Positions 1 to 37,798 of a stretch of DNA of 37,798 nucleotides are shown here, one piece after another; position 1 is the first letter of the stretch; the number at the start of each line of letters is the position of its first letter. Location: UHGV virus genome UHGV-1315295. One strand, given 5' to 3'. This DNA comes from a virus. The translations under genes were made by a program, and so were the position numbers. The notes beneath the pieces were generated by a model that did no database searches, had not been told where the DNA came from, and worked only from the letters and a program-made list of their open reading frames with translations.

Positions 1-175
1 TAAAGCAGAGCAAATTGAAATAGTAAATTACATCAATAATCAAGTAGAAGTGACTGAGTCATCTATTGATCTGATTAAAAATAAAATAGAAAAACTAAAA
101 GAATACAAAACCACCCTGATCAATAGCGCCGTGACAGGAAAAATAAAAATCACCCCAGAAATGGTTGAGCAATAG
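1..175 (+). CDS. hsdS: Type I restriction-modification specificity subunit HsdS, C-terminal fragment (5' end outside window)
   Basis: Frame starting at nt 2 reads ...IDLIKNKIEKLKEYKTTLINSAVTGKIKITPEMVEQ then TAG at 173-175; resembles the conserved C-terminal region of HsdS; sits directly upstream of hsdR on the same strand. Confidence 0.55.
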   Translation, partial: KAEQIEIVNYINNQVEVTESSIDLIKNKIEKLKEYKTTLINSAVTGKIKITPEMVEQ

Positions 176-184
176 GACGCGAAT

Positions 185-1348
185 ATGTTCACGGTAAATC
201 ATCAAACCAACAGGATTAGTCCTGTTAGGACAAAGAAGTTCAGTGAGTTGGGCTTTACTGAGCGCAAGCATCTTCAGGAGTGGTTGGCACACGAACCTTC
301 CGCACTCGGTGAAGAGTTGTTGATTATTCAAAAAGAGTTCGATGGCTTTGATGACACCCGTGAACGCTTAGATTTACTGGCACTGGATAAAGATGGCAAC
401 TTGGTCATTATTGAAAACAATCTGGACGACAGTGGCCGCGATGTGGTGTGGCAGGCGCTTAAATATGCCTCCTACTGCGCAAGTTTAACCAAAGCGCAAA
501 TCGTTGAAATTTACCAGCAGTACTTAGACCGCTATGAGCCTGTAACAGGAGAGGTTGACTTGTTTAATACCCCTGCAAGTGCCTCTGCTAGAATATGTGA
601 GTTTTTGGATGCGCCCGATCTCGATGAGTTAAAGCTCAACCTGGGTAACAGCCAGCGCATTATGTTAGTTGCGGCAAACTTTCGCAAAGAAGTGACCAGC
701 ACCGCGCTGTGGTTATTGGGTCAAGGCATTAGCATTGCCTGCTTCAAAATCACGCCTTATTCACTGGGTGAACAGCTACTGATTAATATTGACCAGATCA
801 TTCCAACGCCAGAAGCGAAAGAGTTGATGATCGGCATTAATGCCAAGGAAGCGGAAGAAAAAACCACCGAAGTGGTACTAAAAAACCGCCATACCGTGCG
901 TCGCGAGTACTGGGAGCGTGCCTTAGAGGCGTTTCAGAAAAGCTCTTGCCAACTCTATAACAACATTAGCCCAAGCAAAGATCATTGGTTATCAGCAGGC
1001 TCAGGGCTAAGTGGATGTCCGTATAACCTGATATTTCTGCAAAAAGAGCTTCGAGTAGAGCTTTGGATCAGCCGTGGGGTTACCGAAGAGAATAAATACC
1101 TTTTTGATTTGTTGAGTCAGTCCAAACAAGACATTGAGCATACTTTTGGTGCAGAACTTGAGTGGATGAGGCTGGATGAGAAGAAATCTTGCCGTATCCA
1201 GTTTTCGACCAAAGCTGACGGGTTTAACAAAGAGACTTGGCCCCAAGCGGTTGCGTGGCACTTAGAGCAGATGACAAAGTTAGAAAAAGCCTTAAAAGGA
1301 CCGCTGCAAAAAGCGGCTGAGGCAATGAAACAGAAGAATTTTGATTAA
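185..1348 (+). CDS. Hypothetical 387-aa protein embedded between hsdS and hsdR; N-terminal restriction-endonuclease-like (PD-(D/E)xK-type) motif, C-terminal region unknown
   Basis: ORF track; AGGA 7 nt upstream of ATG 185; motif ELLIIQKEFDGFDDTRERLDLLALDKDGNLVIIENN followed by VVWQALKYASYCA resembles NucS-type nuclease cores but with E-N-N where E-x-K is expected; no Walker A so not PrrC-like. Confidence 0.5.
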   Translation: MFTVNHQTNRISPVRTKKFSELGFTERKHLQEWLAHEPSALGEELLIIQKEFDGFDDTRERLDLLALDKDGNLVIIENNLDDSGRDVVWQALKYASYCASLTKAQIVEIYQQYLDRYEPVTGEVDLFNTPASASARICEFLDAPDLDELKLNLGNSQRIMLVAANFRKEVTSTALWLLGQGISIACFKITPYSLGEQLLINIDQIIPTPEAKELMIGINAKEAEEKTTEVVLKNRHTVRREYWERALEAFQKSSCQLYNNISPSKDHWLSAGSGLSGCPYNLIFLQKELRVELWISRGVTEENKYLFDLLSQSKQDIEHTFGAELEWMRLDEKKSCRIQFSTKADGFNKETWPQAVAWHLEQMTKLEKALKGPLQKAAEAMKQKNFD

Positions 1349-1362
1349 GGGAACTTACAATT

Positions 1363-4300
1363 ATGGTCAGTCAAACCAATGAACAAGCATTAGAGTCGGC
1401 CATTGAGAAATGTCTGGCTGGGATCAGTACTGAAGAGCTCAAAGAGGGGCTGAGTCAGCAGTCACTGGGTGCTGGATACTTCATTGGTGCTGCTAGTGAC
1501 TTTAATATGCAATATGCCATTGATGAACGTTTTTTCTGGCAATTTCTGCAAAAGACACAAGAAGTAGAGTTGGCCAAACTGCAAAAGAACAACCCCTCAG
1601 ATTGGCAACGTAAGTTACTCGAACGATTTGACCGACTGATTAAGAAGCATGGCATTCTTCATTTACTTAAGAAAGGGCTAAGCGTAGACGATGCTCATTT
1701 CAATTTGCTCTATCCAGCCCCTTTGGCAAGTAGTAGTGAGAAGGTAAAGCAAAACTTTGCAGATAACGTGTTTAGTTGTACTCGCCAAGTGCGCTATTCC
1801 ATGGTAAATCCCCTACAAGAAATCGACATGGTATTGTTTATCAACGGAATACCCTTGATAACGCTGGAGTTGAAGAACGCATGGACCGGGCAAACAGCAC
1901 GTTATCACGGCCAAAAGCAGTATCGAGATGATCGGGATGCAACTCAGCCATTGCTGACCTTTGGCCGCTGCCTAGTGCATATGGCGGTCGATACCGACGA
2001 AGTGTATATGACCACCAAGTTATCAGGTAGCAGTACATTCTTCTTGCCGTTCAATAAAGGTCACAATCTTGGACAAGGCAACCCGCCGAATCCATCTGGC
2101 CATAAAACGGCATACCTATGGCAAGAAGTATTCACTAAAGACAGCTTGGCGAATATTATTCAGCATTTTGTGCGTCTGGATGGGTCAAGCAAAGATCCAT
2201 TACCCAAGCGAACCCTGTTCTTTCCTCGATACCATCAATTGGATGTGGTGAGAAAATTAGTAGACCATGCCGCCCAGCACGGTGTCGGTCAGACTTACTT
2301 AATTCAACACTCAGCCGGTTCAGGTAAGTCTAACTCGATTACCTGGGCAGCTTATCAGCTAATTGAAACCTATCCTGCTTCGTCTGATGTGGCAGGCGGA
2401 AAAAGCTTGGAGCAGCCGTTGTTTGACTCTGTGATTGTGGTCACCGATAGACGCCTATTGGACAAGCAGCTGCGGGATAACATTAAAGAGTTTTCTGAAG
2501 TAAAGAACATTATTGCCCCAGCGAATAAGTCTTCTGAGCTTAAGCAGGCGCTGGAGAATGGCAAAAAGATTATTATAACGACGATTCAGAAATTCCCGTT
2601 CATTATTGATGGTATCGCCGATCTTAGTGACAAGCGCTTTGCAGTGATCATCGATGAAGCACACAGCTCACAGTCTGGTTCGGCGCATGACAATATGAAC
2701 CGAGCGATGGGCAAGTCTGAAGTCGAAGAGGCAGAAGATGCTCAGGATAAAATCCTTCAGGCGATGAGATCGCGTAAGATGCGCGGGAATGCGTCGTACC
2801 TGGCATTTACAGCGACACCAAAAAACAGCACTTTGGAGAAATTTGGTCAACGCCAAGAAGATGGCTCTTACAAGCCGTTTCACTTGTATTCGATGAAACA
2901 AGCCATTGAAGAAGGCTTCATCTTGGATGTGCTGGCAAATTATACGACGTACAAAAGTTATTATGAGATTGAGAAATCAATTGCTGATAACCCTGAGTTT
3001 GATACCAAAAAGGCGCAGAAAAAACTCAGAGCTTATGTAGAACGAAGCCAGCAAACAATTGATATCAAGGCAGAGATTATGCTGGAGCATTTTGTTCCGC
3101 ATGTCGTGAATACGAAAAAGCTCAAAGGTAAAGGTAAAGGAATGGTGGTCACTCAAAATATTGAGGCGGCCATTCGATACTACAAAGCGATAAGGCGAAT
3201 ACTTGAGGAGCAAGGAAACCCGTTTAAAGTTGCCATTGCTTTCTCAGGAACCAAAGAAGTTGATGGTATTGAATATACCGAAGCAGATATTAATGGTTTT
3301 GCCGAGTCAGATACCAAAGATATGTTTGATACCGATGAGTATCGACTTTTAGTGGTTGCTAACAAGTATCTGACTGGGTTTGACCAGCCTAAGCTTTGCG
3401 CCATGTATGTAGATAAGAAGCTCGCCAGTGTCTTGTGTGTTCAGGCGCTATCTAGGCTCAATCGCAGTGCACCTAAGCTAGGGAAGAAAACAGAAGACTT
3501 GTTTATCCTGGATTTTTTCAACTCGGTTGAAGATATTCAATCAGCATTCGATCCTTTCTATACAGCAACGTCATTGTCCCAAGCTACAGATATAAACGTA
3601 CTGCACGAGTTGAAAGATGAAATGGACGATGTCGGTGTGTACGAGTGGTATGAAGTTGAAGACTTTGTGACGCGTTATTTCAAGAATGAAGACGCCCAAA
3701 CACTCAGTCCAATCATTGATATTGCCGCAGCGCGGTTTGACCATGAACTAGATCTTGAAGCTGAAGCTAAAGTGGACTTTAAGATTAAAGCCAAACAGTT
3801 CGTTAAAATCTATGGGCAGATGGCTTCTATCATGCCTTATGAAATGGTCAGCTGGGAAAAACTGTTTTGGTTCCTGAAGTTTTTAATACCGAAATTGAAA
3901 GTGGAAGATCCCGATGCTAATGCTATTGATGAGCTTCTCGATTCTGTCGATCTGAGTTCATACGGTTTGCAACGTGTGAAGCTTAACCACAGCATTAAAC
4001 TTAGTGACCAAGAAGCGGAGCTTGATCCTCAAAATCCGAACCCACGTGGGGTGCATGGCGGTGAAAAAGAAACTGACCCGCTGGATGAAATCATTCGCAC
4101 ATTTAATGAGCGATGGTTCCAGGGCTGGAGTGCCACACCTGAAGAGCAAAAGGTTAAGTTCGTGAACATCGCTGAAAGTATCCGCAATCACCCTGACTTC
4201 GAATCGAAATACAAAAACAACCCAGATCCCCATAATCGAAATTTGGCCTTCGAAAAAATGCTCAAGGAAATCATGCTGCAACGCCGTAAAGATGAACTTG

Positions 4301-4380
4301 AGCTCTACAAGTTGTTCGCAGGAGATTCAGCATTTAAAGCCTCGTGGACGCAAAGTATGCAACGAATGGTGGGTAGGTAG
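1363..4380 (+). CDS. hsdR: Type I restriction enzyme R subunit (HsdR), DEAH-box helicase/nuclease
   Basis: 1005 aa; N-terminal nuclease motif [18 protein letters not shown]; Walker A GSGKSNS; DEAH box IIDEAHSS; size and order typical of HsdR. Confidence 0.9.
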
Positions 4381-4394
4381 AAAGGAGTGATGGT

Positions 4395-5080
<686 letters not shown>

Positions 5081-5260
5081 CCACTTCATCTACACTCGCG
5101 GCATTGGAAGCAAAGATATGGTCGTCTGGCACCTGATGCACATTGATAAGGCTATCAACCACACGCTGGAGAAGTTCTTTCCACCAGCCTGAACACAATG
5201 ATTGTGCGCCTTATAGCGCCCATTAAGATAGATAAGTACTTACCAATAAGGAGAAAACAC

Positions 5261-5536
5261 ATGAAGACTTTGGTTCGCATTTCATCTAGTACCGACTATG
5301 ACGTTTACCCGTTGTTCATGATCAAGTGCGACGGGCTGAACGATGAAGAAATTCAAGCGGCAATTGAACGCAATCTAGTTGAATACACAGGAATGGATGC
5401 GGATTCTATTTATATCGATGATGACGGTGTTTGTTGGCACAACGGTAGCTGCTGGTACGTCGACGACACAATGCTGGTAAGCGATGAAGACGCGGCCCAT
5501 CTTGAGCGCATTTTGGGTATCAGCACTTTTGAGTGA
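5261..5536 (+). CDS. Hypothetical small acidic protein (91 aa)
   Basis: ATG 5261 preceded by AGGAG; ORF track frame; start context AGGAGAAAACACATG shared with other genes in the window. Confidence 0.45.
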   Translation: MKTLVRISSSTDYDVYPLFMIKCDGLNDEEIQAAIERNLVEYTGMDADSIYIDDDGVCWHNGSCWYVDDTMLVSDEDAAHLERILGISTFE

Positions 5537-5751
5537 TATTTACAGCAAAAATATATAAGTTAGCATTTACCTATCATTAAAATTTTATTAGATATCACGT
5601 TACTTATTACCTCGATAGCCTTTGTGCTCGACTGCATCTTCACAGGGGCAATCCGTAAAGCGCTGGCGCCTGTTAATGATGTGATGATCAATGCGCTGGC
5701 CGTAGTACTGGTCTTCGACTCAGCATTAGGCGTTTTCAAAGGAGTCGTGGC

Positions 5752-6087
5752 ATGAAGAAAACAGCCCTGGTACTGGCGCTGCTCACTCTCCCCGTCTTTG
5801 CGGACACACATGTCTATGAGTGCGAAATGTTTGTGGTCGAAGCGAAAAACGGCCTGATCCGCAACGTCGTCAAAGCTAATTACGGCGCGATGGTTGTGGA
5901 CCGCGGCGAACAGTTTTATGTGGTACGCGATAATCGTGTCCTGTCTTCCCCGTTTCTCACTAAACGTAACGGCGAACTATCTGGCGTAGGTAAAGATAGG
6001 TTCGTTTACAACAAATCGGGTGATGTATACGGCGTTCACGCGAAGAACGACAGCTACCTTTTCGATGACTGCAAGGAGATTAGTTGA
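5752..6087 (+). CDS. Hypothetical secreted protein (predicted N-terminal signal peptide)
   Basis: MKKTALVLALLTLPVFA-DTH: charged N-terminus, hydrophobic core and A-x-A-like cleavage region; GGAG RBS. Confidence 0.5.
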   Translation: MKKTALVLALLTLPVFADTHVYECEMFVVEAKNGLIRNVVKANYGAMVVDRGEQFYVVRDNRVLSSPFLTKRNGELSGVGKDRFVYNKSGDVYGVHAKNDSYLFDDCKEIS

Positions 6088-6299
6088 TGGCGGTTACACT
6101 GACAGGTCTGGAAATCGAAAAAACAAGCGGCTACTGGCGTGCCAAAGGGTTCAAGCAGTCCGGCGTACTGGAACGACTGGAACGTGAAGATGGGTATATT
6201 GTTCACCAGCGACGTGAATGGCGCATGTACGATCCGGAAACAGGTAAGCTCGCAACGAAGGCCGGGACACTCTGGGGTCTGCTGAAGAAAATCCACTGA
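6084..6299 (+). CDS. Hypothetical protein (71 aa)
   Basis: ORF track; start overlaps the upstream stop, suggesting translational coupling with 5752-6087. Confidence 0.4.
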   Translation: MMAVTLTGLEIEKTSGYWRAKGFKQSGVLERLEREDGYIVHQRREWRMYDPETGKLATKAGTLWGLLKKIH

Positions 6300-6308
6300 T
6301 AACACTAT

Positions 6309-6946
6309 CCACTGCGGTGAGTAGCCAGCTCACCGCGTGTGAATCCGGCTCATAACCACTGTAGCGAGTAGAACACCCTTCAGGTATGCACCCCAACCAC
6401 TGTAGTGAGTAGAACACCATTCGGGTATGCACCCCAACCACTGTAGTGAGCAACCCCCCTGCCACGATATCAACTATCCACTGTAGTGAGTAAATTGGTG
6501 ATTATCGGGGTCGCTATACACTGTAGTGAGTAAACAGGCGTTCACTGACTACAAACAACCACTATAGAGAGTGATGGAATGCTCCCTCCAGCGGATATCC
6601 ACTATGGAGAGTAAATCTTCGCTGTTTTAAACGGATATCCACTCACTACAGTGGATAGAGGTCAAGTCAGCCAATTCTGCTCTTCACAGTGGATAGTCAA
6701 CAATGAGGAGAGCGACGATAACCGCTGTAGAGAGTAGACTTAACAGAGATACCCAGTGACCGCTAACCTCTCAGCCCTTGTTTTATCTATGTTTGCAACC
6801 ACTAACATTTACTTCGCGATTTGTGCGCACTGCCTACAGTGGTTATTCTTCGGTTTCTTTTACTCACTACAGTGGATATTGCATTTCCGATAAACAAAAA
6901 GGCTCACTACAGTAGATAGTGAGCCTTTTTACTCTCTACAGTGGTT
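6309..6946. repeat. Iteron array downstream of repA (incA-like copy-control locus): about 15 copies of CCACTGTAGTGAGTA-type repeat in both orientations
   Basis: Copies at 6309-6323, 6356-6370, 6397-6411, 6438-6452, 6478-6492, 6518-6532, 6559-6573, 6599-6613, 6722-6736 (forward) and 6641-6654, 6682-6696, 6834-6846, 6861-6878, 6903-6918, 6931-6946 (reverse); includes a 41-bp tandem duplication 6356-6396/6397-6437. Confidence 0.8.
6896..6930. terminator. Bidirectional hairpin terminator at the repA 3' end, incorporating an iteron
   Basis: AAAAA-AGGCTCACTA-cagtag-TAGTGAGCCT-TTTTT: 10-bp perfect stem with A-run and T-run on either side. Confidence 0.5.
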
Positions 6947-6949
6947 GGG

Positions 6950-8005
6950 CTATTTGCGAGCCTTTGCCTTGCGCAGCTCTTCGAGAATCGCCAGTTCTTC
7001 CTTGCTCAACATGACCATTTCCCCGTCTTTTTCTTCAGGGGCAACATCGATAATGTCCTCCGGATCATCACCTGGCAAGATATCTTCTGGCTCTTCAGGC
7101 GTAGCCATAGATGGCGGCAGTGCCGAACGTAACTTCGGCCGTCTATAGTGGATGACGAAGTAGACCGAGCTGCCGCGTTTCACTTCAGTGTAATCGAGAT
7201 AGCCGATCTCTCGCAGCTGCTCCATCGCCTTCCTGACTGTCGCATTCTGGGTAATGGTGCGGCTGGTTAAGTTAAGTCTGGCGCGTAAGCGAGCCAATGA
7301 GATTGGCGCCGGGTCTGGTGGCAAACTTTCAATGAAGGTGTAGAGCGCCTGCGCGGATTCTTTTCTGGAGAGTTCGTTGATGGCCCGAAGTTGCAAAAGC
7401 ACCTTTTTGTCGAACTGGTAAAGTTCGAAAATCTTAGGATCGGCCTTCAGTTCGACCGTGTCATTCTTGGTACTGTACTTTGCCGTCTGCACAAGGTGCG
7501 TAACGTAATACTCTTCAGAGCCTTTGCTGCGGAATGAGATGGTGTTTGTGGCGATACGACTTAGAGAGCTGTCCAGGCGCTTACGTAACTTCGCGGACGA
7601 TCTGGCTGTTGGTATGCCACAAAGTCTGACGAACTCGACGAACGGCAACGTGACGGTGTCACCAACAACCTTGTGCTTGGCGAACGCGTGGATGATGCCC
7701 ACCCATGTTTTGAAATCGTTATCCATATCAAGACGAAGACCAGCAATCCTTATATCCTCGTACCCTTCGGCTTTGGCCAGAGACAGCTGTTTGAGTTCAG
7801 CGGAGGCGTCCATAGAGACCATTTGCCCCTTTCTACCCCTGGATGTCGATTTCAGCGTCGGAACGAAGAGACCAAGACGCATCAGAGCAACAGGTTGAAC
7901 TGTGTTGTTGGTGTTAGGAACTAACGTAACAACTTCGCCGGTCTTTTTGTCTGTTTCGGAAAATGCTTCGCTTATCGCAATGTTTTTATTGTCGTTTACG
8001 CTCAT
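6950..8005 (-). CDS. repA: Replication initiator RepA (P1/IncY-type iteron-binding initiator)
   Basis: 351 aa; blocks [64 protein letters not shown] match my recollection of P1 RepA; flanked on both sides by iterons. Confidence 0.8.
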
Positions 8006-8048
8006 TCCAAATGTCTCTTTTTATTCGACGGCTTGGGTGCCTTTACTG

Positions 8049-8168
8049 ATTACAGTGGATAGTAGCACCCATCACAGTGGTTATCCTACCGCCTACAGCG
8101 GTTTTTCTACTCTCCATAGTGGTTGATTTACTCTCTATAGTGGTTGTTATTCTCACTATAGTGGATAT
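8049..8168. repeat. Iteron cluster 1 upstream of repA (origin/incC-like), 6 copies
   Basis: ACAGTGGATAG, CACAGTGGTTAT, CTACAGCGGTTTT, CTCCATAGTGGTTG, CTCTATAGTGGTTG, CACTATAGTGGATA; same family as the downstream iterons. Confidence 0.75.
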
Positions 8169-8214
8169 CGATAACCTCTAAAGCCATGTGGCACAACGGT
8201 TTGCAGGGGCCGGG

Positions 8215-8273
8215 GATCTCTTTGGGTCTTTGTGGTTCTCTTTGGTTCTAACAGGGATCTGAATTACTGGATC
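8215..8273. promoter_or_regulatory. GATC cluster 1 (3 Dam sites) adjacent to iteron cluster 1
   Basis: GATC at 8215, 8256, 8270 within GGGATCTC / GGGATCTG / GGATCGAG heptamer-like units. Confidence 0.4.
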
Positions 8274-8446
8274 GAGCCTGTGTATAAAAATCAGATAATT
8301 ACAAAATCAGGCATCACTCCCCTTCTGGGGATAATGTGTGATCGAAATAAACACGCCGCAACGCAAAATTTACAATATTTCCAAGAATATCAGCCATCTG
8401 CCGCAGAAAAACAGGCTCGGAGTTATCCAGTTAAAACATTGTCTCC

Positions 8447-8551
8447 TACTCACTACAGTGGATACCGACTACTCTCCAGAGAGGTTGTTTTGCTCTTCAT
8501 AGCGGTTATTATGCTCTCTACAGTGGTTATTTTGCTCCCTATAGTGGATAG
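8447..8551. repeat. Iteron cluster 2 (5 copies), a second origin-like module
   Basis: TACTCACTACAGTGGATA, CTCTTCATAGCGGTTAT, CTCTCTACAGTGGTTAT, CTCCCTATAGTGGATAG plus one degenerate copy. Confidence 0.7.
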
Positions 8552-8590
8552 TAACCCCTTCTCAAGCCAGTAACCGCAAGCGCTGGAGAC

Positions 8591-8648
8591 GATCGGGGAT
8601 CTCTTTTGATCTTCTGTAGGATCTCTCTGGGGATCTAAATATTGGATC
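8591..8648. promoter_or_regulatory. GATC cluster 2: six GATC sites in 58 bp
   Basis: GATC at 8591, 8598, 8608, 8620, 8632, 8645; the flank resembles the 8205-8280 segment (duplicated module). Confidence 0.5.
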
Positions 8649-8747
8649 GGACCTGTGAATAAAGTGAATAAGTAAACAGGCATTTGCAAACTCCGGTGCG
8701 CCTTATCCGTTATCGTTGCCCCGGACAAAATTATTTGAACAAGAATT

Positions 8748-9392
8748 ATGGATCTTAAACGCACGCGCTGGGTTCGCCGTCTTGAAGATGGCTCCTACAC
8801 CATTGAATCAAACACTAGTCTGAACAAACTGAAGTTGCTCTGCGACCTTTGCGGCATTGCTTCGAAATGCCCGATTAACGAAACCCGGCTTAAACTCCAC
8901 GACGCCGGTGCGCATTTCCACCTAAACAGCTGCATACGTTACGTGCCACTACTAGCATTTCGTAAACCGATCATCGGATTGGATGCTCCCTACTTCAACA
9001 CACTGCGCTCTGGTGTCACTTGGCGAGATCGTGTCGAACCTGGCAAACTCGTTTGTCTGGTTGAAGCTGATACCGGAAATATCATCCGGTTCGGGAGAGT
9101 TGATAAGGTCTACTCAGGCCCGGTGGATGAAATGCTGCGGAAACACAGCCGATTTAACCATCTCTGCATGGGCGGAGAGAAGATTGAGAAGGTTGGCGAA
9201 GTAATTCGCAAATCTTACGGACACTTTCTGAATGATAACAGCCTTCTGACAGCCATTTACATTCGCCATGTCGATCGGGAGTTCGACACGGAGTATCACA
9301 GTGTTGAAGAGTTGAATCTTGTAGACCCTCGTCCAAAAGCTGGGGTAATAGACATCAGCAGAGCGCGTCAGAAGCCCTCAGAGACGTTTTAA
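8748..9392 (+). CDS. Hypothetical protein (214 aa)
   Basis: ORF track; first gene after the origin-like region. Confidence 0.5.
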   Translation: MDLKRTRWVRRLEDGSYTIESNTSLNKLKLLCDLCGIASKCPINETRLKLHDAGAHFHLNSCIRYVPLLAFRKPIIGLDAPYFNTLRSGVTWRDRVEPGKLVCLVEADTGNIIRFGRVDKVYSGPVDEMLRKHSRFNHLCMGGEKIEKVGEVIRKSYGHFLNDNSLLTAIYIRHVDREFDTEYHSVEELNLVDPRPKAGVIDISRARQKPSETF

Positions 9393-9788
9393 AGGCAAAC
9401 TCATGCTTTTTACCGGGCATAAAATATGGTGTCTTAGAAAGACACTGAGAGCTTTAGGGATTAATGCATGAGTGAATTTTATTCAAGAGCAGAAACTGTG
9501 GCCGACGGATGCGTTTGAAGACGACGCACGCAAACGCCGTAGATGTCATCTCACAACTTCACCGTCCGTTCTCCTTTTTCATTTCTTGTCATCAGTAAAT
9601 GACTGCTCTCATAAAATTGCTTGTGACGTTTAGAAATCGTTGCTGCCCTATCTGATAGGTATTTACTTACTTATTTTTTTGTCATTATCATGTGCCTTTA
9701 TATTCTTTTGTGTTCCGTGTTGTCTGGGTTGTATGCCTCTTATGCACGCTTAGAATTTGTATCAAAATAACCACAAAGGAAAAGACAC

Positions 9789-10874
9789 ATGACATTGCCA
9801 TACGGGGTAATATCAGATCCCCATTATCATCGTTGGGATGCTTTTGCGACAACAAACGCTGACGGGCTTAACTCTCGGCTGGAGATCCAACTGGACGCTA
9901 CGAAGGAGGCGGCCAAAGCGATGAAAGCTGCTGGCTGTAAGCACATGCTGGTAGCTGGTGATACCTTCCATGTTCGCGGTGCTATATCACCTTCCGTTCT
10001 GCATTTCGTGACCGAAACTTACGAGTGGATCATCAAAGAGTTGGGTCTCAAGGTGGTAATGCTGGCTGGCAACCACGACCTCGAAACCAACAATTCCGTA
10101 TACAGCGCCAATGCAGCAGCCTCTCTGCGCTCAATCGGTGTGGAAATCGTCTGCGGCAAACGTCCTCATTCCATCAAAATGGGCGACGTAACCGTCCATC
10201 TGATTAGCTGGCGTAATAACCACGCAGAACTTATCAGCGATCTCAAAACGCTGCGTTCCGGGCTGGATGGTGACAACCATGATGTTGTTGTACATACCTC
10301 AATCAACAAAGCGATCCCCACCATGCCCGATGTCGGCATCGACGCACAGGAACTGAAAGATATCGGCTTCCGTTTATTGTTGTCCGGGCACTACCACAAC
10401 CACAAAGAAGTGCTGCCTGGAGTGGTAAGTATCGGGGCGCTGACACACCAGAATTGGGGGGATGTTGGTTCACTGGCCGGCTTCATGATCGTCAAACCGG
10501 ACGGCTCATTCACTCACCACGAAACCTCGGCACCTAAATTCGTGAACCTTGAGGACGATGTAGATGACGATCAGATTCGCGGCAACTACGTGCGCTTCCG
10601 TGCCGTTGTTGAGAGCGATGAAGAAGGCATCAAACTTCAGAACGTCCTGAAAACAATGGGCGCGAAGGGTGTCGTCTGCAACTTCATTCGCAAGGCATCG
10701 ATGATGGAAGGCGCTGCCAGTACTGCGGAAACCAGCAAAATTGACAGCCTGGGCGAGTCCGTTGCGGCGTACTGCAAGATCGTTCACGACACTGACGGTG
10801 GCTTCGACCTGAGCAAGCTGGACATACTGTGTCAGGAGATCTTGACCGAAGCAGAGAGTGCGGAGGCTGTGTGA
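9789..10874 (+). CDS. sbcD: SbcD/Mre11-family metallophosphoesterase nuclease
   Basis: Motifs DPHYH, GDTFH, GNHD, GHYH typical of calcineurin-like phosphoesterase nucleases; immediately upstream of an SbcC/Rad50-like ATPase. Confidence 0.75.
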   Translation: MTLPYGVISDPHYHRWDAFATTNADGLNSRLEIQLDATKEAAKAMKAAGCKHMLVAGDTFHVRGAISPSVLHFVTETYEWIIKELGLKVVMLAGNHDLETNNSVYSANAAASLRSIGVEIVCGKRPHSIKMGDVTVHLISWRNNHAELISDLKTLRSGLDGDNHDVVVHTSINKAIPTMPDVGIDAQELKDIGFRLLLSGHYHNHKEVLPGVVSIGALTHQNWGDVGSLAGFMIVKPDGSFTHHETSAPKFVNLEDDVDDDQIRGNYVRFRAVVESDEEGIKLQNVLKTMGAKGVVCNFIRKASMMEGAASTAETSKIDSLGESVAAYCKIVHDTDGGFDLSKLDILCQEILTEAESAEAV

Positions 10875-10915
10875 GGCAACGTTATTATGGGAGCTTTCGA
10901 GAGTTTGCCATCGTG

Positions 10916-11107
10916 ATGAAAAAACTTCAAAAAGGCCAGACGGTTATGTTTCACAAGCCATACCCTTCAGGAGGAAATCCCGTAGCGTTTTATCTTGGAA
11001 GGCTAACCAGAAAAGGCTTATTGAATCGCAGATCCTTCCCCGCGCATACGGAGTTCAGATTGAAAGATGGTCAAAAGTTAACACACGATATCAGAGGTGT
11101 TATATGA
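10916..11107 (+). CDS. Possible small protein (63 aa) in the sbcD-sbcC gap, stop overlapping the sbcC start
   Basis: ATG 10916 in frame with track ORF 10829-11107; TGA 11105-11107 overlaps ATG 11104; weak RBS. Confidence 0.25.
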   Translation: MKKLQKGQTVMFHKPYPSGGNPVAFYLGRLTRKGLLNRRSFPAHTEFRLKDGQKLTHDIRGVI

Positions 11108-13020
11108 AGTTTTTAAAGCTCCAGGTTGAAAATTTTATGGCAATCGCCAGCGCAGAAGTCGAGTTAGACCAGCGTGGACTGGTGCTGATCCAGGGTGTGA
11201 ACAGTGGCGATACGTCTGCTGCCAGCAATGGCGCCGGGAAATCCACTCTGATGAATAGCTTAATGTGGTGTCTGTATGGTGAGACTGCACATGGCGTCAA
11301 AGGCGATGATGTGCTGTCGACGGGCCATGAGAAGAACTGCCGTGTGATGGTTACAGTTGAAGACGAAGGTAAGAAATACGCGATCATTCGCCATCGTAAA
11401 CACAAAGAGTTCAAGAACCGACTAATCGTCCGTGGTGAAGACGGTGATATGACCAAAGGCAAGGACACGCTGACACAGACGTTCGTAGAACGTCTGATTG
11501 GGGCATCGAAAGAGGTGTTCATGGCGTCCATCTACGCCAGTCAGGAAGCGATGCCAGATCTGCCCGGTATGTCCGACAAGAGCCTCAAAACCATCGTTGA
11601 AGAAGCTGCTGGCGTCGACCGATTGACGCGAGCCTATGCCATTGCCCGCGAGCGTGCTAATGCAGCTGCCGCACGTATGGACGTTACCAAATCCAAAATG
11701 GACGCCTGTCTCACGCTTATCGAGACTGCACAGTCAGAGATTGAGGCGGCCAAAGCGTCCTCTGAAAGCTGGGAGCGCGATCGCGGCGAGCGTCTGGACA
11801 AGGCCCGAGCCGATTTGGCTGGCGCGGAGGTAACACTGTCTGAAGTCGAGATGGAAATTCGCTCGCTGCCGGAACAGATCCGTGATACGGAAAACGCGAT
11901 TGCTGGCGAACGCAGCAAGCTGGCCTCCAAAGAAGAGCATGACGCCAAACTGCTGAAGGTGCGCAGTGCTATTACTGAGATCCACTCAAGCATCCGTACT
12001 TCAGAAGCGGCACAGAACGAGTCGATAAACCGTGCTCGCTCGTTTAAAACCAAAGCTGAAGAGGTCAGCACAAAGATCGGGGCACCCTGCATTACGTGCG
12101 GAAAGCCCTACTGCGAAGAAGATTTATCCACGGTGAAGGAGAGCTTCATTGAACAAGCGCGCAATGAGATCGGCCTTGCGCAGACATCAGCAGCGGCAGT
12201 GGCTCAACACAAGGCTCGTCTTGAGAAAGCGCTCGGTATCGAGTCTGCACTGGTCGCAGCCACACCCGACGTCTCAGAAATCATCTCCACAATAGAACGC
12301 CTGACCAATGAGCTAAGTGCGCTGCGTCATCGCGAACGTGAAGTTGTGGCCGTCGAAGCGATGGTTGCGCGGGCGCGTACTGAAGTGAATCGCATCATGG
12401 CGGAAGCAAACCCATTTCTGGCCGTTATTAAGCGCCATGAAGACAACCTGGCTGCCAATAAATCTAATCATGCAGTACTTAAAAATGAGTTAAAGAGCAT
12501 TCAGGAACAGGCTCTGTTGCTGGAGAAGGCCCGCCAGGTTTACTCCCCAGCAGGCGTGCGTTCACACATCCTGACCTCCGTTACGCCTTTCCTGAACATC
12601 AGGACTGCGGAGTATCTCAACACGCTGTCGGACGGCAATATCGTTGCCGAATGGTCGACAATGGAGACAACGAAGAAAGGTGAGTATCGCGACAAATTCA
12701 ATATCAGCGTAATCAAAACAGGCTCCAGCAAATCCTTCCAGACTTTGTCTGGTGGTGAGAAGCGTAAGGTACGTATTGCGTGCTCTCTGGCTTTGCAGGA
12801 TCTGGTTGCCAGTCGCGCCAGTAAGAATATCGAGCTATTTATCGGTGATGAAATTGACGACGCGCTCGACACAGCCGGTCTGGAGCGTCTCATGGGGATT
12901 CTGGAAGCCAAAGCGCGTGAACGTGGCACAGTGATGATCATCTCCCACAAAGAGATGAAATCGTGGTTCCGGGAAATTATCACTGTCGAAGTTAAAGAGG
13001 GGCGCAGCTATGTCGTTTAA
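11104..13020 (+). CDS. sbcC: SbcC/Rad50-family ATPase with zinc-hook CxxC
   Basis: Start MKFLKLQVENF with GAGGTG RBS; Walker A GAGKST; CITCGKPYC hook near 12086-12112; ABC signature LSGGEKRK; Walker B LFIGDEIDD. The track start 10858 gives an implausible N-terminal extension. Confidence 0.75.
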   Translation: MKFLKLQVENFMAIASAEVELDQRGLVLIQGVNSGDTSAASNGAGKSTLMNSLMWCLYGETAHGVKGDDVLSTGHEKNCRVMVTVEDEGKKYAIIRHRKHKEFKNRLIVRGEDGDMTKGKDTLTQTFVERLIGASKEVFMASIYASQEAMPDLPGMSDKSLKTIVEEAAGVDRLTRAYAIARERANAAAARMDVTKSKMDACLTLIETAQSEIEAAKASSESWERDRGERLDKARADLAGAEVTLSEVEMEIRSLPEQIRDTENAIAGERSKLASKEEHDAKLLKVRSAITEIHSSIRTSEAAQNESINRARSFKTKAEEVSTKIGAPCITCGKPYCEEDLSTVKESFIEQARNEIGLAQTSAAAVAQHKARLEKALGIESALVAATPDVSEIISTIERLTNELSALRHREREVVAVEAMVARARTEVNRIMAEANPFLAVIKRHEDNLAANKSNHAVLKNELKSIQEQALLLEKARQVYSPAGVRSHILTSVTPFLNIRTAEYLNTLSDGNIVAEWSTMETTKKGEYRDKFNISVIKTGSSKSFQTLSGGEKRKVRIACSLALQDLVASRASKNIELFIGDEIDDALDTAGLERLMGILEAKARERGTVMIISHKEMKSWFREIITVEVKEGRSYVV

Positions 13021-13756
13021 CTTGAGCCGCACGCAGTTTTTGCAGATGTTTGCCGTGATGCAGTCTATAAAGCTGATAAACAACCATACAGCAAAAGTAA
13101 CTCCGCCTGCACTTTTGTGGAAAAACGTAAACATCAGCGACGACCAGTTCTCGGTATTAACTAATCTATTGTCATCGACTCCTTTGATGCCGAGCTTGGC
13201 TAATCTGCCGTCAGGAAGCACTGCGCCGATCCTTATTAATCCATTTACGGAAGGTGGATATCTCCCACATTCTGGGCCGGGGTTCGTTGTGATTCCTGAA
13301 ACCGGAACGCTGAACATCCAAGAAAATGCACTCTTCAATGCAATGGAGACGCACATCAGCACCGCATTCACTAATCTAATTCGACACGCTAACGCACGCG
13401 CGGATCACGTTGCAATGCCGGGTGCTGCCTTCGCCAGCTTCTCTGTTGACTATGACCGGCACGCGCCAATTTCAAAGCGGGCGAAACTCTGCTTTTACGA
13501 GGAGGGATGTGAAGTAGCGATTATTGAAGTTCTCCTCCCCCACGTATTCAACGCGAATGAAAAGGCTGCGTGCCAACTTATTGACATCATGCGGCATTTC
13601 ATCGGCCAGAGCATGATCGATGCAGACATTGCTGCAGGCGTTCTGATCAACGATAGCATTCACGTTGTTAGCGACATTCCGAAGCCGCCAACTCGCGAGC
13701 CGGAGAAGACACTTGAACAGAAACTAATGGAATGCCCAACCTGGGCTACGTGGTAA
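13010..13756 (+). CDS. Hypothetical protein (248 aa)
   Basis: ORF track; GAGGGG RBS; start overlaps the sbcC stop. Confidence 0.5.
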   Translation: MSFNLSRTQFLQMFAVMQSIKLINNHTAKVTPPALLWKNVNISDDQFSVLTNLLSSTPLMPSLANLPSGSTAPILINPFTEGGYLPHSGPGFVVIPETGTLNIQENALFNAMETHISTAFTNLIRHANARADHVAMPGAAFASFSVDYDRHAPISKRAKLCFYEEGCEVAIIEVLLPHVFNANEKAACQLIDIMRHFIGQSMIDADIAAGVLINDSIHVVSDIPKPPTREPEKTLEQKLMECPTWATW

Positions 13757-13767
13757 GGAGACCAAAA

Positions 13768-14508
13768 GTGAGAGGAAGAGCGACAAAATTAAGAAAAGAT
13801 GCGAAACCTATCAATCCCGACGATTTCGACGGAAATTTCATTAGAGAGTTGGAGCCAATATTTGATTCAAGGGGGCGTAAACGCCGAATTGTTGAGCTTG
13901 AATGCTTTATCTGCGGTCATCGATTCTCTGCAAACCTTGAGAACGCGAAGCGAGTCAGACAGAAGACCTGCTCAAACAAATGTGCCGGAATATATCGCCA
14001 GAACGCAGAATATAAAGTCATGGAAAACCCTCTGTACTGGACTTGGGCAAGTATGAAGGCGCGTTGTAACAATCCAAATCGGGCAAGATACGAAAAGTAT
14101 GGAGGACGGGGAATATCTTACGCCATCGGGTTCGAGGATTTTGATAATTTTTACAGGTATGTTTCCGTACTTGAGGGCTATCCGTTTTCCGATACGGAGA
14201 GAGTTGTAGAGGGGGTTACGCTTGATCGCATCGACTCCAGCAAGGGATATGAACCAGGGAATCTGAGGTGGGCTGACAAGCACGTCCAGAGTGCAAATAA
14301 ACAAGGGAAAGTGGATGGTAGTACGTCGAAGTTTACTGGCGTTCATTACTGCAAAACGAACAAGGTTTGGGTTGCTAGAGTTGTGTGGAAAGGAGAGTGT
14401 GTCTTCTTGTATCAATGTCACGATGAATTGGAGGCTTACTTAGCGCGTAAGCGATTTATCGAAGAGCACAATCTACCGCATTTTGTTGAAATGGAGGTCA
14501 CAGAGTGA
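13768..14508 (+). CDS. HNH homing endonuclease with AP2-like C-terminal DNA-binding domain
   Basis: HNH-type block VTLDRIDSSKGYEPGNLRWADKHVQSANK; C-terminal GVHYCKTNKVWVARVVWKGE resembles AP2 domains of phage HNH endonucleases; GTG 13768 has a consensus AAGGAG 7 nt upstream (track start 13732 is an alternative). Confidence 0.55.
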   Translation: MRGRATKLRKDAKPINPDDFDGNFIRELEPIFDSRGRKRRIVELECFICGHRFSANLENAKRVRQKTCSNKCAGIYRQNAEYKVMENPLYWTWASMKARCNNPNRARYEKYGGRGISYAIGFEDFDNFYRYVSVLEGYPFSDTERVVEGVTLDRIDSSKGYEPGNLRWADKHVQSANKQGKVDGSTSKFTGVHYCKTNKVWVARVVWKGECVFLYQCHDELEAYLARKRFIEEHNLPHFVEMEVTE

Positions 14509-15074
14509 AAAAAGTAATCAAAGTTGCAGGTCTCGATCCATCTCTGTCAAATTTTGGCGTTGCCATCGGAGAAATAGAACTGGATTCAGGTGCATTGCAG
14601 GTCAATAAGTTGCATCTCATTGAGACGAAAGCTGGTGATACGAAAAAGCAAGTTCGCGTTAACAGTGACGATATGCGGCGGTTGAACGAGATTTGGCGTG
14701 GTATTAAGCCACTGATTGACCAAGTTCATTTAGTGTTCTGTGAACTGCCAGTAGGCAGTCAATCTGCTAGAGCGATGGTTTCTTATGGTGGTTGTCTTGG
14801 CGTACTGGCGTGTGTGGATAAGCCACTGATACAGGTCACGCCAAACGAGATTAAGTACTATGTCGGGAATAAGCTGACTACGTCGAAAGAAGAGATCATT
14901 CAGTGGGCTACGCAGAAGCAGCCAAACGCCCCGTGGTTGCGCCGGAAGCAATCGGGCAAGGAAGTGCTGGTGAATAAAAACGAGCACCTTGCGGACGCTG
15001 TCGCATCGATTTACACCGGTATGCAAACTGATCAATTCCGTCAGGTTCGCGATGTTCTTGCTGGAATTTTATAA
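14505..15074 (+). CDS. RuvC-like Holliday junction resolvase (putative)
   Basis: N-terminal GLDPSLSNFGVAIG and C-terminal EHLADAVA resemble the RuvC/YqgF-fold acidic catalytic motifs; start overlaps the HNH stop. Confidence 0.45.
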   Translation: MKKVIKVAGLDPSLSNFGVAIGEIELDSGALQVNKLHLIETKAGDTKKQVRVNSDDMRRLNEIWRGIKPLIDQVHLVFCELPVGSQSARAMVSYGGCLGVLACVDKPLIQVTPNEIKYYVGNKLTTSKEEIIQWATQKQPNAPWLRRKQSGKEVLVNKNEHLADAVASIYTGMQTDQFRQVRDVLAGIL

Positions 15075-15112
15075 GTTGATAATTGATAGGTAAGTGCTTA
15101 TCTATTACCATG

Positions 15113-15138
15113 AGGCCACTATATATAGTGGTCTTTTT
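15113..15138 (+). terminator. Rho-independent terminator
   Basis: AGGCCACTAT-atat-ATAGTGGTCT hairpin followed by TTTTT. Confidence 0.55.
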
Positions 15139-15339
15139 AATTGGGCTACACATAATAAGCATCGTAAAACGTAACGCCCACCGAGCCGCTGCCAGCTGCA
15201 TGAAGCGCTGACAAAGTTCGCTGTCGATTGCACTGGCCCGAGCCAGTTCGAATACCTCTAAGCCGAGTTTAACCACTTTGTGGCCTGGCGCTGCTGGGTC
15301 AAAATTGGCGTATCAAAAGAAGTCTAAAGGAAAGAAAAC

Positions 15340-16218
15340 ATGAAATTTACGAAACTGACCGATCATCTGAAACTTGCCGCAGACAAACTCGTGGGGTTTA
15401 AACCAGAGCCTTACGAGTTGAATCCCGGTTTCGGCAAGACAACGGAAAGCATCTACCTGATGGTTGACCAGTTCCACACACTGTTTCAGCACCCACGCCG
15501 TGCCATTCCAGATCCGGCATTACTGCGTCTGCGTGCCAAGCTGATCCACGAAGAAGCAGTTACCGAGGGCATCCCGGCAGCCAAAAATGGGGATATGACG
15601 GCACTGCTGGACGCGATGGCTGACTTCCTTTACGTGGGCGTCGGCACAATGGTGGCCATCAAAGGCGGCATCTCGACGGGCATGAGTTACTACACCCAAG
15701 AGCAGAGTGTTGATCGCTTCATCCACACCATCATGGTTCCGGGCAACACGGTCTTTGACGATATGGCTATCCCGTTTGAAGAAGCAAAAGAAGCTGCATT
15801 AATGCTGAATGCGCTGGCTGACAAACTTGAAGCGAAGCCGATAAGCGATTCCGAATTGGTGCAGGAGCTGCGCCGCGTGATGAACAAAATCTACGTTGCC
15901 TGCATGATGACCTACCGTCTGGCTGATTTTCTCGGAATCGATATTGTTGAGCTGGTGGCAGAAATCCACCGTTCCAACATGACCAAGCTGTGGCCGGCTG
16001 ACGCCGAAGAGCGTCGTGTGGCGGTAGAGAATTGCAAATATGACAAGGAAGACCTGGGCTTCCGCCATGCTGAAGGGACTGACATGATGATCGGTTTCAG
16101 GGTTTCTGATGGCAAGATCCTCAAATCTCCCACCTACAGCGATGTGGATCTGACTTGCTTTGTTGAGAAGGCGAAGTCCTCATCTCTTTACGAGATGGTA
16201 AAAAATAATTGTAAGTGA
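15340..16218 (+). CDS. MazG-like nucleoside triphosphate pyrophosphohydrolase (putative)
   Basis: HEEAVTEG...LLDAMADFLYVGVG resembles the MazG/HisE EExxE...D motif; a second related half follows; nucleotide-metabolism context. Confidence 0.4.
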   Translation: MKFTKLTDHLKLAADKLVGFKPEPYELNPGFGKTTESIYLMVDQFHTLFQHPRRAIPDPALLRLRAKLIHEEAVTEGIPAAKNGDMTALLDAMADFLYVGVGTMVAIKGGISTGMSYYTQEQSVDRFIHTIMVPGNTVFDDMAIPFEEAKEAALMLNALADKLEAKPISDSELVQELRRVMNKIYVACMMTYRLADFLGIDIVELVAEIHRSNMTKLWPADAEERRVAVENCKYDKEDLGFRHAEGTDMMIGFRVSDGKILKSPTYSDVDLTCFVEKAKSSSLYEMVKNNCK

Positions 16219-16280
16219 GTACTTATCATTATATATTGCCTTGGCGTGTTTTATTGTCCAAGTTCTTAATTGCTCATTGC

Positions 16281-16310
16281 AATGGTGGCCGAAGAGCCAC
16301 CATTTTTTTT
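16281..16310 (+). terminator. Rho-independent terminator
   Basis: AATGGTGGC-cgaagag-GCCACCATT followed by TTTTTTTT. Confidence 0.65.
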
Positions 16311-16385
16311 ACTCCCCTCCTAGCCTTACACACTTCTGACAGATAAACTTGTATAAAATAATAGGTATGTAATTACTTATCTTGT

Positions 16386-17501
16386 GTGAGGTTGATTTTG
16401 TCTATCCTACTGAATCGAGACTTTACGAACGGTCAGTTTGCCAGTGGTTCGTATGCCAAAGTGGTTGAAACGGTGCTCAACACTGGCGTTCACGCGGGTG
16501 ATCGCACCGGAACCGGCACAAAAAGTGTTTCATATGTCCCTTCCTACTACATGCTGACGGGCGGATCTGTTCCACTTATCTCCGGAAAAGCCGTCAATCT
16601 GAAGCCGTTACTGGTTGAGCTGGAGTGGTATCTCAAAGGAACAGGCAACATCCAGTTCCTGAAAGACAATGGCGTCAAAATCTGGGATGTCTGGGCCGAT
16701 GAAAATGGCGATTTAGGCCCGGTCTATGGCAAGCAATGGCGTCGGTGGGAAGACACTCGCATCGTGAGCCATAGCGAGTATCTGCGCAAAATCGACACGT
16801 TCCGTGAGCGCGGGTACAAGGTCGAGGGGTATCTGGGCGTAAGTGAAGATCGCGTTGTGTTGTCCCGTGAAATTGACCAGCTACAGCGTATCGTTGACAC
16901 GCTTCGCACCAACCCTACAGATCGTCGCATCCTGCTGAATGCCTGGAATGTTGGCGAACTGGAAGATATGAAGCTGCCGCCATGCCATTTCGTGTTTTCA
17001 CTGTGGAGTCGCGAGCTGGACTTTGAGACCCGACTGACTATGGCCACCGACATTGGCATACAGCACAACCGCCACGGCCACGAGTCCATTTACACCCAGA
17101 TGCTGTGTCTTCTGGAAAGAGATGGCGGCATTACTGAGAACATGCTGGACGAGCTGGGCATCCCGAAACGCATTCTGAACTCATGCCTGGTTCAACGCAG
17201 TGTCGATACCTTTGTTGGTATGCCGTTCAACATCGCCGGTTACGGCATTCTCACCCACTTCCTCGCGAAGATCACCGGCCACATGGCTGGCGCATTCGTG
17301 CATTTTGGCTTTGACGTTCATCTCTACGACAACCACATGGAAGGCGTTGAGGAACTGATGAAGCGCGAGCCGCCCAAAGAGTCCGACCCGGTTGTCATCT
17401 TCCCGCATGAATGGGCCGAACTGGACGACTTCAAATGGGAAGGTGTGCAGGTGTGCGGCTACAGCCCTCTTCCGTGGATCAAGGTTCCAGTGGCGGTGTG
17501 A
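16386..17501 (+). CDS. thyA: Thymidylate synthase (ThyA) with internal insertions
   Basis: DRTGTGT, IWDVWADENGDLGPVYGKQWR, LPPCH, GMPFNIAGYGILTH and C-terminal IKVPVAV blocks; 371 aa, longer than bacterial ThyA; true start uncertain (GTG 16386 or TTG 16398). Confidence 0.85.
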   Translation: MRLILSILLNRDFTNGQFASGSYAKVVETVLNTGVHAGDRTGTGTKSVSYVPSYYMLTGGSVPLISGKAVNLKPLLVELEWYLKGTGNIQFLKDNGVKIWDVWADENGDLGPVYGKQWRRWEDTRIVSHSEYLRKIDTFRERGYKVEGYLGVSEDRVVLSREIDQLQRIVDTLRTNPTDRRILLNAWNVGELEDMKLPPCHFVFSLWSRELDFETRLTMATDIGIQHNRHGHESIYTQMLCLLERDGGITENMLDELGIPKRILNSCLVQRSVDTFVGMPFNIAGYGILTHFLAKITGHMAGAFVHFGFDVHLYDNHMEGVEELMKREPPKESDPVVIFPHEWAELDDFKWEGVQVCGYSPLPWIKVPVAV

Positions 17502-17503
17502 TA

Positions 17504-17916
17504 TGGCCAGAGGGATGTATGTGTTGTGTGAAATTGAAGGTGTGCTGGCGAGAGCCAGCCATCGCAAAGCAGTGCCTGATGCGGATGCAGGCGCTCTTAT
17601 TGCCGGTGATGAACTCATCTTTCCCACCAGCCGCATGTTGCGTGGTTTTGCTCGCTCCGGTGCTGAAGTGGTGCTTATCAGTAGTCGTCCGGAAGCGCTC
17701 GAAGGCCCAACCAAGCGCTGGCTGAAGGACTTCGGCATTGATTATGACTGGCTCCACCTGGTTCCGCGCGGTGTCAGTTTTGAAACCCATATCAAGCGCA
17801 CGCTGGCAGAGCACAAAGGCGACTTACTTATCGCCGCACTGGTTCATGATCCGCGTCTGCGTTCTGCGCTGGCAGATTCTCACCAGCGACCAACCATCTA
17901 TGAGGTAAGCCAATGA
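17504..17916 (+). CDS. HAD-like hydrolase, putative nucleotidase, with non-canonical first motif
   Basis: YVLCEIEGVL (ExExGVL in place of DxDxT), VVLISSRPE, K...GDLLIAALVHD resemble HAD motifs I-IV; ATG 3 nt after the thyA stop. Confidence 0.35.
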
Positions 17917-18389
17917 AGATGATTGCAGCTGTCGGCCGCAACTATGAAATCGGCATTGGCAACGAACTTCCCTGGCGTTGCCCGACCGATCTGAAACTGT
18001 TCAAACAACTCACCAAAAACGCCACTGTCGTGATGGGACGTAAGACGATGGAAAGTCTTAAACGCCCGCTGCCAGAGCGCCATAACCTCGTTTTGACGCG
18101 CTCTCGTGGCTATATCCCCAATGGTTTCTACCCCGCTGGCATCGATGACGTTTTAAAACTACCAGATCCGGTCTGGGTGATTGGTGGCGGACAGATTTAC
18201 TCGCTCTTTATGCCACACGTTGAAGAGATCTGGCTGTCGCATATTGGCGTGGATGTGTCGGGCGCGGATGCGTTCTTCCCGGCGCCAATGATGCGTTCTT
18301 TAGGGTTCGTACCAGTAGAAACGGCTTATACCCAACGTGCAAATGAGGATGAGCCTGGCTTTTTGCAGATCGTATACAGAAGGTCGTAA
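17913..18389 (+). CDS. folA: Dihydrofolate reductase
   Basis: MKMIAAVGRNYEIGIGNELPWR...VVMGRKTMESLKRPLPERHNLVLTR...VIGGGQIY matches the DHFR fold signature; ATGA overlap with the upstream gene. Confidence 0.85.
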   Translation: MKMIAAVGRNYEIGIGNELPWRCPTDLKLFKQLTKNATVVMGRKTMESLKRPLPERHNLVLTRSRGYIPNGFYPAGIDDVLKLPDPVWVIGGGQIYSLFMPHVEEIWLSHIGVDVSGADAFFPAPMMRSLGFVPVETAYTQRANEDEPGFLQIVYRRS

Positions 18390-19060
18390 TGGATTACCGG
18401 ATTGGAATCACTGGCGCACAGGGCAGTGGGAAAACAACCCTGGCAAGGTACATCGATGCGCACTATGGCATTCCGTATGTGGATGCTGGTGTAGGCAAGC
18501 TGATGAGCAGTCTGGGGGTGAAGGTTGGCGAGCGTTTGCCCCTTTACGAGCGTCTTCAGGTTCAGATGGAGATTGCCAGACACATCGAGATGATCACCCG
18601 CGGCGTTGAAGGTTTTGTCATCGACCGCACGCCAGCCGATGTCATGGCTTATACGCTTGACCTGGTCGGCCAGACCAACGAAGACCGCTGCATCGAGCTG
18701 GCTCTCGACATTGAGCAGTTTTGCCACAAAGCGGCCATTTCCAACTTTAATGCTATAGCGGGTCTTCGCCCGGGCGTTGAGCTTTCCAGCAAAGATCTCG
18801 CGCGTCCCCAGCGAGGATCGCTTGACCGTCTCTATGTTGCTCGCATCGATGCACTTATGTGTGGCGAGCTGACGAAAATTAGCGCCCTTCCCCATACCGG
18901 CGATTTGCAGGTTTTCATTATCTCTGAAAAGTGCCGCACGGTTGAGGCGCGAGCCAGATCGGTATTGCGTGTGCTGGAAAGAGCCACTGAAAACATCGAG
19001 AGCCGTATAACAGGACGAGTGACCTTCCACAGAATGTTGTTCCCCTGTTGGGCAGTGTGA
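18389..19060 (+). CDS. P-loop NTPase, putative nucleoside/nucleotide kinase
   Basis: Walker A ITGAQGSGKTTLA at the N-terminus; TAATG overlap with folA; nucleotide-metabolism operon context. Confidence 0.5.
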   Translation: MDYRIGITGAQGSGKTTLARYIDAHYGIPYVDAGVGKLMSSLGVKVGERLPLYERLQVQMEIARHIEMITRGVEGFVIDRTPADVMAYTLDLVGQTNEDRCIELALDIEQFCHKAAISNFNAIAGLRPGVELSSKDLARPQRGSLDRLYVARIDALMCGELTKISALPHTGDLQVFIISEKCRTVEARARSVLRVLERATENIESRITGRVTFHRMLFPCWAV

Positions 19061-19096
19061 CAATAAGACACGCGAAATGAATTGAGGAAAAACAGA

Positions 19097-19516
19097 ATGA
19101 TAGATGAACTTCCCCTGTCGGATGAATTAGATCGCAAAGCGATTGAAGCACTGATCCGTATTGCTGACGAACAATCCCGTTCCTTAATGAGTGAACGTGA
19201 AGCACGTCTGGCTATCCGAGCAGTGTTTGAGTCCGTTCAAGGTCTTGTTGGGGAAGAGGTTGGTGAAGCCATTAATGCGGCGATGTCGCAATTCAATGGC
19301 GGCACCAAGCGCTCTCTGTTTCCTATGCATCTCAAACTCTTGGGCGGTACGGTTTTGTATGTGTCCGTTTGCCTGGAGACTAACCAAATCCAGCTCCTCA
19401 ACACGTCAACGGGCGAATGGCGTGAGCCGGTCGTCTGCGAAAGCGGCGAGGACGCACTAAAAAAGGCTGCTCAGTTTGTGCGTGGCGCACTGCTGAAAGG
19501 CGCGAAGAAGCTGTAA
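19097..19516 (+). CDS. Hypothetical protein (139 aa)
   Basis: ATG 19097 with GAGGA RBS 8 nt upstream, in frame with the track ORF. Confidence 0.45.
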   Translation: MIDELPLSDELDRKAIEALIRIADEQSRSLMSEREARLAIRAVFESVQGLVGEEVGEAINAAMSQFNGGTKRSLFPMHLKLLGGTVLYVSVCLETNQIQLLNTSTGEWREPVVCESGEDALKKAAQFVRGALLKGAKKL

Positions 19517-19525
19517 GGAGTACCA

Positions 19526-20080
19526 ATGACCACGATTATCGGTGGCGTCGATATTGAGTCCACGGGGCTGGACTTCACATCCGGCCACAAAATTATCGAA
19601 ATCGCGATATCTCGTTATGAACTGGAAACCCAGAAGCGCATTGACAGCCTTGAGATGCGCTTCAACCCGCGTCGTAGCATCGATCCGAAGGCGCAGGCTG
19701 TACATGGTATCTCTCTGGAAGAACTGGCTGCTGAACCGCTGTTGGCTGATCACGCAGGTAAGATTGCTGCATATATGGGGGCATGTAGCGCGTTAGTCGC
19801 CCATAACGGGGAGGCTTTTGACCTTCCGTTCATTCGCCACGAGTTCGGAAGCTATGGAGTGAAATTGCCAGAAATCCCTCTGGTTGACACTCTATTTTCC
19901 CTGTGGGCTACCGAGGATGGGAAGCGCCCACGCCTGGAAGAGCTGGCATTCTCACTTGGGTTCACTTACGACCGTGAGAAAGCCCACAGTGCTCTCTACG
20001 ATACTGATCTGATGATGCAGTGTTTCTTCAAAGCCCGAGAGAAATACGGCTTCTTCAAACTCCCATTCGAAAGCGCCTGA
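19526..20080 (+). CDS. DnaQ-like 3'-5' exonuclease (DEDDh family)
   Basis: Exo I GVDIESTGL, Exo II AHNGEAFDLPF, Exo III HSALYDTD. Confidence 0.75.
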   Translation: MTTIIGGVDIESTGLDFTSGHKIIEIAISRYELETQKRIDSLEMRFNPRRSIDPKAQAVHGISLEELAAEPLLADHAGKIAAYMGACSALVAHNGEAFDLPFIRHEFGSYGVKLPEIPLVDTLFSLWATEDGKRPRLEELAFSLGFTYDREKAHSALYDTDLMMQCFFKAREKYGFFKLPFESA

Positions 20081-20208
20081 TGGCGCTTTTTCTTTGCCTC
20101 CAGTTCCTTTAACTGCCTGTAGTTATGACTTTTCTGCCTGATAGGTTTTGCCAGAATAAGCTCAACCAAAACGCGGAAATGCACCAACGAAAACATAAGG
20201 AGTTAAAA

Positions 20209-21081
20209 ATGAGCGCAGTTTCAAACATTGTTAAAAACGATGACCTGGATGAATTGACTGCAATGCTGCAATCTCTCGAAGAACCGGTTCAGAAAGCTGC
20301 GAAAATGAGCGGTGTCGACGAGATCGACGATCTTCTTTCTGGTCTGGATGATGCAATCGCAAAACCAGTCGAGGCGGTAGCAGATGAAGTCATGAATGTC
20401 AGCTCTACCGGCGATCTGAGTGGCGTTCTGGAAGAGCTTGAGATTGCACACGAATCGGTGAAGGTCGAGGAGCCAGAGCGTGGCCCTATTGCGGAGATAG
20501 TGGACGAGCCAACACCTGAACTTGATGCTCGAAGCGCTGAGACCACCGATATAGCTCCAACGCTTTTACCTTCAGTGGAGTCTGGGCCTAAACCTGAAGA
20601 AGAGCAGCCAAAACACCAGAAGGCACAATCAAAGCGTGCGCCGACCAAACCTCGCTTCACGCTGGAGGGTAAGGATGAATCGTTCTATGTGACAGCCGGT
20701 CTGGATAGTGAGCGCTTTACTGCCGCATTTGAAGGCGCGCCGGTCAAAGCGAAAGACAAAATCTTAAACCTCCTGAACTGGTTTAGTGGTGGCCCGGAAA
20801 TCAGCGTCTACACGGTAATCGCAATGCGCCATATTCTTGATACGAACACGGCGACCAGCAATAGCATTAAACTGGCGCTAATGAGCTACCCGGAGAAACC
20901 ATATCCACTTAACACGGCTTCGACTCAGGCTGGCCAGATGATGGCTGTGTTTCCGGCCACAGGCATTGCCACCAGAGAAGGTGGAAATCTAACGCTTAAT
21001 AAAGAGTCGCCGATCGTCAAAAAATTCATAGCGGAGTATTCCATTGAACAATGTTCCTCTGCACGATCTAAAGCACCCTGA
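20209..21081 (+). CDS. Hypothetical protein with strongly acidic N-terminal half
   Basis: ATG 20209 with AAGGAG RBS; N-terminal ~170 aa rich in D/E. Confidence 0.5.
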   Translation: MSAVSNIVKNDDLDELTAMLQSLEEPVQKAAKMSGVDEIDDLLSGLDDAIAKPVEAVADEVMNVSSTGDLSGVLEELEIAHESVKVEEPERGPIAEIVDEPTPELDARSAETTDIAPTLLPSVESGPKPEEEQPKHQKAQSKRAPTKPRFTLEGKDESFYVTAGLDSERFTAAFEGAPVKAKDKILNLLNWFSGGPEISVYTVIAMRHILDTNTATSNSIKLALMSYPEKPYPLNTASTQAGQMMAVFPATGIATREGGNLTLNKESPIVKKFIAEYSIEQCSSARSKAP

Positions 21082-21127
21082 GAGCTTTAGGACGCTGGGT
21101 AAGCTAATTGCATACCCAGCATCGATA

Positions 21128-21180
21128 AAACGCGCCAGAGAGCTTCCCGTTTGCGAATCTGGCGCGTTCTTCTTTGTTTG
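21128..21180 (+). terminator. Hairpin terminator-like element with large loop
   Basis: AACGCGCCAGA ... TCTGGCGCGTT (11-bp perfect stem, 19-nt loop) followed by a T-rich tract. Confidence 0.35.
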
Positions 21181-21204
21181 CTATCCGTTGGATTAAATGA
21201 AAAA

Positions 21205-21224
21205 ATAGGTAAGTATTTACCTAT
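21205..21224. promoter_or_regulatory. Palindrome ATAGGTAAGTATTTACCTAT (family 1) 12 nt upstream of the Dam-like gene start
   Basis: Near-perfect 20-bp palindrome; one of about 10 family members. Confidence 0.4.
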
Positions 21225-21236
21225 CAGAGTAAAGTA

Positions 21237-21830
21237 ATGATCGCAGCCGAAAAAATCAAAAAGCGAGAGCGTGATGCCTCTCTTCGCGACCTTTGGCGAA
21301 CACCGCAGTGGTTGTTTGTCGCCATCCAACGTTACATAGGCGTAAAGTTCGATGTGGACGTCGCCTGCAACAAAGATAATGCTCTCCTGCTGAACTTTAT
21401 CGGTGTTGAGCGTGATGCGCTCAAGTGCAGTTGGGGAGAACCTGGCACTGTGGCGTTCCTTAACCCGCCCTACTCCAAAATCACCCCCTGGATAGACGCA
21501 GCCATTCGCGAGCAGGCGCGTGGAGTGACGACGGTCATGCTGATACCACAATCCCTCGATACGCAGTGGTACGAGCGTGCGGCTGAATGCGCCAACGAAA
21601 CCGTCATCTTGTCTGGCGGCCGCGTGGCGTTCGTTGAGCCGGATGTTGAACTTGGGCTGGTGGAGGTGAACATCAACCCTGGTGGCAGCATGTTGCTTAT
21701 CTTCCGTGGCTACTGTCAGGAAGCTGGGCACACCATCAGCAAGATACCGCTGGCGGTGATGAAAAAGCTGGGTGGTTATGACCCTGCCAATGTTGTCAGG
21801 AAGAAGAGACCACGTAAAAAGGCAGCGTAA
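21237..21830 (+). CDS. Phage-type N6-adenine DNA methyltransferase (Dam-like)
   Basis: LWRTPQWLF...VDVACNKDNA...AFLNPPYS (NPPY catalytic motif); layout typical of phage Dam-type methyltransferases. Confidence 0.75.
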   Translation: MIAAEKIKKRERDASLRDLWRTPQWLFVAIQRYIGVKFDVDVACNKDNALLLNFIGVERDALKCSWGEPGTVAFLNPPYSKITPWIDAAIREQARGVTTVMLIPQSLDTQWYERAAECANETVILSGGRVAFVEPDVELGLVEVNINPGGSMLLIFRGYCQEAGHTISKIPLAVMKKLGGYDPANVVRKKRPRKKAA

Positions 21831-22032
21831 ACACCAGTCTGGGAGTTAGTTTGAGAACCTGCTTCCGTATATATAAATAACTAAGTACTAATTATTAATA
21901 TATACAGACGCAGGCTTTTTAAGACGTGATTTCCAAACAACTCCCAGACCGTTTTACACCTCCAGAACCCACTGGAGTCCCTCTCCAGACGCTCTAGAAT
22001 CGATTTTATGAACCACAGTAAGGAAAACTATC

Positions 22033-22263
22033 ATGGTATACCCGACGAACGTCGTAGCGCTCGTTGAGAGCGATTTTCTGGCCACAGTGCGCGACATGAT
22101 GAAAGATCGCGATAAGGCTTTCAGTCTCTACGAATGGTCGCTCAAATGTCTTCATTCAGGCGAGCACAAAGAGCTGGTGGAGCAGCTGTTAGGGGAACTC
22201 ATCAATGAGGTGTTTGCCCTGAACGTCCAGCTTCATGGGCGAGAAATTAATCAATCAATATAA
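22033..22263 (+). CDS. Hypothetical small protein (76 aa)
   Basis: ATG 22033 with AAGGA RBS. Confidence 0.45.
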   Translation: MVYPTNVVALVESDFLATVRDMMKDRDKAFSLYEWSLKCLHSGEHKELVEQLLGELINEVFALNVQLHGREINQSI

Positions 22264-22280
22264 TAGGTAAGTACTTACCA

Positions 22281-22309
22281 TTCAAAACGCCACTAACCAG
22301 TGATACAAT
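22281..22309 (+). promoter_or_regulatory. Candidate sigma70 promoter with extended -10: TTCAAA - 17 bp - TGaTACAAT
   Basis: -35 TTCAAA 22281-22286, TG 22301-22302, -10 TACAAT 22304-22309; reads into a 540-bp region with no credible ORF. Confidence 0.45.
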
Positions 22310-22856
22310 CTATCCGCTTCCGGATACTTTCGGCAGCTCGACCTGATGGGTGGGGGATAGCGTCACTGGCGTCAGGTTTAAAAAAGCTCACTACCAGCGT
22401 AGAACCGGCACCGTTTAGGGGTTGGGGAAGGGGGAACCAAAGTGGGCAGAGAGAAGGGTCACTTTATGATTGTCGAGTCTGGAGTGTTTCGAGAGGTTGA
22501 ATCCAGTACTCCCCTTCATAAAGTGTGGGAAGATCTCGGTTCTGGGGTGCTGTCATCCATAACTTCCCAAGCCTAAGCTGGCAGTAGACTTAGGTCATAA
22601 CTTTTCAGGTTATGAAACGACCAGGTTGGTGAGGAAATTTTGTACTCACCTCCCTGGGAGAGTATTACCTGAAAAGACAACCTCTCACTTCGTTCGAGGT
22701 GAACTTCACTCACTTCGTTCGTTCAGTTCAGGTTTTATTAAAACCTGTTCTGGGAAGTAATTTTTCTTTTCTAAAAAATTTTTAATATTTACACGCACGC
22801 GTGCGCACACGCGCGAGGGAAAAAAAATCGTCGCGGCGCACGATTCTGGAGCCAAA

Positions 22857-23465
22857 ATGACGACCAAGAACCCAGTCCGGCAACGCACTGGCTGCCGCAC
22901 GAAGTCTAAAGCCAGATGCCAAACCCACCAGCATTCCCGTACCAATTTCAACACACCCGTAGTCGAGTTCAATCCCCAGCTCAAAACCGTAAAAGTATTC
23001 AGTGATGGCTCCTGCCTCAAAAATCCGGGCGGGCCGGGCGGTTACGGCATCGTTCTCCAGTATCGAGGCGAAGAGCGCGAGCTTTCTGAGGGCTTCCACA
23101 GCACGACCAACAATCGGATGGAGATGATGGGCGCCCTGATTGCGCTGGAGCGTCTGAAGTACCCCTGCAACGTGATCCTGCATTCCGACAGCCAGTATCT
23201 TAAAAACGGCATGACGCTCTGGATGAAAGGCTGGAAGCGTAACGGATGGATCACGTCTGAGAAGAAGCCAGTCAAAAACGTGGATCTCTGGAAACGTCTC
23301 GACGCGGCCGCCAGTCGTCATAATGTCCGCTGGAAGTGGGTTAAAGGCCATGCAGGTCATCGCGAGAACGAAATGTGTGACCGTCTGGCGAAGATCGCCG
23401 CCTATTCCGCAGCTGATATGCCTCACAAGCATGATATTGGGTTTTTGTCACAAAAAGATAAGTAA
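22857..23465 (+). CDS. rnhA: Ribonuclease HI with a ~45-aa basic N-terminal extension
   Basis: [20 protein letters not shown]...[16 protein letters not shown]...HSDSQY...[20 protein letters not shown] matches RNase HI throughout; GGAG RBS before ATG 22857. Confidence 0.8.
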
Positions 23466-23607
23466 GTATTTACCTACTATAATAAATCAGGTATCTTATA
23501 AATCGTCAGGATGACGAAGTACCGGTTAGGTACGGTTCCAGGATGGAACGCCAAAAGGCGGCTGGCCAAGCCAGCCGCAACTCTTTCTGACACTGAATGG
23601 AATCCAC

Positions 23608-24108
23608 ATGGCCCGTCAAACGTCTTTCACTTCTTTCAATAAACGTCCCCGTTCAATTCGCCAGGTGCTGACCGAGCTGTTTAGTGGTCGTGTTTCCGCA
23701 CGCCTTGCGGAACTGGAAGAACGAGTGTTTGAACTGGAGAAGCGCATTAATGCGCAAGCTACCGCCATAGCTAATCTGGGCACGACAGTAGGCATGGAGA
23801 AGGTGCGTAATAGCGTCGCTTCTCGTGTGTTGCGTGAAACCCGGACACACAAGGACAGTTCTCATGGAAAATTTTCAACGAAATCGACTGAAGCCAATGG
23901 CCTACGGAGTGATTTTGGCAACTCTGGCAGCGATTACCGTACCAGCCGGTCAGAGCCTTTTGATGCCGGGCACAGCTACTTCCACTGCCACCACAGCCTT
24001 GCAGATGACACCCCTGCCCGAACGACCTCCTGTCTCTCTGGATGGGATGCTGATGGACACGATTCCAGCTCGACCTGCGACTCCGGATCTTCCTTCTGCT
24101 GTGACTGA
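23608..24108 (+). CDS. Hypothetical protein; N-terminal coiled-coil-like part plausible, C-terminal S/C/H-rich part questionable
   Basis: ORF track; overlaps an alternative-frame ORF over 23865-24108. Confidence 0.3.
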   Translation: MARQTSFTSFNKRPRSIRQVLTELFSGRVSARLAELEERVFELEKRINAQATAIANLGTTVGMEKVRNSVASRVLRETRTHKDSSHGKFSTKSTEANGLRSDFGNSGSDYRTSRSEPFDAGHSYFHCHHSLADDTPARTTSCLSGWDADGHDSSSTCDSGSSFCCD

Positions 24109-24121
24109 GGCTATTGTATGA
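23865..24121 (+). CDS. Hypothetical Pro/Thr-rich protein with N-terminal hydrophobic segment (frame overlapping 23608-24108)
   Basis: ATG 23865 with AAGGA RBS 9 nt upstream; stop overlaps ATG 24118 (ATGA). Confidence 0.3.
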
Positions 24122-24306
24122 AATGGAACTTCCAGAAATTCACCTTGATGATTGTTGGCTTTACCGTTTTTTTGTTTAGCGGCTGGATCATGAATCTGGT
24201 GAAACTTGTGAACGATGGCGATCTCCAGTCTCATGCCGGAGTGACACTTGCGCGTGTCGTGGGCATTTTCGTTGTTCCGGTAGGCGGCATCCTCGGGTTC
24301 TTTTGA
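24118..24306 (+). CDS. Small membrane protein (62 aa, two hydrophobic segments)
   Basis: ORF track; hydrophobic stretches LMIVGFTVFLFSGWIM and VVGIFVVPVGGILGFF. Confidence 0.4.
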   Translation: MKWNFQKFTLMIVGFTVFLFSGWIMNLVKLVNDGDLQSHAGVTLARVVGIFVVPVGGILGFF

Positions 24307-24374
24307 TGCTGAATGCTTTTCTGCATTGTTAAAACAAATTGTTTAGACAAATGATTAATGAGAGTTAACAACAA

Positions 24375-24396
24375 GGGCCGCTGACGGCCCTTTTGT
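24375..24396 (+). terminator. Hairpin with U-tract (terminator or attenuator) 17 nt upstream of the Rha-family gene
   Basis: GGGCCG-ctga-CGGCCC followed by TTTTGT. Confidence 0.5.
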
Positions 24397-24412
24397 ACTG
24401 AATGGAAAACGT

Positions 24413-25228
24413 ATGTTTGAGGTAACTGCACACGCTCCCAGCACCACAGGCTTACATGCCAGGCCATCGATGACCAGTCAGGAGATCGCCGAAATGGTCG
24501 GCAGTCGCCATGACAGCGTAAAACGCACCATTGAAAGACTCGCTAAATCCGGCGTTATTACTTTTCCACCAATGGTGGAAAAGCCCACTGCCGGGCGTCC
24601 GGCTACGTTTTACTTGTTCGAAGCCGAACAGGGTAAGCGCGACAGTATCGTTGTCGTGGCACAGCTTTCTCCTGAATTTACCGCACGTCTTGTTGATCGG
24701 TGGAGAGAGCTTGAATCCATGTTTGCCTACCACGGAACGCCTGCTATTCCGCGTACCTATAAAGAAGCGCTGGTTCATTTGCTGCGCCAGGTTGAGGAAA
24801 ACGAGCGTCTGGAGAGTGAGAACGAGGCGTTGGGCGTAGCACTATCCAACGCAAAGCCAAAAGCCATTCTCATGGACACCATTTGCGGCACTGCTGATGA
24901 ACTTTATGGGTTGAATGAAGCCGGTCGCATTCTCGGCACGTCCGGGGCTGTTCTGGGGGCGCTGATGGATTCGCTGGGTGATGTGTATGTTAAGCGCAAA
25001 TACACCACAGTTAGTCGCCAGTTTCTCAAGATCTTCATTGACCGTGGATATGGCAAAAATGTTGTCATCGGAAACGGTCGCAACCAGGCCAAGTTCACCT
25101 TTAAAGGGCTTTGCTTTGCAGCTGTGAAACTAATTGCAGCCGGGTTGATTGCCTCCAGCGCCATTGAATATGAGCCGTGTCGTGAGCATGTCGAACGTGC
25201 AATGAAGGAATCCAAACGTCTTCATTGA
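24413..25228 (+). CDS. Rha-family phage regulatory protein (putative antirepressor)
   Basis: N-terminal MTSQEIAEMVGSRHDSVKRTIERLAKSG resembles the Rha domain; alternative start ATG 24470. Confidence 0.65.
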   Translation: MFEVTAHAPSTTGLHARPSMTSQEIAEMVGSRHDSVKRTIERLAKSGVITFPPMVEKPTAGRPATFYLFEAEQGKRDSIVVVAQLSPEFTARLVDRWRELESMFAYHGTPAIPRTYKEALVHLLRQVEENERLESENEALGVALSNAKPKAILMDTICGTADELYGLNEAGRILGTSGAVLGALMDSLGDVYVKRKYTTVSRQFLKIFIDRGYGKNVVIGNGRNQAKFTFKGLCFAAVKLIAAGLIASSAIEYEPCREHVERAMKESKRLH

Positions 25229-25336
25229 CCGTCAGTATGGACGTCCACCTTTATGTAGCGTTTGGCCACCTTTTCAGTCACGTCACAATAACACAATTGA
25301 GAAAACAACTTGTTTAAAAGCATAAGGAAAAAACAC

Positions 25337-25909
25337 ATGTGCGAAAAATGCAAAAAAACTAATGCCAAAGTTGAAAGCGTGATTAAAAAAGTTGGTGCGG
25401 CCGAACTGGTTGAGATCATGGGTCTTGTGGTTGGTCACGAAGACGACGCCTCCCCTATTGACCGCCTTTTCAGCGTTCTCAAGTTCTCAAGCATGATTGA
25501 TGATCCGATTGAAATTGTGATGCTGGCGCGTCATTTCGGCGAAGCGTATCTGGAAGAGAAAGAACGCGCCGACAAACTTCAGGCAACTCTGGAAATGGTA
25601 AGCAAGCCGAAGTGCTCACCGGATTCAGTCAAGGCAGATGAAACCAACGCCAGCAAAGATCGTGAAATCGCCGGGTTGAAGTCTTCTCTGGCGATGTTGC
25701 TGGCCGCCTTCAAACTGATGTCTTCCCAGGCTGGATTCAAAATGCCTGAGCTGAACAGCGACGATCCGATGGCCGTTCGCCAGCTGCTGGGGGCAATGGC
25801 CGACCAGCTTGACGACACCAAGAGCCGTCTTGAAGACATGATGCGCGAGCTGACCCACCGCCACAACCTGAACAAACAGCCGTACAAAACGCAGCACGTA
25901 CACCTCTAA
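25337..25909 (+). CDS. Hypothetical protein (190 aa)
   Basis: ATG 25337 with AAGGAAAAAACACATG context. Confidence 0.5.
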   Translation: MCEKCKKTNAKVESVIKKVGAAELVEIMGLVVGHEDDASPIDRLFSVLKFSSMIDDPIEIVMLARHFGEAYLEEKERADKLQATLEMVSKPKCSPDSVKADETNASKDREIAGLKSSLAMLLAAFKLMSSQAGFKMPELNSDDPMAVRQLLGAMADQLDDTKSRLEDMMRELTHRHNLNKQPYKTQHVHL

Positions 25910-25926
25910 TCTCTCACCTGCGTACA

Positions 25927-25947
25927 GGGGACGAAAGCCCCCTTTTT
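25927..25947 (+). terminator. Rho-independent terminator
   Basis: GGGG-acgaaag-CCCCC followed by TTTTT. Confidence 0.5.
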
Positions 25948-26022
25948 ACGTCTTAAATCAGCTGCAACGCCTGTGAATGCTGCTTTTACGCCTTTTTAGC
26001 TTTGAGAAAATAACACCAATAA

Positions 26023-26039
26023 GAAAACAATTTGTTTAA
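26023..26039. promoter_or_regulatory. Palindrome GAAAACAATTTGTTTAA (family 2) 10 nt upstream of ATG 26050
   Basis: Inverted repeat AAACAA/TTGTTT; one of 13 copies. Confidence 0.4.
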
Positions 26040-26049
26040 TGGTGCAATC

Positions 26050-27735
26050 ATGAATACAGCCCTTTCCATCATTGACGCTTTCACCCCAAACACTGATATC
26101 GACTACCGGCAGGAAATGAACGTCATTCACGAAATAGTGGTCGAGTGCGAGAAAGAGATCGCATTCATGCATCAGGTTCACGACTTCGTTTATGGCGACG
26201 AACGCCACAGCATGATTAACCGCTTGCTGCGGCTCAATCACCGGCCGGACGACGAGCGCACACGCTTTAACAGAACCTGGCTGGACAAAGTCGACCTGGA
26301 ATGGGTGAAACAAAATATCTGGGCCGAGTACTGGAAGAAGGTCACGGATATGACCAACGTTCTGCTGATCATGCCAGCATCCCGCCGCGACGAGTGGCGT
26401 GAACAGTTTATCGAGGGCAAGCAGGAAACGATCAAGACTGACAGAACTGGCTATCAGATGAAGGTTAAAGAGTTCGTTGGTGTACCTGAGTTCAAAGCAG
26501 AAACGGTCATACCAACGATGCTTAATTTGCTGAATGACAGGCACAAATATCTCTCTGAGCGCGTGTATGGCTTGTTTAAGGCGTTGAGTCCTGCTCACAA
26601 GACCAATAAAACGAACGGCTTCAGCGAACGTCTGATCATCGCCGACTGCATTTCCGATTTCTGGCGGGACAGCGTCAGCGTTAACTACCGGAAAGAGGAT
26701 TACATAGACGACCTGCGCGTCATGTTGCATTTCTTTGCACACAAAGAATTTATCACCATCAACCGCACGGCCGAGATGCTGTCAGCTGCGTATCGAGCAA
26801 ATGACTGCCAGACCGGCGACTGGATGAATGTCGACGGAAATCTGATGCGTGTGAAGATGTTTAAGAACGGCAACGTTCACTTTGAAATACATCCTGACGT
26901 AGCCTGGAAGCTGAATGAGGTGCTGGCTTACAGTATGCCCGCTGCAATTCCGGCTCCATGTCGTACTGCGCCCAAAACACGGGCACCAAAACAGTTCGGG
27001 TTAATCCAGAAGACGATCTCCGAGCCGGTGCGTACTGCGCTTCGCGACGGGCGATCTGGCAATGACAAACGCGTATGGTACTTCTCTGATTCCGGTCTCC
27101 AGAAGTCACAGGTGGAAGAGCTGGAGCGTACACTGAGCTTTATTGGCGGCGTGCAGGAGAACAAGCACTGGCAGTTCCCGTATGAGATCGGCCATACGCT
27201 CAATACGATTGTGGCCACCGGCTTAATACCGGATACAAAATCACACCAGTTCTACCCTACTCCGCGTTTGATAGCGGAGTACGTTGCCAGAGCCATCGAG
27301 CTGAAGCCAGGTGAGAAGCTGCTGGAGCCTGAAGCCGGGCGCGGAGATCTGCTGGCCTGCATCGACGCCAATCCGGAAGACGTTACCTGCATAGAAGTCG
27401 CACCTCTCTTCGCTGATATCCTGCTTGGCAAGGGGTACACAAATACGGTCTGCTGCGACTTCATGAAGTGGTCTGAGGACAACGCAGGTTATCAGTTCGA
27501 CAAAATCGTCATGAACCCGCCCTACTCTCTTGGCCGTCACAGAGAGCATACGCTGGCCGCGCTGGAGCATCTTAAAGTCGGCGGGCGACTGGTGGCTGTA
27601 CTGCCGGGTGATGCGCCAGTTCTGAACTGGATGTCGCTGGATAATTACGTTTATGCCAAAGGGAAGTCGTTTACTGACGAGTTTGAAGACACCGGGATTA
27701 CTGTCAGCGTATACGTTTTTAAACGCGTTAAATGA
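26050..27735 (+). CDS. DNA methyltransferase fusion protein: ~380-aa N-terminal domain of unknown function plus C-terminal N6-adenine methyltransferase domain
   Basis: C-terminal QFYPTPRLIAEYVA (motif X-like), LEPEAGRGDLL (AdoMet motif I-like), IVMNPPYS (motif IV); N-terminal 380 aa has no motif I recognise. Confidence 0.65.
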   Translation: MNTALSIIDAFTPNTDIDYRQEMNVIHEIVVECEKEIAFMHQVHDFVYGDERHSMINRLLRLNHRPDDERTRFNRTWLDKVDLEWVKQNIWAEYWKKVTDMTNVLLIMPASRRDEWREQFIEGKQETIKTDRTGYQMKVKEFVGVPEFKAETVIPTMLNLLNDRHKYLSERVYGLFKALSPAHKTNKTNGFSERLIIADCISDFWRDSVSVNYRKEDYIDDLRVMLHFFAHKEFITINRTAEMLSAAYRANDCQTGDWMNVDGNLMRVKMFKNGNVHFEIHPDVAWKLNEVLAYSMPAAIPAPCRTAPKTRAPKQFGLIQKTISEPVRTALRDGRSGNDKRVWYFSDSGLQKSQVEELERTLSFIGGVQENKHWQFPYEIGHTLNTIVATGLIPDTKSHQFYPTPRLIAEYVARAIELKPGEKLLEPEAGRGDLLACIDANPEDVTCIEVAPLFADILLGKGYTNTVCCDFMKWSEDNAGYQFDKIVMNPPYSLGRHREHTLAALEHLKVGGRLVAVLPGDAPVLNWMSLDNYVYAKGKSFTDEFEDTGITVSVYVFKRVK

Positions 27736-27755
27736 TAGGTAAGTACTTACCTAAT
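27735..27755. promoter_or_regulatory. Palindrome TAGGTAAGTACTTACCTA (family 1) overlapping the methyltransferase-fusion stop codon
   Basis: Perfect 18-bp palindrome. Confidence 0.4.
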
Positions 27756-27797
27756 TTATGTAAGAATATAGTGACTATATGATAAGAGAAAAAACAC

Positions 27798-28487
27798 ATG
27801 AGCAATCTTCCGTTAGAGCGTTTTAACGTCAAAAGCCATGCCGACTTTCCTTTCAAATTTGTAATGAGAGGTTATGCAGAGGAAGCAGTAGGCCAGATCA
27901 TCATTGACAAAGGCATTGTTAAGTTTGAAGGGGATTATGATGAATCCGCGAAAACATTCATAGACTTCGTTGCTAAACGTTGGAGCGAGCAATGGAGAGA
28001 CCTGGAAAAACGTGCTCGTGAATTTGATGCATTCATGTCTGCAATTGATACAGAAAAAACGGCTCTGGCTGCGGGTACTCCGTTAGATTTGGAGTCTCTG
28101 TTTAAAGGTGAAATGGCCTCTACGATGTTCGCAACCATGTTTGCCGGTGAGTTTGTTCGTAGCGGGGCCAGAAACTACCTGGAGCTGGGGTACGACGTTC
28201 CTGAAATGGGTGAGTTTACCGTCACCATTCAACGCAAAGAAGGTAAGACTCCTGGCGAACGTATCGCTGAACTTGAGGCCGTTGTGGATCAGCGTAACGG
28301 CGAGTGCGTCCGTTTGATTAATGAACGTGATGCGCTGCGCGAAGAGCAGCTAAACAAAGGCTCGAACACACGCGCGGCCGCAGACATCTACTTCCAGTTG
28401 GTTGAGGAATGCCAGATCCCGCCAGGTGGCTCTTTGGTCGAGTTCGTTCGCGAATTGCAGGAGAAAGCAGAGAGGTGCGCGGCATGA
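27798..28487 (+). CDS. Hypothetical protein (229 aa)
   Basis: ATG 27798 with GAGAAAAAACACATG context. Confidence 0.5.
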   Translation: MSNLPLERFNVKSHADFPFKFVMRGYAEEAVGQIIIDKGIVKFEGDYDESAKTFIDFVAKRWSEQWRDLEKRAREFDAFMSAIDTEKTALAAGTPLDLESLFKGEMASTMFATMFAGEFVRSGARNYLELGYDVPEMGEFTVTIQRKEGKTPGERIAELEAVVDQRNGECVRLINERDALREEQLNKGSNTRAAADIYFQLVEECQIPPGGSLVEFVRELQEKAERCAA

Positions 28488-28723
28488 ATGATCTGCTTGT
28501 CGAGCGAGTCTCCGCTTTTGTTAAGTCCCCGCTGAATAATCCCCTCACCCGCGGTGAGCAGATGGAACTGGCAAGGTGGTTTCTGCGTATCCATGAGCAG
28601 ATGGAAGTTTTTAAACAGTTGCCGGATCTGCCCATTACAGACGGCCAAATTCAGTGTGCCACTTCAGTACGGTCGACGATGACAACGACGCAAACCTGCT
28701 TTTCGTCAAATCCGAAATCATAA
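28484..28723 (+). CDS. Hypothetical small protein (79 aa); possibly the 5' part of a frameshifted gene
   Basis: ATGA overlap with the upstream stop; C-terminal residues look like out-of-frame read-through. Confidence 0.3.
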   Translation: MNDLLVERVSAFVKSPLNNPLTRGEQMELARWFLRIHEQMEVFKQLPDLPITDGQIQCATSVRSTMTTTQTCFSSNPKS

Positions 28724-28769
28724 AGTTGCGCAGGGAGAGAGAGAAATCGACGCAGAGCAGGCCCGCAAT

Positions 28770-28985
28770 ATGTGGGACGAGGCAGAAAACGCTGATGACG
28801 TAAAAGAAAGTTGCTGCTGTTTCGGTGTCGGTAACGAACTGCTGAGTCTGTTTGGTGACGATCCGTGGTATGCCGGTTGGCCAACGGTGCCAAACCCCAG
28901 ATACCAATACCTGGAACGTATTATGTACGCGGTACGTGATGGGCTGAAAGAGCTTCACAATCAGATGAGAGAAGCAATCGGTTAA
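28770..28985 (+). CDS. Hypothetical small protein (71 aa); possibly the 3' part of a frameshifted gene
   Basis: ORF track; its frame is open from 28683 without an ATG. Confidence 0.3.
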   Translation: MWDEAENADDVKESCCCFGVGNELLSLFGDDPWYAGWPTVPNPRYQYLERIMYAVRDGLKELHNQMREAIG

Positions 28986-29023
28986 GTGCTATAGTCAGGC
29001 GCTTTTATATTTATGGAGTGAAT

Positions 29024-29722
29024 ATGAAAAATATCCTACTGGCATCATTGTTGGTGGCATCGCCGGCTGTATTTGCAGCCAGCTTTGACTGCCAAAAGGC
29101 TTCGGCAGAAATCGAACACAAAATCTGCGATAACGAACGCCTGTCAAAATTAGACGAACAACTTAGCTCTACCTATTCCAACGCACTCAAAGCAAACCCG
29201 GGGGACGCAGACGCCTTAAAGACGGTTCAGCGTCAATGGGTAAGTATGCGTGGAAAACTCACTGGTGATAAGGCTCTGGAGCTGGCTTATCTAATCCAAA
29301 TTAATGGCCTCAAGAGTTTGGATGGTTCGGCCAGCACTGCGGTGGTCAATGAGACACCAAAGCCTGTGCAGAAACAGCCTGAAGTTCAGGAAAAGACAAG
29401 CAAGGCAGACACAAAGCAGGCTGAGAGCGGTAAAAAGCTAACTCTGGAGTCATTCCGAGCTAAGTATATTGAAGTTGACGGTGAATACTACAGCACGACA
29501 TCCCTTCCCAGAGGGAGTTCGTTCTTGTTCACCTGCGCAAGTCGTATCGCAGATGACCAGGTGAATATTTGGAAGAAGGTGGCAGCCAAAGAGGGCAAGA
29601 TCGATCTCTTCTTTGAACTTGAGAATCGAATACATACCGCAATGCTGAATGCCAATTTTCAGAAGCTAAATAGTGATTTAACTAAAACAGGCATTTGCGA
29701 TCTGATTACTGCTGTTCCGTAA
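29024..29722 (+). CDS. Secreted protein with LprI/DUF1311-like N-terminal domain
   Basis: Signal peptide MKNILLASLLVASPAVFA; FDCQKASAEIEHKICDNERLSKLDEQLSSTY resembles the DUF1311 (lysozyme-inhibitor LprI-like) signature. Confidence 0.55.
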   Translation: MKNILLASLLVASPAVFAASFDCQKASAEIEHKICDNERLSKLDEQLSSTYSNALKANPGDADALKTVQRQWVSMRGKLTGDKALELAYLIQINGLKSLDGSASTAVVNETPKPVQKQPEVQEKTSKADTKQAESGKKLTLESFRAKYIEVDGEYYSTTSLPRGSSFLFTCASRIADDQVNIWKKVAAKEGKIDLFFELENRIHTAMLNANFQKLNSDLTKTGICDLITAVP

Positions 29723-30167
29723 GCCAGATAAGGCCACTATTTGTGGCCTTAAACAATTTGTTTAATTAGTGGTGTAATTATTGGAATCCCAGGCGAACTA
29801 AATCCATTGGGCAGAACAGATCTTCCACACCTTCGATAGACACGCAGTCAGAGCGGCGTAATTGTTCTTCTGATTTGCCTTCCCCACTGATTTCTCTGAT
29901 TACTCCCGTTGCGCCATTCATTGCCACCATGACATGGCTGCCGATAGTGATAGCATTACGGTTTCGATCATACGTCTTTATCGTTTTCTCCTTTCACATG
30001 GGGCAAATCAGGTTTCAAAAATTGCCGTTTTCCATGTATATGCGATTTGCAAAATATCAATTTCCTAAACAAATTGTTTTCACCAGCTAGTTATTACACA
30101 CAGGCGAAGTTGACCGCGCTTCATATAAATATCACTGTTTATACATACAGTGTATAAGAGGAAAAAA

Positions 30168-30434
30168 ATGGGCGGAAAAGACTCAAGCTATCAGATCGTT
30201 TACAGAGGTGAGACGCTCGAAAACTTTAAACCGGGGCAGTATGTCTTCTTTCAACGAGCGAAGGAGTATGGCGGCGGATATTGGTTGGGCAGGACTCATG
30301 AAGATGGGTTCGAGTTTTTGCTGGAGGAGCCAACCTCGCTGGGAAGAGGTTTTGAGTTTCTGATAACTCACTCGAGCGTGGAGGCCAGATTTATGGAGTT
30401 CGTCGACGATGCGGACGACTTCAAACTCACCTAA
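30168..30434 (+). CDS. Hypothetical small protein (88 aa)
   Basis: ATG 30168 in frame with the track ORF; purine-rich RBS. Confidence 0.45.
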   Translation: MGGKDSSYQIVYRGETLENFKPGQYVFFQRAKEYGGGYWLGRTHEDGFEFLLEEPTSLGRGFEFLITHSSVEARFMEFVDDADDFKLT

Positions 30435-30519
30435 TCATCCCTTAAACATCTTGTTTTCTGCCTTTTGTTATTTGAGATAATAACAACAATTAGAAAACAA
30501 GTTGTTTAAGGAATCATCC

Positions 30520-30756
30520 ATGTTTGGAACCGCAAAAGAGCTTATCGAAAAGCTGGAGAACTACCCAGAAGACGAGCCGCTGCTGATGGTTGTGTGGCAT
30601 AAGGAAGACGTAGGCGAAGTACGCCCAGACCTTACTGACTATCAGTGCGCCCAGGTCTTGCGCAGAATCAAAGAGTGTCATGATGCCAATATCGGCGTGA
30701 ATTGGGACGTTATCTCTGACACGGCCGACATCCTGTTTCCGAAGGAGAAGGCATGA
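30520..30756 (+). CDS. Hypothetical small acidic protein (78 aa)
   Basis: ATG 30520 with AAGGA RBS immediately after the palindrome at 30493-30509. Confidence 0.45.
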   Translation: MFGTAKELIEKLENYPEDEPLLMVVWHKEDVGEVRPDLTDYQCAQVLRRIKECHDANIGVNWDVISDTADILFPKEKA

Positions 30757-31073
30757 TGCTGATATTGAAAGAATCCTATAAGACCGCAGTGATCAGCACC
30801 GCCCATGTCACGGCCAAAGACTCCGAGCTGCTGCCTGTCGTGTGCTTTGACCCGTTGACCGATCGCGGGTTGAATTGGGTACATGGTACACAGTACGGCT
30901 GGATTGTTCGTGCTGGAATGCGAGGGAATGACTGGAAAGAAGAGCTGCGTGAGTATGGCATTTCCGAAGAGACGATCTCCAACATACAGACCATAGTGGA
31001 TGCCGGGTATGATTCGGTACAATTTGACTGTGATGCGGAGCTGGTGGATGGGATGCCAGCATGGGATTGGTAG
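30753..31073 (+). CDS. Hypothetical protein (106 aa)
   Basis: ATGA overlap with the upstream gene. Confidence 0.45.
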   Translation: MMLILKESYKTAVISTAHVTAKDSELLPVVCFDPLTDRGLNWVHGTQYGWIVRAGMRGNDWKEELREYGISEETISNIQTIVDAGYDSVQFDCDAELVDGMPAWDW

Positions 31074-31088
31074 ATATAGCTACTAGCA

Positions 31089-31715
31089 ATGGCGGGAATA
31101 ATTACCTGGAAAGTTGATATCATATACCCGCTTGTATTTCAAAATGGAATGGATGTAATGGAAATCGATACTTTAGAAAAAAAATCAGTTAAAAACCTCT
31201 ACGCGTGGCTTATAGCAATACTGCCGTTTGTTGTCAGCGTCCCCCCTGCTGAGTACGACAATTACGTTATGGTGATTTCGCTCGTCATTGGGCTTGGACT
31301 GCTGGTCGCCGATCGCATGAATTTGACTGAGGCAGGCTATGAGCCACCATCATTCTTATGTGGGTTCTTTATCCCCCCTGTGTATCTCTGGAAACGAGCG
31401 ACGGTTCTTGGAAGTAACCGACTGCTGTTTATCGTATGGATTGTTGCCTTTGCTGCATCATTTTTCGTGTATAGCTTCAACACAGATTCAGCGCTTGAAG
31501 AAGCTGCTTGTCCTATAGTTACCACTATTCTGAAAGAAAATAACGGTTCAGAAGCATCTAAATGCATGAAGGTAACAATTCAGGACAAAGTGACGGACAA
31601 GTTCTACAAAGCCACGGCTACACTGGATAACGGTAATGACATTAACATCACTATCGAAATTATCGGTGACGAGAATTTCTACGTTCGCGTGCCTAATTAC
31701 TACCTAAACGACTAA
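31089..31715 (+). CDS. Hypothetical membrane protein (2-3 predicted TM segments)
   Basis: Hydrophobic segments LYAWLIAILPFVVSV, VMVISLVIGLGLLV, LLFIVWIVAFAASFFVY; start ambiguous (31089, 31149 or 31158). Confidence 0.45.
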   Translation: MAGIITWKVDIIYPLVFQNGMDVMEIDTLEKKSVKNLYAWLIAILPFVVSVPPAEYDNYVMVISLVIGLGLLVADRMNLTEAGYEPPSFLCGFFIPPVYLWKRATVLGSNRLLFIVWIVAFAASFFVYSFNTDSALEEAACPIVTTILKENNGSEASKCMKVTIQDKVTDKFYKATATLDNGNDINITIEIIGDENFYVRVPNYYLND

Positions 31716-32111
31716 CGGCTGCAACTCGTTGACATTGGCGGTCACAAATTGAGGATTTCTATAAGAGTCCGTTGATCGCCACTTCCCCCACCTCTCCAAC
31801 CTACCCCAGCCCAGGCGTGACAAGACATTTAAGCCAATTACAACCATAAGAAAACAAATAAATAACACGTCAACGAAAAGTCAACGCTTTCCCCTGATTT
31901 GGTCTAAAAAGTTGACGTTTTCGCAAGCCATCTCTTATACCCAAAATCCTGCGCACCAGAATCCATCTCCCTGCGACCAAAACGTCAAAAACGACTCGTG
32001 ATATCACTCAAAAACAGAAGCGCTCAGAAGCGCTCCCGTTGCGTTATATTGGGTATCTAAACAAGTTGTTTTCAGGCATAAGAAAACAAGTTAACCACCC
32101 CCACAGGAAAC

Positions 32112-32380
32112 CCAGAGACGCCATTACCCAATACACGGAGAAGAACAGCCAGAACGAAACCCCGGACAAACCCAGACAAGAACAGGAGCCGTCACAATCT
32201 CGTTTACCCACCATTACCCCGAAAGAGAGCGCAAATTCCTGAATAGCAGGGAACGCCATTACTTCATATGCGGAGAACAACTAAAGCGCCCTACTGCCAT
32301 TACCCACACTTTCATCATTTCACGTAAACGAAGAGAAAAGCGCACCTGCCATTACTCCATACACGGAGAAGAACAATCAC
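32112..32380. repeat. Four direct repeats of a ~25-bp unit GCCATTACyy.ATAyrCGGAGAAGAACA in a T-poor noncoding tract
   Basis: Copies start near 32112, 32253, 32290, 32344. Confidence 0.5.
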
Positions 32381-32670
32381 CAAAACGACGAGAACAACCC
32401 AGACGAAAACACAGAGAAGAACCACCTCAAGAAGAACGAAACCACATACGCCGGTAGAGAGTACAAACCACCCATTTCACCCACAGGAATAGTCGCCGTA
32501 TTGAGCGTTATCAGAGAGAAGGTTTATGCCCACATAAGAGAGAAAATTCGTGGGAGGTATAAGTGGGAAGGGAAGGAGGGGTATCGCTACTTTTTCCGCA
32601 TAAATTCAAGCCATAGTTTTCGTCCCCCGTAACGTCCCTTTCCACCCCTTCGGTCAGCCTTCGGGCCATC

Positions 32671-32850
32671 CAGGGAAAAGGCCATGTCCCTTTTCAGAAA
32701 CGGGAGCGTCGCCGCAGGGAAAAGGCTGGAGGTTTTCAGGGAAACGGTGGGAATCCCGCTATACGAACCGGGAAAAGGCTGGCTGCCGGTCGGGAAACGG
32801 GTACATCCCGGTACAGAGTGAGGGACGACTGCGAGAGCGGTGCGGGAAAT
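32671..32850. repeat. Six direct copies of C(A/C)GGGAAA(A/C)GG-type motif in GC-rich noncoding DNA
   Basis: Copies at 32671, 32715, 32737, 32768, 32791, 32843; related copies in other intergenic regions. Confidence 0.5.
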
Positions 32851-33185
32851 CTTCGGGAGTGCGCCTTGCTCTTCGCTCGCCTGAAAATCGCGAGGGAGTG
32901 TCGTTCCCTCTCGTGCAGCTGCTGAACTCCATTCTGCCAGACCATCCTCGGGTCTCAAGCGATTTCAGTAGGTTTTCGGGGAGAAGAAAATTCTGCCCAC
33001 CAGCCCTGCGGCGCGCGTAGAGCAGAATATCGTAAATACTGGTTCCCGTGTCGTTCCCGGATACTCACTACCCAGCCTGGCTTTCCCGACATAAAATCCT
33101 TTTTCGCCTTTGTCTTATTGCGATAATAACACCAACAAGTAAACAACATGTTTAGACGTTATATAAACGAAGTGAGGATGAAGAG

Positions 33186-33404
33186 ATGATTAAGATGCCT
33201 GTGACGGTTGAGGTGTGGGGCGTGGATTCCCTGGCTGAGTGTCTGAATGCAGTAGGGCCGGAGTTGTACCGCAAGTTGTGGTCGTTCGTCCCGGCAGAAG
33301 GGGAATCGCCCAAAGGGAAGGATATCTGGCACCTGCTGAGTGAAGATGAAAAGCGGGAGCTGGTGGGCGCGGTACACAGCGAGTTCCCGGACGACGAAGA
33401 TTAA
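33186..33404 (+). CDS. Hypothetical small acidic protein (72 aa)
   Basis: ATG 33186 with GAGGATGAAGAG RBS region. Confidence 0.45.
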   Translation: MIKMPVTVEVWGVDSLAECLNAVGPELYRKLWSFVPAEGESPKGKDIWHLLSEDEKRELVGAVHSEFPDDED

Positions 33405-33408
33405 GAGT

Positions 33409-33434
33409 GAGGCCACCAGCACGGTGGCTTTTGT
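33409..33434 (+). terminator. Rho-independent terminator
   Basis: GAGGCCACC-agcac-GGTGGCT followed by TTTTGT. Confidence 0.55.
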
Positions 33435-33516
33435 CGCTATTAACCTCCGGGGCAGCGCAGCACCGTAACGATATACTTTGTGGCCGTTTTCTTACTGGTA
33501 TTGTTTACGCAATTCA

Positions 33517-33533
33517 GAAAACAACATGTTTAA
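33517..33533. promoter_or_regulatory. Palindrome GAAAACAACATGTTTAA (family 2) overlapping the RBS of gene 33544
   Basis: Embedded in conserved block TTTACGCAATTCAGAAAACAACATGTTTAAGG. Confidence 0.4.
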
Positions 33534-33543
33534 GGATTGCTTT

Positions 33544-33873
33544 ATGTTTGCAAATATCGACATCAACCAAATCAAGAAAATGACTCAAAAAGAGTTTGAC
33601 CAGTTTTATGAGTTAGAAGGTTGGTCTTCCACGCTGATCAATTCGCGCTGGGTGCTTGAGCTGATGACTCGTGATGATGCTCCTGCTTTGATTATTTGCG
33701 ACATGGGTGAAGATGCTGACTTTATGGATATGAGCGAATTTTGTGTGGACACATACAACCGCAGCCAGAAGTACTACTTCACATGCGATAGCGAGAATGA
33801 CGTGATTTCTAAGCTCTATCTTCACCTTGTCCAGCATTGGGACGTGCAGGAATTCCTTGAGTTATTCGCGTAA
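33544..33873 (+). CDS. Hypothetical small acidic protein (109 aa)
   Basis: ATG 33544 with AAGGA RBS. Confidence 0.45.
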   Translation: MFANIDINQIKKMTQKEFDQFYELEGWSSTLINSRWVLELMTRDDAPALIICDMGEDADFMDMSEFCVDTYNRSQKYYFTCDSENDVISKLYLHLVQHWDVQEFLELFA

Positions 33874-34007
33874 GCCCAACCAAAGCCAGCACCGCCTGCT
33901 GGCTTAACTTCTCTGTAGCCGCAGGGAAGAACCACCTTTAGATAATTCATGTGCCTGAGCAATATGCTTTGTAGCCGTTTTTACACTGGTATTATTTACG
34001 CCATTGA

Positions 34008-34024
34008 GAAAACAATTTGTTTAC
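34008..34024. promoter_or_regulatory. Palindrome GAAAACAATTTGTTTAC (family 2) upstream of gene 34034
   Basis: Embedded in TTTACGCCATTGAGAAAACAATTTGTTTACGG, ~80% identical to 33481-33540. Confidence 0.4.
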
Positions 34025-34033
34025 GGAGTGGTG

Positions 34034-34345
34034 ATGAATACTTCATTGGTGCTGAGTCTTGCTGAAGGCCAGGAGAGAAAAGAAAAACCAACCTTAATGG
34101 GGCATCTCACATTGCTGGATATCGTAGCGAATGGGACTTCTATCCGTCTGTTTCGTGAAAAAGCCATTACCTTCGACGCGGGCAATTTTACGCGCTATGT
34201 GATGGTAGTTCGTCGCGAGCGTGGAAGAGGGTGGATGTCGGTCCAGAAAATGTGGCCAGAGGACCAGCTTGAACTGGCGCTGATGGAAGCCAACCGTGTC
34301 GCCCAACAAGAGATCCAACGAGCGTCTGTTCAGGCGGTAGCTTAA
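34034..34345 (+). CDS. Hypothetical protein (103 aa)
   Basis: ATG 34034, GGAGTGGTG RBS. Confidence 0.45.
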   Translation: MNTSLVLSLAEGQERKEKPTLMGHLTLLDIVANGTSIRLFREKAITFDAGNFTRYVMVVRRERGRGWMSVQKMWPEDQLELALMEANRVAQQEIQRASVQAVA

Positions 34346-34379
34346 ACATGTGCAAGCAGTAGTTAGTCGAATGTACGAC

Positions 34380-34407
34380 AGCCCCGCCAATCCTTCGGGG
34401 CTTTTTT
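34380..34407 (+). terminator. Rho-independent terminator
   Basis: AGCCCCG-ccaatcctt-CGGGGCT followed by TTTTTTG. Confidence 0.65.
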
Positions 34408-34466
34408 GTATTGTAAGTACTTACTTATGATAATAAAATTAAAAATTAAACACTAAGGAGAGTGAA

Positions 34467-34862
34467 ATGACCGTTAAACGCGAAAATCTGACCCTGGATA
34501 TGTATTATGCATCAGAGACGGAAAATGGAGACAAAGTTGCAAAAATTACAATTGTGCTACGCGATAATACCTCCGGCGAAGAAGTTCACACCAGTACCTT
34601 AACTCGCACCGGCGAGGCCACAAAGGGGAAATATTCGGTGCGTTACCAAAGCATCAGTAATGCTTCTGACCCTTTACTGATAAAACTGGAAACTCATTTC
34701 CGTGGCGCGGATCAGACGTTGTTTGAAAATTTGATGAAAAAGGTCGATGCGGTTTATACATCGAGTTTAAATACCAATAGTACCTGGATGGGACAACACG
34801 GTCTGCGAATAATCTCCGGCGAAAAGATCGACACCATTGTCCCTGAAAGCGTATTCGCTTAA
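34467..34862 (+). CDS. Hypothetical protein (131 aa)
   Basis: ATG 34467 with AAGGAGAG RBS. Confidence 0.5.
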   Translation: MTVKRENLTLDMYYASETENGDKVAKITIVLRDNTSGEEVHTSTLTRTGEATKGKYSVRYQSISNASDPLLIKLETHFRGADQTLFENLMKKVDAVYTSSLNTNSTWMGQHGLRIISGEKIDTIVPESVFA

Positions 34863-34871
34863 TCCTCTTTG

Positions 34872-34899
34872 AATGGCGCGTACCCCGCGCCATTTTCTT
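34872..34899 (+). terminator. Rho-independent terminator
   Basis: AATGGCGCG-taccc-CGCGCCATT followed by TTCTT. Confidence 0.5.
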
Positions 34900-34979
34900 A
34901 TGCCCGATAACAATTTGTTTTCTGCCTTATCTGATTTGTGAAAATGATTTCACTGAAGCAACTTAATAAGGAAACCATC

Positions 34980-35354
34980 ATGGGGCTTGATATCTACATC
35001 GAGACGCAGCCAAAAAACGATCTGAATAACGAGGCATCCAGAAAGCAGGTTGCTTACTTCCGTAAGTTCAATGCGCTCGTTGGGTGGATGGAGCGCAACG
35101 TAGGTGAAGTCGAAAATTGTGAGCTTTTAGAATTAACGATGAATGACATTTGTTTTCTGAAGGCTCATTTGATGCACATAAACGAAAGTAATTGCGAAGA
35201 GTACTTGCCTACCCAGGAAGGTTTTTTCTTCGGCAGTCAGGAGTACGATGAAGGTTACTGGCATGACGTGGGGGAGTTGAAAGAGATTGTGGAAGATCTG
35301 ATTAAGAACCACGACTTTCACAATAATAGACTGACCTTCTGCGCCTGGTGGTAA
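34980..35354 (+). CDS. Hypothetical acidic protein (124 aa)
   Basis: ATG 34980 with AAGGA RBS. Confidence 0.45.
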   Translation: MGLDIYIETQPKNDLNNEASRKQVAYFRKFNALVGWMERNVGEVENCELLELTMNDICFLKAHLMHINESNCEEYLPTQEGFFFGSQEYDEGYWHDVGELKEIVEDLIKNHDFHNNRLTFCAWW

Positions 35355-35356
35355 AT

Positions 35357-35500
35357 ATGGGCGATTTCAAGAAACGCCTGAAGGAGAGAGCCGAGATGGT
35401 CAGAAAGCGAAACGCCTCTTCTGTCATAAGATACGCAAGGCAGTTTAGTCGCAACAACAAATCAGTTGAGGAAAAGATCCTTAGCGTAATCGGGCGATAA
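35357..35500 (+). CDS. Possible small basic protein (47 aa)
   Basis: ATG 35357, GGTGG 6 nt upstream; below the ORF-track length cutoff. Confidence 0.25.
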   Translation: MGDFKKRLKERAEMVRKRNASSVIRYARQFSRNNKSVEEKILSVIGR

Positions 35501-35704
35501 TTATTAAGGCCACCAGCATTGGTGGCCTTAAATGACCATCCTGTTTCCCGCAGGCTAAAAACACCAACCTCTTACCTCCAGGCAACCGACAAACCCACCT
35601 GTTCCCGTCCGGCTACCGCAACTTTCCACTTTGACGCCTTATTCGTACAACGATAATTAACACCAACAAGAAAACAATTTGTTATTTACGATAAGGAATT
35701 AATC

Positions 35705-36187
35705 ATGAATTTTATCGCTACTGTAAACGCACCCGCACATGGCAATATCGCTGTAACGTTCTCTGATATTGAAAAACGAGTACTTGGTGCATGGCGCGAC
35801 AATGAGACGGTAGAACTGTCAGCACAAGAAAAATGCATTATTGCACGCGACATCATTTGCAATCGTCGTTACTCACGGGTAATTGAGAAAGCGTATGTCG
35901 CAAATTCTGGCTTCGGAACATTTGTCTTCCCGGTACGCTCCGGGCGATTCTGCCAGTCCAAGCTGATTGAGTTCGCTACGCAGATTTCTGTCTGGATTAA
36001 AACTCAATCGTCGTTCAAATTTTCCGACGATGAAGCAGTATCGCAGGGGATGCGGATCGCCAACAATGCAATAAAATGCAAAAACATTACGTATGCCGCT
36101 GGCGTTGACACATGGAAACTGTTTTGCGCTAACTTTATGCTGAATGTATACGCAAGCAACCGCATCCACATCCTTGATGGCGTGTAA
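35705..36187 (+). CDS. Hypothetical protein (160 aa)
   Basis: ATG 35705 with AAGGA RBS. Confidence 0.5.
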   Translation: MNFIATVNAPAHGNIAVTFSDIEKRVLGAWRDNETVELSAQEKCIIARDIICNRRYSRVIEKAYVANSGFGTFVFPVRSGRFCQSKLIEFATQISVWIKTQSSFKFSDDEAVSQGMRIANNAIKCKNITYAAGVDTWKLFCANFMLNVYASNRIHILDGV

Positions 36188-36190
36188 CTG

Positions 36191-36219
36191 AGAAGAGGGC
36201 CAGAAACGGCCCTTTCTCT
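36191..36219 (+). terminator. Hairpin terminator
   Basis: GAGGGCC-agaaac-GGCCCT followed by TTCTCTA. Confidence 0.45.
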
Positions 36220-36783
36220 ATAGCCACCAGCTGCCGCAGGGAAATTTTCAGAAACGGCGAGGAACGCATTCATGAGCCGACGGGAAACGGCCAAGATTTT
36301 TTCGGGAAACGGCGGGGGTCGCCTTTATGTAGAAAACTGAGCGGGAGAAACCCGGAATCGCGCCAGAAATTGCGTAGCGGCGCTGGGGTAGCGCTGGTGG
36401 GGGTTTCAGCCCCTGGGCCATCCAGATAGCTTTCGCTATGTGATTATGTGAATCCGTGGGTAAATCACTGTAAGCGCGTACACGTTGCCCAACGTGGCAA
36501 TCATATGCGAGCGGATACAAAACAACACAAAGAGCCGATCCGCGCCGACAAATAAACGCGGATCACATAGCAAGACTAAAAGCCAATGATTAACCATACT
36601 CTATAGCGCAATATAACGCGTTTTAAGCGCGTTAATGTGTTAAGTAATGGGTATAGTACTAACAAGGATATAAAAGCGCGTCTATGGCGTTATTTTGGTG
36701 CTTATTTTTATGTTGTTGAAGCGAGTTAAAGACAATAAAAAACGCGCCAATGATGGCGCGTTATGGTGGGAGTATTGGAAACG

Positions 36784-36818
36784 AAAAAAGCGCCCATAGT
36801 GGGCGCTCGATTTTATTT
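36784..36818. terminator. Bidirectional hairpin terminator
   Basis: AAAAA-AGCGCCCA-tag-TGGGCGCT-CGATTTTATTT: A-run and T-run on opposite sides; ends the minus-strand gene 36813-37043. Confidence 0.5.
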
Positions 36819-37043
36819 GTGTAAACTAATTTTGAATCCCATTTCTACAAACGCTTTTAACATTAAAAATATATCAGCGTCATTCACGTCTGCTTTTTTT
36901 CGCTCCTGGTCGTTCAATAAGTCAATTTTGCGCGTTGTTTCATTTATAAACTCGACTGCGCGCCCAGCGTACCCCGCGATCCCAGCGATGCGATTAACAA
37001 AATAATCATTGCGCACGTTAACGCCAGCAATAAGAACAAACAT
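36813..37043 (-). CDS. Hypothetical small protein (76 aa)
   Basis: Minus-strand ATG with AAGGAG RBS; flanked by hairpins at 36789-36807 and 37064-37080. Confidence 0.45.
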   Translation of the reverse strand: MFVLIAGVNVRNDYFVNRIAGIAGYAGRAVEFINETTRKIDLLNDQERKKADVNDADIFLMLKAFVEMGFKISLHK

Positions 37044-37093
37044 GATTAAGCTCCTTAAAACTAGCGCCCACTATGGGCGCTATATCCATCTAA

Positions 37094-37744
37094 TTACGCT
37101 TTGAAAGCATCAGCAAGATAGTTATAAAAATCATTTTTAACGAAGCGATATTGCTGTGATCCGTTTTTCGCTGCACCCATTCCTTTGATTTTTTCGACCA
37201 GTCCCAGACGTTCGCAAAGATTGATAAGCTGGTTGGCTTGAGTGTATCCAGCGTCTAATTTTATTTCGTTGGCTTTTTTCGCTTCATTCATTAAATCGAA
37301 AACAGCGCCATTAGTGAACGTGTCGATCTCGTCGTTAATCATATCGATTAACGCGAATACACGAGATCCGGACATATCAGCGACGGAATAAACGCATTTG
37401 CCAGATTTAATTGATTTAACCAGATAAACCAATTTTTCGAGTGAATAGCTATTTGTCATAGCTTCGCGGAAAAACACTTCTGGCGCTTGTTTGCTTGCTT
37501 TAATCGCGTAGTAAAAGACACCAGCTAATTTCTCATCATTAACAGCGTTTAAAACGTTGTTGGTGAAGTATGCTAGTTTGGTAGACGCTGCAAGCATGTT
37601 GGCTTTATCCGCTTTTGTGTGTGTACCATTCTGATAATGATTGTTATAAGTCTGAGTAGCGTTGTTGGCTGCAACTTGCAATTCATTAGCGATAACTACA
37701 GCAGCGTCGATGATGGATTTTTTAGAAATGGTAACGTTAGACAT
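37094..37744 (-). CDS. Hypothetical protein (216 aa), AT-rich codon usage
   Basis: Minus-strand ATG with AAGGATT RBS; composition differs from the + strand genes. Confidence 0.55.
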   Translation of the reverse strand: MSNVTISKKSIIDAAVVIANELQVAANNATQTYNNHYQNGTHTKADKANMLAASTKLAYFTNNVLNAVNDEKLAGVFYYAIKASKQAPEVFFREAMTNSYSLEKLVYLVKSIKSGKCVYSVADMSGSRVFALIDMINDEIDTFTNGAVFDLMNEAKKANEIKLDAGYTQANQLINLCERLGLVEKIKGMGAAKNGSQQYRFVKNDFYNYLADAFKA

Positions 37745-37798
37745 GATGTTAATCCTTATGTAATATTGATAACTTAATTTTTTATTTATTTATCGTTA

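Follow-up and report, generated by a model that had tools for sequence, protein, structure and literature searches.

A probable ~455-nt structured noncoding RNA encoded upstream of rnhA in SSU5/pHCM2-type phage-plasmids

The ~590 bp preceding the RNase H gene in the viral genome UHGV-1315295 form an unannotated locus that, at a probability we put near 0.6, is an autonomous gene for a structured noncoding RNA of ~455 nt. This RNA would be made from the + strand in the plasmid-prophage state, running from ~22316 to ~22772 and ending before rnhA. The window (the whole 37,798-nt stretch of DNA analyzed here) belongs to an SSU5/pHCM2-type phage-plasmid with 96% identity to Salmonella phage SSU5, and the noncoding RNA is part of the core of this group. 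The element encodes its own replisome, comprising DnaE, primase, a DnaB-like helicase, ligase, and a 5'-3' exonuclease. A first-pass annotation, made from the sequence alone, had described a promoter-driven, structured, G-rich noncoding region and proposed either an RNA-primed origin or a noncoding RNA. The promoter-driven structured transcript is supported and strengthened by comparison of 57–61 relatives, by covariation, and by published RNA-seq of the relative Cyrano, but the origin mechanism is not; the evidence favors what had been named as the alternative, a trans-acting noncoding RNA or a leader. All sequence features listed in that annotation are present, their positions exact or off by no more than a few bases. 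The locus is laid out as follows.

22263..22280, no strand: operator-like palindrome TAGGTAAGTACTTACC, directly 5' of the -35 element
22281..22309, + strand: sigma-70 promoter, with -35 TTCAAA, a 17-bp spacer, and extended -10 TGaTACAAT
22316..22338, + strand: P1, 5'-terminal hairpin, variable in sequence and conserved in structure
22339..22560, + strand: G-rich 5' domain, with P2 (22340-22378), P3 (22405-22425), and a helix at 22460-22469/22516-22525
22561..22760, + strand: nearly invariant 3' domain, with hairpins at 22571-22595, 22691-22721, and 22729-22747 plus nested helices
22562-22569/22751-22758, + strand: possible closing helix in the consensus fold
22602-22614/22663-22675 and 22621-22633/22645-22657, + strand: nested helices of the 3' domain in the consensus fold
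22684-22696 and 22709-22721, + strand: invariant 13-nt direct repeats CTCACTTCGTTCG, flanking CGAGGTGA
22751..22775, + strand: probable 3' end, UGGGAAGU (3' strand of the closing helix) followed by AAUUUUUCUUUUCU
22776..22856, + strand: spacer and rnhA 5' region, with variable AT-rich tract, palindrome, A-tract, hairpin, and ribosome-binding site; diversity 0.26
22760-22792, + strand: AT-rich tract, variable, with many indels, the least conserved part of the region
22794-22815: alternating purine-pyrimidine palindrome (inverted repeat I3)
22821-22828, + strand: A8 tract (A5-A10 in relatives)
22829-22845, + strand: hairpin before rnhA, with the ribosome-binding site GGAG at 22848
22857..23465, + strand: rnhA, RNase HI (PF00075, E = 6.9e-46)

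Upstream of the locus lies a conserved gene for a 76-aa helical protein (phrog_5343, function unknown; pLDDT 74.5), for which neither a sequence nor a fold match to solved structures was found in the PDB. A search for tRNA and tmRNA genes returned none. Public phage records are not consistently linearized at this locus.

Conservation was measured among 57–61 distinct relatives of 88–100% identity. The core (~22339-22760) has a diversity of 0.057, equal to the rate at first and second codon positions of rnhA, compared with 0.38 at rnhA third codon positions and 0.26–0.34 in the flanks of the core. Diversity is 0.063 in the 5' domain, where 75% of columns are invariant, and 0.049 in the 3' domain, where the figure is 81%; sequence invariance is extreme over 22510-22720. 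The core shows no 3-base periodicity, and its indels are all of 1–2 nt. Such indels frameshift the ORFs of 30–66 aa in 22300-22760 in relatives, the in-frame stretch 5' of rnhA is anywhere from 21 to 95 codons long, and no ORF is conserved in the core among the 57–61 relatives. The earlier view that ~540 bp here lack a credible ORF is borne out, and the overlooked conserved coding frame against which the first-pass annotation had cautioned was not found. A small protein gene was therefore rejected, the annotated ORFs being neither conserved nor intact in frame.

The near-consensus extended -10 promoter noted earlier pairs TTCAAA (22281) with TACAAT (22309) across 17 bp, has TG before the -10 element, and matches the consensus at 9 of 12 positions. 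A promoter scan alone performed at chance level, finding three promoter-like sites where 2.1 were expected. Comparison across relatives upholds the promoter: a -35 of TTyAnA, a constant 17-bp spacer, and TGnTAnnAT are present in every clade while the spacer letters vary freely, and it is this retained architecture that validates the call. The position of the -10 element places the predicted transcription start at ~22316. The operator-like palindrome immediately upstream is one of eight copies of TAGGTAAGTAYTTACCTA in the intergenic regions of the window (15 strand-matches at eight sites, against 0.31 expected), all of them ahead of + strand genes. Its left half-site, (G/A)(G/A)TAAGTA, is common to all clades.

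The region folds better than shuffled sequences on both strands (z about -3.2). The consensus fold favors the + strand, with an energy of -132.7 kcal/mol compared with -99.4 for the - strand, and covarying pairs are also more numerous on the + strand. Of the cells in this consensus fold, 99.2% are paired. Double-change cells number 70, compared with 17.2 +/- 3.1 in shuffles, a count that shared ancestry inflates; covariation scores 0.070, compared with 0.050 for shuffles and at most 0.031 for slid controls. None of 500 shuffles reached either observed value. Changes on both sides were seen for nine base pairs, in a family whose narrowness (88–100% identity) keeps covariation power low; only four to five helices are informative, and covariation cannot test most of the others because they are invariant.

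P1 illustrates conserved structure on free sequence, with stems unrelated between clades: GCTTCCG/CGGCAGC, TCCAGTC/GACTGGA, GCTGGCAGA/TCTGCCAGC, GATTTCGA/TCGAAATC, and GCTTCCGGA/TCCGGAAGC. Three pairs of P2 have changed on both sides (AU/GC in 11 sequences, CG/UA in 14, AU/GC in 10), P3 pairs alternate among GU, GC, and AU, and pair 158:220 shows a CG to UA change. Within the 3' domain, helix 11 carries a CG to UA change in 13 sequences along with GU/GC/AU switches, three pairs covary in helix 16, and the remaining helices are without variation. Among the three consecutive stem-loops proposed earlier, those at 22571-22595, which has compensatory changes, and 22621-22657 appear in the consensus fold, but the one at 22595-22615 competes with the longer helix 22602-22614/22663-22675. 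The direct repeats described at 22685-22720 are likewise real, as CTCACTTCGTTCG at 22684 and 22709. The intervening octamer CGAGGTGA pairs with the second copy (helix 15, invariant), and the first copy is therefore predicted to be single-stranded. Three invariant G-rich stretches, among them UGGGAAG at 22526 and 22751, can pair with CUUCCCA (22563-22569); a single-sequence ensemble assigns ~0.7 to an alternative partner and ~0.15 to the proposed closing/terminator helix.

These patterns bear on whether the locus acts instead as DNA, for example in packaging or recombination or as a protein-binding array, with incidental transcription, or is an overlooked small protein gene after all, readings that we consider hardly credible. 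The extreme invariance of 22510-22720 and the internal repeats and palindromes could suit a DNA element, and ORFs are annotated over the locus in two public records. However, the compensatory changes, and one-sided changes that G-U pairing tolerates, point to a + strand RNA rather than duplex DNA, the boundaries of conservation coincide with the promoter and hairpin, and phage records show no consistent linearization here. The annotated ORFs, as described above, are frameshifted in relatives.

The G-tracts that had suggested a G-quadruplex or R-loop are present (GGGTGGGGG at 22348-56; GGGGTTGGGGAAGGGGG...GGG at 22418-46), and between 22350 and 22550 the GC skew ranges from +0.33 to +0.51. G-quadruplex prediction, however, found no conserved motif: the canonical form (loops of at most 7) occurs in none of 57 variants, and a relaxed form is retained in 25 of 57. 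Moreover, the first G-run sits in a hairpin whose pairs vary compatibly. A conserved G-quadruplex was rejected on these grounds.

Several observations suggest where the RNA ends. In five of six sequence groups, distinguished by eye, a U-rich tract follows the invariant TGGGAAGTAA by 2–4 nt, and the helix and U-tract together may function as a terminator; the Klebsiella group lacks the tract, and competing pairings are predicted. RNA-seq of Cyrano lysogens in E. coli LF82 places the locus among the few transcribed in the lysogen, at 12–60 times the level of both flanking genes (PMC9928086 S1 Table). Across five conditions, log2(fpkm+5) was 6.8–10.35 for CYRAN_81, a segment inside the RNA, in a source that is silent on strand-specificity, compared with 3.1–5.8 for the upstream ORF and 2.6–5.0 for rnhA (PMC9928086). 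The transcript level thus drops 12–60-fold ahead of rnhA, and the locus is strongly upregulated in macrophages, where it reaches its highest level in this data set (PMC9928086). An end at ~22772, before rnhA, is consistent with these values.

The gene that follows is a bona fide RNase HI gene, in agreement with the first-pass annotation, as are the AT-rich tract and GC-rich palindrome before it (22760-22792 and 22794-22815). Its ATG at 22857 is conserved in 61 of 61 relatives, and its basic 42-aa N-terminal extension is poorly conserved, with a diversity of 0.24–0.37 at all codon positions. The hairpin at 22829-22845 together with T8 reads as a - strand terminator. In two relatives rnhA is disrupted by a JukAB insertion and the RNA is intact. 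rnhA is a neighbor of the RNA and not demonstrably part of it.

Proximity to rnhA nevertheless raises the question of a cis-acting leader or attenuator, in which an always-on promoter would feed a stop at the helix-plus-U-tract, and a protein, a metabolite, or the lytic switch would allow read-through into rnhA and later genes via an alternative fold. Several features would accommodate such a device: there is no recognizable rnhA promoter or palindrome between 22776 and 22856, a high-leader/low-gene read ratio is typical of attenuation, CUUCCCA with its three invariant G-rich partners recalls classical terminator/antiterminator logic, and JukAB, which must be expressed in lysogens, sits just downstream in two relatives. 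We nonetheless judge it unlikely. A 450-nt leader better conserved than its target enzyme would be unusual, known aptamer and leader families in Rfam are unmatched, and the putative terminator helix encloses a 190-nt multi-branched domain rather than forming a simple hairpin. In addition, the alternative CUUCCCA pairings are all invariant, so that none is backed by covariation, and the RNA is unchanged where rnhA has been destroyed.

The combination of promoter, G-rich transcript, AT-rich segment, and adjacent RNase H had been likened to ColE1- or T4/T7-type RNA-primed origins. This proposal is not supported: the plasmid has a RepA origin at a distance of 14 kb, and the RNA persists in relatives whose rnhA is disrupted. 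Specifically, a Rep3-family RepA with at least 20 iterons and DnaA boxes occupies 6305-8670, an arrangement that accounts for the plasmid origin; relatives type as IncFIB. The RNA is missing from deletion derivatives that still carry repA, so bare plasmid replication can proceed without it. No DnaA boxes were found in the RNA region, cumulative GC skew does not change at the locus, and a simple consensus scan found no RNA I-like antisense promoter; the sole - strand promoter-like site (22285 to 22257) is directed away from the RNA.

An R-loop origin, in which the G-rich transcript would remain annealed to its template and, after RNase H processing, prime the leading strand at the AT-rich/A-tract region, is most plausibly imagined as the lytic-phase origin of the phage-plasmid. 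In its favor are the markedly positive GC skew in the 5' domain, the order of promoter, ~450-nt structured RNA, AT-rich tract, polypurine A-tract, and RNase HI, and the element-encoded replisome; RNA-based prophage origins in mycobacteriophages provide a precedent (PMC7157519). We regard it as improbable given the RepA-iteron-DnaA-box origin 14 kb away, the flat cumulative GC skew, and the repA-bearing derivatives without the RNA. Furthermore, the RNA is abundant in the lysogen while lytic genes are silent, it falls off before the AT-rich tract, the palindrome, and the A-tract, and the AT-rich tract is the least conserved and indel-rich part of the region. The consensus scan revealed no RNA I-type antisense promoter, no G-quadruplex is conserved, and rnhA in cis is dispensable for retention of the RNA.

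Comparison with known primer systems leads to the same distinctions. Like the pre-primer RNA II of ColE1/pMB1, whose antisense partner is RNA I, the RNA here would be a promoter-driven, highly structured, G-rich plasmid RNA of ~500 nt with an A-tract downstream, and RNase H is relevant to that system. Unlike that system, it has no Rfam RNAI match and no antisense promoter in its 5' part, it resides on a RepA-iteron replicon, and it appears to stop before the AT-rich tract. A Rop/Rom-like partner was also considered, and a Rop-like fold is unsupported for the 76-aa upstream protein, which has no fold match. The T4 origins oriF and oriG and the T7 primary origin consist of a promoter and a downstream unwinding element. 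Promoter, AT-rich segment, and phage-encoded replisome are shared with the present locus, but here the AT-rich segment shows little conservation and is separated from the promoter by ~450 nt that include a structured RNA and a terminator-like element. Cluster A mycobacteriophages, whose extrachromosomal prophages also make a noncoding RNA of ~400–500 nt in the lysogen, have RNA-based prophage origins and no repA (Wetzel et al., 2020; PMC7157519). Their RNA adjoins parABS and is required for prophage maintenance (PMC7157519). In contrast, our element has RepA, its repA-bearing derivatives lack the RNA, and its ParB-like genes lie ~20 kb away (record positions 78–80 kb, with the RNA at 99.4 kb).

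We also searched for antisense targets. Exact complements in the window and in the other 90 kb of a plasmid with a 100% identical RNA (~128 kb) were limited to chance-level 11- to 14-mers. The sole outside complement of the CTCACTTCGTTCG repeat is an 11-mer, also at chance level, at the ribosome-binding site of the ORF at 33186. This 11-mer also occurs in SSU5, an observation that serves as a lead only. Plasmid prophages and satellites make immunity RNAs (c4 of P1/P7, CI of P4, and CB of N15) that are processed to about 70–80 nt and base-pair with targets close by in their own operon. Constitutive production in a phage-plasmid lysogen is a point of likeness, and the repeat-complement-repeat arrangement CUCACUUCG...CGAGGUGA...UCACUUCG superficially resembles P4 seqA-seqB-seqC. 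However, the conserved unit here measures ~420 nt, the spacing of the repeats is just 25 nt, and no target exceeds chance. Rfam presumably includes a C4 family, and the RNA here has no Rfam match. An immunity RNA of the c4/CI/CB kind is not supported, the longest complements being 11–14 nt and complementary boxes being absent above chance.

The covariance-model scan that had been suggested earlier gave no matches for the whole window at the gathering thresholds of Rfam 15, and at E up to 10 over 21800-23000 only microRNA noise on the neighboring AT-rich hairpin. Pattern scans of IMG/VR and metagenomes and nhmmer searches for distant homologues recovered solely SSU5-like contigs with near-full-length copies; thirty other loci were dismissed as chance matches without homology. 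A protein search of genome contigs with RNase H returned chromosomal rnhA genes alone and no relatives of the locus. Mimicry of a host gene was rejected, every E. coli match being a plasmid copy of the same element. The RNA is present in 687 PLSDB plasmids, in 232 of 5426 complete E. coli genomes (about 4%), and in human-gut metagenome contigs of about 110 kb. Its distribution is thus very narrow, a single phage-plasmid lineage of Enterobacteriaceae, and a full-text literature search yielded no mention of it. In exceeding 400 nt, and in being multi-domain, strongly conserved, phage-borne, and of a function that its context does not make obvious, it resembles GOLLD, ROOL, HEARO/omega RNA, OLE, and raiA, large structured RNAs linked to phages and mobile elements. 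It differs from these in its restriction to one lineage, in having no associated nuclease or transposase gene, and in showing no covariance-model similarity to any Rfam family.

Taken as an autonomous RNA gene, the locus might operate as follows. The sigma-70 extended -10 promoter, just 3' of the operator-like palindrome, would stay active in the plasmid-prophage state while its neighbors are silent. The transcript would open with a protective 5' hairpin of free sequence, continue through the G-rich 5' domain into the almost invariant 3' domain with its two copies of CUCACUUCGUUCG, and probably end at the helix-plus-U-tract, which could insulate rnhA and downstream lytic-phase genes from the constitutive promoter. 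Given that constraint falls on almost all nucleotides, whether paired or unpaired, and that no complementary target was found in the genome of the element, we infer that it works as a folded RNA. It may act through protein binding or sequestration or through conformational switching, rather than as an antisense RNA or primer.

Clinical E. coli, Klebsiella, Enterobacter, and Salmonella commonly harbor SSU5/pHCM2-type phage-plasmids, which carry resistance and defense genes. The most conserved element of these phage-plasmids apart from their proteins lacks an annotation, and spurious ORFs cover it in public records. More generally, proximity to an RNase H gene is not evidence for an RNA-primed origin. 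Defining the RNA would permit correct annotation, offer a handle on the control of lysogeny, maintenance, or host interaction, and open a new large RNA to structural and functional work. A bolder claim, which we advance only as a doubtful one, is that it represents a new class of large structured RNA, core to the SSU5 phage-plasmid lifestyle, with a mechanism unlike those of known antisense immunity and primer RNAs. If true, such a class might include, for example, an RNA-protein particle or a switch RNA for the lysogeny/lytic decision, immunity, or host manipulation.

Our best-supported reading is that window positions ~22316-22772 (+ strand) are an autonomous gene for a structured noncoding RNA of ~455 nt, expressed in the plasmid-prophage state and ending before rnhA. 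The first-pass annotation had proposed a promoter-driven structured RNA or an RNA-primed origin; the RNA part stands as the best-supported reading, and the origin ranks third. All features it described are present in the sequence: the promoter (TTCAAA-17-TACAAT with TG), G-tracts, hairpins, direct repeats (CTCACTTCGTTCG), AT-rich tract and palindrome (22794-22815), and the neighboring RNase HI gene (PF00075, E = 6.9e-46). By itself, the promoter scan is at chance level (3 sites vs 2.1 expected). Compared with shuffled sequences, the fold of the region is more stable on either strand (z ~ -3.2).

Features of the RNA locus and the replicon
22033-22263, conserved 76-aa ORF on the 5' side of the RNA
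22339-22760, + strand, conserved block of the RNA
22857-23465, rnhA, on the 3' side of the RNA
6305-8670, plasmid replicon, with Rep3-family RepA at 6953-8005, - strand

The 1.8 kb around the RNA locus share 96% identity with Salmonella phage SSU5 and ~80% with Klebsiella and Escherichia phage-plasmids, e.g. Cyrano (pLF82). The window encodes a Rep3-family RepA, nucleotide-metabolism genes, Dam, RNase HI, and an Ant/Rha-like gene, and the near-identical complete plasmid pCUVET18-789.1 encodes DnaE, a primase, a DnaB-like helicase, a ligase, a 5'-3' exonuclease, ParB-like proteins, and a siphovirus morphogenesis module. Judged from this identity and gene content, the element is an SSU5/pHCM2-type phage-plasmid.

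Conservation was assessed in 61 distinct relatives aligned over 22000-23500. Both flanking genes display the expected wobble pattern (rnhA site diversity 0.052/0.034/0.38 at codon positions 1/2/3). The block has a diversity of 0.057 and 78% invariant columns without 3-base periodicity, and its flanks vary like synonymous sites (0.34 for 22264-22338; 0.26 for 22761-22856). The open frame 5' of the rnhA ATG ranges from 21 to 95 codons among relatives. Two public annotations overlap the RNA: SSU5_090 (L001:6902-7666 in the SSU5 RefSeq record), a 5'-extended 254-aa RNase H model, and CYRAN_81 (L002:3574-3708 in the Cyrano record), a 44-aa hypothetical protein. Neither the SSU5_090 extension nor CYRAN_81 is conserved in frame. 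Indels within the block are all 1 or 2 nt and frameshift every 30-66-aa ORF on either strand, including these two, and a protein-coding gene was rejected on that ground; a check for an overlooked coding frame found none conserved on either strand of the alignment. Given the low diversity, missing periodicity, and frameshifting indels, the block is non-coding, and purifying selection acts on almost all of its positions. Within RNase HI itself, the catalytic core contrasts with a basic 42-aa N-terminal extension (22857-22982) that changes rapidly at each of the three codon positions (diversity 0.24-0.37).

We evaluated pairing in 57 distinct sequences, using a curated 120-pair consensus; 99.2% of cells are paired. 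Changes on both sides of a pair occur in 70 cells vs 17.2 +/- 3.1 in shuffles (reached by 0 of 500), and the covariation score is 0.070 vs 0.050 in shuffles and at most 0.031 in slid controls, numbers that overstate the count of independent events among such close relatives (88-100% identity). Five helices are informative; those beyond them are invariant, so covariation neither supports nor refutes them.

Informative helices
22340-22378, three covarying pairs
22405-22425, GU/GC/AU switches
22460-22469 with 22516-22525, one covarying pair
22571-22595, CG to UA in 13 sequences
22729-22747, three covarying pairs

The + strand is favored by the consensus fold (-132.7 kcal/mol vs -99.4 for the - strand) and by more covarying pairs, and one-sided pair changes proceed mostly via G-U in the + orientation. 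The 5' end is consistent with this strand. Between the upstream palindrome and the block the sequence is variable, but the promoter is kept in every clade (TTyAnA, exactly 17 bp, TGnTAnnAT), with TACAAT, TAAAAT, TAAGAT, or TAGAAT as the -10. Each clade also has a hairpin ~7-10 nt past the predicted start, with wholly different stems (GCTTCCG/CGGCAGC, TCCAGTC/GACTGGA, GCTGGCAGA/TCTGCCAGC, GATTTCGA/TCGAAATC, GCTTCCGGA/TCCGGAAGC), a pattern that is the signature of a stabilizing stem-loop at the 5' terminus of an RNA. The 18-bp palindrome (TAGGTAAGTAYTTACCTA) occurs 8 times in the window vs 0.31 expected (5232, 9659, 16365, 21209, 22267, 23462, 27739, 34413), always intergenic and just 5' of + strand genes, at variable distance to ribosome-binding sites; the RNA promoter has one copy directly next to its -35, and the stop codon of rnhA is overlapped by another. 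The probable role of this palindrome is that of a phage regulator's operator or of a hairpin signal in RNA.

At the 3' end, a closing helix is proposed between ACUUCCCA (22562-22569) and UGGGAAGU (22751-22758), followed by a U-rich tract in 5 of 6 sequence groups told apart by eye. This helix competes with two further invariant G-rich partners, and the single-sequence ensemble favors UGGGAAG at 22526 (probability ~0.7) over it (0.15). Such three-way pairing and the lack of any distinct promoter for rnhA would suit the main rival reading, a cis-acting attenuator leader of rnhA and downstream genes, which we consider unlikely. RNA-seq from E. coli LF82, host of Cyrano, was re-analyzed by Misson et al. 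(2023; PMC9928086), who list CYRAN_81 as a 'moron' 12-fold over local background in LB. This spurious ORF corresponds to 22442-22576, within the block. Over five conditions, its log2(fpkm+5) is 6.8-10.35, with the maximum in macrophages at 6 h, compared to 3.1-5.8 for the upstream ORF CYRAN_80 and 2.6-5.0 for the RNase H gene CYRAN_82 (PMC9928086 S1 Table; strand specificity unstated). Therefore, a discrete, abundant transcript with predicted ends spans the block in the Cyrano lysogen, without a comparable level into rnhA. In two 110-kb IMG/VR relatives (L155 and L159), a JukA/JukB defence pair replaces the 5' half of rnhA and the RNA is intact. This cassette (L155:1046-2992), identified by PADLOC (E = 6.2e-65 and 3.5e-12) with no Pfam match, replaces the equivalent of 22875-23137 directly 3' of the RNA; the slot behind the lysogeny-active promoter is a possible hotspot where accessory genes insert. 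Before the rnhA ribosome-binding site, an A-tract (22821-22828) ranges from ~A5 to A10 even among relatives that hardly differ elsewhere, a pattern suggestive of slippage; read on the - strand, this tract and the hairpin at 22829-22845 look like an intrinsic terminator.

The proposal of an RNA-primed plasmid origin is not supported, as RepA, iterons, and DnaA boxes sit elsewhere (6305-8670). At least 20 iterons (CTCACTACAGTGGATA) flank RepA in opposite orientations (6305-6960 and 8046-8553), DnaA boxes lie at 8279 and 8654, and the relatives' plasmid type is IncFIB. An accessory type I restriction-modification module (R subunit and DUF4268, 185-4380) adjoins the replicon, its S and M subunits coming next in pCUVET18-789.1. 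Within the RNA locus there are no DnaA boxes, and the scan gave no antisense RNA promoter, the sole - strand promoter-like site directing away from the RNA. The suggested G-quadruplex is likewise not borne out: a canonical motif occurs in 0 of 57 variants, a relaxed one is lost in 32, and the first G-run belongs to a hairpin. Between the promoter and the AT-rich tract come 450 nt and a terminator-like element, and no other part of the region is as rich in indels as this tract. A lytic-phase R-loop origin, to which the GC skew of the 5' domain (up to +0.51) and the element's own replisome would lend themselves, seems improbable. Two IMG/VR contigs (L124 and L132; 19.7 and 38 kb) keep the repA region and have lost 15257-22915, including the RNA. 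These are mosaic deletion derivatives joining 7658-10065, 14602-15256, 22916-23406, and 28497-31510, also without nucleotide-metabolism genes, dam, and both ends of rnhA. Nor is a Rop-like partner supported: comparison of the upstream 76-aa protein with solved structures gave no fold match.

Exact-complement scans covering the window plus the rest (90 kb) of the near-identical plasmid returned only chance-level 11-14-mers as antisense targets. For the repeat CUCACUUCGUUCG, an 11-nt complement lies at the ribosome-binding site of the ORF at 33186 (72 aa); given that ~4 such matches are expected by chance, this pairing is only a lead. The site, AACGAAGTGAG (33166-33176; L164:38407-38419), overlaps the Shine-Dalgarno of ORF 33186-33404, complements each of the two copies of the invariant repeat, and occurs in SSU5 as well; statistically, the match is at chance level. 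Because unpaired and paired positions are nearly all invariant and internal targets are lacking, the autonomous RNA may act as a folded molecule, through protein binding or sequestration or as a conformational switch.

The Rfam covariance-model scan suggested by the first-pass annotation matched no family: Rfam 15 gave zero at gathering thresholds and, at E up to 10, microRNA noise only, on a neighboring AT-rich hairpin. The source of these spurious matches is a long imperfect hairpin of ~125 nt (21827-21957; MFE -45.6 kcal/mol, z = -7.9) between dam and the 76-aa ORF, conserved in relatives. Its core is an AT-rich palindrome, and it carries a terminator made of CCTGC...GCAGG plus T5. Outside the SSU5-type lineage, pattern scans and nhmmer gave no divergent homologues, and a full-text literature search gave no mention of the RNA. 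Of the 687 PLSDB plasmids that match the block, 682 contain it at ≥80% coverage (Klebsiella, Escherichia, Enterobacter, Salmonella, Citrobacter, and Cronobacter). It also occurs in 232 of 5426 complete E. coli genomes, where it is almost always on ~110-kb plasmids and never annotated, and in ~110-kb human-gut metagenome contigs. We assign the element to the prophage- or plasmid-encoded structured noncoding RNAs, as a new family.

Follow-up and report, generated by a model that had tools for sequence, protein, structure and literature searches.

In large phage and bacterial genomes, a long overlap between genes on one strand is usually put down to annotation noise. The closest described layout is that of the two-component spanin genes Rz/Rz1 of phage lambda and LysB/LysC of P2: a longer gene encodes a coiled-coil protein, and its 3′ part contains, in the +1 frame, a shorter gene for a proline-rich exported protein. 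An ‘overlapped’ class of spanins is also recognized (PMC6139136). Overprinted viral gene pairs such as D/E and A/B/K of phiX174 have both frames conserved and synonymous rates depressed in both, and their overlapping parts are disordered and compositionally biased; most cases are from size-constrained small RNA or ssDNA viruses (PMC8227390). Here we describe a pair of genes, A and B, that shares the layout of the former and the coding signatures of the latter. Unlike most overprinted viral pairs, A and B belong to a phage-plasmid of about 100–110 kb with ample non-coding and accessory DNA, and they have no sequence similarity to Rz/Rz1 or LysB/LysC.

The locus was studied in a 37,798-nt stretch of viral DNA, hereafter the window. 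We found that 1.1 kb around the locus matches 28 complete Escherichia coli genomes at identities of up to 99.9%, being plasmid-borne in all of them, and matches Salmonella phage SSU5 at 90%. These matches identify the window as an SSU5-like phage-plasmid; the SSU5/pHCM2 group of phage-plasmids is common in clinical Enterobacteriaceae (PMC7969092). The locus sits in the replication/early region, where the gene order is repA, thymidylate synthase, dihydrofolate reductase, dam, rnhA, A-B-C and rha, and its copy in SSU5 occupies SSU5 positions 80054–80746. In many relatives (L004–L007, L081 and L083–L085) two further genes come after A-B-C, one TerB-like and labelled P1 TciA-like in its annotation, the other a DUF3927 gene; in the window, rha lies directly 3′ of C in their place. 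The near-identical reference plasmid NZ_CP100983.1 (L080) carries dense copies and fragments of IS1, IS21, IS3, IS6 and IS66 in the counterpart of window positions of about 1–11000 and, further along, a truncated sbcD, a truncated thyA and the trimethoprim-resistance gene dfrA51, all as read on the plasmid record. The features of the A-B-C region are:

23469–23497, + strand: promoter-like pair, with a −35-like TTTACC at 23469–23474, a 17-nt spacer and a −10-like TATCTT at 23492–23497
23505–23591, + strand: structured 5′ leader with four helices, from RNAalifold and a covariance-model alignment of 39 loci
23608–24108, + strand: gene A, 166 aa, a hypothetical protein in the RefSeq and SSU5 (SSU5_091) annotations
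23851–23855, + strand: ribosome-binding site (RBS) of gene B, AAGGA, 8 nt upstream of the ATG
23864–24121, + strand: gene B, 85 aa, in frame +1 relative to A, unannotated, with a conserved RBS and ATG
23864–24108, + strand: dual-coding segment of 245 nt, frame 0 being the A tail and frame +1 being B
24106–24110, + strand: stop codon of A (TGA, 24106–24108) overlapping the RBS of C (GAGG, 24107–24110), read from the sequence
24118–24306, + strand: gene C, 62 aa, annotated as hypothetical (SSU5_092)
24373–24394, + strand: putative terminator-like hairpin 3′ of C (AAGGGCC GCTGAC GGCCCTT, then TT), read from the sequence

The original prediction, drawn from the letters of the window, had placed ORFs at 23608–24108 (166 aa) and at 24118–24306 (62 aa), and both are exact. 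It had also proposed a second-frame ORF with an RBS, running from 23865 to 24121; the ORF, its RBS and its end were all borne out, but the ATG is at 23864, within a frame that is open from a GTG at 23825 to 24121. As had been noticed, the stop of B overlaps the start of a small protein with two hydrophobic stretches: the TGA of B (24119–24121) and the ATG of C (24118–24120) form an ATGA junction. In the RefSeq/GenBank records of the E. coli plasmid, SSU5, Cyrano, PhiR41_1 and pJN2-26, A is annotated, C is annotated where present and B never is. Gene callers forbid long overlaps, so B is missing from every curated record examined. B-frame homologues with identities down to 53% are called as genes in other contigs, where the gene caller took B and left A uncalled and both frames are open.

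Protein A consists of a basic head, containing a single long helix (residues 17–83), and an acidic, disordered tail (residues 86–166). AlphaFold2 returned an amphipathic helix at 17–83 and low confidence outside it, with pLDDT below 50 in the tail. The tail has the Ser/Cys/His-rich composition that had been remarked on earlier (S17, D10, G8, T7, H6 and C5 among 81 residues). The dN/dS of the head is 0.30. The maximum Kyte-Doolittle hydropathy of A is 0.78 over a 15-residue window, and no window exceeds 1.6. Protein B has a positively charged N-terminus, followed by the one hydrophobic stretch of the hydrophobic N-terminus that had been predicted, a helix at residues 12–26 (maximum hydropathy 2.07), then a Pro/Thr-rich linker and an L-D-G-M-x-x-D-x-I-P motif; an A-x-A-like sequence falls at about residues 24–26. 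AlphaFold2 placed a helix at residues 3–24 of B at low confidence and left the remainder disordered. The charged N-terminus and hydrophobic helix suggest that B is exported or membrane-anchored. Searches of A, B and C against Pfam, NCBIfam, PADLOC and the PDB gave no significant match, and the only PHROGs matched are of unknown function: phrog_10411 for A over its full length, phrog_15659 for B (E = 4e-14) and phrog_6006 for C. The helix of A at about residues 29–74 weakly resembles the SlyX family (PRK00846/PRK02793, PDB 3efg) around its ARLAELE.R heptads, but A scores 15 bits against a cut-off of 90, the PDB match has E = 0.17, and hhalign, with an E. coli SlyX query, gave a probability of 50% over 28 columns. 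The resemblance is too weak to make A a SlyX homologue and is probably generic coiled-coil likeness.

The original prediction had likened an embedded gene here to those in some phage lysis cassettes, and we compared the pair with the spanins. The architecture agrees: B lies in frame +1 across the 3′ end of A and runs 13 nt past it, as in the ‘overlapped’ spanin class (PMC6139136). The identity does not. A is without the N-terminal membrane helix of an i-spanin, and B is without the lipobox or cysteine of an o-spanin; the B of the window contains no cysteine at all, nor do most of its homologues. The A-B locus lies between rnhA and rha and not beside a holin or endolysin gene, and the spanin pair of SSU5 is listed elsewhere, at 28585–29000 (PMC6139136 supplement). 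We therefore rejected A-B as a spanin or lysis cassette on the missing membrane helix, the missing lipobox cysteine and the separate location of the SSU5 spanins.

To follow the two frames across the family, we fetched 79 related loci and added the most distant member, L081, giving 80 sequences, of which 54 are distinct and intact. In all 54, both A (158–179 aa) and B are open, the third frame holding 5–14 stops in each, and the stop of A lies 13 nt before the stop of B, as it also does in L081; we take the joint openness of the two frames to exceed chance. Homologues range down to about 30–40% protein identity, and L081 keeps the A/B arrangement with 29% identity in the A head, 34% in the A tail and 40% in B. 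For P0041, the protein of the most distant member, no related locus turned up in viral or metagenome contigs, and the locus was recovered through the contig encoding the protein. An exhaustive profile search for A against 1.84 billion representative proteins returned only 20 matches, mostly from the SSU5-like group, the two weakest being unrelated repeat-rich proteins; none of these matches offered an outgroup for dating the overlap. C is equally restricted to the phage-plasmid group. As far as these sequence searches reach, A, B and C are found solely in SSU5-like phage-plasmids.

The breadth of this distribution bears on whether the overlap is real in the window. A sequencing error or recent drift of frame there, for which only the unusual make-up of the A tail would speak, deserves almost no weight, as over 20 complete E. 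coli plasmids have the same arrangement at 98–99.9% identity, and phages and plasmids from Salmonella, Klebsiella, Kluyvera, Buttiauxella, Cronobacter and Citrobacter have it too. The related proposal that gene A really ends near 23860 did not hold: no homologue has a stop there. Identity between the window and other lineages was 59, 52, 48 and 34% for the A tail and 58, 51, 49 and 29% for the A head, so that by this measure the tail is conserved to the same degree as the head, and the most distant member still has the tail motif C-x-S-G-W-D/N-x-x-G-x-D...C-D. Homologues do carry one continuous ORF, gene A, which had been expected to speak against an embedded gene, yet they carry a conserved ORF B as well.

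The start of B is equally stable. Its ATG is invariant in 54/54 intact sequences, and it is preceded in every lineage by a purine-rich RBS 8–10 nt upstream (AAGGA, ATGGAG or CAGGGA across lineages). The frame upstream of this ATG is unconserved, and in one large clade a stop nine codons before the ATG closes it; translation of B would therefore start at 23864. Homologues of B keep M-E/D-N/Q-F-Q at the N-terminus, the hydrophobic helix and L-D-G-M-x-x-D-x-I-P. In the Cronobacter-type loci (L004 and L030–L035) the +1 frame is without a stop over the entire A gene (162 codons) and begins at an ATG 10 nt before the start codon of A, which may be chance; outside that clade the +1 frame is closed 9–24 codons upstream of B's ATG.

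If both frames encode protein, synonymous change should be constrained in both. We compared dS in the overlap with dS in single-coding neighbours from the same 42 genomes, using pairwise estimates. Outside the overlap, rnhA had a dS of 1.12 and the A head one of 0.78, while A codons 63–93 and C had 1.23 each; within it, the value was 0.30 in the A tail and 0.44 in B. Where the residue is conserved, the third position was invariant at 13/18 sites in the A tail and 12/22 in B, versus 3/23 in the A head, 1/19 in C and 12/115 in rnhA (Fisher's test against the pooled controls, 16/157: A tail, 2e-8; B, 5e-6). The four-fold sites of B that are invariant fall on conserved residues of A, namely N, L, R, G, D, C and W and the terminal CCD. 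Coding by A alone predicts that A third positions are free to change, yet they are the slowest in the region. Coding by B alone predicts free third positions in B, yet many of its four-fold sites never change. Both dS and site invariance thus carry evolutionary signatures in the two frames, in agreement with the earlier suggestion that one gene is embedded in another.

Other coding tests were of varying use. Codon-usage scores were 0.008 for the A tail, 0.167 for B and −0.68 for the third frame, against a reference of 0.36 for true in-frame windows (5–95% range 0.13–0.54) and −0.56 and −0.73 for off-frames; B therefore falls within the range of true in-frame windows, and both frames score far above off-frame values. 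An OLGenie-type test, which takes dN/dS in each frame with the other frame held fixed (PMC7531306), gave omega values of 0.94 [0.65–1.33] for A and 0.57 [0.41–0.75] for B. Non-coding controls gave similar values (0.59 for the +1 control and 1.23 for the −1 control), indicating that the dNN/dSN and dNN/dNS ratios are biased by frame here, and we dropped them as a discriminator in favour of absolute synonymous rates and site invariance relative to flanking genes. Random back-translation gave a probability of 0.07–0.17 per lineage that A is open given the protein sequence of B, and of 0.24–0.53 that B is open given that of A. A test of stop-creating synonymous mutations gave P = 0.046 for A and 0.45 for B. 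These open-frame tests are weakly informative for A and uninformative for B.

That only A is a gene, with B a chance open frame arising from the composition of the A tail, would fit the public records, which annotate A and not B, and the ease with which the +1 frame stays open when A is back-translated at random. We consider it very unlikely, given that the synonymous sites of A are the slowest in the region and that the B frame has genome-like codon usage, an RBS and ATG kept across lineages, a charged N-terminus with a hydrophobic helix, conserved motifs and the ATGA junction with C. A less remote alternative is that only B, C and the A head are functional and the A tail is a functionless read-through kept open by the amino-acid composition of B, the synonymous conservation of B then reflecting RNA structure or translation signals. 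Several observations are compatible with this: the A frame would be open by chance in 7–17% of back-translations of B, its stop avoidance reaches only the P value given above, its tail is predicted to be disordered, the codon usage of B is the more genome-like of the two, and frameshift variants without the A tail circulate. RNAalifold also gave z = −4.8 for the overlap. The helices it proposes, however, are short and show next to no covariation, and some lineages break them; constraint at the RNA level may contribute to the conserved synonymous sites and is insufficient for the whole pattern. Furthermore, just over half of the B synonymous sites scored are invariant against about 10% in controls, they map to the A motif C.SGWD..G.D...CCD, which is kept to the most distant member, the dS of B lies well below the 0.78–1.23 of the flanking genes, and the stop of A is fixed in every lineage behind a tail conserved like the head. 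We regard a functionless A tail as improbable, and dual coding as the better account of the overlap.

The same region also yields fused products. Natural one-base indel variants join the A head to the B tail at at least six different positions, in proteins P0021, P0026, P0030, P0031, P0033, P0034, P0039 and P0044 and at loci L023 and L078; one such cluster, P0021, was seen on 80 contigs. Some of these variants may be assembly errors. Otherwise, the natural existence of frameshift variants in which both tails are destroyed indicates that some lineages can do without the module, which would be dispensable in the short term and lost at no immediate cost. A programmed +1 ribosomal frameshift that joins the A head to the B frame, so that the product is a fusion and not two proteins, would account for the presence of A-head/B-tail proteins in databases, and the window has an A/T run (GGAAAATTTTC) at the start of B. 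The run is absent from the L068 lineage (GGATCAATTTC), however, and we found no slippery motif at the start of B common to all lineages. The natural fusions are one-base indels at varied joints, the overlap extends for 245 nt with a frame-0 tail conserved to a fixed stop, and B has conserved start signals of its own. The varied joints and the unconserved A/T run make programmed frameshifting unlikely, and taking the start signals and the frame-0 tail into account we give it very little credence relative to two separately started proteins.

Gene C is less tightly bound to the pair. It encodes two hydrophobic stretches that are predicted membrane helices. The overlap of the B stop with the C start, as ATGA or GTGA, is kept in most lineages, wherever C is present, and suggests translational coupling of B and C; the GAGG is 7 nt upstream of C's ATG, and because the stop of A lies inside this RBS, translation of C probably depends on coupling to the reading frames before it. 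L003/L016/L024, L027–L029 and L081 either have no C or have it replaced. Since A and B always occur together while C is absent or replaced in several lineages, the conserved unit is A plus B, and C, judged from its distribution, is not an obligatory partner. There is a mosaic boundary directly after the stop of B (window 24118–24135): in Klebsiella-type elements C retains its first five codons and is divergent thereafter, and in two other lineages C is missing altogether.

Upstream of A, the rnhA-A spacer is more conserved than the surrounding genes. The promoter-like hexamers and their spacing are conserved in 11 divergent lineages; they match the consensus at 8/12 positions, below the threshold of the scanner, and transcription from them would begin at about 23504, the foot of the leader. 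In the leader, an outer helix pairs 23505–23514 with 23582–23591 and encloses hairpins at 23519–23533, 23535–23549 (with a GGA triloop) and 23558–23578. Pairing holds in 98.9% of cells over 39 loci, versus 33–44% with the partners slid. Compensatory changes affect eight pairs, confined to helices 2 and 4; helices 1 and 3 are invariant, so that it is their conservation that supports them. G-U pairs fit the + strand only, which puts the structure on that strand. The leader is single copy in the window and had no match in Rfam at gathering thresholds, the best sub-threshold match being MicX on the opposite strand (20.9 bits against a threshold of 75). A small ORF over the leader (23511–23642) was rejected as coding, a stop interrupting it in L004. 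Downstream of C, the terminator-like hairpin was not flagged by the scanner because its T-run is short.

The leader shares some features with CsrA/RsmA-regulated leaders and RsmZ-type RNAs, namely two invariant CAGGAUG sequences with GGA at hairpin tips (23509–23511 and 23541–23543) and a third GGA in the RBS of A (23599–23601). These motifs resemble CsrA sites and are candidates only. The Rfam family PrrB_RsmZ matches the leader weakly (15 bits, E = 0.13, threshold 44 bits).

Together, these comparisons leave a locus in which, across the aligned sequences, both ORFs are conserved, synonymous sites are constrained in both frames and start signals are maintained. We consider it likely that 23864–24108 is dual-coding, specifying both the tail of A and an independently started B within a small A-B-C operon, and we infer that both proteins are translated. 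On this model, A would be cytoplasmic, its single long helix followed by a disordered, acidic tail rich in Ser, Cys and His; ribosomes would start independently at the AAGGA/ATG of B (23864) inside the A tail, and B would be made as an 85-residue exported or membrane-anchored protein. A, B and C would form one small operon, bounded by the promoter-like site with its structured leader and by the terminator-like hairpin. Our working guess is that the module is accessory and acts at the envelope, for example in exclusion or membrane modulation, and not in lysis. By analogy with Rz/Rz1, A and B might further be functional partners that form an envelope module with C, for instance for exclusion or membrane remodelling, under a leader RNA possibly responsive to CsrA, a reading that we offer as possible but doubtful. 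If true, it would make A/B a second, unrelated obligately co-encoded pair in a dsDNA phage and would add a new regulatory RNA.

A/B thereby adds a probable new and well-conserved instance of dual coding in a dsDNA phage; arrangements of this kind are known, and the pair is related to none of the examples described. B would supply a missing gene to the annotations of SSU5-like phage-plasmids, and the pair offers a clean test, taken from nature, of methods for detecting overlapping genes. For this phage-plasmid group, the locus points to a small conserved three-protein module with a leader RNA, whose functions are now open to testing.

What the first reader, a model, noticed from the sequence alone, without database searches (positions are those of the whole stretch)
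24331..35684. Family 2: palindromic operator-like motif AAACAAnnTGTTT, 13 copies confined to the 24-36 kb gene array
Copies lie at about 24331, 25301, 26023, 29751, 30067, 30443, 30493, 32058, 33140, 33517, 34008, 34907 and 35670. Most are 10-60 nt upstream of a start codon, several overlapping the RBS, and often sit in a longer conserved block (TTTACGCmATTsAGAAAACAA...TGTTTAmGG at 33490-33535 and 33985-34027; ATAATAACACCAAyAAGAAAACAA at 26011, 30475, 33122, 35651). Two copies (29751, 30067) flank a region with no + strand gene, and the motif is absent from the first 24 kb. This fits an inverted-repeat operator for one dimeric regulator controlling the array; the adjacent Rha-family protein is one candidate. 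A promoter core for a dedicated factor is the alternative.
Basis: seen in the sequence. Interest (0 to 1): 0.72.

Follow-up and report, generated by a model that had tools for sequence, protein, structure and literature searches.

The report
Repeated operator palindrome in phage-plasmid promoters
A 13-base palindrome (AAACAAnTTGTTT) sits at fixed positions in about a dozen near-identical promoter cassettes of an SSU5-type phage-plasmid and is conserved across hundreds of related plasmids, so it is most likely the binding site of one still unidentified regulator that switches these small genes off together.

Summary
The window holds 11 exact and 2 one-mismatch copies of AAACAAnTTGTTT, against 0.03 and 1.4 expected, all outside coding sequence between 24.3 and 35.7 kb. 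The window is part of an SSU5/pHCM2-type phage-plasmid. In complete relatives (SSU5, Cyrano, a divergent Klebsiella plasmid) the same motif occurs 18-20 times. It also precedes terS, parA, dnaB, cobT and nrdB, so "confined to the array" holds only for this window.

Sites fall into two position classes. One lies 13-15 nt downstream of a -10 hexamer (6 of 8 with a TGn extension) and directly 5' of the ribosome-binding site. The other lies over the -35 region, always 51 bp upstream of a downstream site when both are present. The flanks are mirror images (AGA on the left or TCT on the right) and the central base is free.

Best reading (about 0.55): a dyad-symmetric DNA operator in repeated sigma-70 promoter cassettes, bound by one repressor.

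The Rha protein is not the binder, because Cyrano lacks it but keeps the motif.

The main rival (about 0.2): an RNA operator for the FljA-family protein encoded just beyond the window. It is the regulator-like gene whose presence best tracks the motif, and it is predicted to be a tandem Sm/Hfq-like fold.

The motif appears undescribed. It is a new member of a known kind.

The parts
24332..24344 (.). Perfect palindrome AAACAAATTGTTT, 68 nt upstream of the Rha/Ant gene (24413-25228). A terminator-like hairpin (24375-24397) lies between it and the gene.
   Evidence: the orthologous site in SSU5 is at 80773
25303..25315 (+). Downstream-class (type A) site AGA-AAACAACTTGTTT. The -10-like CACAAT is at 25284-25289. 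The ATG of the phrog_5508 gene is at 25337.
26025..26037 (+). Type A site. The extended -10 TGAGAAAAT is at 26003-26011. The ATG of the DUF4942-type methyltransferase-like gene is at 26050.
29751..29763 (.). Perfect palindrome directly after the hairpin AAGGCCAC-TATTT-GTGGCCTT, between the converging LprI-family gene and the ydfZ-like gene. No promoter is evident. Paralogous to upstream-class sites in relatives (SSU5 85602, Cyrano 85818).
30067..30079 (-). Type A-like site oriented on the - strand (TGA-AAACAATTTGTTT). The -10-like TGTAAT is at 30098-30093. It lies upstream of the - strand ydfZ-like gene.
30444..30456 (.). Upstream-class (type B) site AAACATCTTGTTT-TCT over the -35 region of the promoter at 30473-30481, exactly 51 bp upstream of the site at 30495.
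   Evidence: the same 51-bp pairs occur in SSU5, Cyrano, the Klebsiella plasmid and L204
30495..30507 (+). Type A site. The extended -10 TGAGATAAT is at 30473-30481. The SD AAGGA follows directly. The ATG of the phrog_10258 gene (its SSU5 counterpart SSU5_104 is annotated DUF1380) is at 30520.
32059..32071 (+). Perfect palindrome at the head of an ORF-free repeat region. A degenerate second copy AGAAAACAAGTTAACC lies 25 bp downstream (32084-32096).
   Evidence: an intact 25-bp tandem pair sits at the homologous place in L202
33141..33153 (+). Type A site AAACAACATGTTT. The extended -10 TGCGATAAT is at 33119-33127. The ATG of the phrog_6757 gene is at 33186.
33519..33531 (+). Type A site. The extended -10 TGGTATTGT is at 33496-33504. 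The ATG of the phrog_7645 gene is at 33544.
34010..34022 (+). Type A site. The extended -10 TGGTATTAT is at 33987-33995. The ATG of the phrog_5125 gene is at 34034.
34908..34920 (.). Type B site TAACAATTTGTTT-TCT. It follows a terminator-like hairpin (34875-34891 plus T run) and precedes the extended -10 TGTGAAAAT at 34937-34945. The ATG of the phrog_7971 gene is at 34980.
   Evidence: (the profile covers the protein only from 34980)
35672..35684 (+). Type A site AAACAATTTGTTA. The -10 GATAAT is at 35652-35657. The ATG of the phrog_1641 gene is at 35705.

Best explanation
The motif is a dyad-symmetric DNA operator built into a repeated sigma-70 promoter cassette of an SSU5/pHCM2-type phage-plasmid. 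The ideal site appears to be the 19-bp palindrome AGAAAACAA-n-TTGTTTTCT.

Each small gene or short operon of the 24-36 kb accessory/early region has its own promoter, a weak -35-like T-rich/GCC block plus a -10 that usually carries the TGn extension. One copy of the palindrome lies about +7 to +19 from the predicted start site, another copy lies over the -35 region (centre about -38), or both are present 51 bp apart.

One trans-acting dimeric repressor is inferred to occupy these sites and block RNA polymerase. It is not encoded in the window and may even be host-encoded. This would keep roughly 20 transcription units of the whole element silent in the plasmid (lysogenic) state and release them together.

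Shown: the enrichment, the two position classes, the mirror-image flanks, the free central base, the footprint conservation, and the family-wide regulon.

Inferred: the transcription start sites, repression as the mode of action, and the existence of a single binder.
For: (1) Enrichment. The window has 11 exact and 2 one-mismatch sites against 0.03 and 1.4 expected. Whole genomes hold 18-20 sites against 0.2-0.4 expected.

(2) Fixed geometry. In 33 downstream-class sites from the window, SSU5 and Cyrano, an invariant T, the last base of a -10 hexamer, lies 14 nt upstream of the palindrome. In the window, 6 of 8 + strand cassettes carry TGn plus hexamer.

(3) A second class of sites lies upstream of the -10, right after terminator-like hairpins. 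It is conserved in orthologous places across diverged genomes while the central base varies. Every two-site promoter has 51-bp spacing: 6 cases in 5 elements.

(4) Symmetry. Of 71 sites, 39 have AGA on the left, 11 have the mirror TCT on the right, and none has both. The central base is uniform: A15 C21 T19 G16.

(5) Footprint. In alignments of orthologous upstream regions only the -35-like block, the -10 block and the palindrome are conserved.

(6) Conserved motif. The same motif is found in elements whose proteins are only 35-75% identical.

(7) Expression. In published LF82/Cyrano lysogen RNA-seq, motif-bearing genes are at the floor (about 5-13 where 5 is zero), except the parA operon (PMC9928086 supplement).

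(8) RNA structure. As RNA the 13-mer has no stable fold (MFE 0; consensus -0.7 kcal/mol, no covariation).
Against: No DNA-binding protein with the right distribution was found. The small wHTH proteins, the RHH ParG-like protein, the ParB-like proteins and the CI-like HTH repressor are either also present in the two motif-less relatives or missing from some motif-bearing ones.

The regulator-like gene that best tracks the motif is an FljA-family protein predicted to have an Sm/Hfq-like fold, which points to RNA rather than duplex DNA.

Most sites sit in the predicted 5' UTR directly before the SD, where an RNA operator would also sit.

Transcription start sites are predicted, not measured. A generic -35/-10 scan did not call these promoters.

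Much of the cassette similarity could be shared ancestry rather than independent constraint.
Confidence: 0.55

Rival explanations
1. RNA operator. The motif acts in the 5' UTR of the mRNAs (AAYAAGAAAACAAnUUGUUUAAGGA...AUG). It is bound by the element's FljA-family protein, a tandem Sm/Hfq-like protein encoded about 0.3 kb beyond the window's 3' end. Binding next to the SD blocks translation and destabilises the mRNA, as Salmonella FljA does on fliC mRNA.
For: The SSU5_121/CYRAN_114 homologue is a full-length PF03614 protein (E 3e-81).

FljA acts after transcription on fliC mRNA (PMC2652032).

It is the best-fitting of the three regulator-like genes found present in all motif-bearing elements tested (SSU5, Cyrano, Klebsiella plasmid, pMT1, 12 phage records) and absent from both motif-less syntenic relatives, Moellerella and Acinetobacter.

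It is kept in 345 Klebsiella plasmids. That genus is normally non-flagellate (general knowledge), so fliC cannot be its only target.

It is expressed in the Cyrano lysogen.

The Salmonella/Citrobacter fliC 5' UTR carries CCAATAA and the 8-mer CAAGTTGT just upstream of its SD.
Against: The upstream-class sites lie outside any predicted transcript of the gene they precede, yet they are equally conserved and keep a fixed 51-bp spacing.

The site at 29751 lies between converging genes.

The palindrome includes positions 6 and 8, which cannot pair in a hairpin. The hairpin is not stable and shows no covariation.

The Klebsiella plasmid's FljA-like protein is only 36% identical, yet the motif is unchanged.

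The resemblance to fliC is only 8 of 13 positions and is not significant on its own.

The co-occurrence rests on two negative lineages and could be shared ancestry.
Confidence: 0.2
2. Dispersed centromere/operator sites of the partition system. The palindromes would be bound by the ParA-associated ribbon-helix-helix protein (SSU5_034/CYRAN_29) or by the ParB_N proteins, serving partition and silencing together, as with N15 SopB sites, IncP KorB or pSM19035 omega.
For: A site sits at the parA promoter in SSU5, Cyrano and the Klebsiella plasmid.

The parA operon is moderately expressed in the lysogen, as expected for autoregulation.

The small protein has an RHH-like sequence pattern and a weak hit to the RHH aCcr1 family.

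It is at least 90% identical in about 736 plasmids.

A 13-bp 6-1-6 palindrome has the same format as the KorB operator (general knowledge).
Against: pMT1 keeps 6 sites without this protein.

Moellerella has a partial homologue and both ParB_N proteins but no motif. Acinetobacter has both ParB_N proteins but no motif.

The RHH protein is only 52% identical in the Klebsiella plasmid although the motif is unchanged.

The ParB_N operon is silent in the lysogen.
Confidence: 0.07
3. No dedicated binder. The palindrome is simply part of a promoter/translation-start cassette that has been copied many times. Its main consequence is to provide homology for cassette shuffling, as PeSL cassettes do in T4-type phages.
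For: The cassettes are clearly paralogous over about 60 bp. The window's similarity to SSU5 ends at about 34.93 kb, at the cassette of site 34908, where similarity to the Cyrano group takes over.
Against: Within cassettes the palindrome is the best conserved block, while spacers and the central base drift.

It also occurs with unrelated promoter contexts (parA, dnaB, cobT, nrdB, terS) and in two orientations.

It is unchanged between elements with about 77% DNA identity or less.
Confidence: 0.06
4. Activator or dedicated-factor promoter element. The palindrome would recruit a phage factor that turns these promoters on.
For: The -35-like elements are weak. A second promoter flavour (TTTAAA about 10 nt upstream of the site) precedes terS, nrdB and cobT. 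Sites centred near -38 could in principle act like class II activator sites.
Against: Most sites lie downstream of the -10 and 11-32 nt from the ATG, a position from which activation is not known to work. No phage RNA polymerase or sigma factor was seen in the SSU5 or Cyrano annotation.
Confidence: 0.05
5. Operator of the adjacent Rha-family protein (window 24413-25228).
For: Rha has an N-terminal winged-helix/Rha domain, and a site lies upstream of its gene.
Against: Cyrano has 18 sites and no Rha homologue. PHROGs places the protein in the Ant anti-repressor family. A terminator-like hairpin separates the site from the gene.
Confidence: 0.03

Closest known systems
Phage-plasmid P1 C1 repressor with its many dispersed operators
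   Same: A phage-plasmid in which one repeated operator sequence sits at many scattered promoters and overlaps core promoter elements. This ties replication, accessory and late functions into one regulon (P1 annotation; general knowledge).
   Different: P1 operators are asymmetric 17-mers of unrelated sequence. Here the site is a 6-1-6 palindrome. The binder is unknown. The first 50 kb of P1 holds no copy of this motif.
Global repressor networks of plasmids: IncP KorA/KorB operators, R388 ArdK/StbA repeats, pSM19035 omega heptads
   Same: Short palindromic or repeated operators recur at nearly every promoter of maintenance and establishment genes. Each small gene has its own repressed promoter. 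KorB's operator is also a 13-bp 6-1-6 palindrome (general knowledge).
   Different: The sequence is different. The ParB-like and RHH proteins of this element do not track the motif. No link to conjugation.
Salmonella FljA and the fliC mRNA 5' UTR
   Same: The element encodes an FljA-family protein. The motif lies where FljA's target lies, just 5' of the SD. It shares the 8-mer CAAGUUGU with the Salmonella fliC leader.
   Different: FljA has one known target. Here there would be about 20. Many sites lie outside predicted 5' UTRs. Binding was not tested.
PeSL (promoter-early stem-loop) cassettes of T4-type phages
   Same: Reiterated promoter cassettes in front of small ORFs in a plastic genome region. 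One mosaic junction coincides with a cassette.
   Different: PeSLs are described as recombination modules without a dedicated operator. Here an invariant palindrome is the core and also occurs outside the cassettes.

Membership tests
Dispersed transcriptional operator regulon (P1 C1 / IncP Kor type) | The same short sequence recurs at many promoters, far above chance | tested here: met
   13 sites in the window against 0.03-1.4 expected. 18-20 sites per complete relative against 0.2-0.4 expected.
Dispersed transcriptional operator regulon (P1 C1 / IncP Kor type) | Sites overlap core promoter elements or the start site | tested here: inconclusive
   The distance to -10-like hexamers is fixed (invariant T at -14; TGn in 6 of 8) and a second class lies over the -35 region. 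However, the start sites are predicted only, and the generic scan missed these promoters.
Dispersed transcriptional operator regulon (P1 C1 / IncP Kor type) | Dyad symmetry consistent with a dimeric DNA-binding protein | tested here: met
   6-1-6 palindrome, mirror-image flanks AGA/TCT, uniform central base.
Dispersed transcriptional operator regulon (P1 C1 / IncP Kor type) | An identified cognate DNA-binding repressor | tested here: not met
   No HTH or RHH candidate has a distribution that matches the motif.
FljA-type 5' UTR translational operator | A PF03614 protein encoded by the same element | tested here: met
   Present in all 12 SSU5-like phage records and 835 plasmids. By synteny it lies just beyond the window's end, so it is not in the window itself.
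FljA-type 5' UTR translational operator | The site lies within the 5' UTR next to the SD | tested here: inconclusive
   True for the downstream-class sites if the predicted start sites are right. False for the upstream-class sites and for 29751.
FljA-type 5' UTR translational operator | A stable or covarying RNA structure, or sequence identity with the fliC operator | tested here: not met
   MFE 0 for the 13-mer, z-scores not significant. Consensus -0.7 kcal/mol with no covariation. Only an 8-mer is shared with the fliC leader.
FljA-type 5' UTR translational operator | Direct binding of the protein to the RNA | not testable with these tools
   Needs EMSA, CLIP or similar.
parS / KorB-type centromere-operator sites | The motif co-occurs with its ParB or centromere-binding protein | tested here: not met
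   The ParB_N proteins are present in both motif-less elements and a partial RHH homologue in Moellerella only. The RHH protein is absent from pMT1, which keeps sites.
Intrinsic terminators or generic REP-like repeats | G+C-rich stem followed by a T run, or location at gene 3' ends irrespective of promoters | tested here: not met
   The stem is A/T-rich and the fold is not stable. Sites are tied to -10 elements and start codons.
Rha-controlled operator | The Rha protein is present wherever the motif is | tested here: not met
   Cyrano has 18 sites and no Rha.

The most novel reading that the evidence does not exclude
The motif is the RNA (or single-strand) recognition element of the FljA-family tandem Sm/Hfq-like protein. 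That protein would be a global post-transcriptional repressor of about 20 operons in SSU5-type phage-plasmids. The flagellar phase-variation repressor FljA of Salmonella would then be a domesticated single-target offshoot of a phage-plasmid regulator.
Probability: 0.2. Interest if true: 0.8.

Novelty: new member of a known kind. Interest (0 to 1): 0.55.

Why it matters
SSU5/pHCM2-type phage-plasmids are common in Escherichia, Salmonella, Klebsiella, Enterobacter and Yersinia pestis (pMT1). About 800 records in PLSDB carry this region. They carry resistance genes, yet nothing on how SSU5-type elements control their genes turned up in my searches, and no paper in the searchable library contains the motif.

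A single conserved operator in front of about 20 transcription units, including terS, parA, the helicase, nrdB and the whole accessory array, gives a direct experimental handle on that control circuit. It defines the regulon, predicts the promoters, and narrows the search for the regulator.

If the binder is the FljA-family Sm-like protein, the finding would also explain where the phase-variation repressor came from.

Tried and rejected
Rfam and tRNA scans of the window found nothing.

The generic promoter scan did not call the cassettes. It found fewer promoter-like sites than in shuffles.

A scan of viral contigs for GAAAACAANNTGTTTA returned mostly single chance hits. Only SSU5-like contigs had many copies, so I did not use it further.

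The primary FljA papers (Yamamoto and Kutsukake 2006; Aldridge 2006) are not held, so the mapped FljA site on fliC mRNA could not be read. I fetched the fliC leaders from genomes instead.

An apparent outer stem that sequesters the SD in two paralogous leaders (33519, 34010) did not hold up in a 10-sequence alignment.

Rejected as universal binder:
- Rha: absent from Cyrano.
- The 70-aa wHTH (SSU5_046/CYRAN_37): missing from 5 motif-bearing phage records and from pMT1.
- Cra-like (window 6084-6299): the P1 homologue is as close as the Klebsiella one, P1 shows no motif, and the low-confidence all-beta model has no HTH.
- CI-like HTH (CYRAN_45): its own control region lacks the motif and carries the other palindrome family instead. 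It is also present in the motif-less elements with a similar recognition helix.

Sequence searches of the 88-aa and RHH-like candidates against solved structures gave nothing.

From memory, no known Enterobacterial transcription factor consensus matches. The nearest are KdgR (AAACA-n-TGTTT) and CusR (ACAA-nn-TTGT), both with different spacing.


Full report
**1. The observation**

A search for AAACAANNTGTTT finds 11 distinct exact sites in the 37.8-kb window. They are at 24332, 25303, 26025, 29751, 30067, 30444, 30495, 32059, 33141, 33519 and 34010, against 0.03 expected from dinucleotide shuffles. Allowing one mismatch adds 34908 and 35672, against 1.4 matches expected. No site with up to two mismatches to AAACAAnTTGTTT lies in the first 24 kb.

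All 13 sites lie outside predicted genes. Nine are 11-68 nt upstream of a start codon that PHROG profiles support. The longer shared blocks exist, though one only loosely. The core is best written as a 6-1-6 palindrome, AAACAA-n-TTGTTT.

**2. What the window is**

The window is 89-94% identical to Salmonella phage SSU5 and about 98% identical to ~107-113 kb plasmids of E. coli and E. fergusonii. It is therefore a piece of an SSU5/pHCM2-type phage-plasmid, running from the recombination/replication genes to just short of the gene cluster that precedes the terminase.

The 24-36 kb stretch is the family's variable accessory/early region. It holds a Rha/Ant protein, a DUF4942-type methyltransferase-like protein, an LprI-family protein, YdfZ, a gene whose SSU5 counterpart is annotated DUF1380, and many PHROG families of unknown function.

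**3. The motif in complete relatives**

I assembled complete sequences of four relatives: SSU5, the LF82 phage-plasmid Cyrano, a divergent Klebsiella plasmid (NZ_CP101792.1) and Y. pestis pMT1.

- With up to one mismatch they carry 20, 18, 20 and 6 sites. Chance expectation is 0.2-0.4 for the first three; none was computed for pMT1.
- Besides the accessory array, sites precede the small terminase gene (two sites 25 bp apart, followed by a terminator-like hairpin), parA, the DnaB-type helicase, cobT and nrdB.
- Two further elements fetched through their FljA-like gene show the same motif in the same contexts. Their FljA-like proteins are only 57-59% identical to Cyrano's.

"Confined to the array" is therefore a consequence of where the window was cut.

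**4. Anatomy**

Aligning 33 sites from the window, SSU5 and Cyrano, oriented by the downstream gene, shows more than the palindrome.

- AGA precedes the palindrome almost invariably.
- An invariant T lies 14 nt upstream, as the last base of a -10-like hexamer (GATAAT, GAAAAT, TATTAT, CACAAT).
- In the window, 6 of 8 + strand cassettes carry the TGn extension: TGAGAAAAT, TGAGATAAT, TGCGATAAT, TGGTATTGT, TGGTATTAT, TGTGAAAAT.
- Further upstream lies a T-rich/GCC block in the -35 position.

With a start about 7 nt after the hexamer, the palindrome covers roughly +7 to +19 and ends 1-3 nt before the Shine-Dalgarno sequence. I call this type A.

A second class, type B, lies upstream of such a -10 element (19 nt from palindrome end to hexamer, centre about -38), usually right after a terminator-like hairpin of the preceding gene. 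It is followed by TCTGCC. Examples are window 30444 and 34908, SSU5 85602, 88319 and 93662, Cyrano 85818, 93114 and 97190, and several in the Klebsiella plasmid.

Where a promoter has both classes, the spacing is 51 bp in all six cases seen. Tandem pairs are 25 bp apart in six cases.

Site 30067 is a type A site on the - strand, upstream of the ydfZ-like gene. Site 29751 looks like a type B site that has lost its promoter. Site 24332 is followed by a terminator-like hairpin before the Rha gene.

**5. Symmetry**

Over 71 sites in four sequences, 39 have AGA on the left, 11 have the mirror image TCT on the right, and none has both. The central base is uniform: A15, C21, T19, G16.

The simplest reading is an ideal 19-bp palindrome, AGAAAACAA-n-TTGTTTTCT. 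One outer arm is overwritten by the SD in type A sites and by the preceding terminator tail in type B sites.

**6. Conservation**

In alignments of orthologous upstream regions from five elements, the conserved blocks are the -35-like block, the -10 block and the palindrome. The spacers and everything further upstream diverge. Orthologous type B sites keep the core while the central base and flanks change.

**7. DNA or RNA?**

For DNA:
- the dyad symmetry includes positions 6 and 8, which could not pair in a hairpin;
- the flanks are mirror images;
- type B sites and 29751 lie outside the predicted transcripts of the genes they precede;
- the 51-bp spacing brackets the polymerase footprint;
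- the 13-mer has no stable RNA fold (MFE 0);
- leader folds are no better than shuffles, and a 10-leader alignment gives only the 5-bp A/U stem at -0.7 kcal/mol with no covariation.

Published RNA-seq of the Cyrano lysogen shows motif-bearing genes at the floor: values of 5-13 where 5 means zero and the element's median is 9.8. The exception is the parA operon at 50-90 (PMC9928086 supplement). This fits repression, although it does not exclude mRNA decay.

For RNA: type A sites lie exactly where a translational operator would, and the next section points to an RNA-binding protein.

**8. Who binds?**

*Rha is excluded as a universal binder.* Cyrano has no homologue.

*Distribution test.* I compared candidate regulators across motif-bearing elements (SSU5, Cyrano, the Klebsiella plasmid, pMT1) and two syntenic relatives that lack the motif. 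These are the Moellerella plasmid NZ_CP093251.1 and the Acinetobacter plasmid CP031744.1, each with only three one-mismatch chance hits.

- An all-ORF comparison found only three regulator-like genes present in SSU5, Cyrano and the Klebsiella plasmid and absent from both motif-less elements. They are a 70-aa winged-helix-like protein, the Cra-like operon, and an FljA-family protein.
- The 70-aa protein is missing from five motif-bearing phage records and from pMT1.
- Cra-like is equally distant in P1, whose first 50 kb has no site, and it models as a low-confidence all-beta protein.
- The 88-aa protein, both ParB_N proteins and the CI-like HTH repressor also occur in the motif-less elements. 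The ParG-like ribbon-helix-helix protein has only a partial homologue in Moellerella and none in Acinetobacter, and it is missing from pMT1, which keeps sites.
- The CI-like repressor more likely uses the other palindrome family of these elements.

*The FljA-family protein.* SSU5_121/CYRAN_114 (PF03614, E 3e-81) is encoded about 0.3 kb beyond the window's end. It is present in all 12 SSU5-like phage records and in 835 plasmids, including 345 from Klebsiella. It is expressed in the lysogen.

Against this candidate, the Klebsiella plasmid's version is only 36% identical while the motif is unchanged. The distribution argument also rests on two negative lineages.

**9. Verdict on mechanism**

I put about 0.55 on a DNA operator in reiterated sigma-70 promoter cassettes, bound by one repressor that is not in the window and is possibly host-encoded. 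I put about 0.2 on an RNA operator for the FljA-like protein. The remainder is split between partition-linked sites, a cassette without a dedicated binder, an activator site, and Rha.

The two leading models make opposite predictions for transcriptional versus translational fusions and for mutation of the upstream sites. They are easy to separate at the bench.

**10. Comparison with known systems and novelty**

The closest analogues in function are the dispersed C1 operators of phage-plasmid P1 and the global repressor networks of plasmids (IncP KorA/KorB, R388 ArdK, pSM19035 omega). The repeated cassette organisation in a plastic region recalls the PeSL cassettes of T4-type phages. One mosaic junction in the window, where similarity to SSU5 ends at about 34.93 kb, coincides with a cassette.

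None of the four 13-mer variants occurs in any searchable paper. The phage-plasmid literature I could read says nothing about SSU5 regulation.

I rate it a new member of a known kind. It is a real, conserved and apparently undescribed regulon signal, useful to specialists but not surprising in kind unless the FljA link proves true.

Noticed in passing
window 5233, 15091, 22268, 27740, 34414: A second, unrelated palindrome family, GATAGG-TAAGTRCTTA-YCTAT, lies upstream of genes. Cyrano has copies next to its CI-like repressor gene. The Acinetobacter relative has 23 copies of TAAGCRCTTA or TAAGTGCTTA, most of them embedded in promoters of the form ATTATTAG-...-CTATAAT. It is probably the operator or promoter signal of the conserved CI-like regulator.
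   Followed up: partly
window 32100-33050: About 1 kb with no convincing ORF and strong A-over-T skew (0.25). It holds five GCCATTAC-type repeats (32120-32348) and five GGGAAA(A/C)GG repeats (32673-32792). Site 32059 and a degenerate copy 25 bp downstream precede it. There is no Rfam match. It could be a non-coding RNA, an origin-like region or a binding array.
   Followed up: partly
window 29778-30079 (- strand): The ydfZ-like gene is the only - strand gene in the array and is bracketed by two sites. Its ORF (50 aa) lacks the first 16-17 positions of the Pfam/PHROG profiles. A 6-codon mini-ORF (MENGNF) lies between the site and the gene, as in SSU5.
   Followed up: no
window about 34900-34950: Mosaic junction. 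Similarity to SSU5 ends at about 34931, and similarity to the Cyrano/CMS-2020a group runs from 32328 to the end of the query. The switch coincides with the promoter cassette of site 34908, which suggests the cassettes serve as recombination joints.
   Followed up: partly
relatives: SSU5 96900-97415 (L001 about 41900-42416), Cyrano 100780-101301: The FljA family (PF03614, 'repressor of phase-1 flagellin') is predicted to be a tandem Sm/Hfq-like fold with an invariant N-terminal ITYG..AEVWPRDY motif. It is a core gene of SSU5-type phage-plasmids, including those of Klebsiella.
   Followed up: yes
window 24375-24397; relatives: SSU5 94-125 (L002): For the Rha gene and for the small terminase gene, the motif is followed by a G+C-rich hairpin plus T run before the start codon. 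This could indicate attenuation or antitermination control of these two units.
   Followed up: no
SSU5 about 103,140-103,195 (L001 about 48,140-48,195); Cyrano, same relative position upstream of terS: A long near-perfect inverted repeat, CCTGCTTCCGTATATATAAATA...TATTAAATATATACGGAAGCAGG, lies between the 88-aa protein gene and the terS sites. It may be a packaging or late-control signal. It is outside the window.
   Followed up: no
L209-L211 (Moellerella plasmid NZ_CP093251.1): This syntenic relative lacks the motif and the FljA-like gene. It carries a different reiterated element, GCCTAGCTCCCATA(G/A)TATTTA, in 8 copies, some in divergent pairs.
   Followed up: partly
Cyrano and Klebsiella plasmid (whole genomes): The start context AAGGAAAACACATG recurs about 9-13 times, a conserved SD-to-ATG block shared by many genes. 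It is also visible in the window at 25337 and near 5270.
   Followed up: no

Follow-up and report, generated by a model that had tools for sequence, protein, structure and literature searches.

What does an adenine methyltransferase do with almost 400 residues in front of its catalytic domain, and does the protein that carries them represent a new kind of system? The question is raised by a 561-residue protein encoded in a 37,798-nucleotide stretch of viral DNA (UHGV-1315295; hereafter "the window"). A preliminary description of this DNA proposed N6-adenine methyltransferase motifs within the C-terminal ~180 residues and an unusual target-recognition or regulatory domain in the ~380 residues before them. 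It further proposed that this enzyme, a second Dam-like methyltransferase, a type I restriction-modification (R-M) system, and a GATC-dense origin together provide layered self-protection or anti-restriction. The catalytic motifs are indeed where they were placed, although the preceding stretch comprises 395 residues and the modelled domain spans residues 396–561.

The element, the gene, and its copies

Over the 4 kb surrounding the gene, the window shares 93% identity with Salmonella phage SSU5 and 98–99% with E. coli plasmids of ~100–117 kb. On the basis of both identities, the window is assigned to an E. coli SSU5-like (pHCM2-type, IncFIB-typed) phage-plasmid. The methyltransferase gene corresponds to SSU5_095, annotated as a "DNA methyltransferase", and the Dam-like gene to SSU5_088. 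The same gene, collinear and with the same neighbors, is catalogued as PHROG 6263 (E 3e-296 over residues 1–561) and in RefSeq as a "DUF4942 domain-containing protein" ("class I SAM-dependent methyltransferase"), and an identical protein is already present in a public protein collection (P0001). It does not differ in substance from SSU5_095; the lineage of the window adds a type I R-M system elsewhere. The gene is thus a standard, database-annotated orphan methyltransferase of SSU5-like phage-plasmids, which belongs to a catalogued family and constitutes no new kind of system. The preliminary description overstates its novelty, since the element is known, the gene is already catalogued, and the N-terminal domain of the protein is Pfam DUF4942.

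The plus strand is open from 26032 to 27735, with an ATG at 26050 yielding 561 residues and a TTG at 26032 yielding 567. Relatives are annotated at either length, which leaves six codons of uncertainty in the start, and the intact 561-residue frame originally described is upheld. An 18-bp hairpin followed by a T-run (25926–25943) lies at the 3′ end of the upstream gene, and a weak sigma-70-like match (26002–26031) precedes the frame; both are consensus matches only, with a frequency no higher than in shuffled sequence. The coordinates of all features are collected in Table 1.

Table 1. Features of the window discussed in the text, with the evidence for each (coordinates in nucleotides of the window).
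Feature	Coordinates	Strand	Evidence or remarks
Accessory type I R-M segment: DUF4268/PDC-S11 gene (185–1348) and hsdR (1363–4380)	185–4380	+	HsdR: PADLOC REase_I, E 1e-41
Replication origin region: two iteron blocks, a GATC cluster after each	8040–8660		Next to repA (6950–8005, minus strand)
Second orphan methyltransferase, phage Dam family, 197 aa, SSU5_088 homologue	21237–21830	+	Pfam Dam PF05869, E 1.5e-36; TIGR01712; PHROG 111; NPPY
Terminator-like hairpin after the upstream gene, then sigma-70-like promoter match	25926–26031	+	Consensus matches
DUF4942-methyltransferase gene, 561 aa, SSU5_095 homologue, PHROG 6263	26050–27735	+	Region 93% nucleotide-identical to phage SSU5
DUF4942 module, residues 1–305	26050–26964	+	Pfam PF13708, E 1e-20; hhalign to stand-alone DUF4942; AlphaFold2 pLDDT ~90
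Basic linker, residues 306–324, R..PK...K.F, pI 11.3	26965–27021	+	Conserved; modelled with high confidence and without secondary structure
Small alpha/beta domain, residues 325–395, conserved [IL]GG[VA] motif	27022–27234	+	Most variable part of the protein (331–360); dN/dS 0.19 for residues 306–395
Predicted minimal gamma-type (EcoKI/TaqI-like) adenine-N6 methyltransferase domain, residues 396–561, no recognition domain after it	27235–27732	+	TP motif 404–405; motif I EPEAGRGD; motif IV NPPY 489–492

Purifying selection on the gene is strong (dN/dS ~0.06). Relative to SSU5, dN/dS is 0.058 overall, 0.034 for residues 1–305, 0.19 for residues 306–395, and 0.048 for the catalytic domain; the low values in both halves indicate that the gene is functional and that both halves are constrained. 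The preliminary description had allowed for an inactive gene. For this copy inactivity is ruled out by the dN/dS value together with its full length, collinear with SSU5_095, and the retention of every invariant residue.

The gene region occurs in 567 PLSDB plasmids from Escherichia, Klebsiella, Enterobacter, Salmonella, and Citrobacter. Among complete E. coli genomes, 242 of 5426 (4.5%) are carriers, on plasmids every time. In 55 of these 242 the match is confined to the 5′ end of the gene (the first ~450–480 nt). The two such copies examined are annotated as pseudogenes that lack the C-terminus; directly after each, on the opposite strand, lies a type I hsdR-hsdS(-hsdM) cassette. The plasmids of both carry rnhA, as an intact gene in one plasmid and a frameshifted one in the other. 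The number of 5′-only matches and the pseudogene status of both examined copies indicate that the element can do without the methyltransferase gene. Defense and counter-defense genes may be swapped at this locus.

The catalytic domain and its likely substrate

The catalytic motifs at the C-terminus are HQFYPTP (399–405), LEPEAGRGDL (424–433), and NPPY (489–492). Across 85 homologues, with identities down to ~30%, the invariant or nearly invariant positions are Q400/Y402/P403/T404, E426-P427-x-x-G430-x-G432, and N489-P490-P491 (NPPY/F), with E426, P427, and G430 of motif I and N489 and P491 of motif IV strictly invariant. NPPY follows motif I, which is the gamma order, and aligns with the NPPY of M.TaqI. 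An AlphaFold2 model of the whole protein (pLDDT 90.5, pTM 0.84) places a Rossmann domain in the last 166 residues and a helix (406–416) directly after QFYPTP (400–405). EcoKI/TaqI-like DNA adenine methyltransferases have as their published hallmark a TP-capped helix ahead of motif I combined with NPP(Y/F) (PMC5512222). By its SAM-binding motif I, TP-capped helix, and NPPY, as read from sequence and model, the domain is classed as EcoKI/TaqI-like, of the gamma class, and its fold matches solved adenine-N6 DNA methyltransferases. The polypeptide stops directly after the last core strand and therefore has no C-terminal recognition domain of the M.TaqI kind.

Similarity searches connect this domain to both DNA and RNA enzymes. 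Among solved structures, M.TaqI gives the best match to the family profile (E 2e-6) and Erm/KsgA the next (E 5e-5 to 1e-4), and further DNA-enzyme matches include PADLOC type II methyltransferases and mad2. The best structural match is METTL5, an rRNA m6A enzyme. Pfam N6_Mtase (PF02384) scores 15.3 bits in the window protein, below the gathering score of 20.4, and is found in 11 of the 85 family members (E<=0.01), while MTS is found in 61. With N6_Mtase below threshold, MTS prevalent, and an rRNA enzyme as the top fold match, a DNA substrate is well supported by context but not proven.

These observations raise the prospect of an RNA methyltransferase, i.e., a METTL5/Erm-like m6A enzyme acting on host rRNA or tRNA with DUF4942 as its RNA- or ribosome-binding module. 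MTS as the commonest catalytic-domain match and the Erm/KsgA similarity speak for it, but the best sequence matches are to DNA enzymes and the TP-capped helix is typical of the EcoKI/TaqI-like DNA enzymes. METTL5 and PH1948 are eukaryotic or archaeal rRNA m6A enzymes that act with a partner protein, and their sequence identity to the window enzyme is 18%. Relatives of the catalytic domain also occur in giant phage proteins: gp60 of Pseudomonas phage H66 (a 3787-residue "PLxRFG" protein listed among the virion components verified by mass spectrometry), a 3421-residue ParB/DdrB-like protein of phage vB_Pun_Y3, and PHROGs of 1259–3925 residues. These relatives, including one with a fused ParB-like domain, and the confinement of the DUF4942-methyltransferase family to phages, prophages, and plasmids of Proteobacteria render an RNA target very improbable.

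The DUF4942 module and the N-terminal part

The protein is built from a complete DUF4942 protein (1–305), a basic linker, a small alpha/beta domain (325–395), and the catalytic domain. In the model, helices (~20–121) are followed by a beta-hairpin (124–142), an alpha/beta core (150–305), the linker (306–324), the small domain, and the catalytic core. Pfam DUF4942 (PF13708) matches residues 140–295 with 74.5 bits against a cut-off of 25 and is detected in all 85 family members. Within the module, the N-terminal helices (1–89) are variable and the alpha/beta core (90–305) is conserved and basic (family median pI 8.8), with W95, H277, N289, and a DLR motif invariant. The beta-hairpin is an insert (~121–142) at which most of the 85 aligned members show a gap. 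Variable stretches in this alignment are 1–89, 121–140, 331–360, and 526–540. In PHROG 9133 the small domain accompanies the methyltransferase.

Structural comparison of the N-terminal model with the PDB yielded no fold relative and no recognized DNA-binding fold, and phmmer and two profiles returned no credible solved-structure relative of this part. A search of the BFVD viral structures retrieved only two matches, uncharacterized stand-alone proteins of 247 and 271 residues. The N-terminal domain had been described as uncharacterized, which holds for its function and for the lack of a solved fold relative, but it is not unseen: it is known as Pfam DUF4942, as part of PHROG 6263, under a RefSeq name, and in SSU5 gene 095. 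Nor does it match a well-known target-recognition family with a characterized enzyme, a possibility that the preliminary description had left open; the match is DUF4942.

No recognition domain belongs to the catalytic domain itself. The obvious candidate to engage the substrate is therefore the N-terminal part, and this sustains the proposal of a target-recognition or regulatory role. The proposal fares less well in two respects: the module is not variable in the typical manner, and it also occurs free-standing with no methyltransferase nearby. A recognition domain that diversifies with specificity should vary far more than DUF4942 does, given that its core equals the catalytic domain in conservation (0.55 vs 0.53 in the 85-sequence alignment). 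This favors either a single conserved or low specificity or a role for DUF4942 other than sequence read-out. Because this parity holds throughout a very broad family, the enzyme is more likely to have a single specificity, either conserved or low, than a range of them.

Stand-alone DUF4942 proteins of ~250 residues occur in small phages, e.g., Pseudoalteromonas phage PS_L5 (251 residues, Pfam E 2e-46). By hhalign, residues 16–303 align with essentially the entire stand-alone protein (prob 99.9, E 4e-33), so the window protein equals a complete DUF4942 protein joined to a linker, a small domain, and a methyltransferase. The motifs W, LS..[HY].TN, D-L-(D)R, and NGN.H are common to the fused proteins and the stand-alone ones from small marine and other phages, whereas the latter lack the linker, the small domain, and the methyltransferase, and carry Tyr in place of His183 of the fused family. 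No methyltransferase gene was detected beside the stand-alone DUF4942 genes examined, whose ~200-residue neighbors have no Pfam match even at E<=1. The occurrence of DUF4942 in phages with no methyltransferase nearby means that it is not merely a recognition domain. Further word-indexed protein searches yielded few additional DUF4942 architectures. A DUF4942 gene is also listed in the gene table of the SRL pathogenicity island, in a run with a KlcA/YfjX homologue, RadC-like genes, and a toxin-antitoxin pair (PMC6980539).

The stand-alone proteins open the way to a reading in which two counter-defense activities share one polypeptide: DUF4942 would be an autonomous effector, such as an inhibitor or decoy directed at a host factor of defense or DNA processing, fused to a low-specificity methyltransferase to allow joint action and without a role in recognition. 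Its free-standing occurrence in small-phage early regions, the homology over the entire stand-alone protein, the enzyme-like conservation of W95, H277, N289, and the DLR motif, and the SRL gene run all fit such an effector, and phage and plasmid polyvalent proteins routinely join unrelated counter-defense domains (PMC5512222). Against this stand a catalytic domain with no other recognition domain, the lack of a match to any known anti-defense family, and a fusion order and linker that are conserved across 360 sequence clusters and modelled as a single rigid body (pTM 0.84), features that point to one cooperative machine. We consider this reading possible yet doubtful.

Genomic context, proposed role, and known relatives

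A HMMER scan of 1.84 billion cluster representatives retrieved 360 clusters (50% identity) at E<1e-30; almost all of the 150 clusters listed comprise proteins of 500–580 residues matched over most of the query. Temperate phages of Aeromonas, Pseudomonas, Vibrio, and Marinomonas encode the same fusion in their early regions. In Aeromonas phage 56 it lies between ant and ninG, and in phiPSA1 near the exonuclease, ssb, and integrase genes, beside a second methyltransferase. A scan of one genome per species located 80 loci in Gamma-, Beta-, and Alphaproteobacteria. Clustering of all open reading frames within 6 kb of 77 loci revealed no recurrent partner or cognate nuclease, with the commonest neighbor family present in 7 of the 77. 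The neighbors that do recur are prophage early genes (CI/S24 repressor, lambda-type integrase, YqaJ exonuclease, PAPS-reductase-like protein, SNase, and YdaS/Cro). In the window, the neighboring genes at 25310–25909 and 27798–28487 have no nuclease or defense-family match. Lacking both a cognate nuclease and a fixed partner, the DUF4942-methyltransferase is a true orphan, as the preliminary description had it. Experimental characterization of a family member was not found in the literature searched (DUF4942, SSU5/pHCM2 methyltransferases, and phage-plasmid orphan methyltransferases).

The other parts of the proposed layered system are likewise real. The enzyme at 21237–21830 is Dam-like, scoring 111.6 bits against TIGR01712 (cut-off 97.05) and containing LNPPYS; it is presumably GATC-specific, like characterized Dam-family members. 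The type I R-M system is present and partial within the window, which contains the 3′ end of hsdS at its start in addition to the genes in Table 1; hsdM and most of hsdS lie upstream, as judged from the 99%-identical plasmid NZ_CP110979.1. GATC is not in excess over the whole window (159 vs 147 expected), but the origin is GATC-dense as described, with 10 sites in 500 bp at 8215–8751 among the iterons next to repA. Layered self-protection by design is nevertheless doubtful. Both orphan methyltransferase genes are common to SSU5, whereas the R-M segment is an accessory, recent passenger, present in only 2 of the 8 best-matching plasmids and absent from the other 6, and the combination does not appear to have been designed in layers. 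A truncated copy of the DUF4942-methyltransferase gene occurs in a different E. coli lineage, directly adjoined by an R-M system.

The GATC clusters also bear on a regulatory reading, in which the enzyme would mark sites on the phage-plasmid or the host for control of replication, packaging, or the lysis-lysogeny decision, as Dam does for P1. The location of the gene in an early or regulatory region, adjoining a Rha/Ant anti-repressor gene both in the window and in Aeromonas phage 56, accords with such a role, as do the promoter-like and terminator-like consensus matches of its own. However, the clusters at the origin are more simply served by host Dam or the Dam-family enzyme of the element, the family has no conserved neighbor, and the gene is truncated in about one quarter of E. 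coli carriers, with rnhA present (intact or frameshifted) in the two plasmids examined. Epigenetic regulation is accordingly considered improbable.

The explanation to which we attach somewhat better than even confidence is a solitary adenine-N6 methyltransferase of the SSU5_095 type that confers protective DNA methylation, with DUF4942 and the small domain engaging the substrate. The enzyme would methylate adenines in DNA, chiefly that of the element itself during replication and incidentally that of the host, and the methylation would shield the phage-plasmid from restriction on entry into a new host. Holding the DNA and presenting the base would fall to the DUF4942 module, which is conserved and basic, together with the small domain. 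The identity to SSU5 and the plasmid context, the invariant motifs with the M.TaqI match and the TP-capped helix, the giant-protein relatives, the orphan context in prophage early regions, the low dN/dS in both halves, the basic DUF4942 core, and the rigid multi-domain model argue for this account. On the other side are the METTL5 fold match, the prevalence of MTS and sub-threshold N6_Mtase score, the absence of a recognized DNA-binding fold from the N-terminal model, the stand-alone DUF4942 proteins, and the pseudogene copies.

A bolder version, which we regard as unlikely, makes DUF4942 an autonomous module of previously unsolved fold that engages DNA or a host defense factor and that phages deploy by itself or joined to an adenine methyltransferase devoid of a recognition domain. 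The fused enzyme would be a broad- or low-specificity "hypermethylase" that blunts many R-M systems simultaneously. The protein would then be a compact, non-injected counterpart of DarB, encoded at a swap site for type I R-M systems.

Phage-plasmids of the SSU5 type are common in E. coli, Salmonella, Klebsiella, and Enterobacter, and carriage and spread of antibiotic-resistance genes by them have been reported (PMC9600943). How they get past restriction influences the range of hosts open to them. The family is large, its N-terminal module has no solved structural relative, and an answer would concern hundreds of "DUF4942 domain-containing proteins". The gene itself is ordinary for its element, and the remaining interest is modest, lying in the fold and function of DUF4942 and in the target of the enzyme.

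Among known methyltransferases, M.TaqI and the HsdM subunits of the EcoKI type share with the window protein the TP-capped N-terminal helix, motif I, NPPY, the motif order, and the Rossmann fold. They differ in the source of specificity: M.TaqI has a C-terminal recognition domain and HsdM a separate HsdS, whereas the window protein ends after the core, at residue 561, and carries ~395 residues in front. Neither a C-terminal recognition domain nor an S subunit was found, with no partner gene conserved in the 77 loci.

Close counterparts, by analogy, appear to be the methyltransferase modules of the DarB type in "polyvalent" proteins (Iyer et al. 2017), for which protection of incoming DNA from restriction by methylation has been proposed (PMC5512222). 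They have in common with the window protein the EcoKI/TaqI-like class and a likely anti-restriction role, and relatives of its catalytic domain lie in giant proteins. In DarB-like dyads, the methyltransferase is directly preceded by LPD36, a domain of four helices with a GxGU motif (PMC5512222). Residues 325–390 of the window protein occupy the LPD36 position and place [IL]GG[VA] between the second and third helix, a likeness judged by the description of LPD36 only. The PHROG 9133 match begins at residue 329, and BLAST matches to the giant proteins begin only at ~residue 400. The DarB-like dyad also has an SF2/SNF2 helicase C-terminal to the methyltransferase, whereas the 561-residue window protein ends at the catalytic core without a helicase.

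Truncated copies and the region upstream

Among E. coli, 242 genomes match the DUF4942-methyltransferase gene, and in 55 of these the match covers less than 80% of it. Two truncated copies were examined, and in both the gene is an annotated pseudogene of approximately 157 codons that lacks its C-terminus, the equivalent position in the window being about 26050-26530. A type I R-M cassette directly follows the pseudogene on the opposite strand in each case (2/2), consisting of hsdR-hsdS in both loci, with hsdM additionally seen in NZ_CP146657.1. The DUF4942-methyltransferase locus may be a hotspot for the exchange of defence and counter-defence genes.

A second sign of a plastic neighbourhood that gathers restriction genes comes from the 99%-identical plasmid pYUXYEH3934-1, in which the Rha/Ant gene that precedes the methyltransferase has given way to IS421 and a gene annotated as "restriction endonuclease". 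In SSU5-like elements, the Rha/Ant gene lies just upstream with one small gene in between, and in Aeromonas phage 56, which is unrelated to these elements, it is immediately 5′ of the DUF4942-methyltransferase gene. This shared proximity may be a coincidence or a common early-operon layout.

Coordinates of the features and comparison loci
Feature	Location	Remarks
Rha/Ant-type anti-repressor gene	window 24413-25228	upstream of DUF4942-methyltransferase gene
Rha/Ant and DUF4942-methyltransferase genes	Aeromonas phage 56 (L005) 4036-6344	
Counterpart of window 24413-25228	pYUXYEH3934-1 (L002, NZ_CP110979.1) 32269-34532	
Truncated gene and R-M locus	L012 (NZ_JCDPND010000004.1) 3501-7481	
Truncated gene and R-M locus	L015 (NZ_CP146657.1) 6001-12448	
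Neighbourhood of a DUF4942-methyltransferase family member	L004 (Logan contig SRR5240292_184, 116-kb) 3314-12551	family member 37% identical
Stand-alone DUF4942 genes	L008 3698-4453; L009 1988-2815; L011 6001-6837	
DUF4942-like match	L007 (S. Infantis SARB27 contig) 6680-7564	weak, split, 23% identity
DUF4268 protein gene	window 185-1348	387 aa; PADLOC candidate PDC-S11, E 4e-182
Origin region	window 8040-8660	adjoins repA (6950-8005, minus strand)

Other occurrences of DUF4942

The family member on the Logan contig is accompanied by a ParB-like HTH gene, a D12-class Dam methyltransferase, and a umuDC-like pair, a neighbourhood that by eye looks plasmid-style. DUF4942 also occurs as stand-alone proteins of ~250-280 aa in the early regions of 33-36-kb phages or phage-like contigs, where all flanking genes are without annotation and no methyltransferase is detectable beside the DUF4942 gene. 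The match in S. Infantis SARB27 covers two short "hypothetical" ORFs immediately 5′ of rhuM and is probably a decayed DUF4942 gene. The same region carries rmbA, fidL, and marT, and is recognisable as SPI-3.

Type I R-M operon and origin region

The DUF4268/PDC-S11 gene is placed between hsdS and hsdR, an unusual fourth gene within the type I R-M operon of the window.

The origin region contains ~20-bp iterons in two blocks (…CTCTCCATAGTGGTT…), each followed by a tight GATC cluster, such as 8591-8648 with six GATC sites. This arrangement of iterons and GATC sites resembles that of P1 oriR and suggests that initiation is methylation-sensitive. The methylation could be supplied by the Dam-family gene that the element itself carries.

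Follow-up and report, generated by a model that had tools for sequence, protein, structure and literature searches.

A strongly conserved noncoding region, dense in repeats and probably acting in cis, in SSU5/pHCM2-type phage-plasmids

The DNA analysed here, a stretch of 37,798 nt referred to below as the window, is an SSU5/pHCM2-like phage-plasmid, and its positions 31716-33185 are a genuine module of phage-plasmids of this type, strongly conserved and hitherto without annotation. The region belongs to the core of this family of elements: matches occur in 859 PLSDB plasmids, where TerL with at least 90% identity is found in 763, and in all 12 of the SSU5-like phage records. The region constitutes a 1.45-kb block, the longest gene-free stretch within the window, with constant flanks consisting of a variable gene upstream and a conserved gene for a 72-aa protein downstream, and the neighbouring genes on both sides have the same reading direction. 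Comparison of identities across lineages revealed that the region is conserved at least as well as its coding neighbours, and its architecture is identical in elements typed IncFIB and rep_cluster_488. Its sequence suggests conserved noncoding DNA, dense in binding-site-like repeats, which probably acts in cis. Phage-plasmids of the SSU5/pHCM2 type are common in clinical Klebsiella, E. coli, Enterobacter, Salmonella (including S. Typhi pHCM2) and Citrobacter, and are able to carry resistance genes. None of the records examined carries an annotation for a lytic origin, for a packaging site or for a locus of master regulation, and nothing relevant was found in the literature on pHCM2/SSU5 transcription, genome termini or origins. 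The region is an obvious place to search for a lytic origin, packaging or master regulation, because it is the largest gene-free block, shows gene-like conservation and is nearly unannotated.

The absence of any credible ORF, already claimed in the preliminary description, is upheld by an alignment set of 33 non-redundant relatives, which was used for the conservation tests. No consistently open frame was found among these relatives, and their substitutions show no 3-nt phase (top phase-to-phase ratio 1.66). ORFs of at least 100 aa are missing from the region except for a minus-strand TTG ORF at 32587-32958. Indels of 1 nt are frequent, many of them common to several sequences, and in the T-poor tract 8 of 34 indels are multiples of 3. 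PGAP leaves most of the region empty in most relatives, its few calls being short, inconsistent hypothetical proteins, and a search of the region against Rfam 15 returned no family, the best E values (6 and 8.9) belonging to matches far below gathering scores. Some natural plasmids contain IS3-family and small-gene annotations inside the matched region. The alignment also revealed a 141-bp deletion private to this element, located at junction 32121..32122 between two copies of GCCATTACCCA, with which one copy of family B and three of family C were lost; in all of the PLSDB matches listed, the junction is covered in two pieces with a span of 228 nt. Five repeat families, A to E, are distinguished (Table 1).

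Table 1. Features of the region and related sites downstream of it (window positions)
Feature	Position	Strand	Details
Left conserved module, 371 bp	31724..32094		Begins directly 3' of the stop codon of the variable upstream gene
Family A boxes	31728..31916		GTTGAC/GTTGAT on + strand at 31728, 31771, 31911; GTCAAC at 31869, 31880
Inverted repeat, 8 bp	31737..31780		GGCGGTCA 31737-31744 and TGATCGCC 31773-31780
AT-rich element AAGAAAACAAATAAATAACA	31846..31866		Adjoins inverted family A boxes
Long imperfect hairpin	31850..31942	-	Forms on the minus-sense strand only (RNA or single-stranded DNA)
Tandem repeat CAGAAGCGCT x2	32015..32034		Tandem Repeats Finder score 42
Family E palindrome AAACAAGTTGTTT and half-site GAAAACAAGTT	32059..32092		Palindrome 32059-32071, half-site 32082-32092
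T-poor, A+C-rich tract	32071..32475	+	A+C 0.70; wider C-over-G zone 31781-32500
Family B direct repeats, core GCCATTAC	32120..32375	+	Copies at 32120, 32210 (degenerate), 32255, 32296, 32348
Hairpin GGAAGGAG/CTTTTTCC	32571..32597	+	At the skew sign-change point; terminator-like in the E. coli lineage
Family D, six iteron-like 22-bp units	32671..32811	+	Starts 32671, 32693, 32715, 32737, 32768, 32790
Predicted sigma-70-type leftward promoter	32931..32958	-	TTGAGA-16-TGgCAGAAT, extended -10; promoter scan
Promoter and leader of the downstream 72-aa gene	33100..33185	+	TGcGATAAT; family E palindrome 33141-33153
Family C repeats x3 (outside the region)	35536..35620	+	CCMACCTnnTnnCnnCAGGCWACCGA, located 5' of the gene 35705-36187 promoter
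Second family D array (outside the region)	36228..36325	+	Same strand, past the terminator of gene 35705-36187

The left module is 81-88% identical to its counterparts in the Klebsiella, Salmonella and Buttiauxella lineages, compared with 66-73% for several neighbouring genes, and its indels never exceed 1 nt across 33 sequences. The 28-nt spacer of the inverted repeat GGCGGTCA/TGATCGCC holds TTTCTATAAGA; all eight of its eight pairs are invariant in 23 distinct sequences, and covariation is therefore uninformative. For the GTCAACG/CGTTGAC elements described earlier at 31730-31990, clustering (four CGTTGAY copies inside 160 bp) and conservation in the alignment are confirmed, but over the whole window GTTGAY/GTCAAC is not enriched (12 found, 11.8 expected). 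The AT-rich element is almost invariant in the alignment, with a conservation profile of 0.89-0.92. In the minus-sense reading of the long hairpin 98.4% of 702 cells pair, compared with 72% in the plus-strand reading and 46-57% in slid controls. Its pairing is kept by one-sided changes, compensatory double changes being almost absent, its score is reached by 64-145 of 500 shuffles, and its stability is ordinary (z-scores of -0.9 to -1.9 relative to shuffled sequence); the hairpin was downgraded as strong evidence because of its lack of compensatory changes and its ordinary stability. The tandem pair previously placed at about 32019-32038 exists, with a true span of 32015-32034. Its perfect form is confined to the lineage of the window, most other relatives having CAGACACGCTCAGAAGCGCT or similar, and CGCTC-N5-CGCTC alone is retained.

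The strongly T-poor, A+C-rich stretch is likewise real. A+C reaches a maximum of 0.70 and T a minimum of 0.118 in 380-nt segments starting at about 32071-32091, compared with a median A+C of 0.50 and a 99th percentile of 0.64 for the whole window, in which the skew of the tract is unique. The value of (C-G)/(C+G) is 0.29-0.47 over 720-880 nt in 33/33 relatives, with 14-31 CCC runs and only 1-3 GGG runs in the C-over-G zone of each, and this skew is kept in all 33 even where the sequence diverges. Its sign flips near 32500-32650 in 33/33 sequences. According to RNAalifold, consensus folding energies are weak, that of the AC-rich plus strand being about 0, while the plus-strand interval 32510-32613 gives -9.7 kcal/mol (z = -11.6). 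The four ~25-bp direct repeats reported in the tract were recovered at 32120, 32255, 32296 and 32348, together with the degenerate copy at 32210, and are designated family B. Their long form is GCCATTACyCmATAyrCGGAGAAsAAC; the 8-mer GCCATTAC occurs five times in the window (1.08 expected), and this core is kept in four copies across all lineages compared. The block at 32344-32400 shows the top conservation within the AC-rich tract, 0.95-0.97.

To the right of the sign change, the family D zone is G-rich on the plus strand, with (G-C)/(G+C) of +0.21 to +0.34 in 33/33. The units share the core RGAAAMGG and a 4 + 2 layout, and their spacing of 22/22/22/31/22 is conserved in relatives. Of the six GGGAAA(A/C)GG repeats initially counted, five are exact, and six are obtained only with degenerate units: GGGAAAMGG occurs five times at 32673-32800 and seven times in the whole window, where 0.55 are expected. 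The second family D array, 3.5 kb downstream, was found in 21/21 loci reaching that far and in pMT1; the family C site at 35536-35620 is also conserved in Y. pestis pMT1. Family E has 13 copies in the 24.3-35.7 kb part of the window (2.2 expected), those elsewhere being located in the 5' leaders of early genes; of two palindromes proposed at 32058-32096 only the first is full, the second being a half-site. Families C, D and E are also found at ordinary promoter and terminator positions of nearby genes. The leftward promoter passes the scan in 27/33 sequences, is the sole promoter-like site of the region to do so in the large majority, and is missing only where a minus-strand gene has been inserted, as in the SSU5 and pHCM2 types. 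The promoter segment of the 72-aa gene has paralogous copies elsewhere in the element. The preliminary description did not contain the leftward promoter, the sign flip of the skew or the three repeat families common to nearby intergenic spots. Structured RNA in the G-rich right half was rejected, as the seemingly covarying hairpins failed RNAalifold, and so was a CRISPR-repeat mimic, TTCACTGCC, which is not conserved. The CGTTTCC core in family D, reminiscent of lambda cosB, was set aside; TerL is not lambda-type.

Plasmid replication is accounted for by RepA iterons beside repA (PMC6735626). In the window these iterons (TATCCACTGTAGTGAGTAAA), a 21-bp family, flank repA at 6400-6960 and 8046-8170. 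Y. pestis pMT1/pFra, in which the flanking genes are kept but the region is missing, is stably maintained; plasmid maintenance therefore does not need the region, whose role thus most probably lies in the phage part of the life cycle. We tentatively regard it as a cis-acting control region used in phage mode, for which a transcription-fired lytic replication origin is the best guess, at low confidence. The promoter at 32958-32931 would send an untranslated transcript leftward into the region. Past the sign change of the skew this transcript would be G-rich and its template C-rich for ~800 nt, which would favour a lasting hybrid of RNA and DNA (an R-loop). On the displaced minus strand, which is G/T-rich, the conserved hairpin at 31942-31850 could fold beside the AT-rich element and become the loading site for the helicase, primase and DnaE replisome encoded by the element. 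One or more regulators gating the firing of the origin may bind the repeat arrays, among them the phased 22-bp units. The element encodes a T4-like set comprising a gp32-like SSB, RecA, primase, DnaB-like helicase, DnaE, ligase and SbcCD; no replication initiator was recognised among the proteins examined.

A lytic origin is consistent with the core status, constraint and noncoding nature of the module, with RepA iterons located elsewhere and with the stability of pMT1, which lacks the region, as well as with the leftward promoter (27/33), the C-over-G skew (33/33), the minus-strand hairpin and the iteron-like 22-bp units. As in R-loop origins, a promoter directed into an untranslated tract is present, as a sequence match, in 27/33, and a G-rich transcript would lie over a C-rich template in 33/33. 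Several observations count against it. The repeats have no linked initiator protein, and the recurrence of families C, D and E at ordinary promoter and terminator positions argues for transcription control rather than an origin. Rho could stop the leftward transcript before the G-rich zone, because its first ~270 nt are C-rich. The hairpin lacks compensatory changes, and its stability does not exceed that of shuffled sequence. None of the four matches to the DnaA box (TTWTNCACA) in the window falls within 31716-33185, the matched region includes IS3-family and small-gene annotations in some natural plasmids, and this element carries the 141-bp deletion. The GC skew of the whole element, tried as an origin signal, is monotonic and uninformative, and also counts against a lytic origin.

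A role in transcription or as RNA is a serious rival, because of the promoter, the skew flip and the families shared with nearby intergenic spots. One such reading, of low probability, is a transcription-control hub or insulator that halts transcription from both sides and provides a binding platform for early small-gene regulators, with the phased arrays acting as protein roadblocks or as a regulator sink. Owing to the sign flip near 32500-32650, RNA is C-rich in 33/33 whether it enters the region at the left (31781-32500) or at the right (32860-32660); untranslated, C-rich and G-poor from either entry side, it would be an ideal Rho substrate. The plus-strand hairpin at the sign-change point, the co-directional flanking genes and a terminator scan that found no plus-strand terminator-like site 3' of the upstream gene are in line with this function. 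So is the recurrence of families C, D and E upstream of promoters, after terminators and in 5' leaders, always on the transcribed strand, which can be likened to the orientation-specific stoperators of mycobacteriophage L5. However, about 100-200 nt are enough for a Rho-dependent terminator, a need far exceeded by 1.45 kb kept at constant length. Such control of transcription would also leave unexplained the length-invariant left module, the region-unique families A and B, and why a conserved promoter fires into a terminator.

Rather unlikely is a plus-strand noncoding RNA gene producing a 450-600-nt unstructured, A/C-rich sponge for an RNA-binding protein, analogous to CrcZ with Hfq and CsrB with CsrA, whose body would carry 4-6 repeated GCCAUUAC...CGGAGAAGAAC motifs. 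The order of family C, body, hairpin and family D parallels the locus of gene 35705-36187, consensus structure is essentially lacking on the plus strand, conservation within the tract is highest (0.95-0.97) in the A-N-N triplet runs and the family B repeats, and GGA is present in every long family B repeat. However, GGA motifs number 8 compared with about 5 predicted from composition, on which basis a CsrA sponge was rejected, and a scan of the aligned sequences found no conserved plus-strand promoter upstream. C-rich untranslated RNA would also be prone to Rho termination, and 141 bp of the tract have been lost here without evident consequence.

A DNA-entry or packaging control region, comparable to the untranslated repeat regions of the T5 terminal repeat, appears improbable. 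The left terminal repeat of T5 contains untranslated regions of 0.2-1.2 kb with many direct repeats, inverted repeats and palindromes, for which an injection stop signal, itself only hypothesised, has been proposed; they outdo neighbouring ORFs in conservation, and related copies are located kilobases apart around small variable genes (bioRxiv 10.1101/866236). The region has a comparable anatomy, being a long untranslated multi-repeat block conserved beyond its neighbouring ORFs, and TerL is distantly related to T5-like terminases (26% identity over 91% length), but no closer to T5 than to headful-packaging Jersey-like phages. The distance of ~11 kb between the region and terS is compatible with a T5-like function, because in T5 the ends of the genome are located far from the terminase genes. 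However, DnaA boxes, a hallmark of the T5 regions, are absent here, and the second family D array is kept in pMT1, which is not known as a phage. Neither the records nor the papers searched gave virion ends for SSU5-like phages, and the phage records begin at arbitrary points.

The plasmid-maintenance reading, according to which the region is a RepA origin or incompatibility locus, a centromere or a transfer origin, is largely refuted and has very little probability left. Where an origin, centromere, packaging site or transfer origin had been suggested, the probably cis-acting, repeat-dense character is supported, while the plasmid origin, centromere and transfer origin are not. The repeat arrays have 22-bp phasing, the six 22-bp units at 32671-32811 agreeing with the ~17-22-bp phased direct repeats of iterons, and ATTTCAC and TCGCCG boxes are present; however, the architecture is the same across different replicon types, and the small ParA is encoded far from the region. 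The region is not the RepA origin, because unrelated 21-bp iterons adjoin repA 24 kb away; these iterons are unrelated to family D, and elements typed IncFIB and rep_cluster_488 have the same region, so that a RepA origin or incompatibility locus was rejected. A centromere or maintenance role was rejected on the stability of pMT1 without the region and on the chance frequency of the parS-like boxes. The likeness to P1 parS was drawn from two ATTTCAC copies 157 bp apart and a single TCGCCG, but the heptamer is not enriched (9 found, 7.6 expected), and the likeness is therefore due to chance; no parAB genes were found near the region. As for transfer, 830 of the 859 host plasmids are typed non-mobilizable, and the apparent link to a leading region is an IS-truncated fragment: the copy near psiA in large (200-kb) Klebsiella plasmids is a 750-bp piece between IS5- and IS3-family remnants. 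A leading-region or single-strand promoter role was rejected, since these Klebsiella matches are IS-bounded 750-bp fragments of a Klebsiella-type phage-plasmid.

A hidden or decayed protein-coding gene has next to no probability: plus-strand frames of 78-262 codons are open, one reading frame is common to three GCCATTAC copies and some longer indels are multiples of 3, but such long frames exist in the tract because T-poor DNA has few stop codons, a start codon is absent, stop-codon positions vary by lineage and the variability has no codon phase, with only 8/34 tract indels being multiples of 3, so that a hidden ORF was rejected on frame, phase and indel evidence.

With its coordinates, motif families and promoter now defined, the region is directly testable. 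It could, at fairly long odds, represent an undescribed phage-plasmid switch locus, in which a transcription-primed lytic origin is gated by early-gene regulator sites, or else a gene for an A/C-rich sponge RNA. In the first case the element would have two replication programmes, RepA theta in the plasmid and R-loop/recombination-driven in the phage, the choice between them being made at the region. In the alternative case the A/C-rich transcript, encoded by the phage, would sequester a global RNA-binding protein of the host as a sponge.

Among known systems, P1/P7 parS consists of BoxA heptamers and boxB hexamers around an IHF site, beside parAB. The region resembles P1 parS in having ATTTCAC heptamers and one TCGCCG; however, their arrangement differs, the heptamer is no commoner than chance predicts, the region is missing from pMT1, and the small type Ib-like ParA of this element lies elsewhere. 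With the RepFIB-type iteron arrays of the element itself the region shares direct repeats on one strand and a phasing of ~22 bp (two turns), but the sequences are unrelated, family D has no adjacent rep gene, its second array follows a gene terminator, and the arrays do not covary with replicon type. The P1 C1 operators and L5 stoperators are similar in that families E, C and D recur intergenically in a fixed orientation to transcription; unlike in those networks, a single gene-free block of 1.45 kb here combines several families with repeats found only there. The untranslated regions of T5, in a terminal repeat near the end that enters the cell first, are likewise long gene-free stretches of a large siphovirus genome, better conserved than the adjacent small ORFs and with a related repeat block some kilobases distant. 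They have no sequence similarity to the region, and their paired DnaA boxes in inverted repeats are missing here; unlike T5, the present element is temperate and lives as a plasmid. RNA-based origins are described for extrachromosomal mycobacteriophage prophages (PMC7157519). R-loop origins, such as those of ColE1 (RNA II), T4 (oriF/oriG) and mycobacteriophage, have no homology to the region, whose tract is much longer and includes a C-rich, Rho-prone segment between the promoter and the G-rich zone. The region nevertheless shares with them a promoter directed into a noncoding tract, a G-rich transcript over a C-rich template, the lack of a recognised dedicated initiator gene, and T4-like replication proteins.

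The gene-free stretch at 31716-33185 is a genuine non-coding module of an SSU5/pHCM2-type phage-plasmid, conserved and essentially without annotation, and no published description of it was found in the literature searched. With its flanks included, it shares 99.4% identity with E. fergusonii plasmid pRHB41-C15_2 and, over the shared part only, about 94% with Salmonella phage SSU5. Its left boundary is the stop codon of an upstream gene of variable identity, and its right boundary the ribosome-binding site of a conserved gene of 71-72 aa. Nucleotide-metabolism genes and small early genes form one block on its left. In the annotated relative, read in window orientation, repA and its iterons are about 24 kb away on the left, and genes for a DEAD-box helicase, ParB_N and ABC-ATPase proteins, terS and terL are about 11 kb away on the right; nearly all genes run in the + direction of the window. 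The gap measures 1.45-1.9 kb in every lineage examined, and PGAP leaves it almost empty, its few calls being short, inconsistent hypothetical proteins. In pRHB41-C15_2, at a site beyond the window (L016:12235-14574), the RecA homologue is split by an intein that carries a LAGLIDADG homing endonuclease; the gp32-like SSB is annotated only as 'regulator'.

The absence of a credible ORF, reported in the preliminary description, was borne out, as ORFs of at least 100 aa are absent except for a minus-strand TTG ORF at 32587-32958. Open frames are numerous, as expected because the DNA is T-poor, and their limits vary by lineage among 33 non-redundant copies of the region (67-99% identical), which came from PLSDB, INPHARED and a pattern scan of IMG/VR. 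No codon phase was detected in column variability of this alignment (largest between-phase ratio 1.66); indels are mostly of 1 nt, and multiples of 3 are not enriched. A protein-coding reading is close to excluded, and the region is non-coding yet constrained.

Distant blastn searches found the region in 859 PLSDB plasmids (565 with at least 80% coverage) of Klebsiella, Escherichia, Enterobacter, Salmonella, Citrobacter, Cronobacter and Shigella, and in 12/12 SSU5-like phage records. At an identity of 90% or above, the TerL of the element occurs in 763 plasmids, its per-genus counts being near those of the region, and this matching distribution in plasmids and phages marks the region as a core part of enterobacterial elements. 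Compared with the Klebsiella, Salmonella and Buttiauxella lineages, its left part is 81-88% identical and the remainder 70-78%, whereas several downstream genes are 66-73% identical; the region thus matches or exceeds its coding neighbours in conservation. Within the leftmost 371 bp (31724-32094), indels never exceed 1 nt in any of the 33 sequences. A 750-bp fragment of the left half, cut by IS5-/IS3-family elements, was found in large non-phage Klebsiella plasmids of about 200 kb (IncFIB/IncHI1B; L003 6001-6758 and L004 6001-6746). In E. coli plasmid CP099103.1 the match falls into three pieces over 3.1 kb, with an IS3-family transposase annotated beneath, which suggests that an IS has inserted into the region and that the plasmid state tolerates it. 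Phage-plasmid sequence within a 'Bacillota' MAG contig and a 604-bp Catenulispora contig (L060/L061) probably reflects contamination or mis-binning of public assemblies.

The strand-compositional skew noted earlier proved to be the most extreme in the window. Around 32071-32470, 380-nt windows reach an A+C fraction of 0.70 with T at 0.118, against 0.50 for the window-wide A+C median and 0.64 at the 99th percentile. Over 31781-32500 the + strand of all 33 sequences has a (C-G)/(C+G) of 0.29-0.47, an A+C content of 66-71%, and 14-31 CCC runs versus 1-3 GGG runs; in the zone of the GGGAAA(A/C)GG repeats (family D) the sign is reversed, with (G-C)/(G+C) of +0.21 to +0.34 (33/33). Base composition is itself conserved.

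The architecture of the region is far richer and more ordered than is visible from the sequence alone. The GTCAACG/CGTTGAC elements described previously were recovered as GTTGAY/GTCAAC boxes (family A), and the other repeats required adjustment. The tandem pair exists as two copies of CAGAAGCGCT, specific in its perfect form to the lineage of the window, and lies at 32015-32034 rather than about 32019-32038; one of the two palindromes is full and the other only half a palindrome (32059-32092). The direct repeats of about 25 bp are real, although the copies based on GCCATTAC (family B) number five, not four, this 8-mer being expected 1.08 times in the window and found 5 times. All six family D units are present; exact GGGAAAMGG has five copies at 32673-32800 and 7 in the window as a whole (0.55 expected). 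Families A and B, like the A/C-rich tract, are confined to the region. The second family D array was present in all 21 loci that reach that far, and palindrome AAACAnnnTGTTT (family E) has 13 copies in the window versus 2.2 expected, typically after a TGnGATAAT extended -10 and 15-25 nt ahead of the start codon of a small early gene. From their recurrence at neighbouring gene sites, families C, D and E are recurring punctuation of the early gene block, AAACAnnnTGTTT being either an operator or a 5'-leader hairpin common to the whole block. For the FljA family, binding to an mRNA leader is established, and the element encodes an FljA-like regulator (Pfam Flag1_repress, L005:19281-19808). Chi (GCTGGTGG) is strongly over-represented in the window (13 copies in 37.8 kb, 1.0 expected) and has 29 copies, in both orientations, in the 107 kb of a complete relative; the excess may protect against RecBCD.

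Positions of repeats and other features in the window
Feature	Position	Strand	Remarks
Family A boxes	31728, 31771, 31869, 31880, 31911		GTTGAY/GTCAAC
Inverted repeat, 8 bp	31737/31773		invariant
Long imperfect hairpin	31942-31850	minus sense	98.4% of cells pair
Family B copies	32120, 32210, 32255, 32296, 32348		based on GCCATTAC
Hairpin	32571-32597	+	
Family D units, 22 bp	32671, 32693, 32715, 32737, 32768, 32790	+	spacing 22/22/22/31/22, kept in other lineages
Leftward sigma-70-like site	-10 element ends at 32931	leftward	TTG(A/T)GA-16-TGGCA(G/C)AAT; 27/33 sequences
Family E palindromes	24332-35684		13 copies (24.3-35.7 kb)
Apparent 44-aa basic small ORF	35357-35491	+	MGDFKKRLKERAEMVRKRNASS...; own sequence reading
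Strong terminator hairpin	35505-35530		downstream of apparent 44-aa ORF
Family C, three copies	35536-35620		upstream of promoter of gene 35705-36187
Second family D array	36228-36325	same strand	just past terminator of gene 35705-36187
Chi, examples	32997-33004, 36224-36231, 36393-36400	-, -, +	

At 32121/32122 the window carries a 141-bp deletion, flanked by two direct-repeat copies of GCCATTACCCA; the deleted piece holds three family C repeats of roughly 29 bp (CCMACCTnnTnnCnnCAGGCWACCGA). Every PLSDB match listed covers the junction only as two segments 228 nt apart, which makes the deletion private to this element within a set of 72,556 PLSDB plasmids. Either a genuine variant or an assembly collapse could account for it.

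The label of a candidate cis-acting site is fair, but most of the specific sites proposed under it are excluded, and plasmid-maintenance readings are close to excluded. A plasmid origin is contradicted by the distinct 21-bp iteron family that flanks repA, in agreement with the iterons beside repA in pKPHS1-type plasmids (PMC6735626), and by the sameness of the region across replicon types. DnaA boxes were not found in the region, and the whole-element GC skew, monotonic and uninformative, gave no origin signal. As for a centromere, Y. pestis pMT1/pFra has lost the region within about 20 kb, so plasmid maintenance does not need it; the neighbouring 160-aa gene is retained with its family C and D arrays. 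The missing sequence is SSU5-type early or nucleotide-metabolism region, and an SbcCD-like block is fused straight to the phrog_1641 locus via an IS1541 copy (L063 6647-8000). A transfer origin or leading-region element is discounted, the copies in 200-kb Klebsiella plasmids being IS-bounded fragments, and the resemblance to P1 parS is due to chance because ATTTCAC occurs at its expected frequency (9 found, 7.6 expected).

The leftward promoter is the only sigma-70-like site of the region conserved in nearly all aligned sequences. The only types without it are SSU5, pHCM2 and one Citrobacter type, in which an inserted minus-strand gene of about 80 aa occupies exactly this spot (SSU5_110, L001 7409-7651; also loci L011 and L013). 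An Rfam search of the region gave no match, and in sliding-window RNAalifold the consensus structure of the A/C-rich + strand is essentially zero, with modest energies elsewhere. The long imperfect hairpin pairs at 72% in the plus sense (slid controls, about 50%), but is suggestive only, since its variation is one-sided throughout, its observed scores are reached by 64-145 of 500 shuffles and its stability is ordinary (z-scores -0.9 to -1.9).

Our tentative best guess, more doubtful than probable, is that the region is a phage-mode cis element, most likely a lytic origin switched on from the leftward promoter. Along some 800 nt the leftward transcript would become G-rich and its template is C-rich, a composition that favours an R-loop, and the far end of this tract carries a displaced-strand-specific hairpin and an AT-rich element. 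Consistent with a lytic origin, the replication and recombination proteins of the element form a T4-like set (gp32-like SSB, intein-bearing RecA, primase, DnaB-like helicase, DnaE, ligase, SbcCD and 5'-3' exonuclease), and no replication initiator was recognised among its proteins examined. However, families C, D and E resemble transcription signals, the leftward transcript is C-rich and Rho-prone over its initial 270 nt, and the repeats are linked to no protein. A transcription or RNA role is a serious rival. A two-sided Rho-dependent stop combined with a regulator platform, in itself unlikely, neatly accounts for C-rich RNA on entry from either side. A plus-strand sponge RNA is rather improbable, although the layout is that of a gene locus (family C array, body, hairpin, family D array) and the body is unstructured with repeated motifs.

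We place the region among complex untranslated repeat or origin-like regions. A T5-like injection or packaging region is very unlikely. The TerL of the element shows a distant relationship to T5-like terminases, but Jersey-like ones are just as close to it; the anatomy of the region resembles that of the T5 untranslated repeat regions (bioRxiv 10.1101/866236).

Follow-up and report, generated by a model that had tools for sequence, protein, structure and literature searches.

What do the short GGGAAAMGG repeats (M is A or C) in a viral genome do, and does a second regulator read them? We analyzed a 37,798-nucleotide stretch of virus genome UHGV-1315295, referred to here as the window, which is an SSU5/pHCM2/pMT1-type (SSU5-like) phage-plasmid. 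This family is common, with members among the plasmids of S. Typhi, Y. pestis and clinical Klebsiella; the papers that were searched contain no description of these GGGAAAMGG repeats. The repeats lie in two conserved regions that contain no genes, gap A (1.5 kb) and gap B (0.6 kb), with a 3.5-kb cluster of small genes, each with its own operator, between them; which genes lie there differs from one relative to another. Gap B has convergent transcription units on either side, and its array starts directly 3' of the hairpin that terminates the 160-aa gene. Because the motif is arranged as an ordered array in each gap, gaps A and B are obvious candidate control regions at which footprinting, deletion and transcript mapping can be aimed directly. 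As the arrays are kept in hundreds of related plasmids, we propose with modest confidence, from sequence comparison, that they are candidate docking sites for one factor acting on DNA or RNA.

Distribution and spacing of the motif

GGGAAAMGG has seven exact matches in the window against 0.55 expected, and none of 100 shuffled sequences reached seven, so that the proposed enrichment is real. All seven are on the + strand, five in gap A (32673-32800) and two in gap B (36282-36312; Table 1), and in a position-weight scan they score 16.8-22.6, with the rest of the window at 9.1 or below. The basic unit is about 44 bases long and reads GCCGCA-GGGAAAAGGC ... TTTTCA-GGGAAACGG. Start-to-start spacings from A1 to A5 are 44, 22, 31 and 22, and A2-A3, A4-A5 and B2-B3 each form a 22-bp direct repeat, within the spacing of about 21-22 bp that is expected of RepA iterons. 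The distances of 22, 31, 33/34 and 44 are each no more than 0.25 turn from whole helical turns, although as evidence for helical phasing this has little statistical weight, most of the distances not being independent of one another.

Table 1. Positions of the repeats and neighboring features in the window.
Feature	Position	Strand	Remarks
repA	6950-8005	-	
Promoter-like extended -10 (TTGCGTTATA) then operator palindrome AAACAAGTTGTTT	32039..32071	+	faces into gap A
G-rich block GGTATAAGTGGGAAGGGAAGGAGGGGTATCGC	32556..32587	+	about 85 bases before gap A array
Gap A array	32664..32810	+	five full copies and a half copy
A1	32673-32681	+	
Half copy TTTTCAGAAACGGG (gap A)	32691-32704	+	
A2	32717-32725	+	
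A3	32739-32747	+	
A4	32770-32778	+	
A5	32792-32800	+	
A6, partial sixth copy GGGAAATCT	32844..32852	+	
Sigma-70-like promoter TTGAGA, 16 nt, TG-n-CAGAAT	32931..32958	-	consensus match only; would transcribe gap A array on - strand
Post-terminator module CTCTGTAGCCGCAGGGAAGAAC	33911..33932	+	relates to 36216-36246 via 10-base indel
Gap B array	36216..36349	+	opens with CTCTATAGCC
Chi complement CCACCAGC (inverted Chi), gap B	36224-36231		
B1 GCCGCAGGGAAA	36233-36244	+	
B1b TTTTCAGAAACGG	36245-36257	+	
B2 GGGAAACGG	36282-36290	+	
B3 GGGAAACGG	36304-36312	+	followed by GCCTTTATGTAGAAAAC, then B4
B4 GCGGGAGAA	36341-36349	+	
Chi site	36393..36400	+	with inverted Chi brackets gap B array

The motif is less widely scattered than in the original prediction, which placed it in several intergenic regions and in both orientations. 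Five of the six tandem copies claimed for gap A are full, but the sixth, A6, is partial and is not conserved (0.1-0.2 across 68 relatives), and is therefore probably not functional. The copies proposed at about 33918 and 36238 do share the module CTCTRTAGCC..GCCGCAGGGAA, of which GCCGCAGGGAA is additionally present at 32711, but have only GGGAA in common with the 9-mer. As for the inverted copies, that in the 35540 region scores 3.9 and is a conserved small palindrome, CCTG-TTTCCCG-CAGG, and that at 35606 scores 8.5 and is not conserved in relatives; shuffled sequence yields 5.8 matches of at least 8. With these copies removed, the full motif is limited to two intergenic regions and one orientation.

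The promoter and operator facing gap A have the architecture seen in the promoters of five small genes and are conserved in 66 unique relatives, and the G-rich block is nearly invariant (conservation mostly 0.9-1.0). The region of the - strand promoter match is conserved among relatives without the SSU5-type insertion. The Chi site at 36393 is found in most lineages, though not all, and an AT-rich stretch lies at 36560-36740. The post-terminator module at 33911 is conserved in the 28 unique relatives with the gene at that place, which says little because the whole gap there is nearly invariant.

Conservation and identities set aside

Relatives were picked via a neighboring protein, independently of the motif, and have the motif at the same positions in the homologous intergenic regions. 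Cores are conserved above spacers both in gap A (0.86 vs 0.68, permutation p 0.001) and in gap B (0.98 vs 0.81, permutation p 0.003), with permutation p values for cores against the rest of the arrays ranging overall from 0.001 to 0.005. The gap B boxes are 90-100% conserved and the spacers 30-50%; B2 and B3 are separated by 13 bases whose sequence diverges but which have zero indels in 59 sequences, such that the 22-base spacing of the pair is fixed, whereas other spacers vary by 1-8 bases. Homologous gap A copies are present in all nine hand-picked relatives having gap A, and relatives chosen independently of the motif have between one and five exact copies there; A3 and A4 are the best conserved and A5 is variable. 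The nearest complete relative (107 kb) has seven copies, five in gap A, one in gap B and one stray, and Y. pestis pMT1 (L009) retains the gap B array. In the relative L001 about 22 bases, equal to one repeat period, are missing between A1b and A2, and in another (L177) both copies of one pair are changed together to GGGGAAAGG.

These gaps are present in about 770 plasmid records and in 239 of 5426 complete E. coli genomes. A mobile intergenic repeat, as had been suggested, or a REP/ERIC/MITE-like element, does not describe the motif, which does not spread beyond two syntenic gaps in a single family of elements: all 241 places found in the 5426 E. coli genomes are plasmid-borne and none is chromosomal, six of the seven copies in the 107-kb relative are in the two gaps, and 70 of 84 viral loci with a motif pair are homologous, the other 14 being unrelated iteron arrays, simple repeats or coding sequence. 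Nor are the arrays RepA iterons, as the approximately 20 repeats flanking repA read ATCCACTGTAGTGAGTA, unlike GGGAAAMGG. We also rejected a coding repeat, since the copies start in frames 0, 2, 0, 1 and 2, indels among relatives are not multiples of three, and PGAP places no gene within the gap A array in relatives without the SSU5-type insertion. Annotations over the gap A array in older phage records disagree in strand. The arrays have no Rfam match, and a CsrB/CsrC/Rsm sponge RNA was not supported: no covariance-model match even when E values up to 5 were allowed instead of the gathering score, flanking complements of 3-4 bp at only four to five of seven copies and without covariation, and no predicted + strand terminator in gap A. 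Nor are the arrays a stably folded RNA, with folding energies no better than those of shuffles (z of +0.4, +1.6 and +1.1).

What the arrays may bind

We tentatively favor the interpretation that the two arrays are cis-acting binding-site clusters for one element-encoded factor other than RepA, with double-stranded DNA as the likeliest target; protein binding, a DNA rather than an RNA target, joint action of the arrays, and what they control are what we infer. A protein would bind double-stranded DNA in the manner of an iteron-binding factor, with the unit being a pair of 9-bp sites exactly 22 bp (two helical turns) apart. Gap A has three of these units and gap B has two, of which one is truncated; they all have the same direction, and together they bracket the 3.5-kb cluster of small operator-controlled genes. 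By analogy with the paired iteron clusters of P1 (incC/incA), F (ori2/incC) and P4 (ori/crr), the same protein would bind both arrays cooperatively and could bridge them, an arrangement that would regulate a second (lytic) origin or, alternatively, how the bracketed genes are expressed. Unrelated elements L080 and L027 have textbook 22-bp iteron arrays beginning with GGGAAAAGG. The conserved stretch of about 9-13 bp per site is below the 17-22 bp of classical iterons and counts against an iteron interpretation. The adjacent 160-aa protein has no recognizable DNA-binding fold, the neighboring proteins have no match in Pfam, NCBIfam or PDB sequences, and no initiator-like protein was found among them; and because no DnaA box is seen by eye and the GC skew of the whole plasmid is monotonic, nothing marks an origin. 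The suggestion that the motif is a second regulator's binding site is consistent with phased direct repeats that are conserved above their spacers and differ from both the AAACAAnnTGTTT operator and the RepA iterons, although no binder was identified.

Because a promoter points into gap A, the copies are sense and a protein with an RNA-binding fold is encoded nearby, an RNA target fits too, and it is possible, if somewhat unlikely, that the GGGAAAMGG copies are repeated RNA docking sites for an RNA-binding protein. A transcript from the promoter at about 32040 would carry gap A as a non-coding RNA or leader of about 1 kb, and gap B would be transcribed by read-through from the 160-aa gene, whose terminator is weak; the candidate binders are the element's FljA-family protein or host CsrA, which would place one dimer on each 22-nt pair, the RNA then acting as a sponge or a regulated leader. 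This is consistent with the conserved promoter and operator, with no + strand terminator being predicted between that promoter and 33404, with all copies being sense to local transcription, and with a strand bias of GGGA (+ vs - strand, 15 vs 6 in 32540-32990 and 4 vs 0 in gap B); CAGGGA resembles CsrA sites. However, CsrA does not need a strictly fixed 22-nt spacing, there is no CsrB/CsrC/Rsm match, and no consistent hairpin presents the motif, the flanking stems lacking covariation; a hairpin around B1/B1b has one compensatory G-C/C-G pair in its favor, but the pair is broken in nine of 59 sequences. A PF03614 (FljA) gene is located 1.3-1.9 kb from gap B in all long-enough loci of the relatives examined except L140, but on the opposite strand, and because an FljA-like gene is present in essentially every one of these relatives, its co-occurrence with the arrays is uninformative. 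When the E. coli fliC leader is aligned locally to the whole window, its top match is B2, with TGAGCCGACGGG in common, although this similarity is within noise: the Smith-Waterman score is equalled in 17 of 100 shuffles, and a profile of 20 fliC leaders matches gap B at E 5.6, rank seventh (nhmmer).

A narrower version, which we consider unlikely, is that the arrays are RNA operators of the element's own FljA-family protein, which as a ring-forming multi-site RNA binder would read repeated GGGAAAMGG/U-tract units in transcripts of gaps A and B, much as TRAP or CsrA read repeated triplets. The gene for this protein (PF03614, E 6.7e-95) is just past the right end of the window, the proteins of relatives are predicted to have two Hfq-like domains in a tandem Hfq-like (Sm) fold, and phage-plasmid members are about 35% identical to chromosomal FljA. 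If correct, early small-gene control would be coupled to repression of host flagellin, whose leader has a similar GCCGAMGGG..GGAAAC element, and the arrays would represent a new viral ribonucleoprotein switch and a native target for the widespread FljA family.

We think it improbable that the repeats are by-products of regional evolution, with a motif that has no binding function, arising from the copying and recombination of cassettes flanked by duplicated promoter-operator, terminator and post-terminator modules in a manner resembling the PeSL modules of T4-type phages. Duplication does occur here: different genes have copies of promoter-operator modules and of 69-nt upstream blocks, the variable gene content between the arrays fits recombination of this kind, and CCACCAGCTGCCG is present in gap C of other lineages. 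The duplicated intergenic modules of the original prediction are also correct for CTCTRTAGCC..GCAGGGAA, which is present 3' of two terminators, CTCTGTAGCC and GCAGGGAA at 33911-33928 corresponding to CTCTATAGCC, a bracketed ACCAGCTGCC and GCAGGGAA at 36216-36243. Duplication alone, however, leaves unexplained the nearly invariant 9-base cores amid diverging spacers, the lack of indels in the pair spacing, and the retention of the array in pMT1 gap B. Least probable is a pac or cosB-like packaging signal recognized by the terminase small subunit, for although clustered short repeats are typical of such sites and the - strand reading CCGTTTCCC shares CGTTTCC (7 bases) with the lambda R sites, the arrays are not adjacent to terminase genes (in relatives some 10 kb separates them from TerL and the putative small subunit), TerL is of Terminase_6N rather than lambda GpA type, nothing Nu1-like matches the small subunit, the arrays are not the starting point of any phage record or contig, and two arrays 3.5 kb apart are unexpected for a packaging signal.

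Comparison with known systems

PeSL-type modules are repeated around small early genes of T4-like phages, and as there we find repeated promoter and stem-loop modules and small genes without known function in a variable region, but GGGAAAMGG forms multi-copy clusters at the region's edges instead of a single module for each gene. CsrB/RsmZ-type sponge RNAs similarly have many GGA motifs on one strand, a spacing that suits dimer bridging and a promoter upstream, as gap A does; they differ in that the arrays have no Rfam match, a fixed GGGAAAMGG instead of A(N)GGA in loops, and neither conserved hairpins nor a terminator. With the FljA/fliC leader system the arrays share an FljA-family neighbor gene in essentially all relatives examined and loop-like GRAAAC elements, and the B2 flank has 12 bases in common with the E. 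coli fliC leader, which is not significant.

For paired DNA-binding arrays, the comparisons are with P4, P1 and F. In phage P4, ori and crr each contain a cluster of one octamer, lie 4.5 kb from each other and are both needed in cis; our element likewise has a single short repeat in two separate clusters, although all copies here are direct and there is no alpha-type primase-helicase beside them. Relative to P1 incC/incA and F ori2/incC, the element's RepA iterons are about 25 kb from the arrays, the core is only 9-13 bp, and there is no recognizable initiator gene between the arrays, no clear unwinding element and no DnaA box by eye. As in P1 and F, however, the arrays are same-orientation direct repeats with a spacing of about 22 bp, grouped in two clusters that are separated by a few kb and have genes between them, and like those of P1 they are carried on a phage-plasmid.

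Two arrays in gene-free gaps

The 9-mer GGGAAAMGG occurs seven times in the window, always on the + strand, against an expectation of 0.55 copies, and the maximum among 100 shuffled sequences was three; the predicted enrichment over shuffled sequence is thus confirmed. All copies lie in two gene-free stretches, gap A and gap B, which bracket a cluster of small genes of about 3.5 kb. With a position-weight matrix derived from relatives, the seven copies score 16.8–22.6 and the rest of the window 9.1 or less, and in a 107-kb relative the two homologous gaps hold six of the seven exact copies. The original prediction had proposed six tandem copies, of which five stand in gap A, the sixth (32844) being partial and unconserved. 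It had also described inverted copies, but these score 3.9 and 8.5, within background, and one is a conserved small palindrome and the other unconserved. Related copies proposed at 33918 and 36238 lack the 9-mer, although CTCTRTAGCC and GCCGCAGGGAA are indeed common to both; GCCGCAGGGAA is also the start of copy A2.

The copies are arranged in pairs of sites, each pair forming a unit of about 44 bases. Short complements flank the first site of a unit (e.g. GGCC..GGCC, GCC..GGC, GCCG..CGGC), and the second lies exactly 22 bases after the first, usually with TTTTC just before it. Units A2-A3 and B2-B3, which form repeat family D7, share 71% identity across 41 bases.

Features of the window associated with the arrays
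Feature	Coordinates	Strand	Remarks
repA	6950-8005	-	plasmid initiator
Gap A	31716-33185		1.47 kb, gene-free; 5 copies
Units in gap A			A1-A1b, A2-A3, A4-A5
Sixth promoter-palindrome module	32039-32071		faces into gap A; conserved in 66 unique relatives
Promoter-palindrome module	33118-33153	+	small gene
Promoter-palindrome module	33495-33531	+	small gene
Promoter-palindrome module	33986-34022	+	small gene
Promoter-palindrome module	34900-34921	+	small gene
Promoter-palindrome module	35650-35683	+	small gene
Gap B	36188-36812		2 copies; from end of + strand 160-aa gene to ends of - strand genes
Units in gap B			B1-B1b (shortened), B2-B3

Because a first set of viral loci had been retrieved by the motif itself and was therefore biased, 83 loci were fetched via the neighbouring 160-aa protein, which is 66–99% identical among them. 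Four boxes in gap B (CCACCAGCTGCCGCAGGGAA, TTTCAGAAACGGC, CCGAnGGGAAACGGCCA and TTTTCGGGAAACGGC) are 90–100% conserved, against 30–50% for the spacers. Between B2 and B3, the 13 spacer bases vary in sequence with zero indels in 59 sequences, whereas the other spacers differ by 1–8 bases. Core columns are better conserved than other array columns both in gap B (0.98 versus 0.81, p 0.003) and in gap A (0.86 versus 0.68, p 0.001), where relatives carry one to five exact copies. The motif is kept in both gaps of related genomes, with cores conserved above spacers. We judge the arrays to be genuine and under selection, and to be a specific feature of the SSU5/pHCM2/pMT1 phage-plasmid family. At one related locus (L177 5569-5610, IMG/VR contig 2922289487_000003) GGGGAAAGG replaces GGGAAACGG at the two sites of the gap B pair, with the 22-base spacing kept, and the usual motif is retained in that contig's gap A (L075); the double change either arose by gene conversion inside the pair or marks a change of specificity.

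The element and the setting of the arrays

Judged by its sequence, the window is an SSU5-like phage-plasmid; the region is about 91% identical to Escherichia phages CMS-2020a, PhiR41_1 and Cyrano, and 80% to Salmonella phage SSU5. About 770 plasmid records match it, including S. Typhi pHCM2-type plasmids, Y. pestis pMT1, and many Klebsiella, Enterobacter and E. coli plasmids, and the nearest complete relative, E. fergusonii pRHB41-C15_2, is 99.6% identical over 32500-33180. Y. pestis CO92 pMT1 (L009 4416-4874) has lost gap A, with an IS1541 insertion in its place, and lacks several small genes; gap B, the 160-aa gene and the FljA-like gene are retained. Enterobacter, SSU5 and S. Typhi lineages have an extra - strand gene of 80 aa immediately to the right of the array in gap A (L006 5490-5732, L002 7131-7373), which takes the place of window 32840-33080, including a - strand promoter-like site, and has no Pfam match. 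About 20 RepA iterons (ATCCACTGTAGTGAGTA) form two clusters either side of repA (6300-6960 and 8040-8560), in both orientations and with spacings of 40–41 bp and 21 bp.

The small + strand genes that lie between the arrays are each preceded by an extended -10 (TGCGATAAT or TGGTATTAT); about 10–13 bases further on comes the palindrome AAACAAnnTGTTT, which presumably serves a shared repressor as its operator. A further conserved module of this kind faces gap A, and no + strand terminator is predicted between it and 33404; gap A is therefore probably transcribed. The whole of gap A is conserved, and runs from an A/C-rich stretch (A 0.38, C 0.31, G 0.18, T 0.13 in the first 400 bases) through a nearly invariant G-rich block (32556-32587) to the array. 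Strand asymmetry is strong at 32090-32500, with AT skew up to +0.62, and GCCATTACnnnATAyrCGGAGAAsAAC is present in three copies, at 32120, 32255 and 32348. The G-rich block, GGTATAAGTGGGAAGGGAAGGAGGGGTATCGC, has four G-runs in about 30 bases, and GGGAAGGG within it fits the FtsK KOPS consensus by eye.

Gap B is flanked by convergent units. Chi (GCTGGTGG) occurs 13 times in the window against 1.0 expected, with 6 of the 13 in 32997-36400; the gap B array lies between two of these sites, one inverted and belonging to an invariant box (36224-36231) and the other at 36393-36400, and two more are within terminator stems GGCCACCAGCAnnGGTGGCC (33413, 35510).

Possible functions of the arrays

We tentatively favor a role at the DNA level, in which the arrays would be bound, in the manner of iterons, by a putative element-encoded protein. 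This possibility is suggested by the short fixed core, the invariant two-turn spacing of the pairs, the uniform orientation and the presence of two clusters, as well as by the lack of RNA structure and the convergent units on either side of gap B. A stable RNA fold was rejected, with z-scores of +0.4 to +1.6, positive on either strand; RNAalifold on 59 gap B sequences gave a single compensatory pair, in the B1/B1b hairpin, which is broken in nine of them, and an Rfam search matched no known RNA family. The main rival, somewhat less likely, is that the arrays act as RNA, as suggested by the promoter facing gap A, the sense orientation of the copies, the strand-biased GGGA content, and an FljA-like protein with a predicted Hfq fold encoded nearby. 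Duplication of modules is unlikely to have left the arrays as a passive by-product, as the cores are far better conserved than the spacers.

The suggestion that the motif is a mobile intergenic repeat did not hold up, since the 14 non-homologous viral loci containing the pair proved to be unrelated iteron arrays, simple repeats or coding sequence, and all 241 places in E. coli are on plasmids, which also counts against it. Two viral contigs of unrelated context carry perfect 22-bp tandem iterons starting with the same 9-mer, GGGAAAAGGTTACCACGCACAA (L080 8442-8600) and GGGAAAAGGTCCCTAGGCCCTG (L027 1-120). A coding repeat was initially attractive, AGG and CGG both encoding Arg and the motif reading as Gly-Lys-Arg, but was rejected, as the copies begin in three different frames and the lengths of indels between relatives do not divide by three. 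RepA iterons were likewise rejected, since they differ from the arrays in both sequence and location. A packaging site was also rejected, with the terminase genes about 10 kb away, a TerL type (T4-like N-terminal) that does not fit and a small subunit of no assigned type, and whole-plasmid GC skew falls monotonically with no local signal of an origin. RfaH ops, KOPS, NF-kB-like and response-regulator boxes were dropped after inspection by eye, and among the papers open to searching none dealt with these repeats.

Candidate binding proteins and the fliC leader

The 160-aa protein gives a good structural model (pLDDT 83) that matched no known fold, and sequence searches of Pfam, PHROGs, NCBIfam and PDB with nine neighbouring proteins returned nothing useful. 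An FljA-family gene (PF03614, E 6.7e-95) lies on the - strand just past the right end of the window, 1.3–1.9 kb from gap B, and is present in all but one of the related loci that extend far enough. We found no independent context for an FljA-like gene outside this element, as the chromosomal match is a copy of this very element, either integrated or degraded.

FljA is reported to repress translation of fliC mRNA (PMC2652032; bioRxiv 10.1101/2025.10.27.684867), and this link prompted us to compare the window with the E. coli fliC leader. Across the whole window, the leader aligns best on B2: segment 36272-36294 (B1b-B2) and the 5' end of the K-12 leader (L182) have the 12-mer TGAGCCGACGGG in common, with ACGGCGA upstream and AAAC downstream. 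The match is not statistically significant by these tests: 17 of 100 shuffled leaders score equally well, and in a follow-up that covered 120 metagenome loci, a profile built from 20 different fliC leaders of enterobacteria matched gap B only at E 5.6. We therefore regard the link as a lead and not a finding. The C/A variant in CCGAMGGG is also seen in other enterobacterial fliC leaders. The hairpin that ends the 160-aa gene (36196-36215) has a motif-like loop, GGGCC-AGAAAC-GGCCC, or GGGGC-TGGAAAC-GCCCC in other lineages, and is similar to a hairpin in the fliC leader of E. coli, GGG-UGGAAA-CCC.

Follow-up and report, generated by a model that had tools for sequence, protein, structure and literature searches.

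The last 1.6 kb of the 37,798-nt viral DNA analysed here (UHGV-1315295, referred to below as the window) differs from the rest in strand and base composition and carries similar hairpins on both sides of a small gene. This raises two questions: whether the block was acquired separately from the remainder of the element, as the initial annotation suggested, and what the hairpins are. The window is identifiable by sequence as a fragment of an SSU5-like phage-plasmid, and the interval is the zone in which two large transcription units of this phage-plasmid converge. The rightward unit, for replication and nucleotide metabolism, closes with a stem-loop located directly after the stop of a 160-aa gene at position 36187. 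The leftward unit begins outside the window; in annotated relatives its order is UvsW-like helicase, small genes, transcriptional regulator and 216-aa gene, and its last parts are the 216-aa gene, a small orphan gene, and then the hairpins H2 and T2. The features of the region are listed below.

36190-36218, plus strand: stem-loop at the end of the rightward unit, with a GGGCC/GGCCC core followed by TTTCTCTAT, just 3' of the 160-aa gene
36249-36313, plus strand: three direct repeats (C/G)(A/G)GAAACGGC at 36249, 36282 and 36304 (spacing 33 and 22 bp)
36581-36740, no strand: AT-rich non-coding spacer, ~40% G+C, moderately conserved, downstream of the minus-strand terminators
36741-36762, minus strand: T2, predicted back-up intrinsic terminator of the leftward unit, AACGCGCCA-TCAT-TGGCGCGTT followed by TTTTTATTGTC
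36788-36808 (core 36790-36806), minus strand: H2, the downstream repeat copy (gene-strand loop CTA), with TTTTTTCGTTTC after the hairpin
36813-37043, minus strand: 76-aa orphan gene F2 (phrog_1585), the cassette in the variable slot, with Shine-Dalgarno sequence AAGGAG at 37051-37056
37062-37082 (core 37064-37080), minus strand: H1, the upstream repeat copy, whose gene-strand loop, TAG, is the less common, flipped state
37094-37744, minus strand: 216-aa conserved backbone gene (phrog_1513), encoding a helical N-terminal part and a C-terminal winged-helix domain
37745-37798, minus strand: 5' leader of the 216-aa gene, with Shine-Dalgarno sequence AAGGA at 37753-37757

Origin of the AT-rich block

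Re-examination recovered the small gene, the 216-aa gene, the hairpins and the low G+C content reported initially, and confirmed both minus-strand ORFs (37744-37094, 216 aa; 37043-36813, 76 aa). The description of the last 1.6 kb as AT-rich and minus-strand was accurate for 36581-37798, where the G+C content was 38.7% compared with 48.2% for the window, the minimum of 732 sliding windows (z = -3.3). It did not apply to the first 360 bases of the interval (36220-36580), which had 53.7% G+C and no minus-strand coding; these form a conserved non-coding stretch adjoining the terminator of the rightward unit.

The view that the complete block (216-aa gene, small gene and hairpins) is a horizontally acquired foreign cassette draws on this lowest sliding window, on the GC3 of the 216-aa gene (39.6%, the lowest among 31 genes) and on a coding strand opposite to that of the preceding 28 kb. 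We nevertheless regard it as very unlikely. The 216-aa gene was syntenic in all relatives examined, including Yersinia pestis pMT1 and elements from Klebsiella, Enterobacter and Salmonella; a set of 1.8 billion proteins contained just 26 representatives of its family at 50% identity, each from an element of this kind; and both the minus-strand unit and the AT-rich zone extend ~4-5 kb past the window. Any acquisition would be older than the family. In Cyrano, the AT-rich zone covers ~4 kb, from CYRAN_112 to CYRAN_117, and the low-G+C zone is a family trait. With the small gene, the 216-aa gene forms the tail of a conserved leftward operon whose upstream part lies beyond the end of the window. 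Conservation in relatives together with a composition matching the rest had been named at the outset as the observation that would speak against acquisition; only half of this was found, because the low G+C content is genuine: the block is conserved, but its composition differs. The cassette idea was not supported for the block as a whole, in which the 216-aa gene is a conserved and syntenic backbone gene, but it was supported for the 76-aa gene, which lies in a variable slot bounded by the hairpins.

Conserved and orphan genes of the leftward unit

At 84-99% DNA identity, the 216-aa gene was present in 730 PLSDB plasmids as well as in SSU5, Cyrano, PhiR41_1 and Y. pestis pMT1. Its carriers are hundreds of plasmids and phages of ~105-115 kb (11 phage records matched), and its homologues were found essentially only on contigs of the SSU5-like element family. 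The gene's neighbours were unchanged in all six annotated relatives inspected and in the loci oriented on the 216-aa gene. Its promoter lies outside the window; in pLAO4, a sigma-70-like site (TTGATT-16-GATAAT) is located ~80 nt upstream of the ATG.

Searches of the 216-, 76-, 67- and 160-aa proteins against Pfam, NCBIfam, PADLOC and PDB sequences returned nothing meaningful, the 76-aa protein being unmatched in all four. PHROGs assigned these proteins to families of 'unknown function' only, besides a 'MIT/CorA transporter' label on the 67-aa protein, which is apparently wrong. The AlphaFold model of the 76-aa protein was unusable (pLDDT 46), and Foldseek comparison of the good model of the 216-aa protein with PDB and BFVD gave generic winged-helix matches only (E values of at least 0.02). 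The 216-, 76- and 67-aa proteins appear to be orphans confined to the SSU5-like family. In an LF82 lysogen of Cyrano grown in LB, the homologues of the 216-aa gene and the small gene were both at the detection floor; the value for the small gene was slightly below that for the 216-aa gene in macrophages at 6 h (PMC9928086 S1 Table). The 216-aa protein is probably a DNA-binding protein that, because of these expression values, we consider silent in the lysogen. Binding of this protein to GGGAAACGGC repeats was considered and rejected: it had no covariation support, and the recognition helix was invariant even in locus L028, where both repeats are GGGGAAAGGC.

Intergenic stretch and AT-rich spacer

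The stem-loop at 36190-36218 (fold -17.7 kcal/mol, z = -3.8) is kept in relatives; in the SSU5 type its T-run is better (TTTCTTTTTCG). Within the intergenic stretch, conservation is highest in the repeat array at 36249-36313. A homologous repeat array was found at 32673-32801, the motif occurring nowhere else in the 108-kb Cyrano genome; the three-repeat array is possibly a protein-binding array.

Several other candidate elements were discarded. RepA iteron-like cores, TCTCTATAG, occur at 36215 and 36598 and are enriched window-wide; these two copies are probable chance occurrences because they are not conserved in relatives. A minus-strand stem-loop at 36536-36565 was rejected as a conserved small-RNA terminator, its stem being absent in SSU5. 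The palindrome AACGCGTT was present in the AT-rich stretch as initially annotated (36615-36622), and the spacer also holds loose AAGCGCGT repeats; these motifs were rejected as decayed terminator hairpins, their alignment scores lying inside the shuffle range. An Rfam search of the entire window gave no match at the gathering threshold and only sub-threshold hairpin look-alikes at 36733-36811.

Paired hairpins around the small gene

The H1 core, GCGCCCACTATGGGCGC, was mapped to 37064-37080, exactly as first reported, and the second minus-direction hairpin, T2, was likewise present at 36741-36762; the H2 core, GCGCCCATAGTGGGCGC, lies at 36790-36806, one base lower than first reported. The pattern GCGCCCA-NNN-TGGGCGC, with up to two mismatches, occurred at just these two sites, H1 and H2, in the 37.8-kb window, against a chance expectation of 0.12, and none of 100 shuffles contained two matches. 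The predicted fold energies were -18.1 kcal/mol for H1 (z = -3.3), -15.6 for H2 and -15.7 for T2 (z = -5.2), with z values from -3.3 to -5.2 relative to shuffles. In the complete 108-kb Cyrano genome, the H hairpin was found at the slot only, and the other terminator-like hairpins were each unique. A pattern scan of IMG/VR was uninformative, with single copies in many unrelated contigs and paired copies in the SSU5-like family only. The number of single matches in unrelated viral contigs is about that given by chance for a pattern with 14 specified bases, by an estimate rather than a computation.

The GC-rich stems and T-runs stand directly after stop codons. H2 (TTTTTTCGTTTC) and T2 (TTTTTTATTGTC) carry the U-run of an intrinsic terminator, whereas H1 (GTTTTAAGG) does so weakly: on the gene strand it is followed only by GTTTTAAGGAG, with four U, and then by the ribosome-binding site of the small gene. 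On the plus strand, H2 is preceded by an A-run and followed by CGATTTTATTTG. The TTTTTTCGTTTC T-run followed the last hairpin in all 18 junctions listed, whereas the first hairpin had TAGTTTTAAGGAG-type tails only. Our promoter scan found no promoter-like site at or near H1 or H2, and the distance from hairpin to Shine-Dalgarno sequence was 10-15 nt. H2 is thus predicted to end the leftward unit as a strong intrinsic terminator, and may act on plus-strand transcripts as well; H1 would act as a leaky terminator or attenuator, or as a 3'-end stabiliser for the mRNA of the 216-aa gene.

Across 87 related loci, the H stems were nearly invariant, with one compensatory A-T to G-C change in the outer pair of two loci (L056 and L059). 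Because the stems vary so little, there is little covariation to tell an RNA hairpin from a protein-bound DNA palindrome, and this compensatory change is compatible with both.

A variable slot bounded by the hairpins

The hairpins are the exact boundaries of a variable slot. Among the 87 loci, the slot contained the 67-aa gene (F1) in 30, the unrelated 76-aa gene (F2) in 26, F1-F2 in 20 and F2-F2 in two, and it was empty in nine; the empty loci consist exactly of the left flank, a single hairpin and the right flank. Similarity breaks at the hairpins, and megablast alignments with many Klebsiella plasmids start at 37052, at H1. F1 and F2 were essentially restricted to this family and, in the loci examined, to this slot. 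A chromosomal homologue of the 76-aa gene in Escherichia coli (CP125919.1) was rejected as a second context; it belongs to a degraded integrated copy of the same element.

On a neighbour-joining tree built from the adjacent gene, slot architecture changed at least 11 times. The cassette content never differed between loci with at least 98.5% identity in that gene; therefore, cassette turnover is not fast, and some of the 11 changes could represent recombination between lineages. The two genes of the F1-F2 tandems have no hairpin separating them, so recombination between hairpins cannot account for every state.

Recurrent inversion of the hairpin loops

The two hairpins had been described as reverse complements of each other. 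This is exactly so, but because the stems are self-complementary the relation is informative for the 3-nt loop only (CTA versus TAG), and in the window it amounts to a loop flip of H1. In pLAO4, which is 98.6% identical to the region, the H1 loop is unflipped, and most hairpin pairs in relatives are direct repeats (CTA/CTA in 48 of 78). We counted at least six flips at H1 and at least five at the last hairpin. The T2 loops of relatives also occur as reverse-complement pairs (ATGA in 16 and TCAT in 10; TTGT in 28 and ACAA in eight). The flips likely arise by intrastrand template switching or by recombination between the stem arms, and no functional consequence of the H1 flip is expected. Nothing essential distinguishes them from the hairpin-loop micro-inversions known as quasipalindrome correction and, in chloroplasts, 'minute inversions', in which the spacer recurs in both orientations while the arms remain unchanged (PMC8604942, PMC5941160 and PMC8794818); the slot adds a dense, well-sampled case in phage-plasmid terminators.

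Interpretation of the hairpins

The explanation that we favour, and consider probable, is that the hairpins are duplicated intrinsic terminators at the convergence zone, leaky upstream and strong downstream with T2 as back-up, that they also provide short homologies for the gain and loss of cassettes, and that their loops flip by template switching. H1 would be a duplicate of H2 with most of its U-tract lost. H1 is inferred to let a fraction of the transcripts through, which would leave the small gene less strongly transcribed than the 216-aa gene. H1 and H2 could serve as short homologies because they are identical 17-21-bp sequences; unequal recombination or replication slippage between them would delete, duplicate or exchange a unit consisting of a short U-run, a ribosome-binding site, a small ORF and a hairpin. 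The outcome would be a miniature hyperplastic slot.

As perfect palindromes of 7-9 bp around a variable 3-bp centre, their arms nearly invariant across the 87 loci, the hairpins could also be duplex operators for a dimeric protein, such as the winged-helix protein encoded immediately upstream or the upstream regulator of Flag1_repress type, and would then control the small gene or block transcription rather than act as RNA terminators; H1 does lie 10-15 nt ahead of the ribosome-binding site of the small gene. Each last copy, however, has a conserved T6 run after it and an A-run before it, the signature of a bidirectional intrinsic terminator; the copies follow stop codons instead of accompanying promoters, none of which the scan detected beside them; and T2, a different hairpin of like layout, is only 46 bp away. 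An operator role is therefore unlikely. Far less probable still is an invertible switch formed by the 243-bp inter-hairpin segment. In the window, the small gene does lie inside a 25-nt, 92% inverted repeat made up of the hairpins (arms 36789-36813 and 37057-37081), but all 102 small-gene matches in the 87 loci (51 of F1 and 51 of F2) had the orientation of the 216-aa gene, the CTA/CTA pairs are direct repeats, and no invertase or other recombinase gene is annotated next to the slot; we rejected this candidate.

The hairpins might instead be sites of active cassette exchange, by recombination of the PeSL mini-circle or single-strand hairpin type, with the small gene being mobile. Slots holding no, one or two units, F2-H-F2 arrays in tandem and boundaries placed exactly at the hairpins are in keeping with this idea, as is the T4-like recombination gene set of the element (RecA/UvsX-like, UvsY, gp32-like SSB, UvsW, RuvC and SbcCD); in phages RB49 and phi1, encapsidated mini-circles arise when repeated promoter/stem-loop motifs recombine (PMC2839356). 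Against it, the hairpin is confined to this slot in a complete genome, F1 and F2 are essentially family-only genes at this one position in the loci examined, no recombinase is encoded next to the slot, cassettes turn over slowly compared with point divergence, and ordinary homologous or slipped recombination suffices, which makes active exchange improbable. A more specific version, which we consider doubtful, holds that the hairpin is the functional joint of a PeSL-like mini-cassette system: the element's own UvsX/UvsY/UvsW-like proteins would excise, amplify and exchange units of ribosome-binding site, orphan gene and hairpin between co-resident SSU5-like elements, shuffling F1 and F2 as lytic host-takeover or anti-defence genes, with the truncated U-run of the upstream copy setting the dose.

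Comparison with known systems

PeSL cassettes of T4-type phages resemble the slot in having repeated stem-loop terminators that end in a Shine-Dalgarno sequence around small orphan genes, in having the end points of insertions, deletions and replacements within these repeats, and in the presence of T4-like recombination machinery (Arbiol et al. 2010, PMC2839356; Comeau et al. 2014, PMC4122927). The slot differs in that its repeat contains no sigma-70 promoter and in that two to three copies occur at one site, compared with ~50 dispersed through hyperplastic regions. Tandem intrinsic terminators at convergent gene ends share the GC-rich stem, the 3-4-nt loop, the U-run and an A-run/T-run symmetry that permits bidirectional action; in the slot, by contrast, one sequence is duplicated to bracket a gene and the upstream U-run is truncated.

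Phage morons, a term associated with Juhala et al. 2000 and Hendrix et al., are said to be small extra genes present in some relatives and followed by a terminator. The slot gene is alike in being an extra gene of variable presence with a terminator-like hairpin after it; however, no promoter of its own was found, its G+C content is like that of the neighbouring 216-aa gene (39.4% versus 39.3%), and the lysogen data show no expression of its Cyrano homologue (PMC9928086 S1 Table), so that neither prophage expression from its own promoter nor a differing composition was observed. Integron cassettes with attC sites likewise have small promoterless ORFs, a palindromic site after each and variable arrays. 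The H hairpin is instead a perfect 17-bp palindrome with a 7-9-bp stem, a 3-nt loop and 17-21 nt in total, far shorter than the 57-141-nt imperfect attC palindrome; it has no R/L boxes, no GTTRRRY core or edge sequence and no extrahelical bases, and no IntI gene is nearby. REP/BIME elements are dispersed, multi-copy extragenic palindromes, whereas two copies at one locus were found here, in the window as well as in the Cyrano genome.

Implications for SSU5-like phage-plasmids

These elements form a clinically widespread family of phage-plasmids (SSU5, pHCM2, pMT1 and Cyrano types), in whose annotation the AT-rich minus-strand block should be treated as phage-plasmid backbone and not as foreign DNA. 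The slot is one small site of orphan-gene gain and loss and a convenient neutral insertion point, and its five states, together with loop orientation, offer a typing marker. Two known processes, recombination at duplicated regulatory stem-loops and repeated micro-inversion of their loops, are illustrated here by a single compact natural locus. If the small genes are anti-defence or host-takeover factors, the slot shows how such genes may be swapped without disturbing the termination of the operon.

Source element and gene order

Phage sequences matching the region at 86-88% identity were Escherichia phage Cyrano, PhiR41_1, CMS-2020a, Klebsiella phage-plasmids and Salmonella phage SSU5, and the PLSDB matches comprised 730 plasmids of about 95-115 kb, mostly non-mobilizable, including E. 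coli pLAO4 (98.6%) and Yersinia pestis pMT1. Judging from these matches, the window is a piece of an SSU5-like phage-plasmid, and its layout was read by comparison with the annotated Cyrano genome. It encodes RepA, with 21-bp iterons, and a long rightward unit containing SbcCD, ribonucleotide reductase, ThyX, DHFR and many small genes. In annotated relatives, the leftward unit originates in a divergent promoter region adjoining ParB-like genes and runs from a UvsW-like helicase through small genes and a transcriptional regulator to the 216-aa gene and a small gene; the window contains only 54 nt before the start codon of the 216-aa gene. Since the 216-aa gene is distal in this unit in every annotated relative, the strand switch is the usual convergence point of the family.

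The plasmid replicon (6354-6450, 8093-8164 and 8472-8547) includes the repA gene (6950-8005, minus strand). Nine copies of the iteron (core TCTCTATAGTG) surround this gene, which is also flanked by a 41-bp tandem repeat. The iteron core also occurs with one mismatch at 36215 and 36598, in the intergenic region studied here; relatives keep neither.

Hairpins flanking the small gene

The two minus-strand genes of the initial annotation and its three hairpins were all found, with the downstream copy of the paired hairpin lying one base lower than reported.

Features around the convergence point
35705-36187, rightward: 160-aa gene, last gene of the long rightward unit
36741-36762, minus: third hairpin (T2), AACGCGCCA-NNNN-TGGCGCGTT
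36790-36806, minus: core of the downstream hairpin (H2), GCGCCCATAGTGGGCGC
37043-36813, minus: 76-aa ORF with a good ribosome-binding site
37064-37080, minus: core of the upstream hairpin (H1), GCGCCCACTATGGGCGC
37744-37094, minus: 216-aa ORF with a good ribosome-binding site

A scan of the 37.8-kb window allowing up to 2 mismatches retrieved H1 and H2 only, and the two-hit pattern was seen in 0 of 100 shuffles (chance expectation 0.12). RNA folding of the minus strand predicted that H1, H2 and T2 are stable (-15.6 to -18.1 kcal/mol, z = -3.3 to -5.2). In the complete Cyrano genome the GCGCCCA-N3-TGGGCGC hairpin is confined to the slot around the small gene, and other terminator-like hairpins each have their own sequence; the bracket is thus one terminator duplicated locally rather than a dispersed repeat family.

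A chromosomal copy of the end of the leftward unit was found in E. coli (CP125919.1, 388706-396936). It retains a Flag1_repress-type regulator, the 76-aa gene, H2 and T2; the 216-aa gene is broken between residues 115 and 119 and the first hairpin is replaced. It looks like an SSU5-like element that integrated and is decaying.

Slot content among relatives

For 87 related loci, the 216-aa gene served to set the orientation, and the sequence between it and the convergent 160-aa gene was compared. The hairpin lay directly 3' of the 216-aa stop codon in all 87 loci, and five slot states were distinguished.

States of the slot
Empty, one hairpin and then T2: 9 loci (e.g., L011)
F1 (67-aa gene) followed by a second hairpin: 30 loci (e.g., SSU5)
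F2 (76-aa gene) followed by a second hairpin: 26 loci (e.g., the window, Cyrano, pMT1)
F1 and F2 in tandem with no intervening hairpin: 20 loci (e.g., PhiR41_1)
F2-hairpin-F2-hairpin: 2 loci (L057, L065)

Slot boundaries are exact. In an empty locus the order is left flank, hairpin and TTTTTTCGTTTC; in an occupied one it is left flank, hairpin, T(A/T)(G/T)TTTTAAGGAG..ATG-ORF-stop, 6-8 nt, hairpin and TTTTTTCGTTTC. For many Klebsiella plasmids, Megablast similarity starts at 37052, at the upstream hairpin. A neighbour-joining tree of the adjacent gene required at least 11 changes of slot state, and no pair of loci at 98.5% identity or more differed in slot content; turnover of the slot is therefore apparently recurrent, yet not fast.

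A more distant relative (IMG/VR contig 3300030515_000002, 110.7 kb, region 3877-4187) shares this layout; its slot holds an F1-like gene of 67 aa that has diverged. A third GCGCCCA-N3-TGGGCGC copy replaces T2 there (loops CTA, TAG and CTT), which suggests that the paired hairpins and T2 are interchangeable paralogous terminators.

Loop inversion

H1 and H2 had been described as reverse complements, which is true; however, the stems are self-complementary, so the copies differ only in the 3-nt loop (CTA versus TAG). On the gene strand, the loop was CTA at both positions in 48 of 78 pairs, and the flipped TAG loop occurred in 9 first copies, including that of the window, and 8 last copies. The H1 loop of pLAO4, 98.6% identical over the region, is unflipped. 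Loci with a flipped loop have neighbours, 97.7-99.8% identical in the adjacent gene, in which it is unflipped; the tree of that gene requires a minimum of 6 flips at the first hairpin and 5 at the last. The T2 loops likewise occur in both orientations (ATGA 16/TCAT 10, TTGT 28/ACAA 8, TTGA 3/TCAA 1). These observations fit inversion of the spacer through template switching, or through recombination between the arms of short inverted repeats; inversion of this kind is known from other genomes (PMC8604942, PMC5941160, PMC8794818). We take the loop flip to be a functionless mutational by-product.

Composition

The interval 36220-37798 had been described as an AT-rich, perhaps separately acquired cassette. 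The AT-richness holds for 36581-37798 (38.7% G+C versus 48.2% for the whole window; the lowest of 732 sliding windows) and not for the first 360 bases, which are non-coding and contain 53.7% G+C. The GC3 of the 216-aa gene was the lowest among 31 genes, and Cyrano has an AT-rich zone of ~4 kb from CYRAN_112 to 117 (36-44% G+C). Acquisition of the 1.6-kb block as a unit is contradicted by the presence of the 216-aa gene in the same leftward unit of every annotated relative; in miniature, the idea holds for the small gene.

The encoded proteins

The 216-aa protein belongs to phrog_1513 (PHROG label 'unknown function') and had no sequence match in Pfam, NCBIfam, PADLOC or PDB. It has ~100 homologue clusters, mostly 56-99% identical, and where homologues were seen on long contigs, these mostly measured about 100-115 kb; only 26 matches came from a profile search against 1.8 billion representative proteins. 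In a confident AlphaFold model (pLDDT 86), long helices form the N-terminal part and a winged-helix domain the C-terminal part (residues about 127-213); with this model, Foldseek returned generic winged-helix matches only (RTP, ORC/Cdc6 winged helix, PadR and TubR; E of 0.02 or above).

The 76-aa (phrog_1585) and 67-aa (phrog_6145) proteins are almost confined to contigs of this element's size and are unrelated to each other (hhalign probability 0.6%); the model of the former was unusable (pLDDT 46). Codons 18-27 of the 76-aa gene (36960-36990) encode a short (I/Y)AG repeat, RIAGIAGYAG, with two to four units among homologues, suggesting slippage of a 9-bp repeat. In the SSU5 record (JQ965645), the gene for the coiled-coil-like 67-aa protein, SSU5_119, is labelled 'MIT family metal ion transporter CorA'. 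The label has no Pfam support, the 67 residues look soluble, and it is almost certainly a mis-annotation carried over into phrog_6145.

In LF82 lysogens grown in LB, the Cyrano homologues of the 216-aa gene and the small gene (CYRAN_113 and CYRAN_112) were at the detection floor, and in macrophages at 6 h they rose only modestly, the small gene remaining somewhat below the 216-aa gene (PMC9928086, S1 Table). From these levels we infer that both genes belong to the lytic programme and are off in lysogeny.

Repeats in non-coding stretches

Conservation of the non-coding stretch 36219-36740 is uneven. Its best-conserved part, 36222-36340, contains three direct GGGAAACGGC-type decamer repeats spaced 33 and 22 bp, and a homologous array lies elsewhere in the window.

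Arrays of GGGAAA(A/C)GG(C/T)
36249-36313: 3 copies (Cyrano 99035-99066)
32673-32801: 5 copies (Cyrano 95334-95440)

The arrays lie on the same strand about 3.5-3.6 kb apart, with spacing mostly of 22 or 33 bp and a run of small genes between them; the complete 108-kb Cyrano genome has the motif in the two equivalent clusters and at no other site. Our guess is a putative protein-binding array, iteron- or centromere-like in appearance. No covariation was found between the repeat variants and the recognition helix of the 216-aa winged-helix domain.

About 1.4 kb (31720-33150) lacks a convincing ORF and is strongly A/C-rich on the plus strand (GC skew -0.22, AT skew +0.31), with repeats GCCATTAC(C/T)C...ACGGAGAAGAACA at about 32118, 32255, 32296 and 32338. 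Positions 31722-32837 are 94.6% identical to SSU5 90403-91659, and no Rfam family matched 31720-33150. This stretch may encode a non-coding RNA or act in cis as a DNA site, perhaps as a lytic origin.

Relation to known systems and proposed mechanism

The closest described analogue of the slot is the PeSL cassette of T4-type phages, where orphan genes lie between repeated promoter/stem-loop motifs through which modules are shuffled (PMC2839356, PMC4122927). The hairpins described here also combine a stem-loop, a Shine-Dalgarno end and a link to orphan-gene indels; however, they have neither a promoter nor a dispersed multi-copy distribution and are thus not PeSLs in the strict sense. A classical moron was rejected because the small gene lacks a promoter, shares its neighbour's composition and is silent in the lysogen. 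The hairpins were also rejected as attC sites and as REP elements, and no small gene was inverted in any locus compared, which excluded an invertible switch. The feature combines tandem terminators, stem-loop-mediated shuffling of orphan genes and micro-inversion of hairpin loops, each of a kind already known.

H2 and T2 would act as tandem intrinsic terminators ending the leftward unit. On the plus strand, H2 is preceded by an A-run and followed by CGATTTTATTTG, and rightward transcripts reading through the stem-loop at 36190-36218 may also be halted by it. In H1 the stem is intact but only four U follow, and next comes the small gene's ribosome-binding site. H1 probably ends a fraction of the transcripts or makes the 216-aa mRNA more stable at its 3' end, and with partial termination the small gene would be expressed at a lower level by read-through. 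With 17-21 bp of shared sequence, the identical hairpins would allow slippage or unequal recombination, which would explain the empty, single and duplicated slots, and short TTTAAGGAGCTT repeats around F1 may account for conversion between F1-F2 and F2. The element encodes its own recombination proteins (RecA/UvsX-like, UvsY, gp32-like, UvsW, RuvC and SbcCD), which makes such events plausible.
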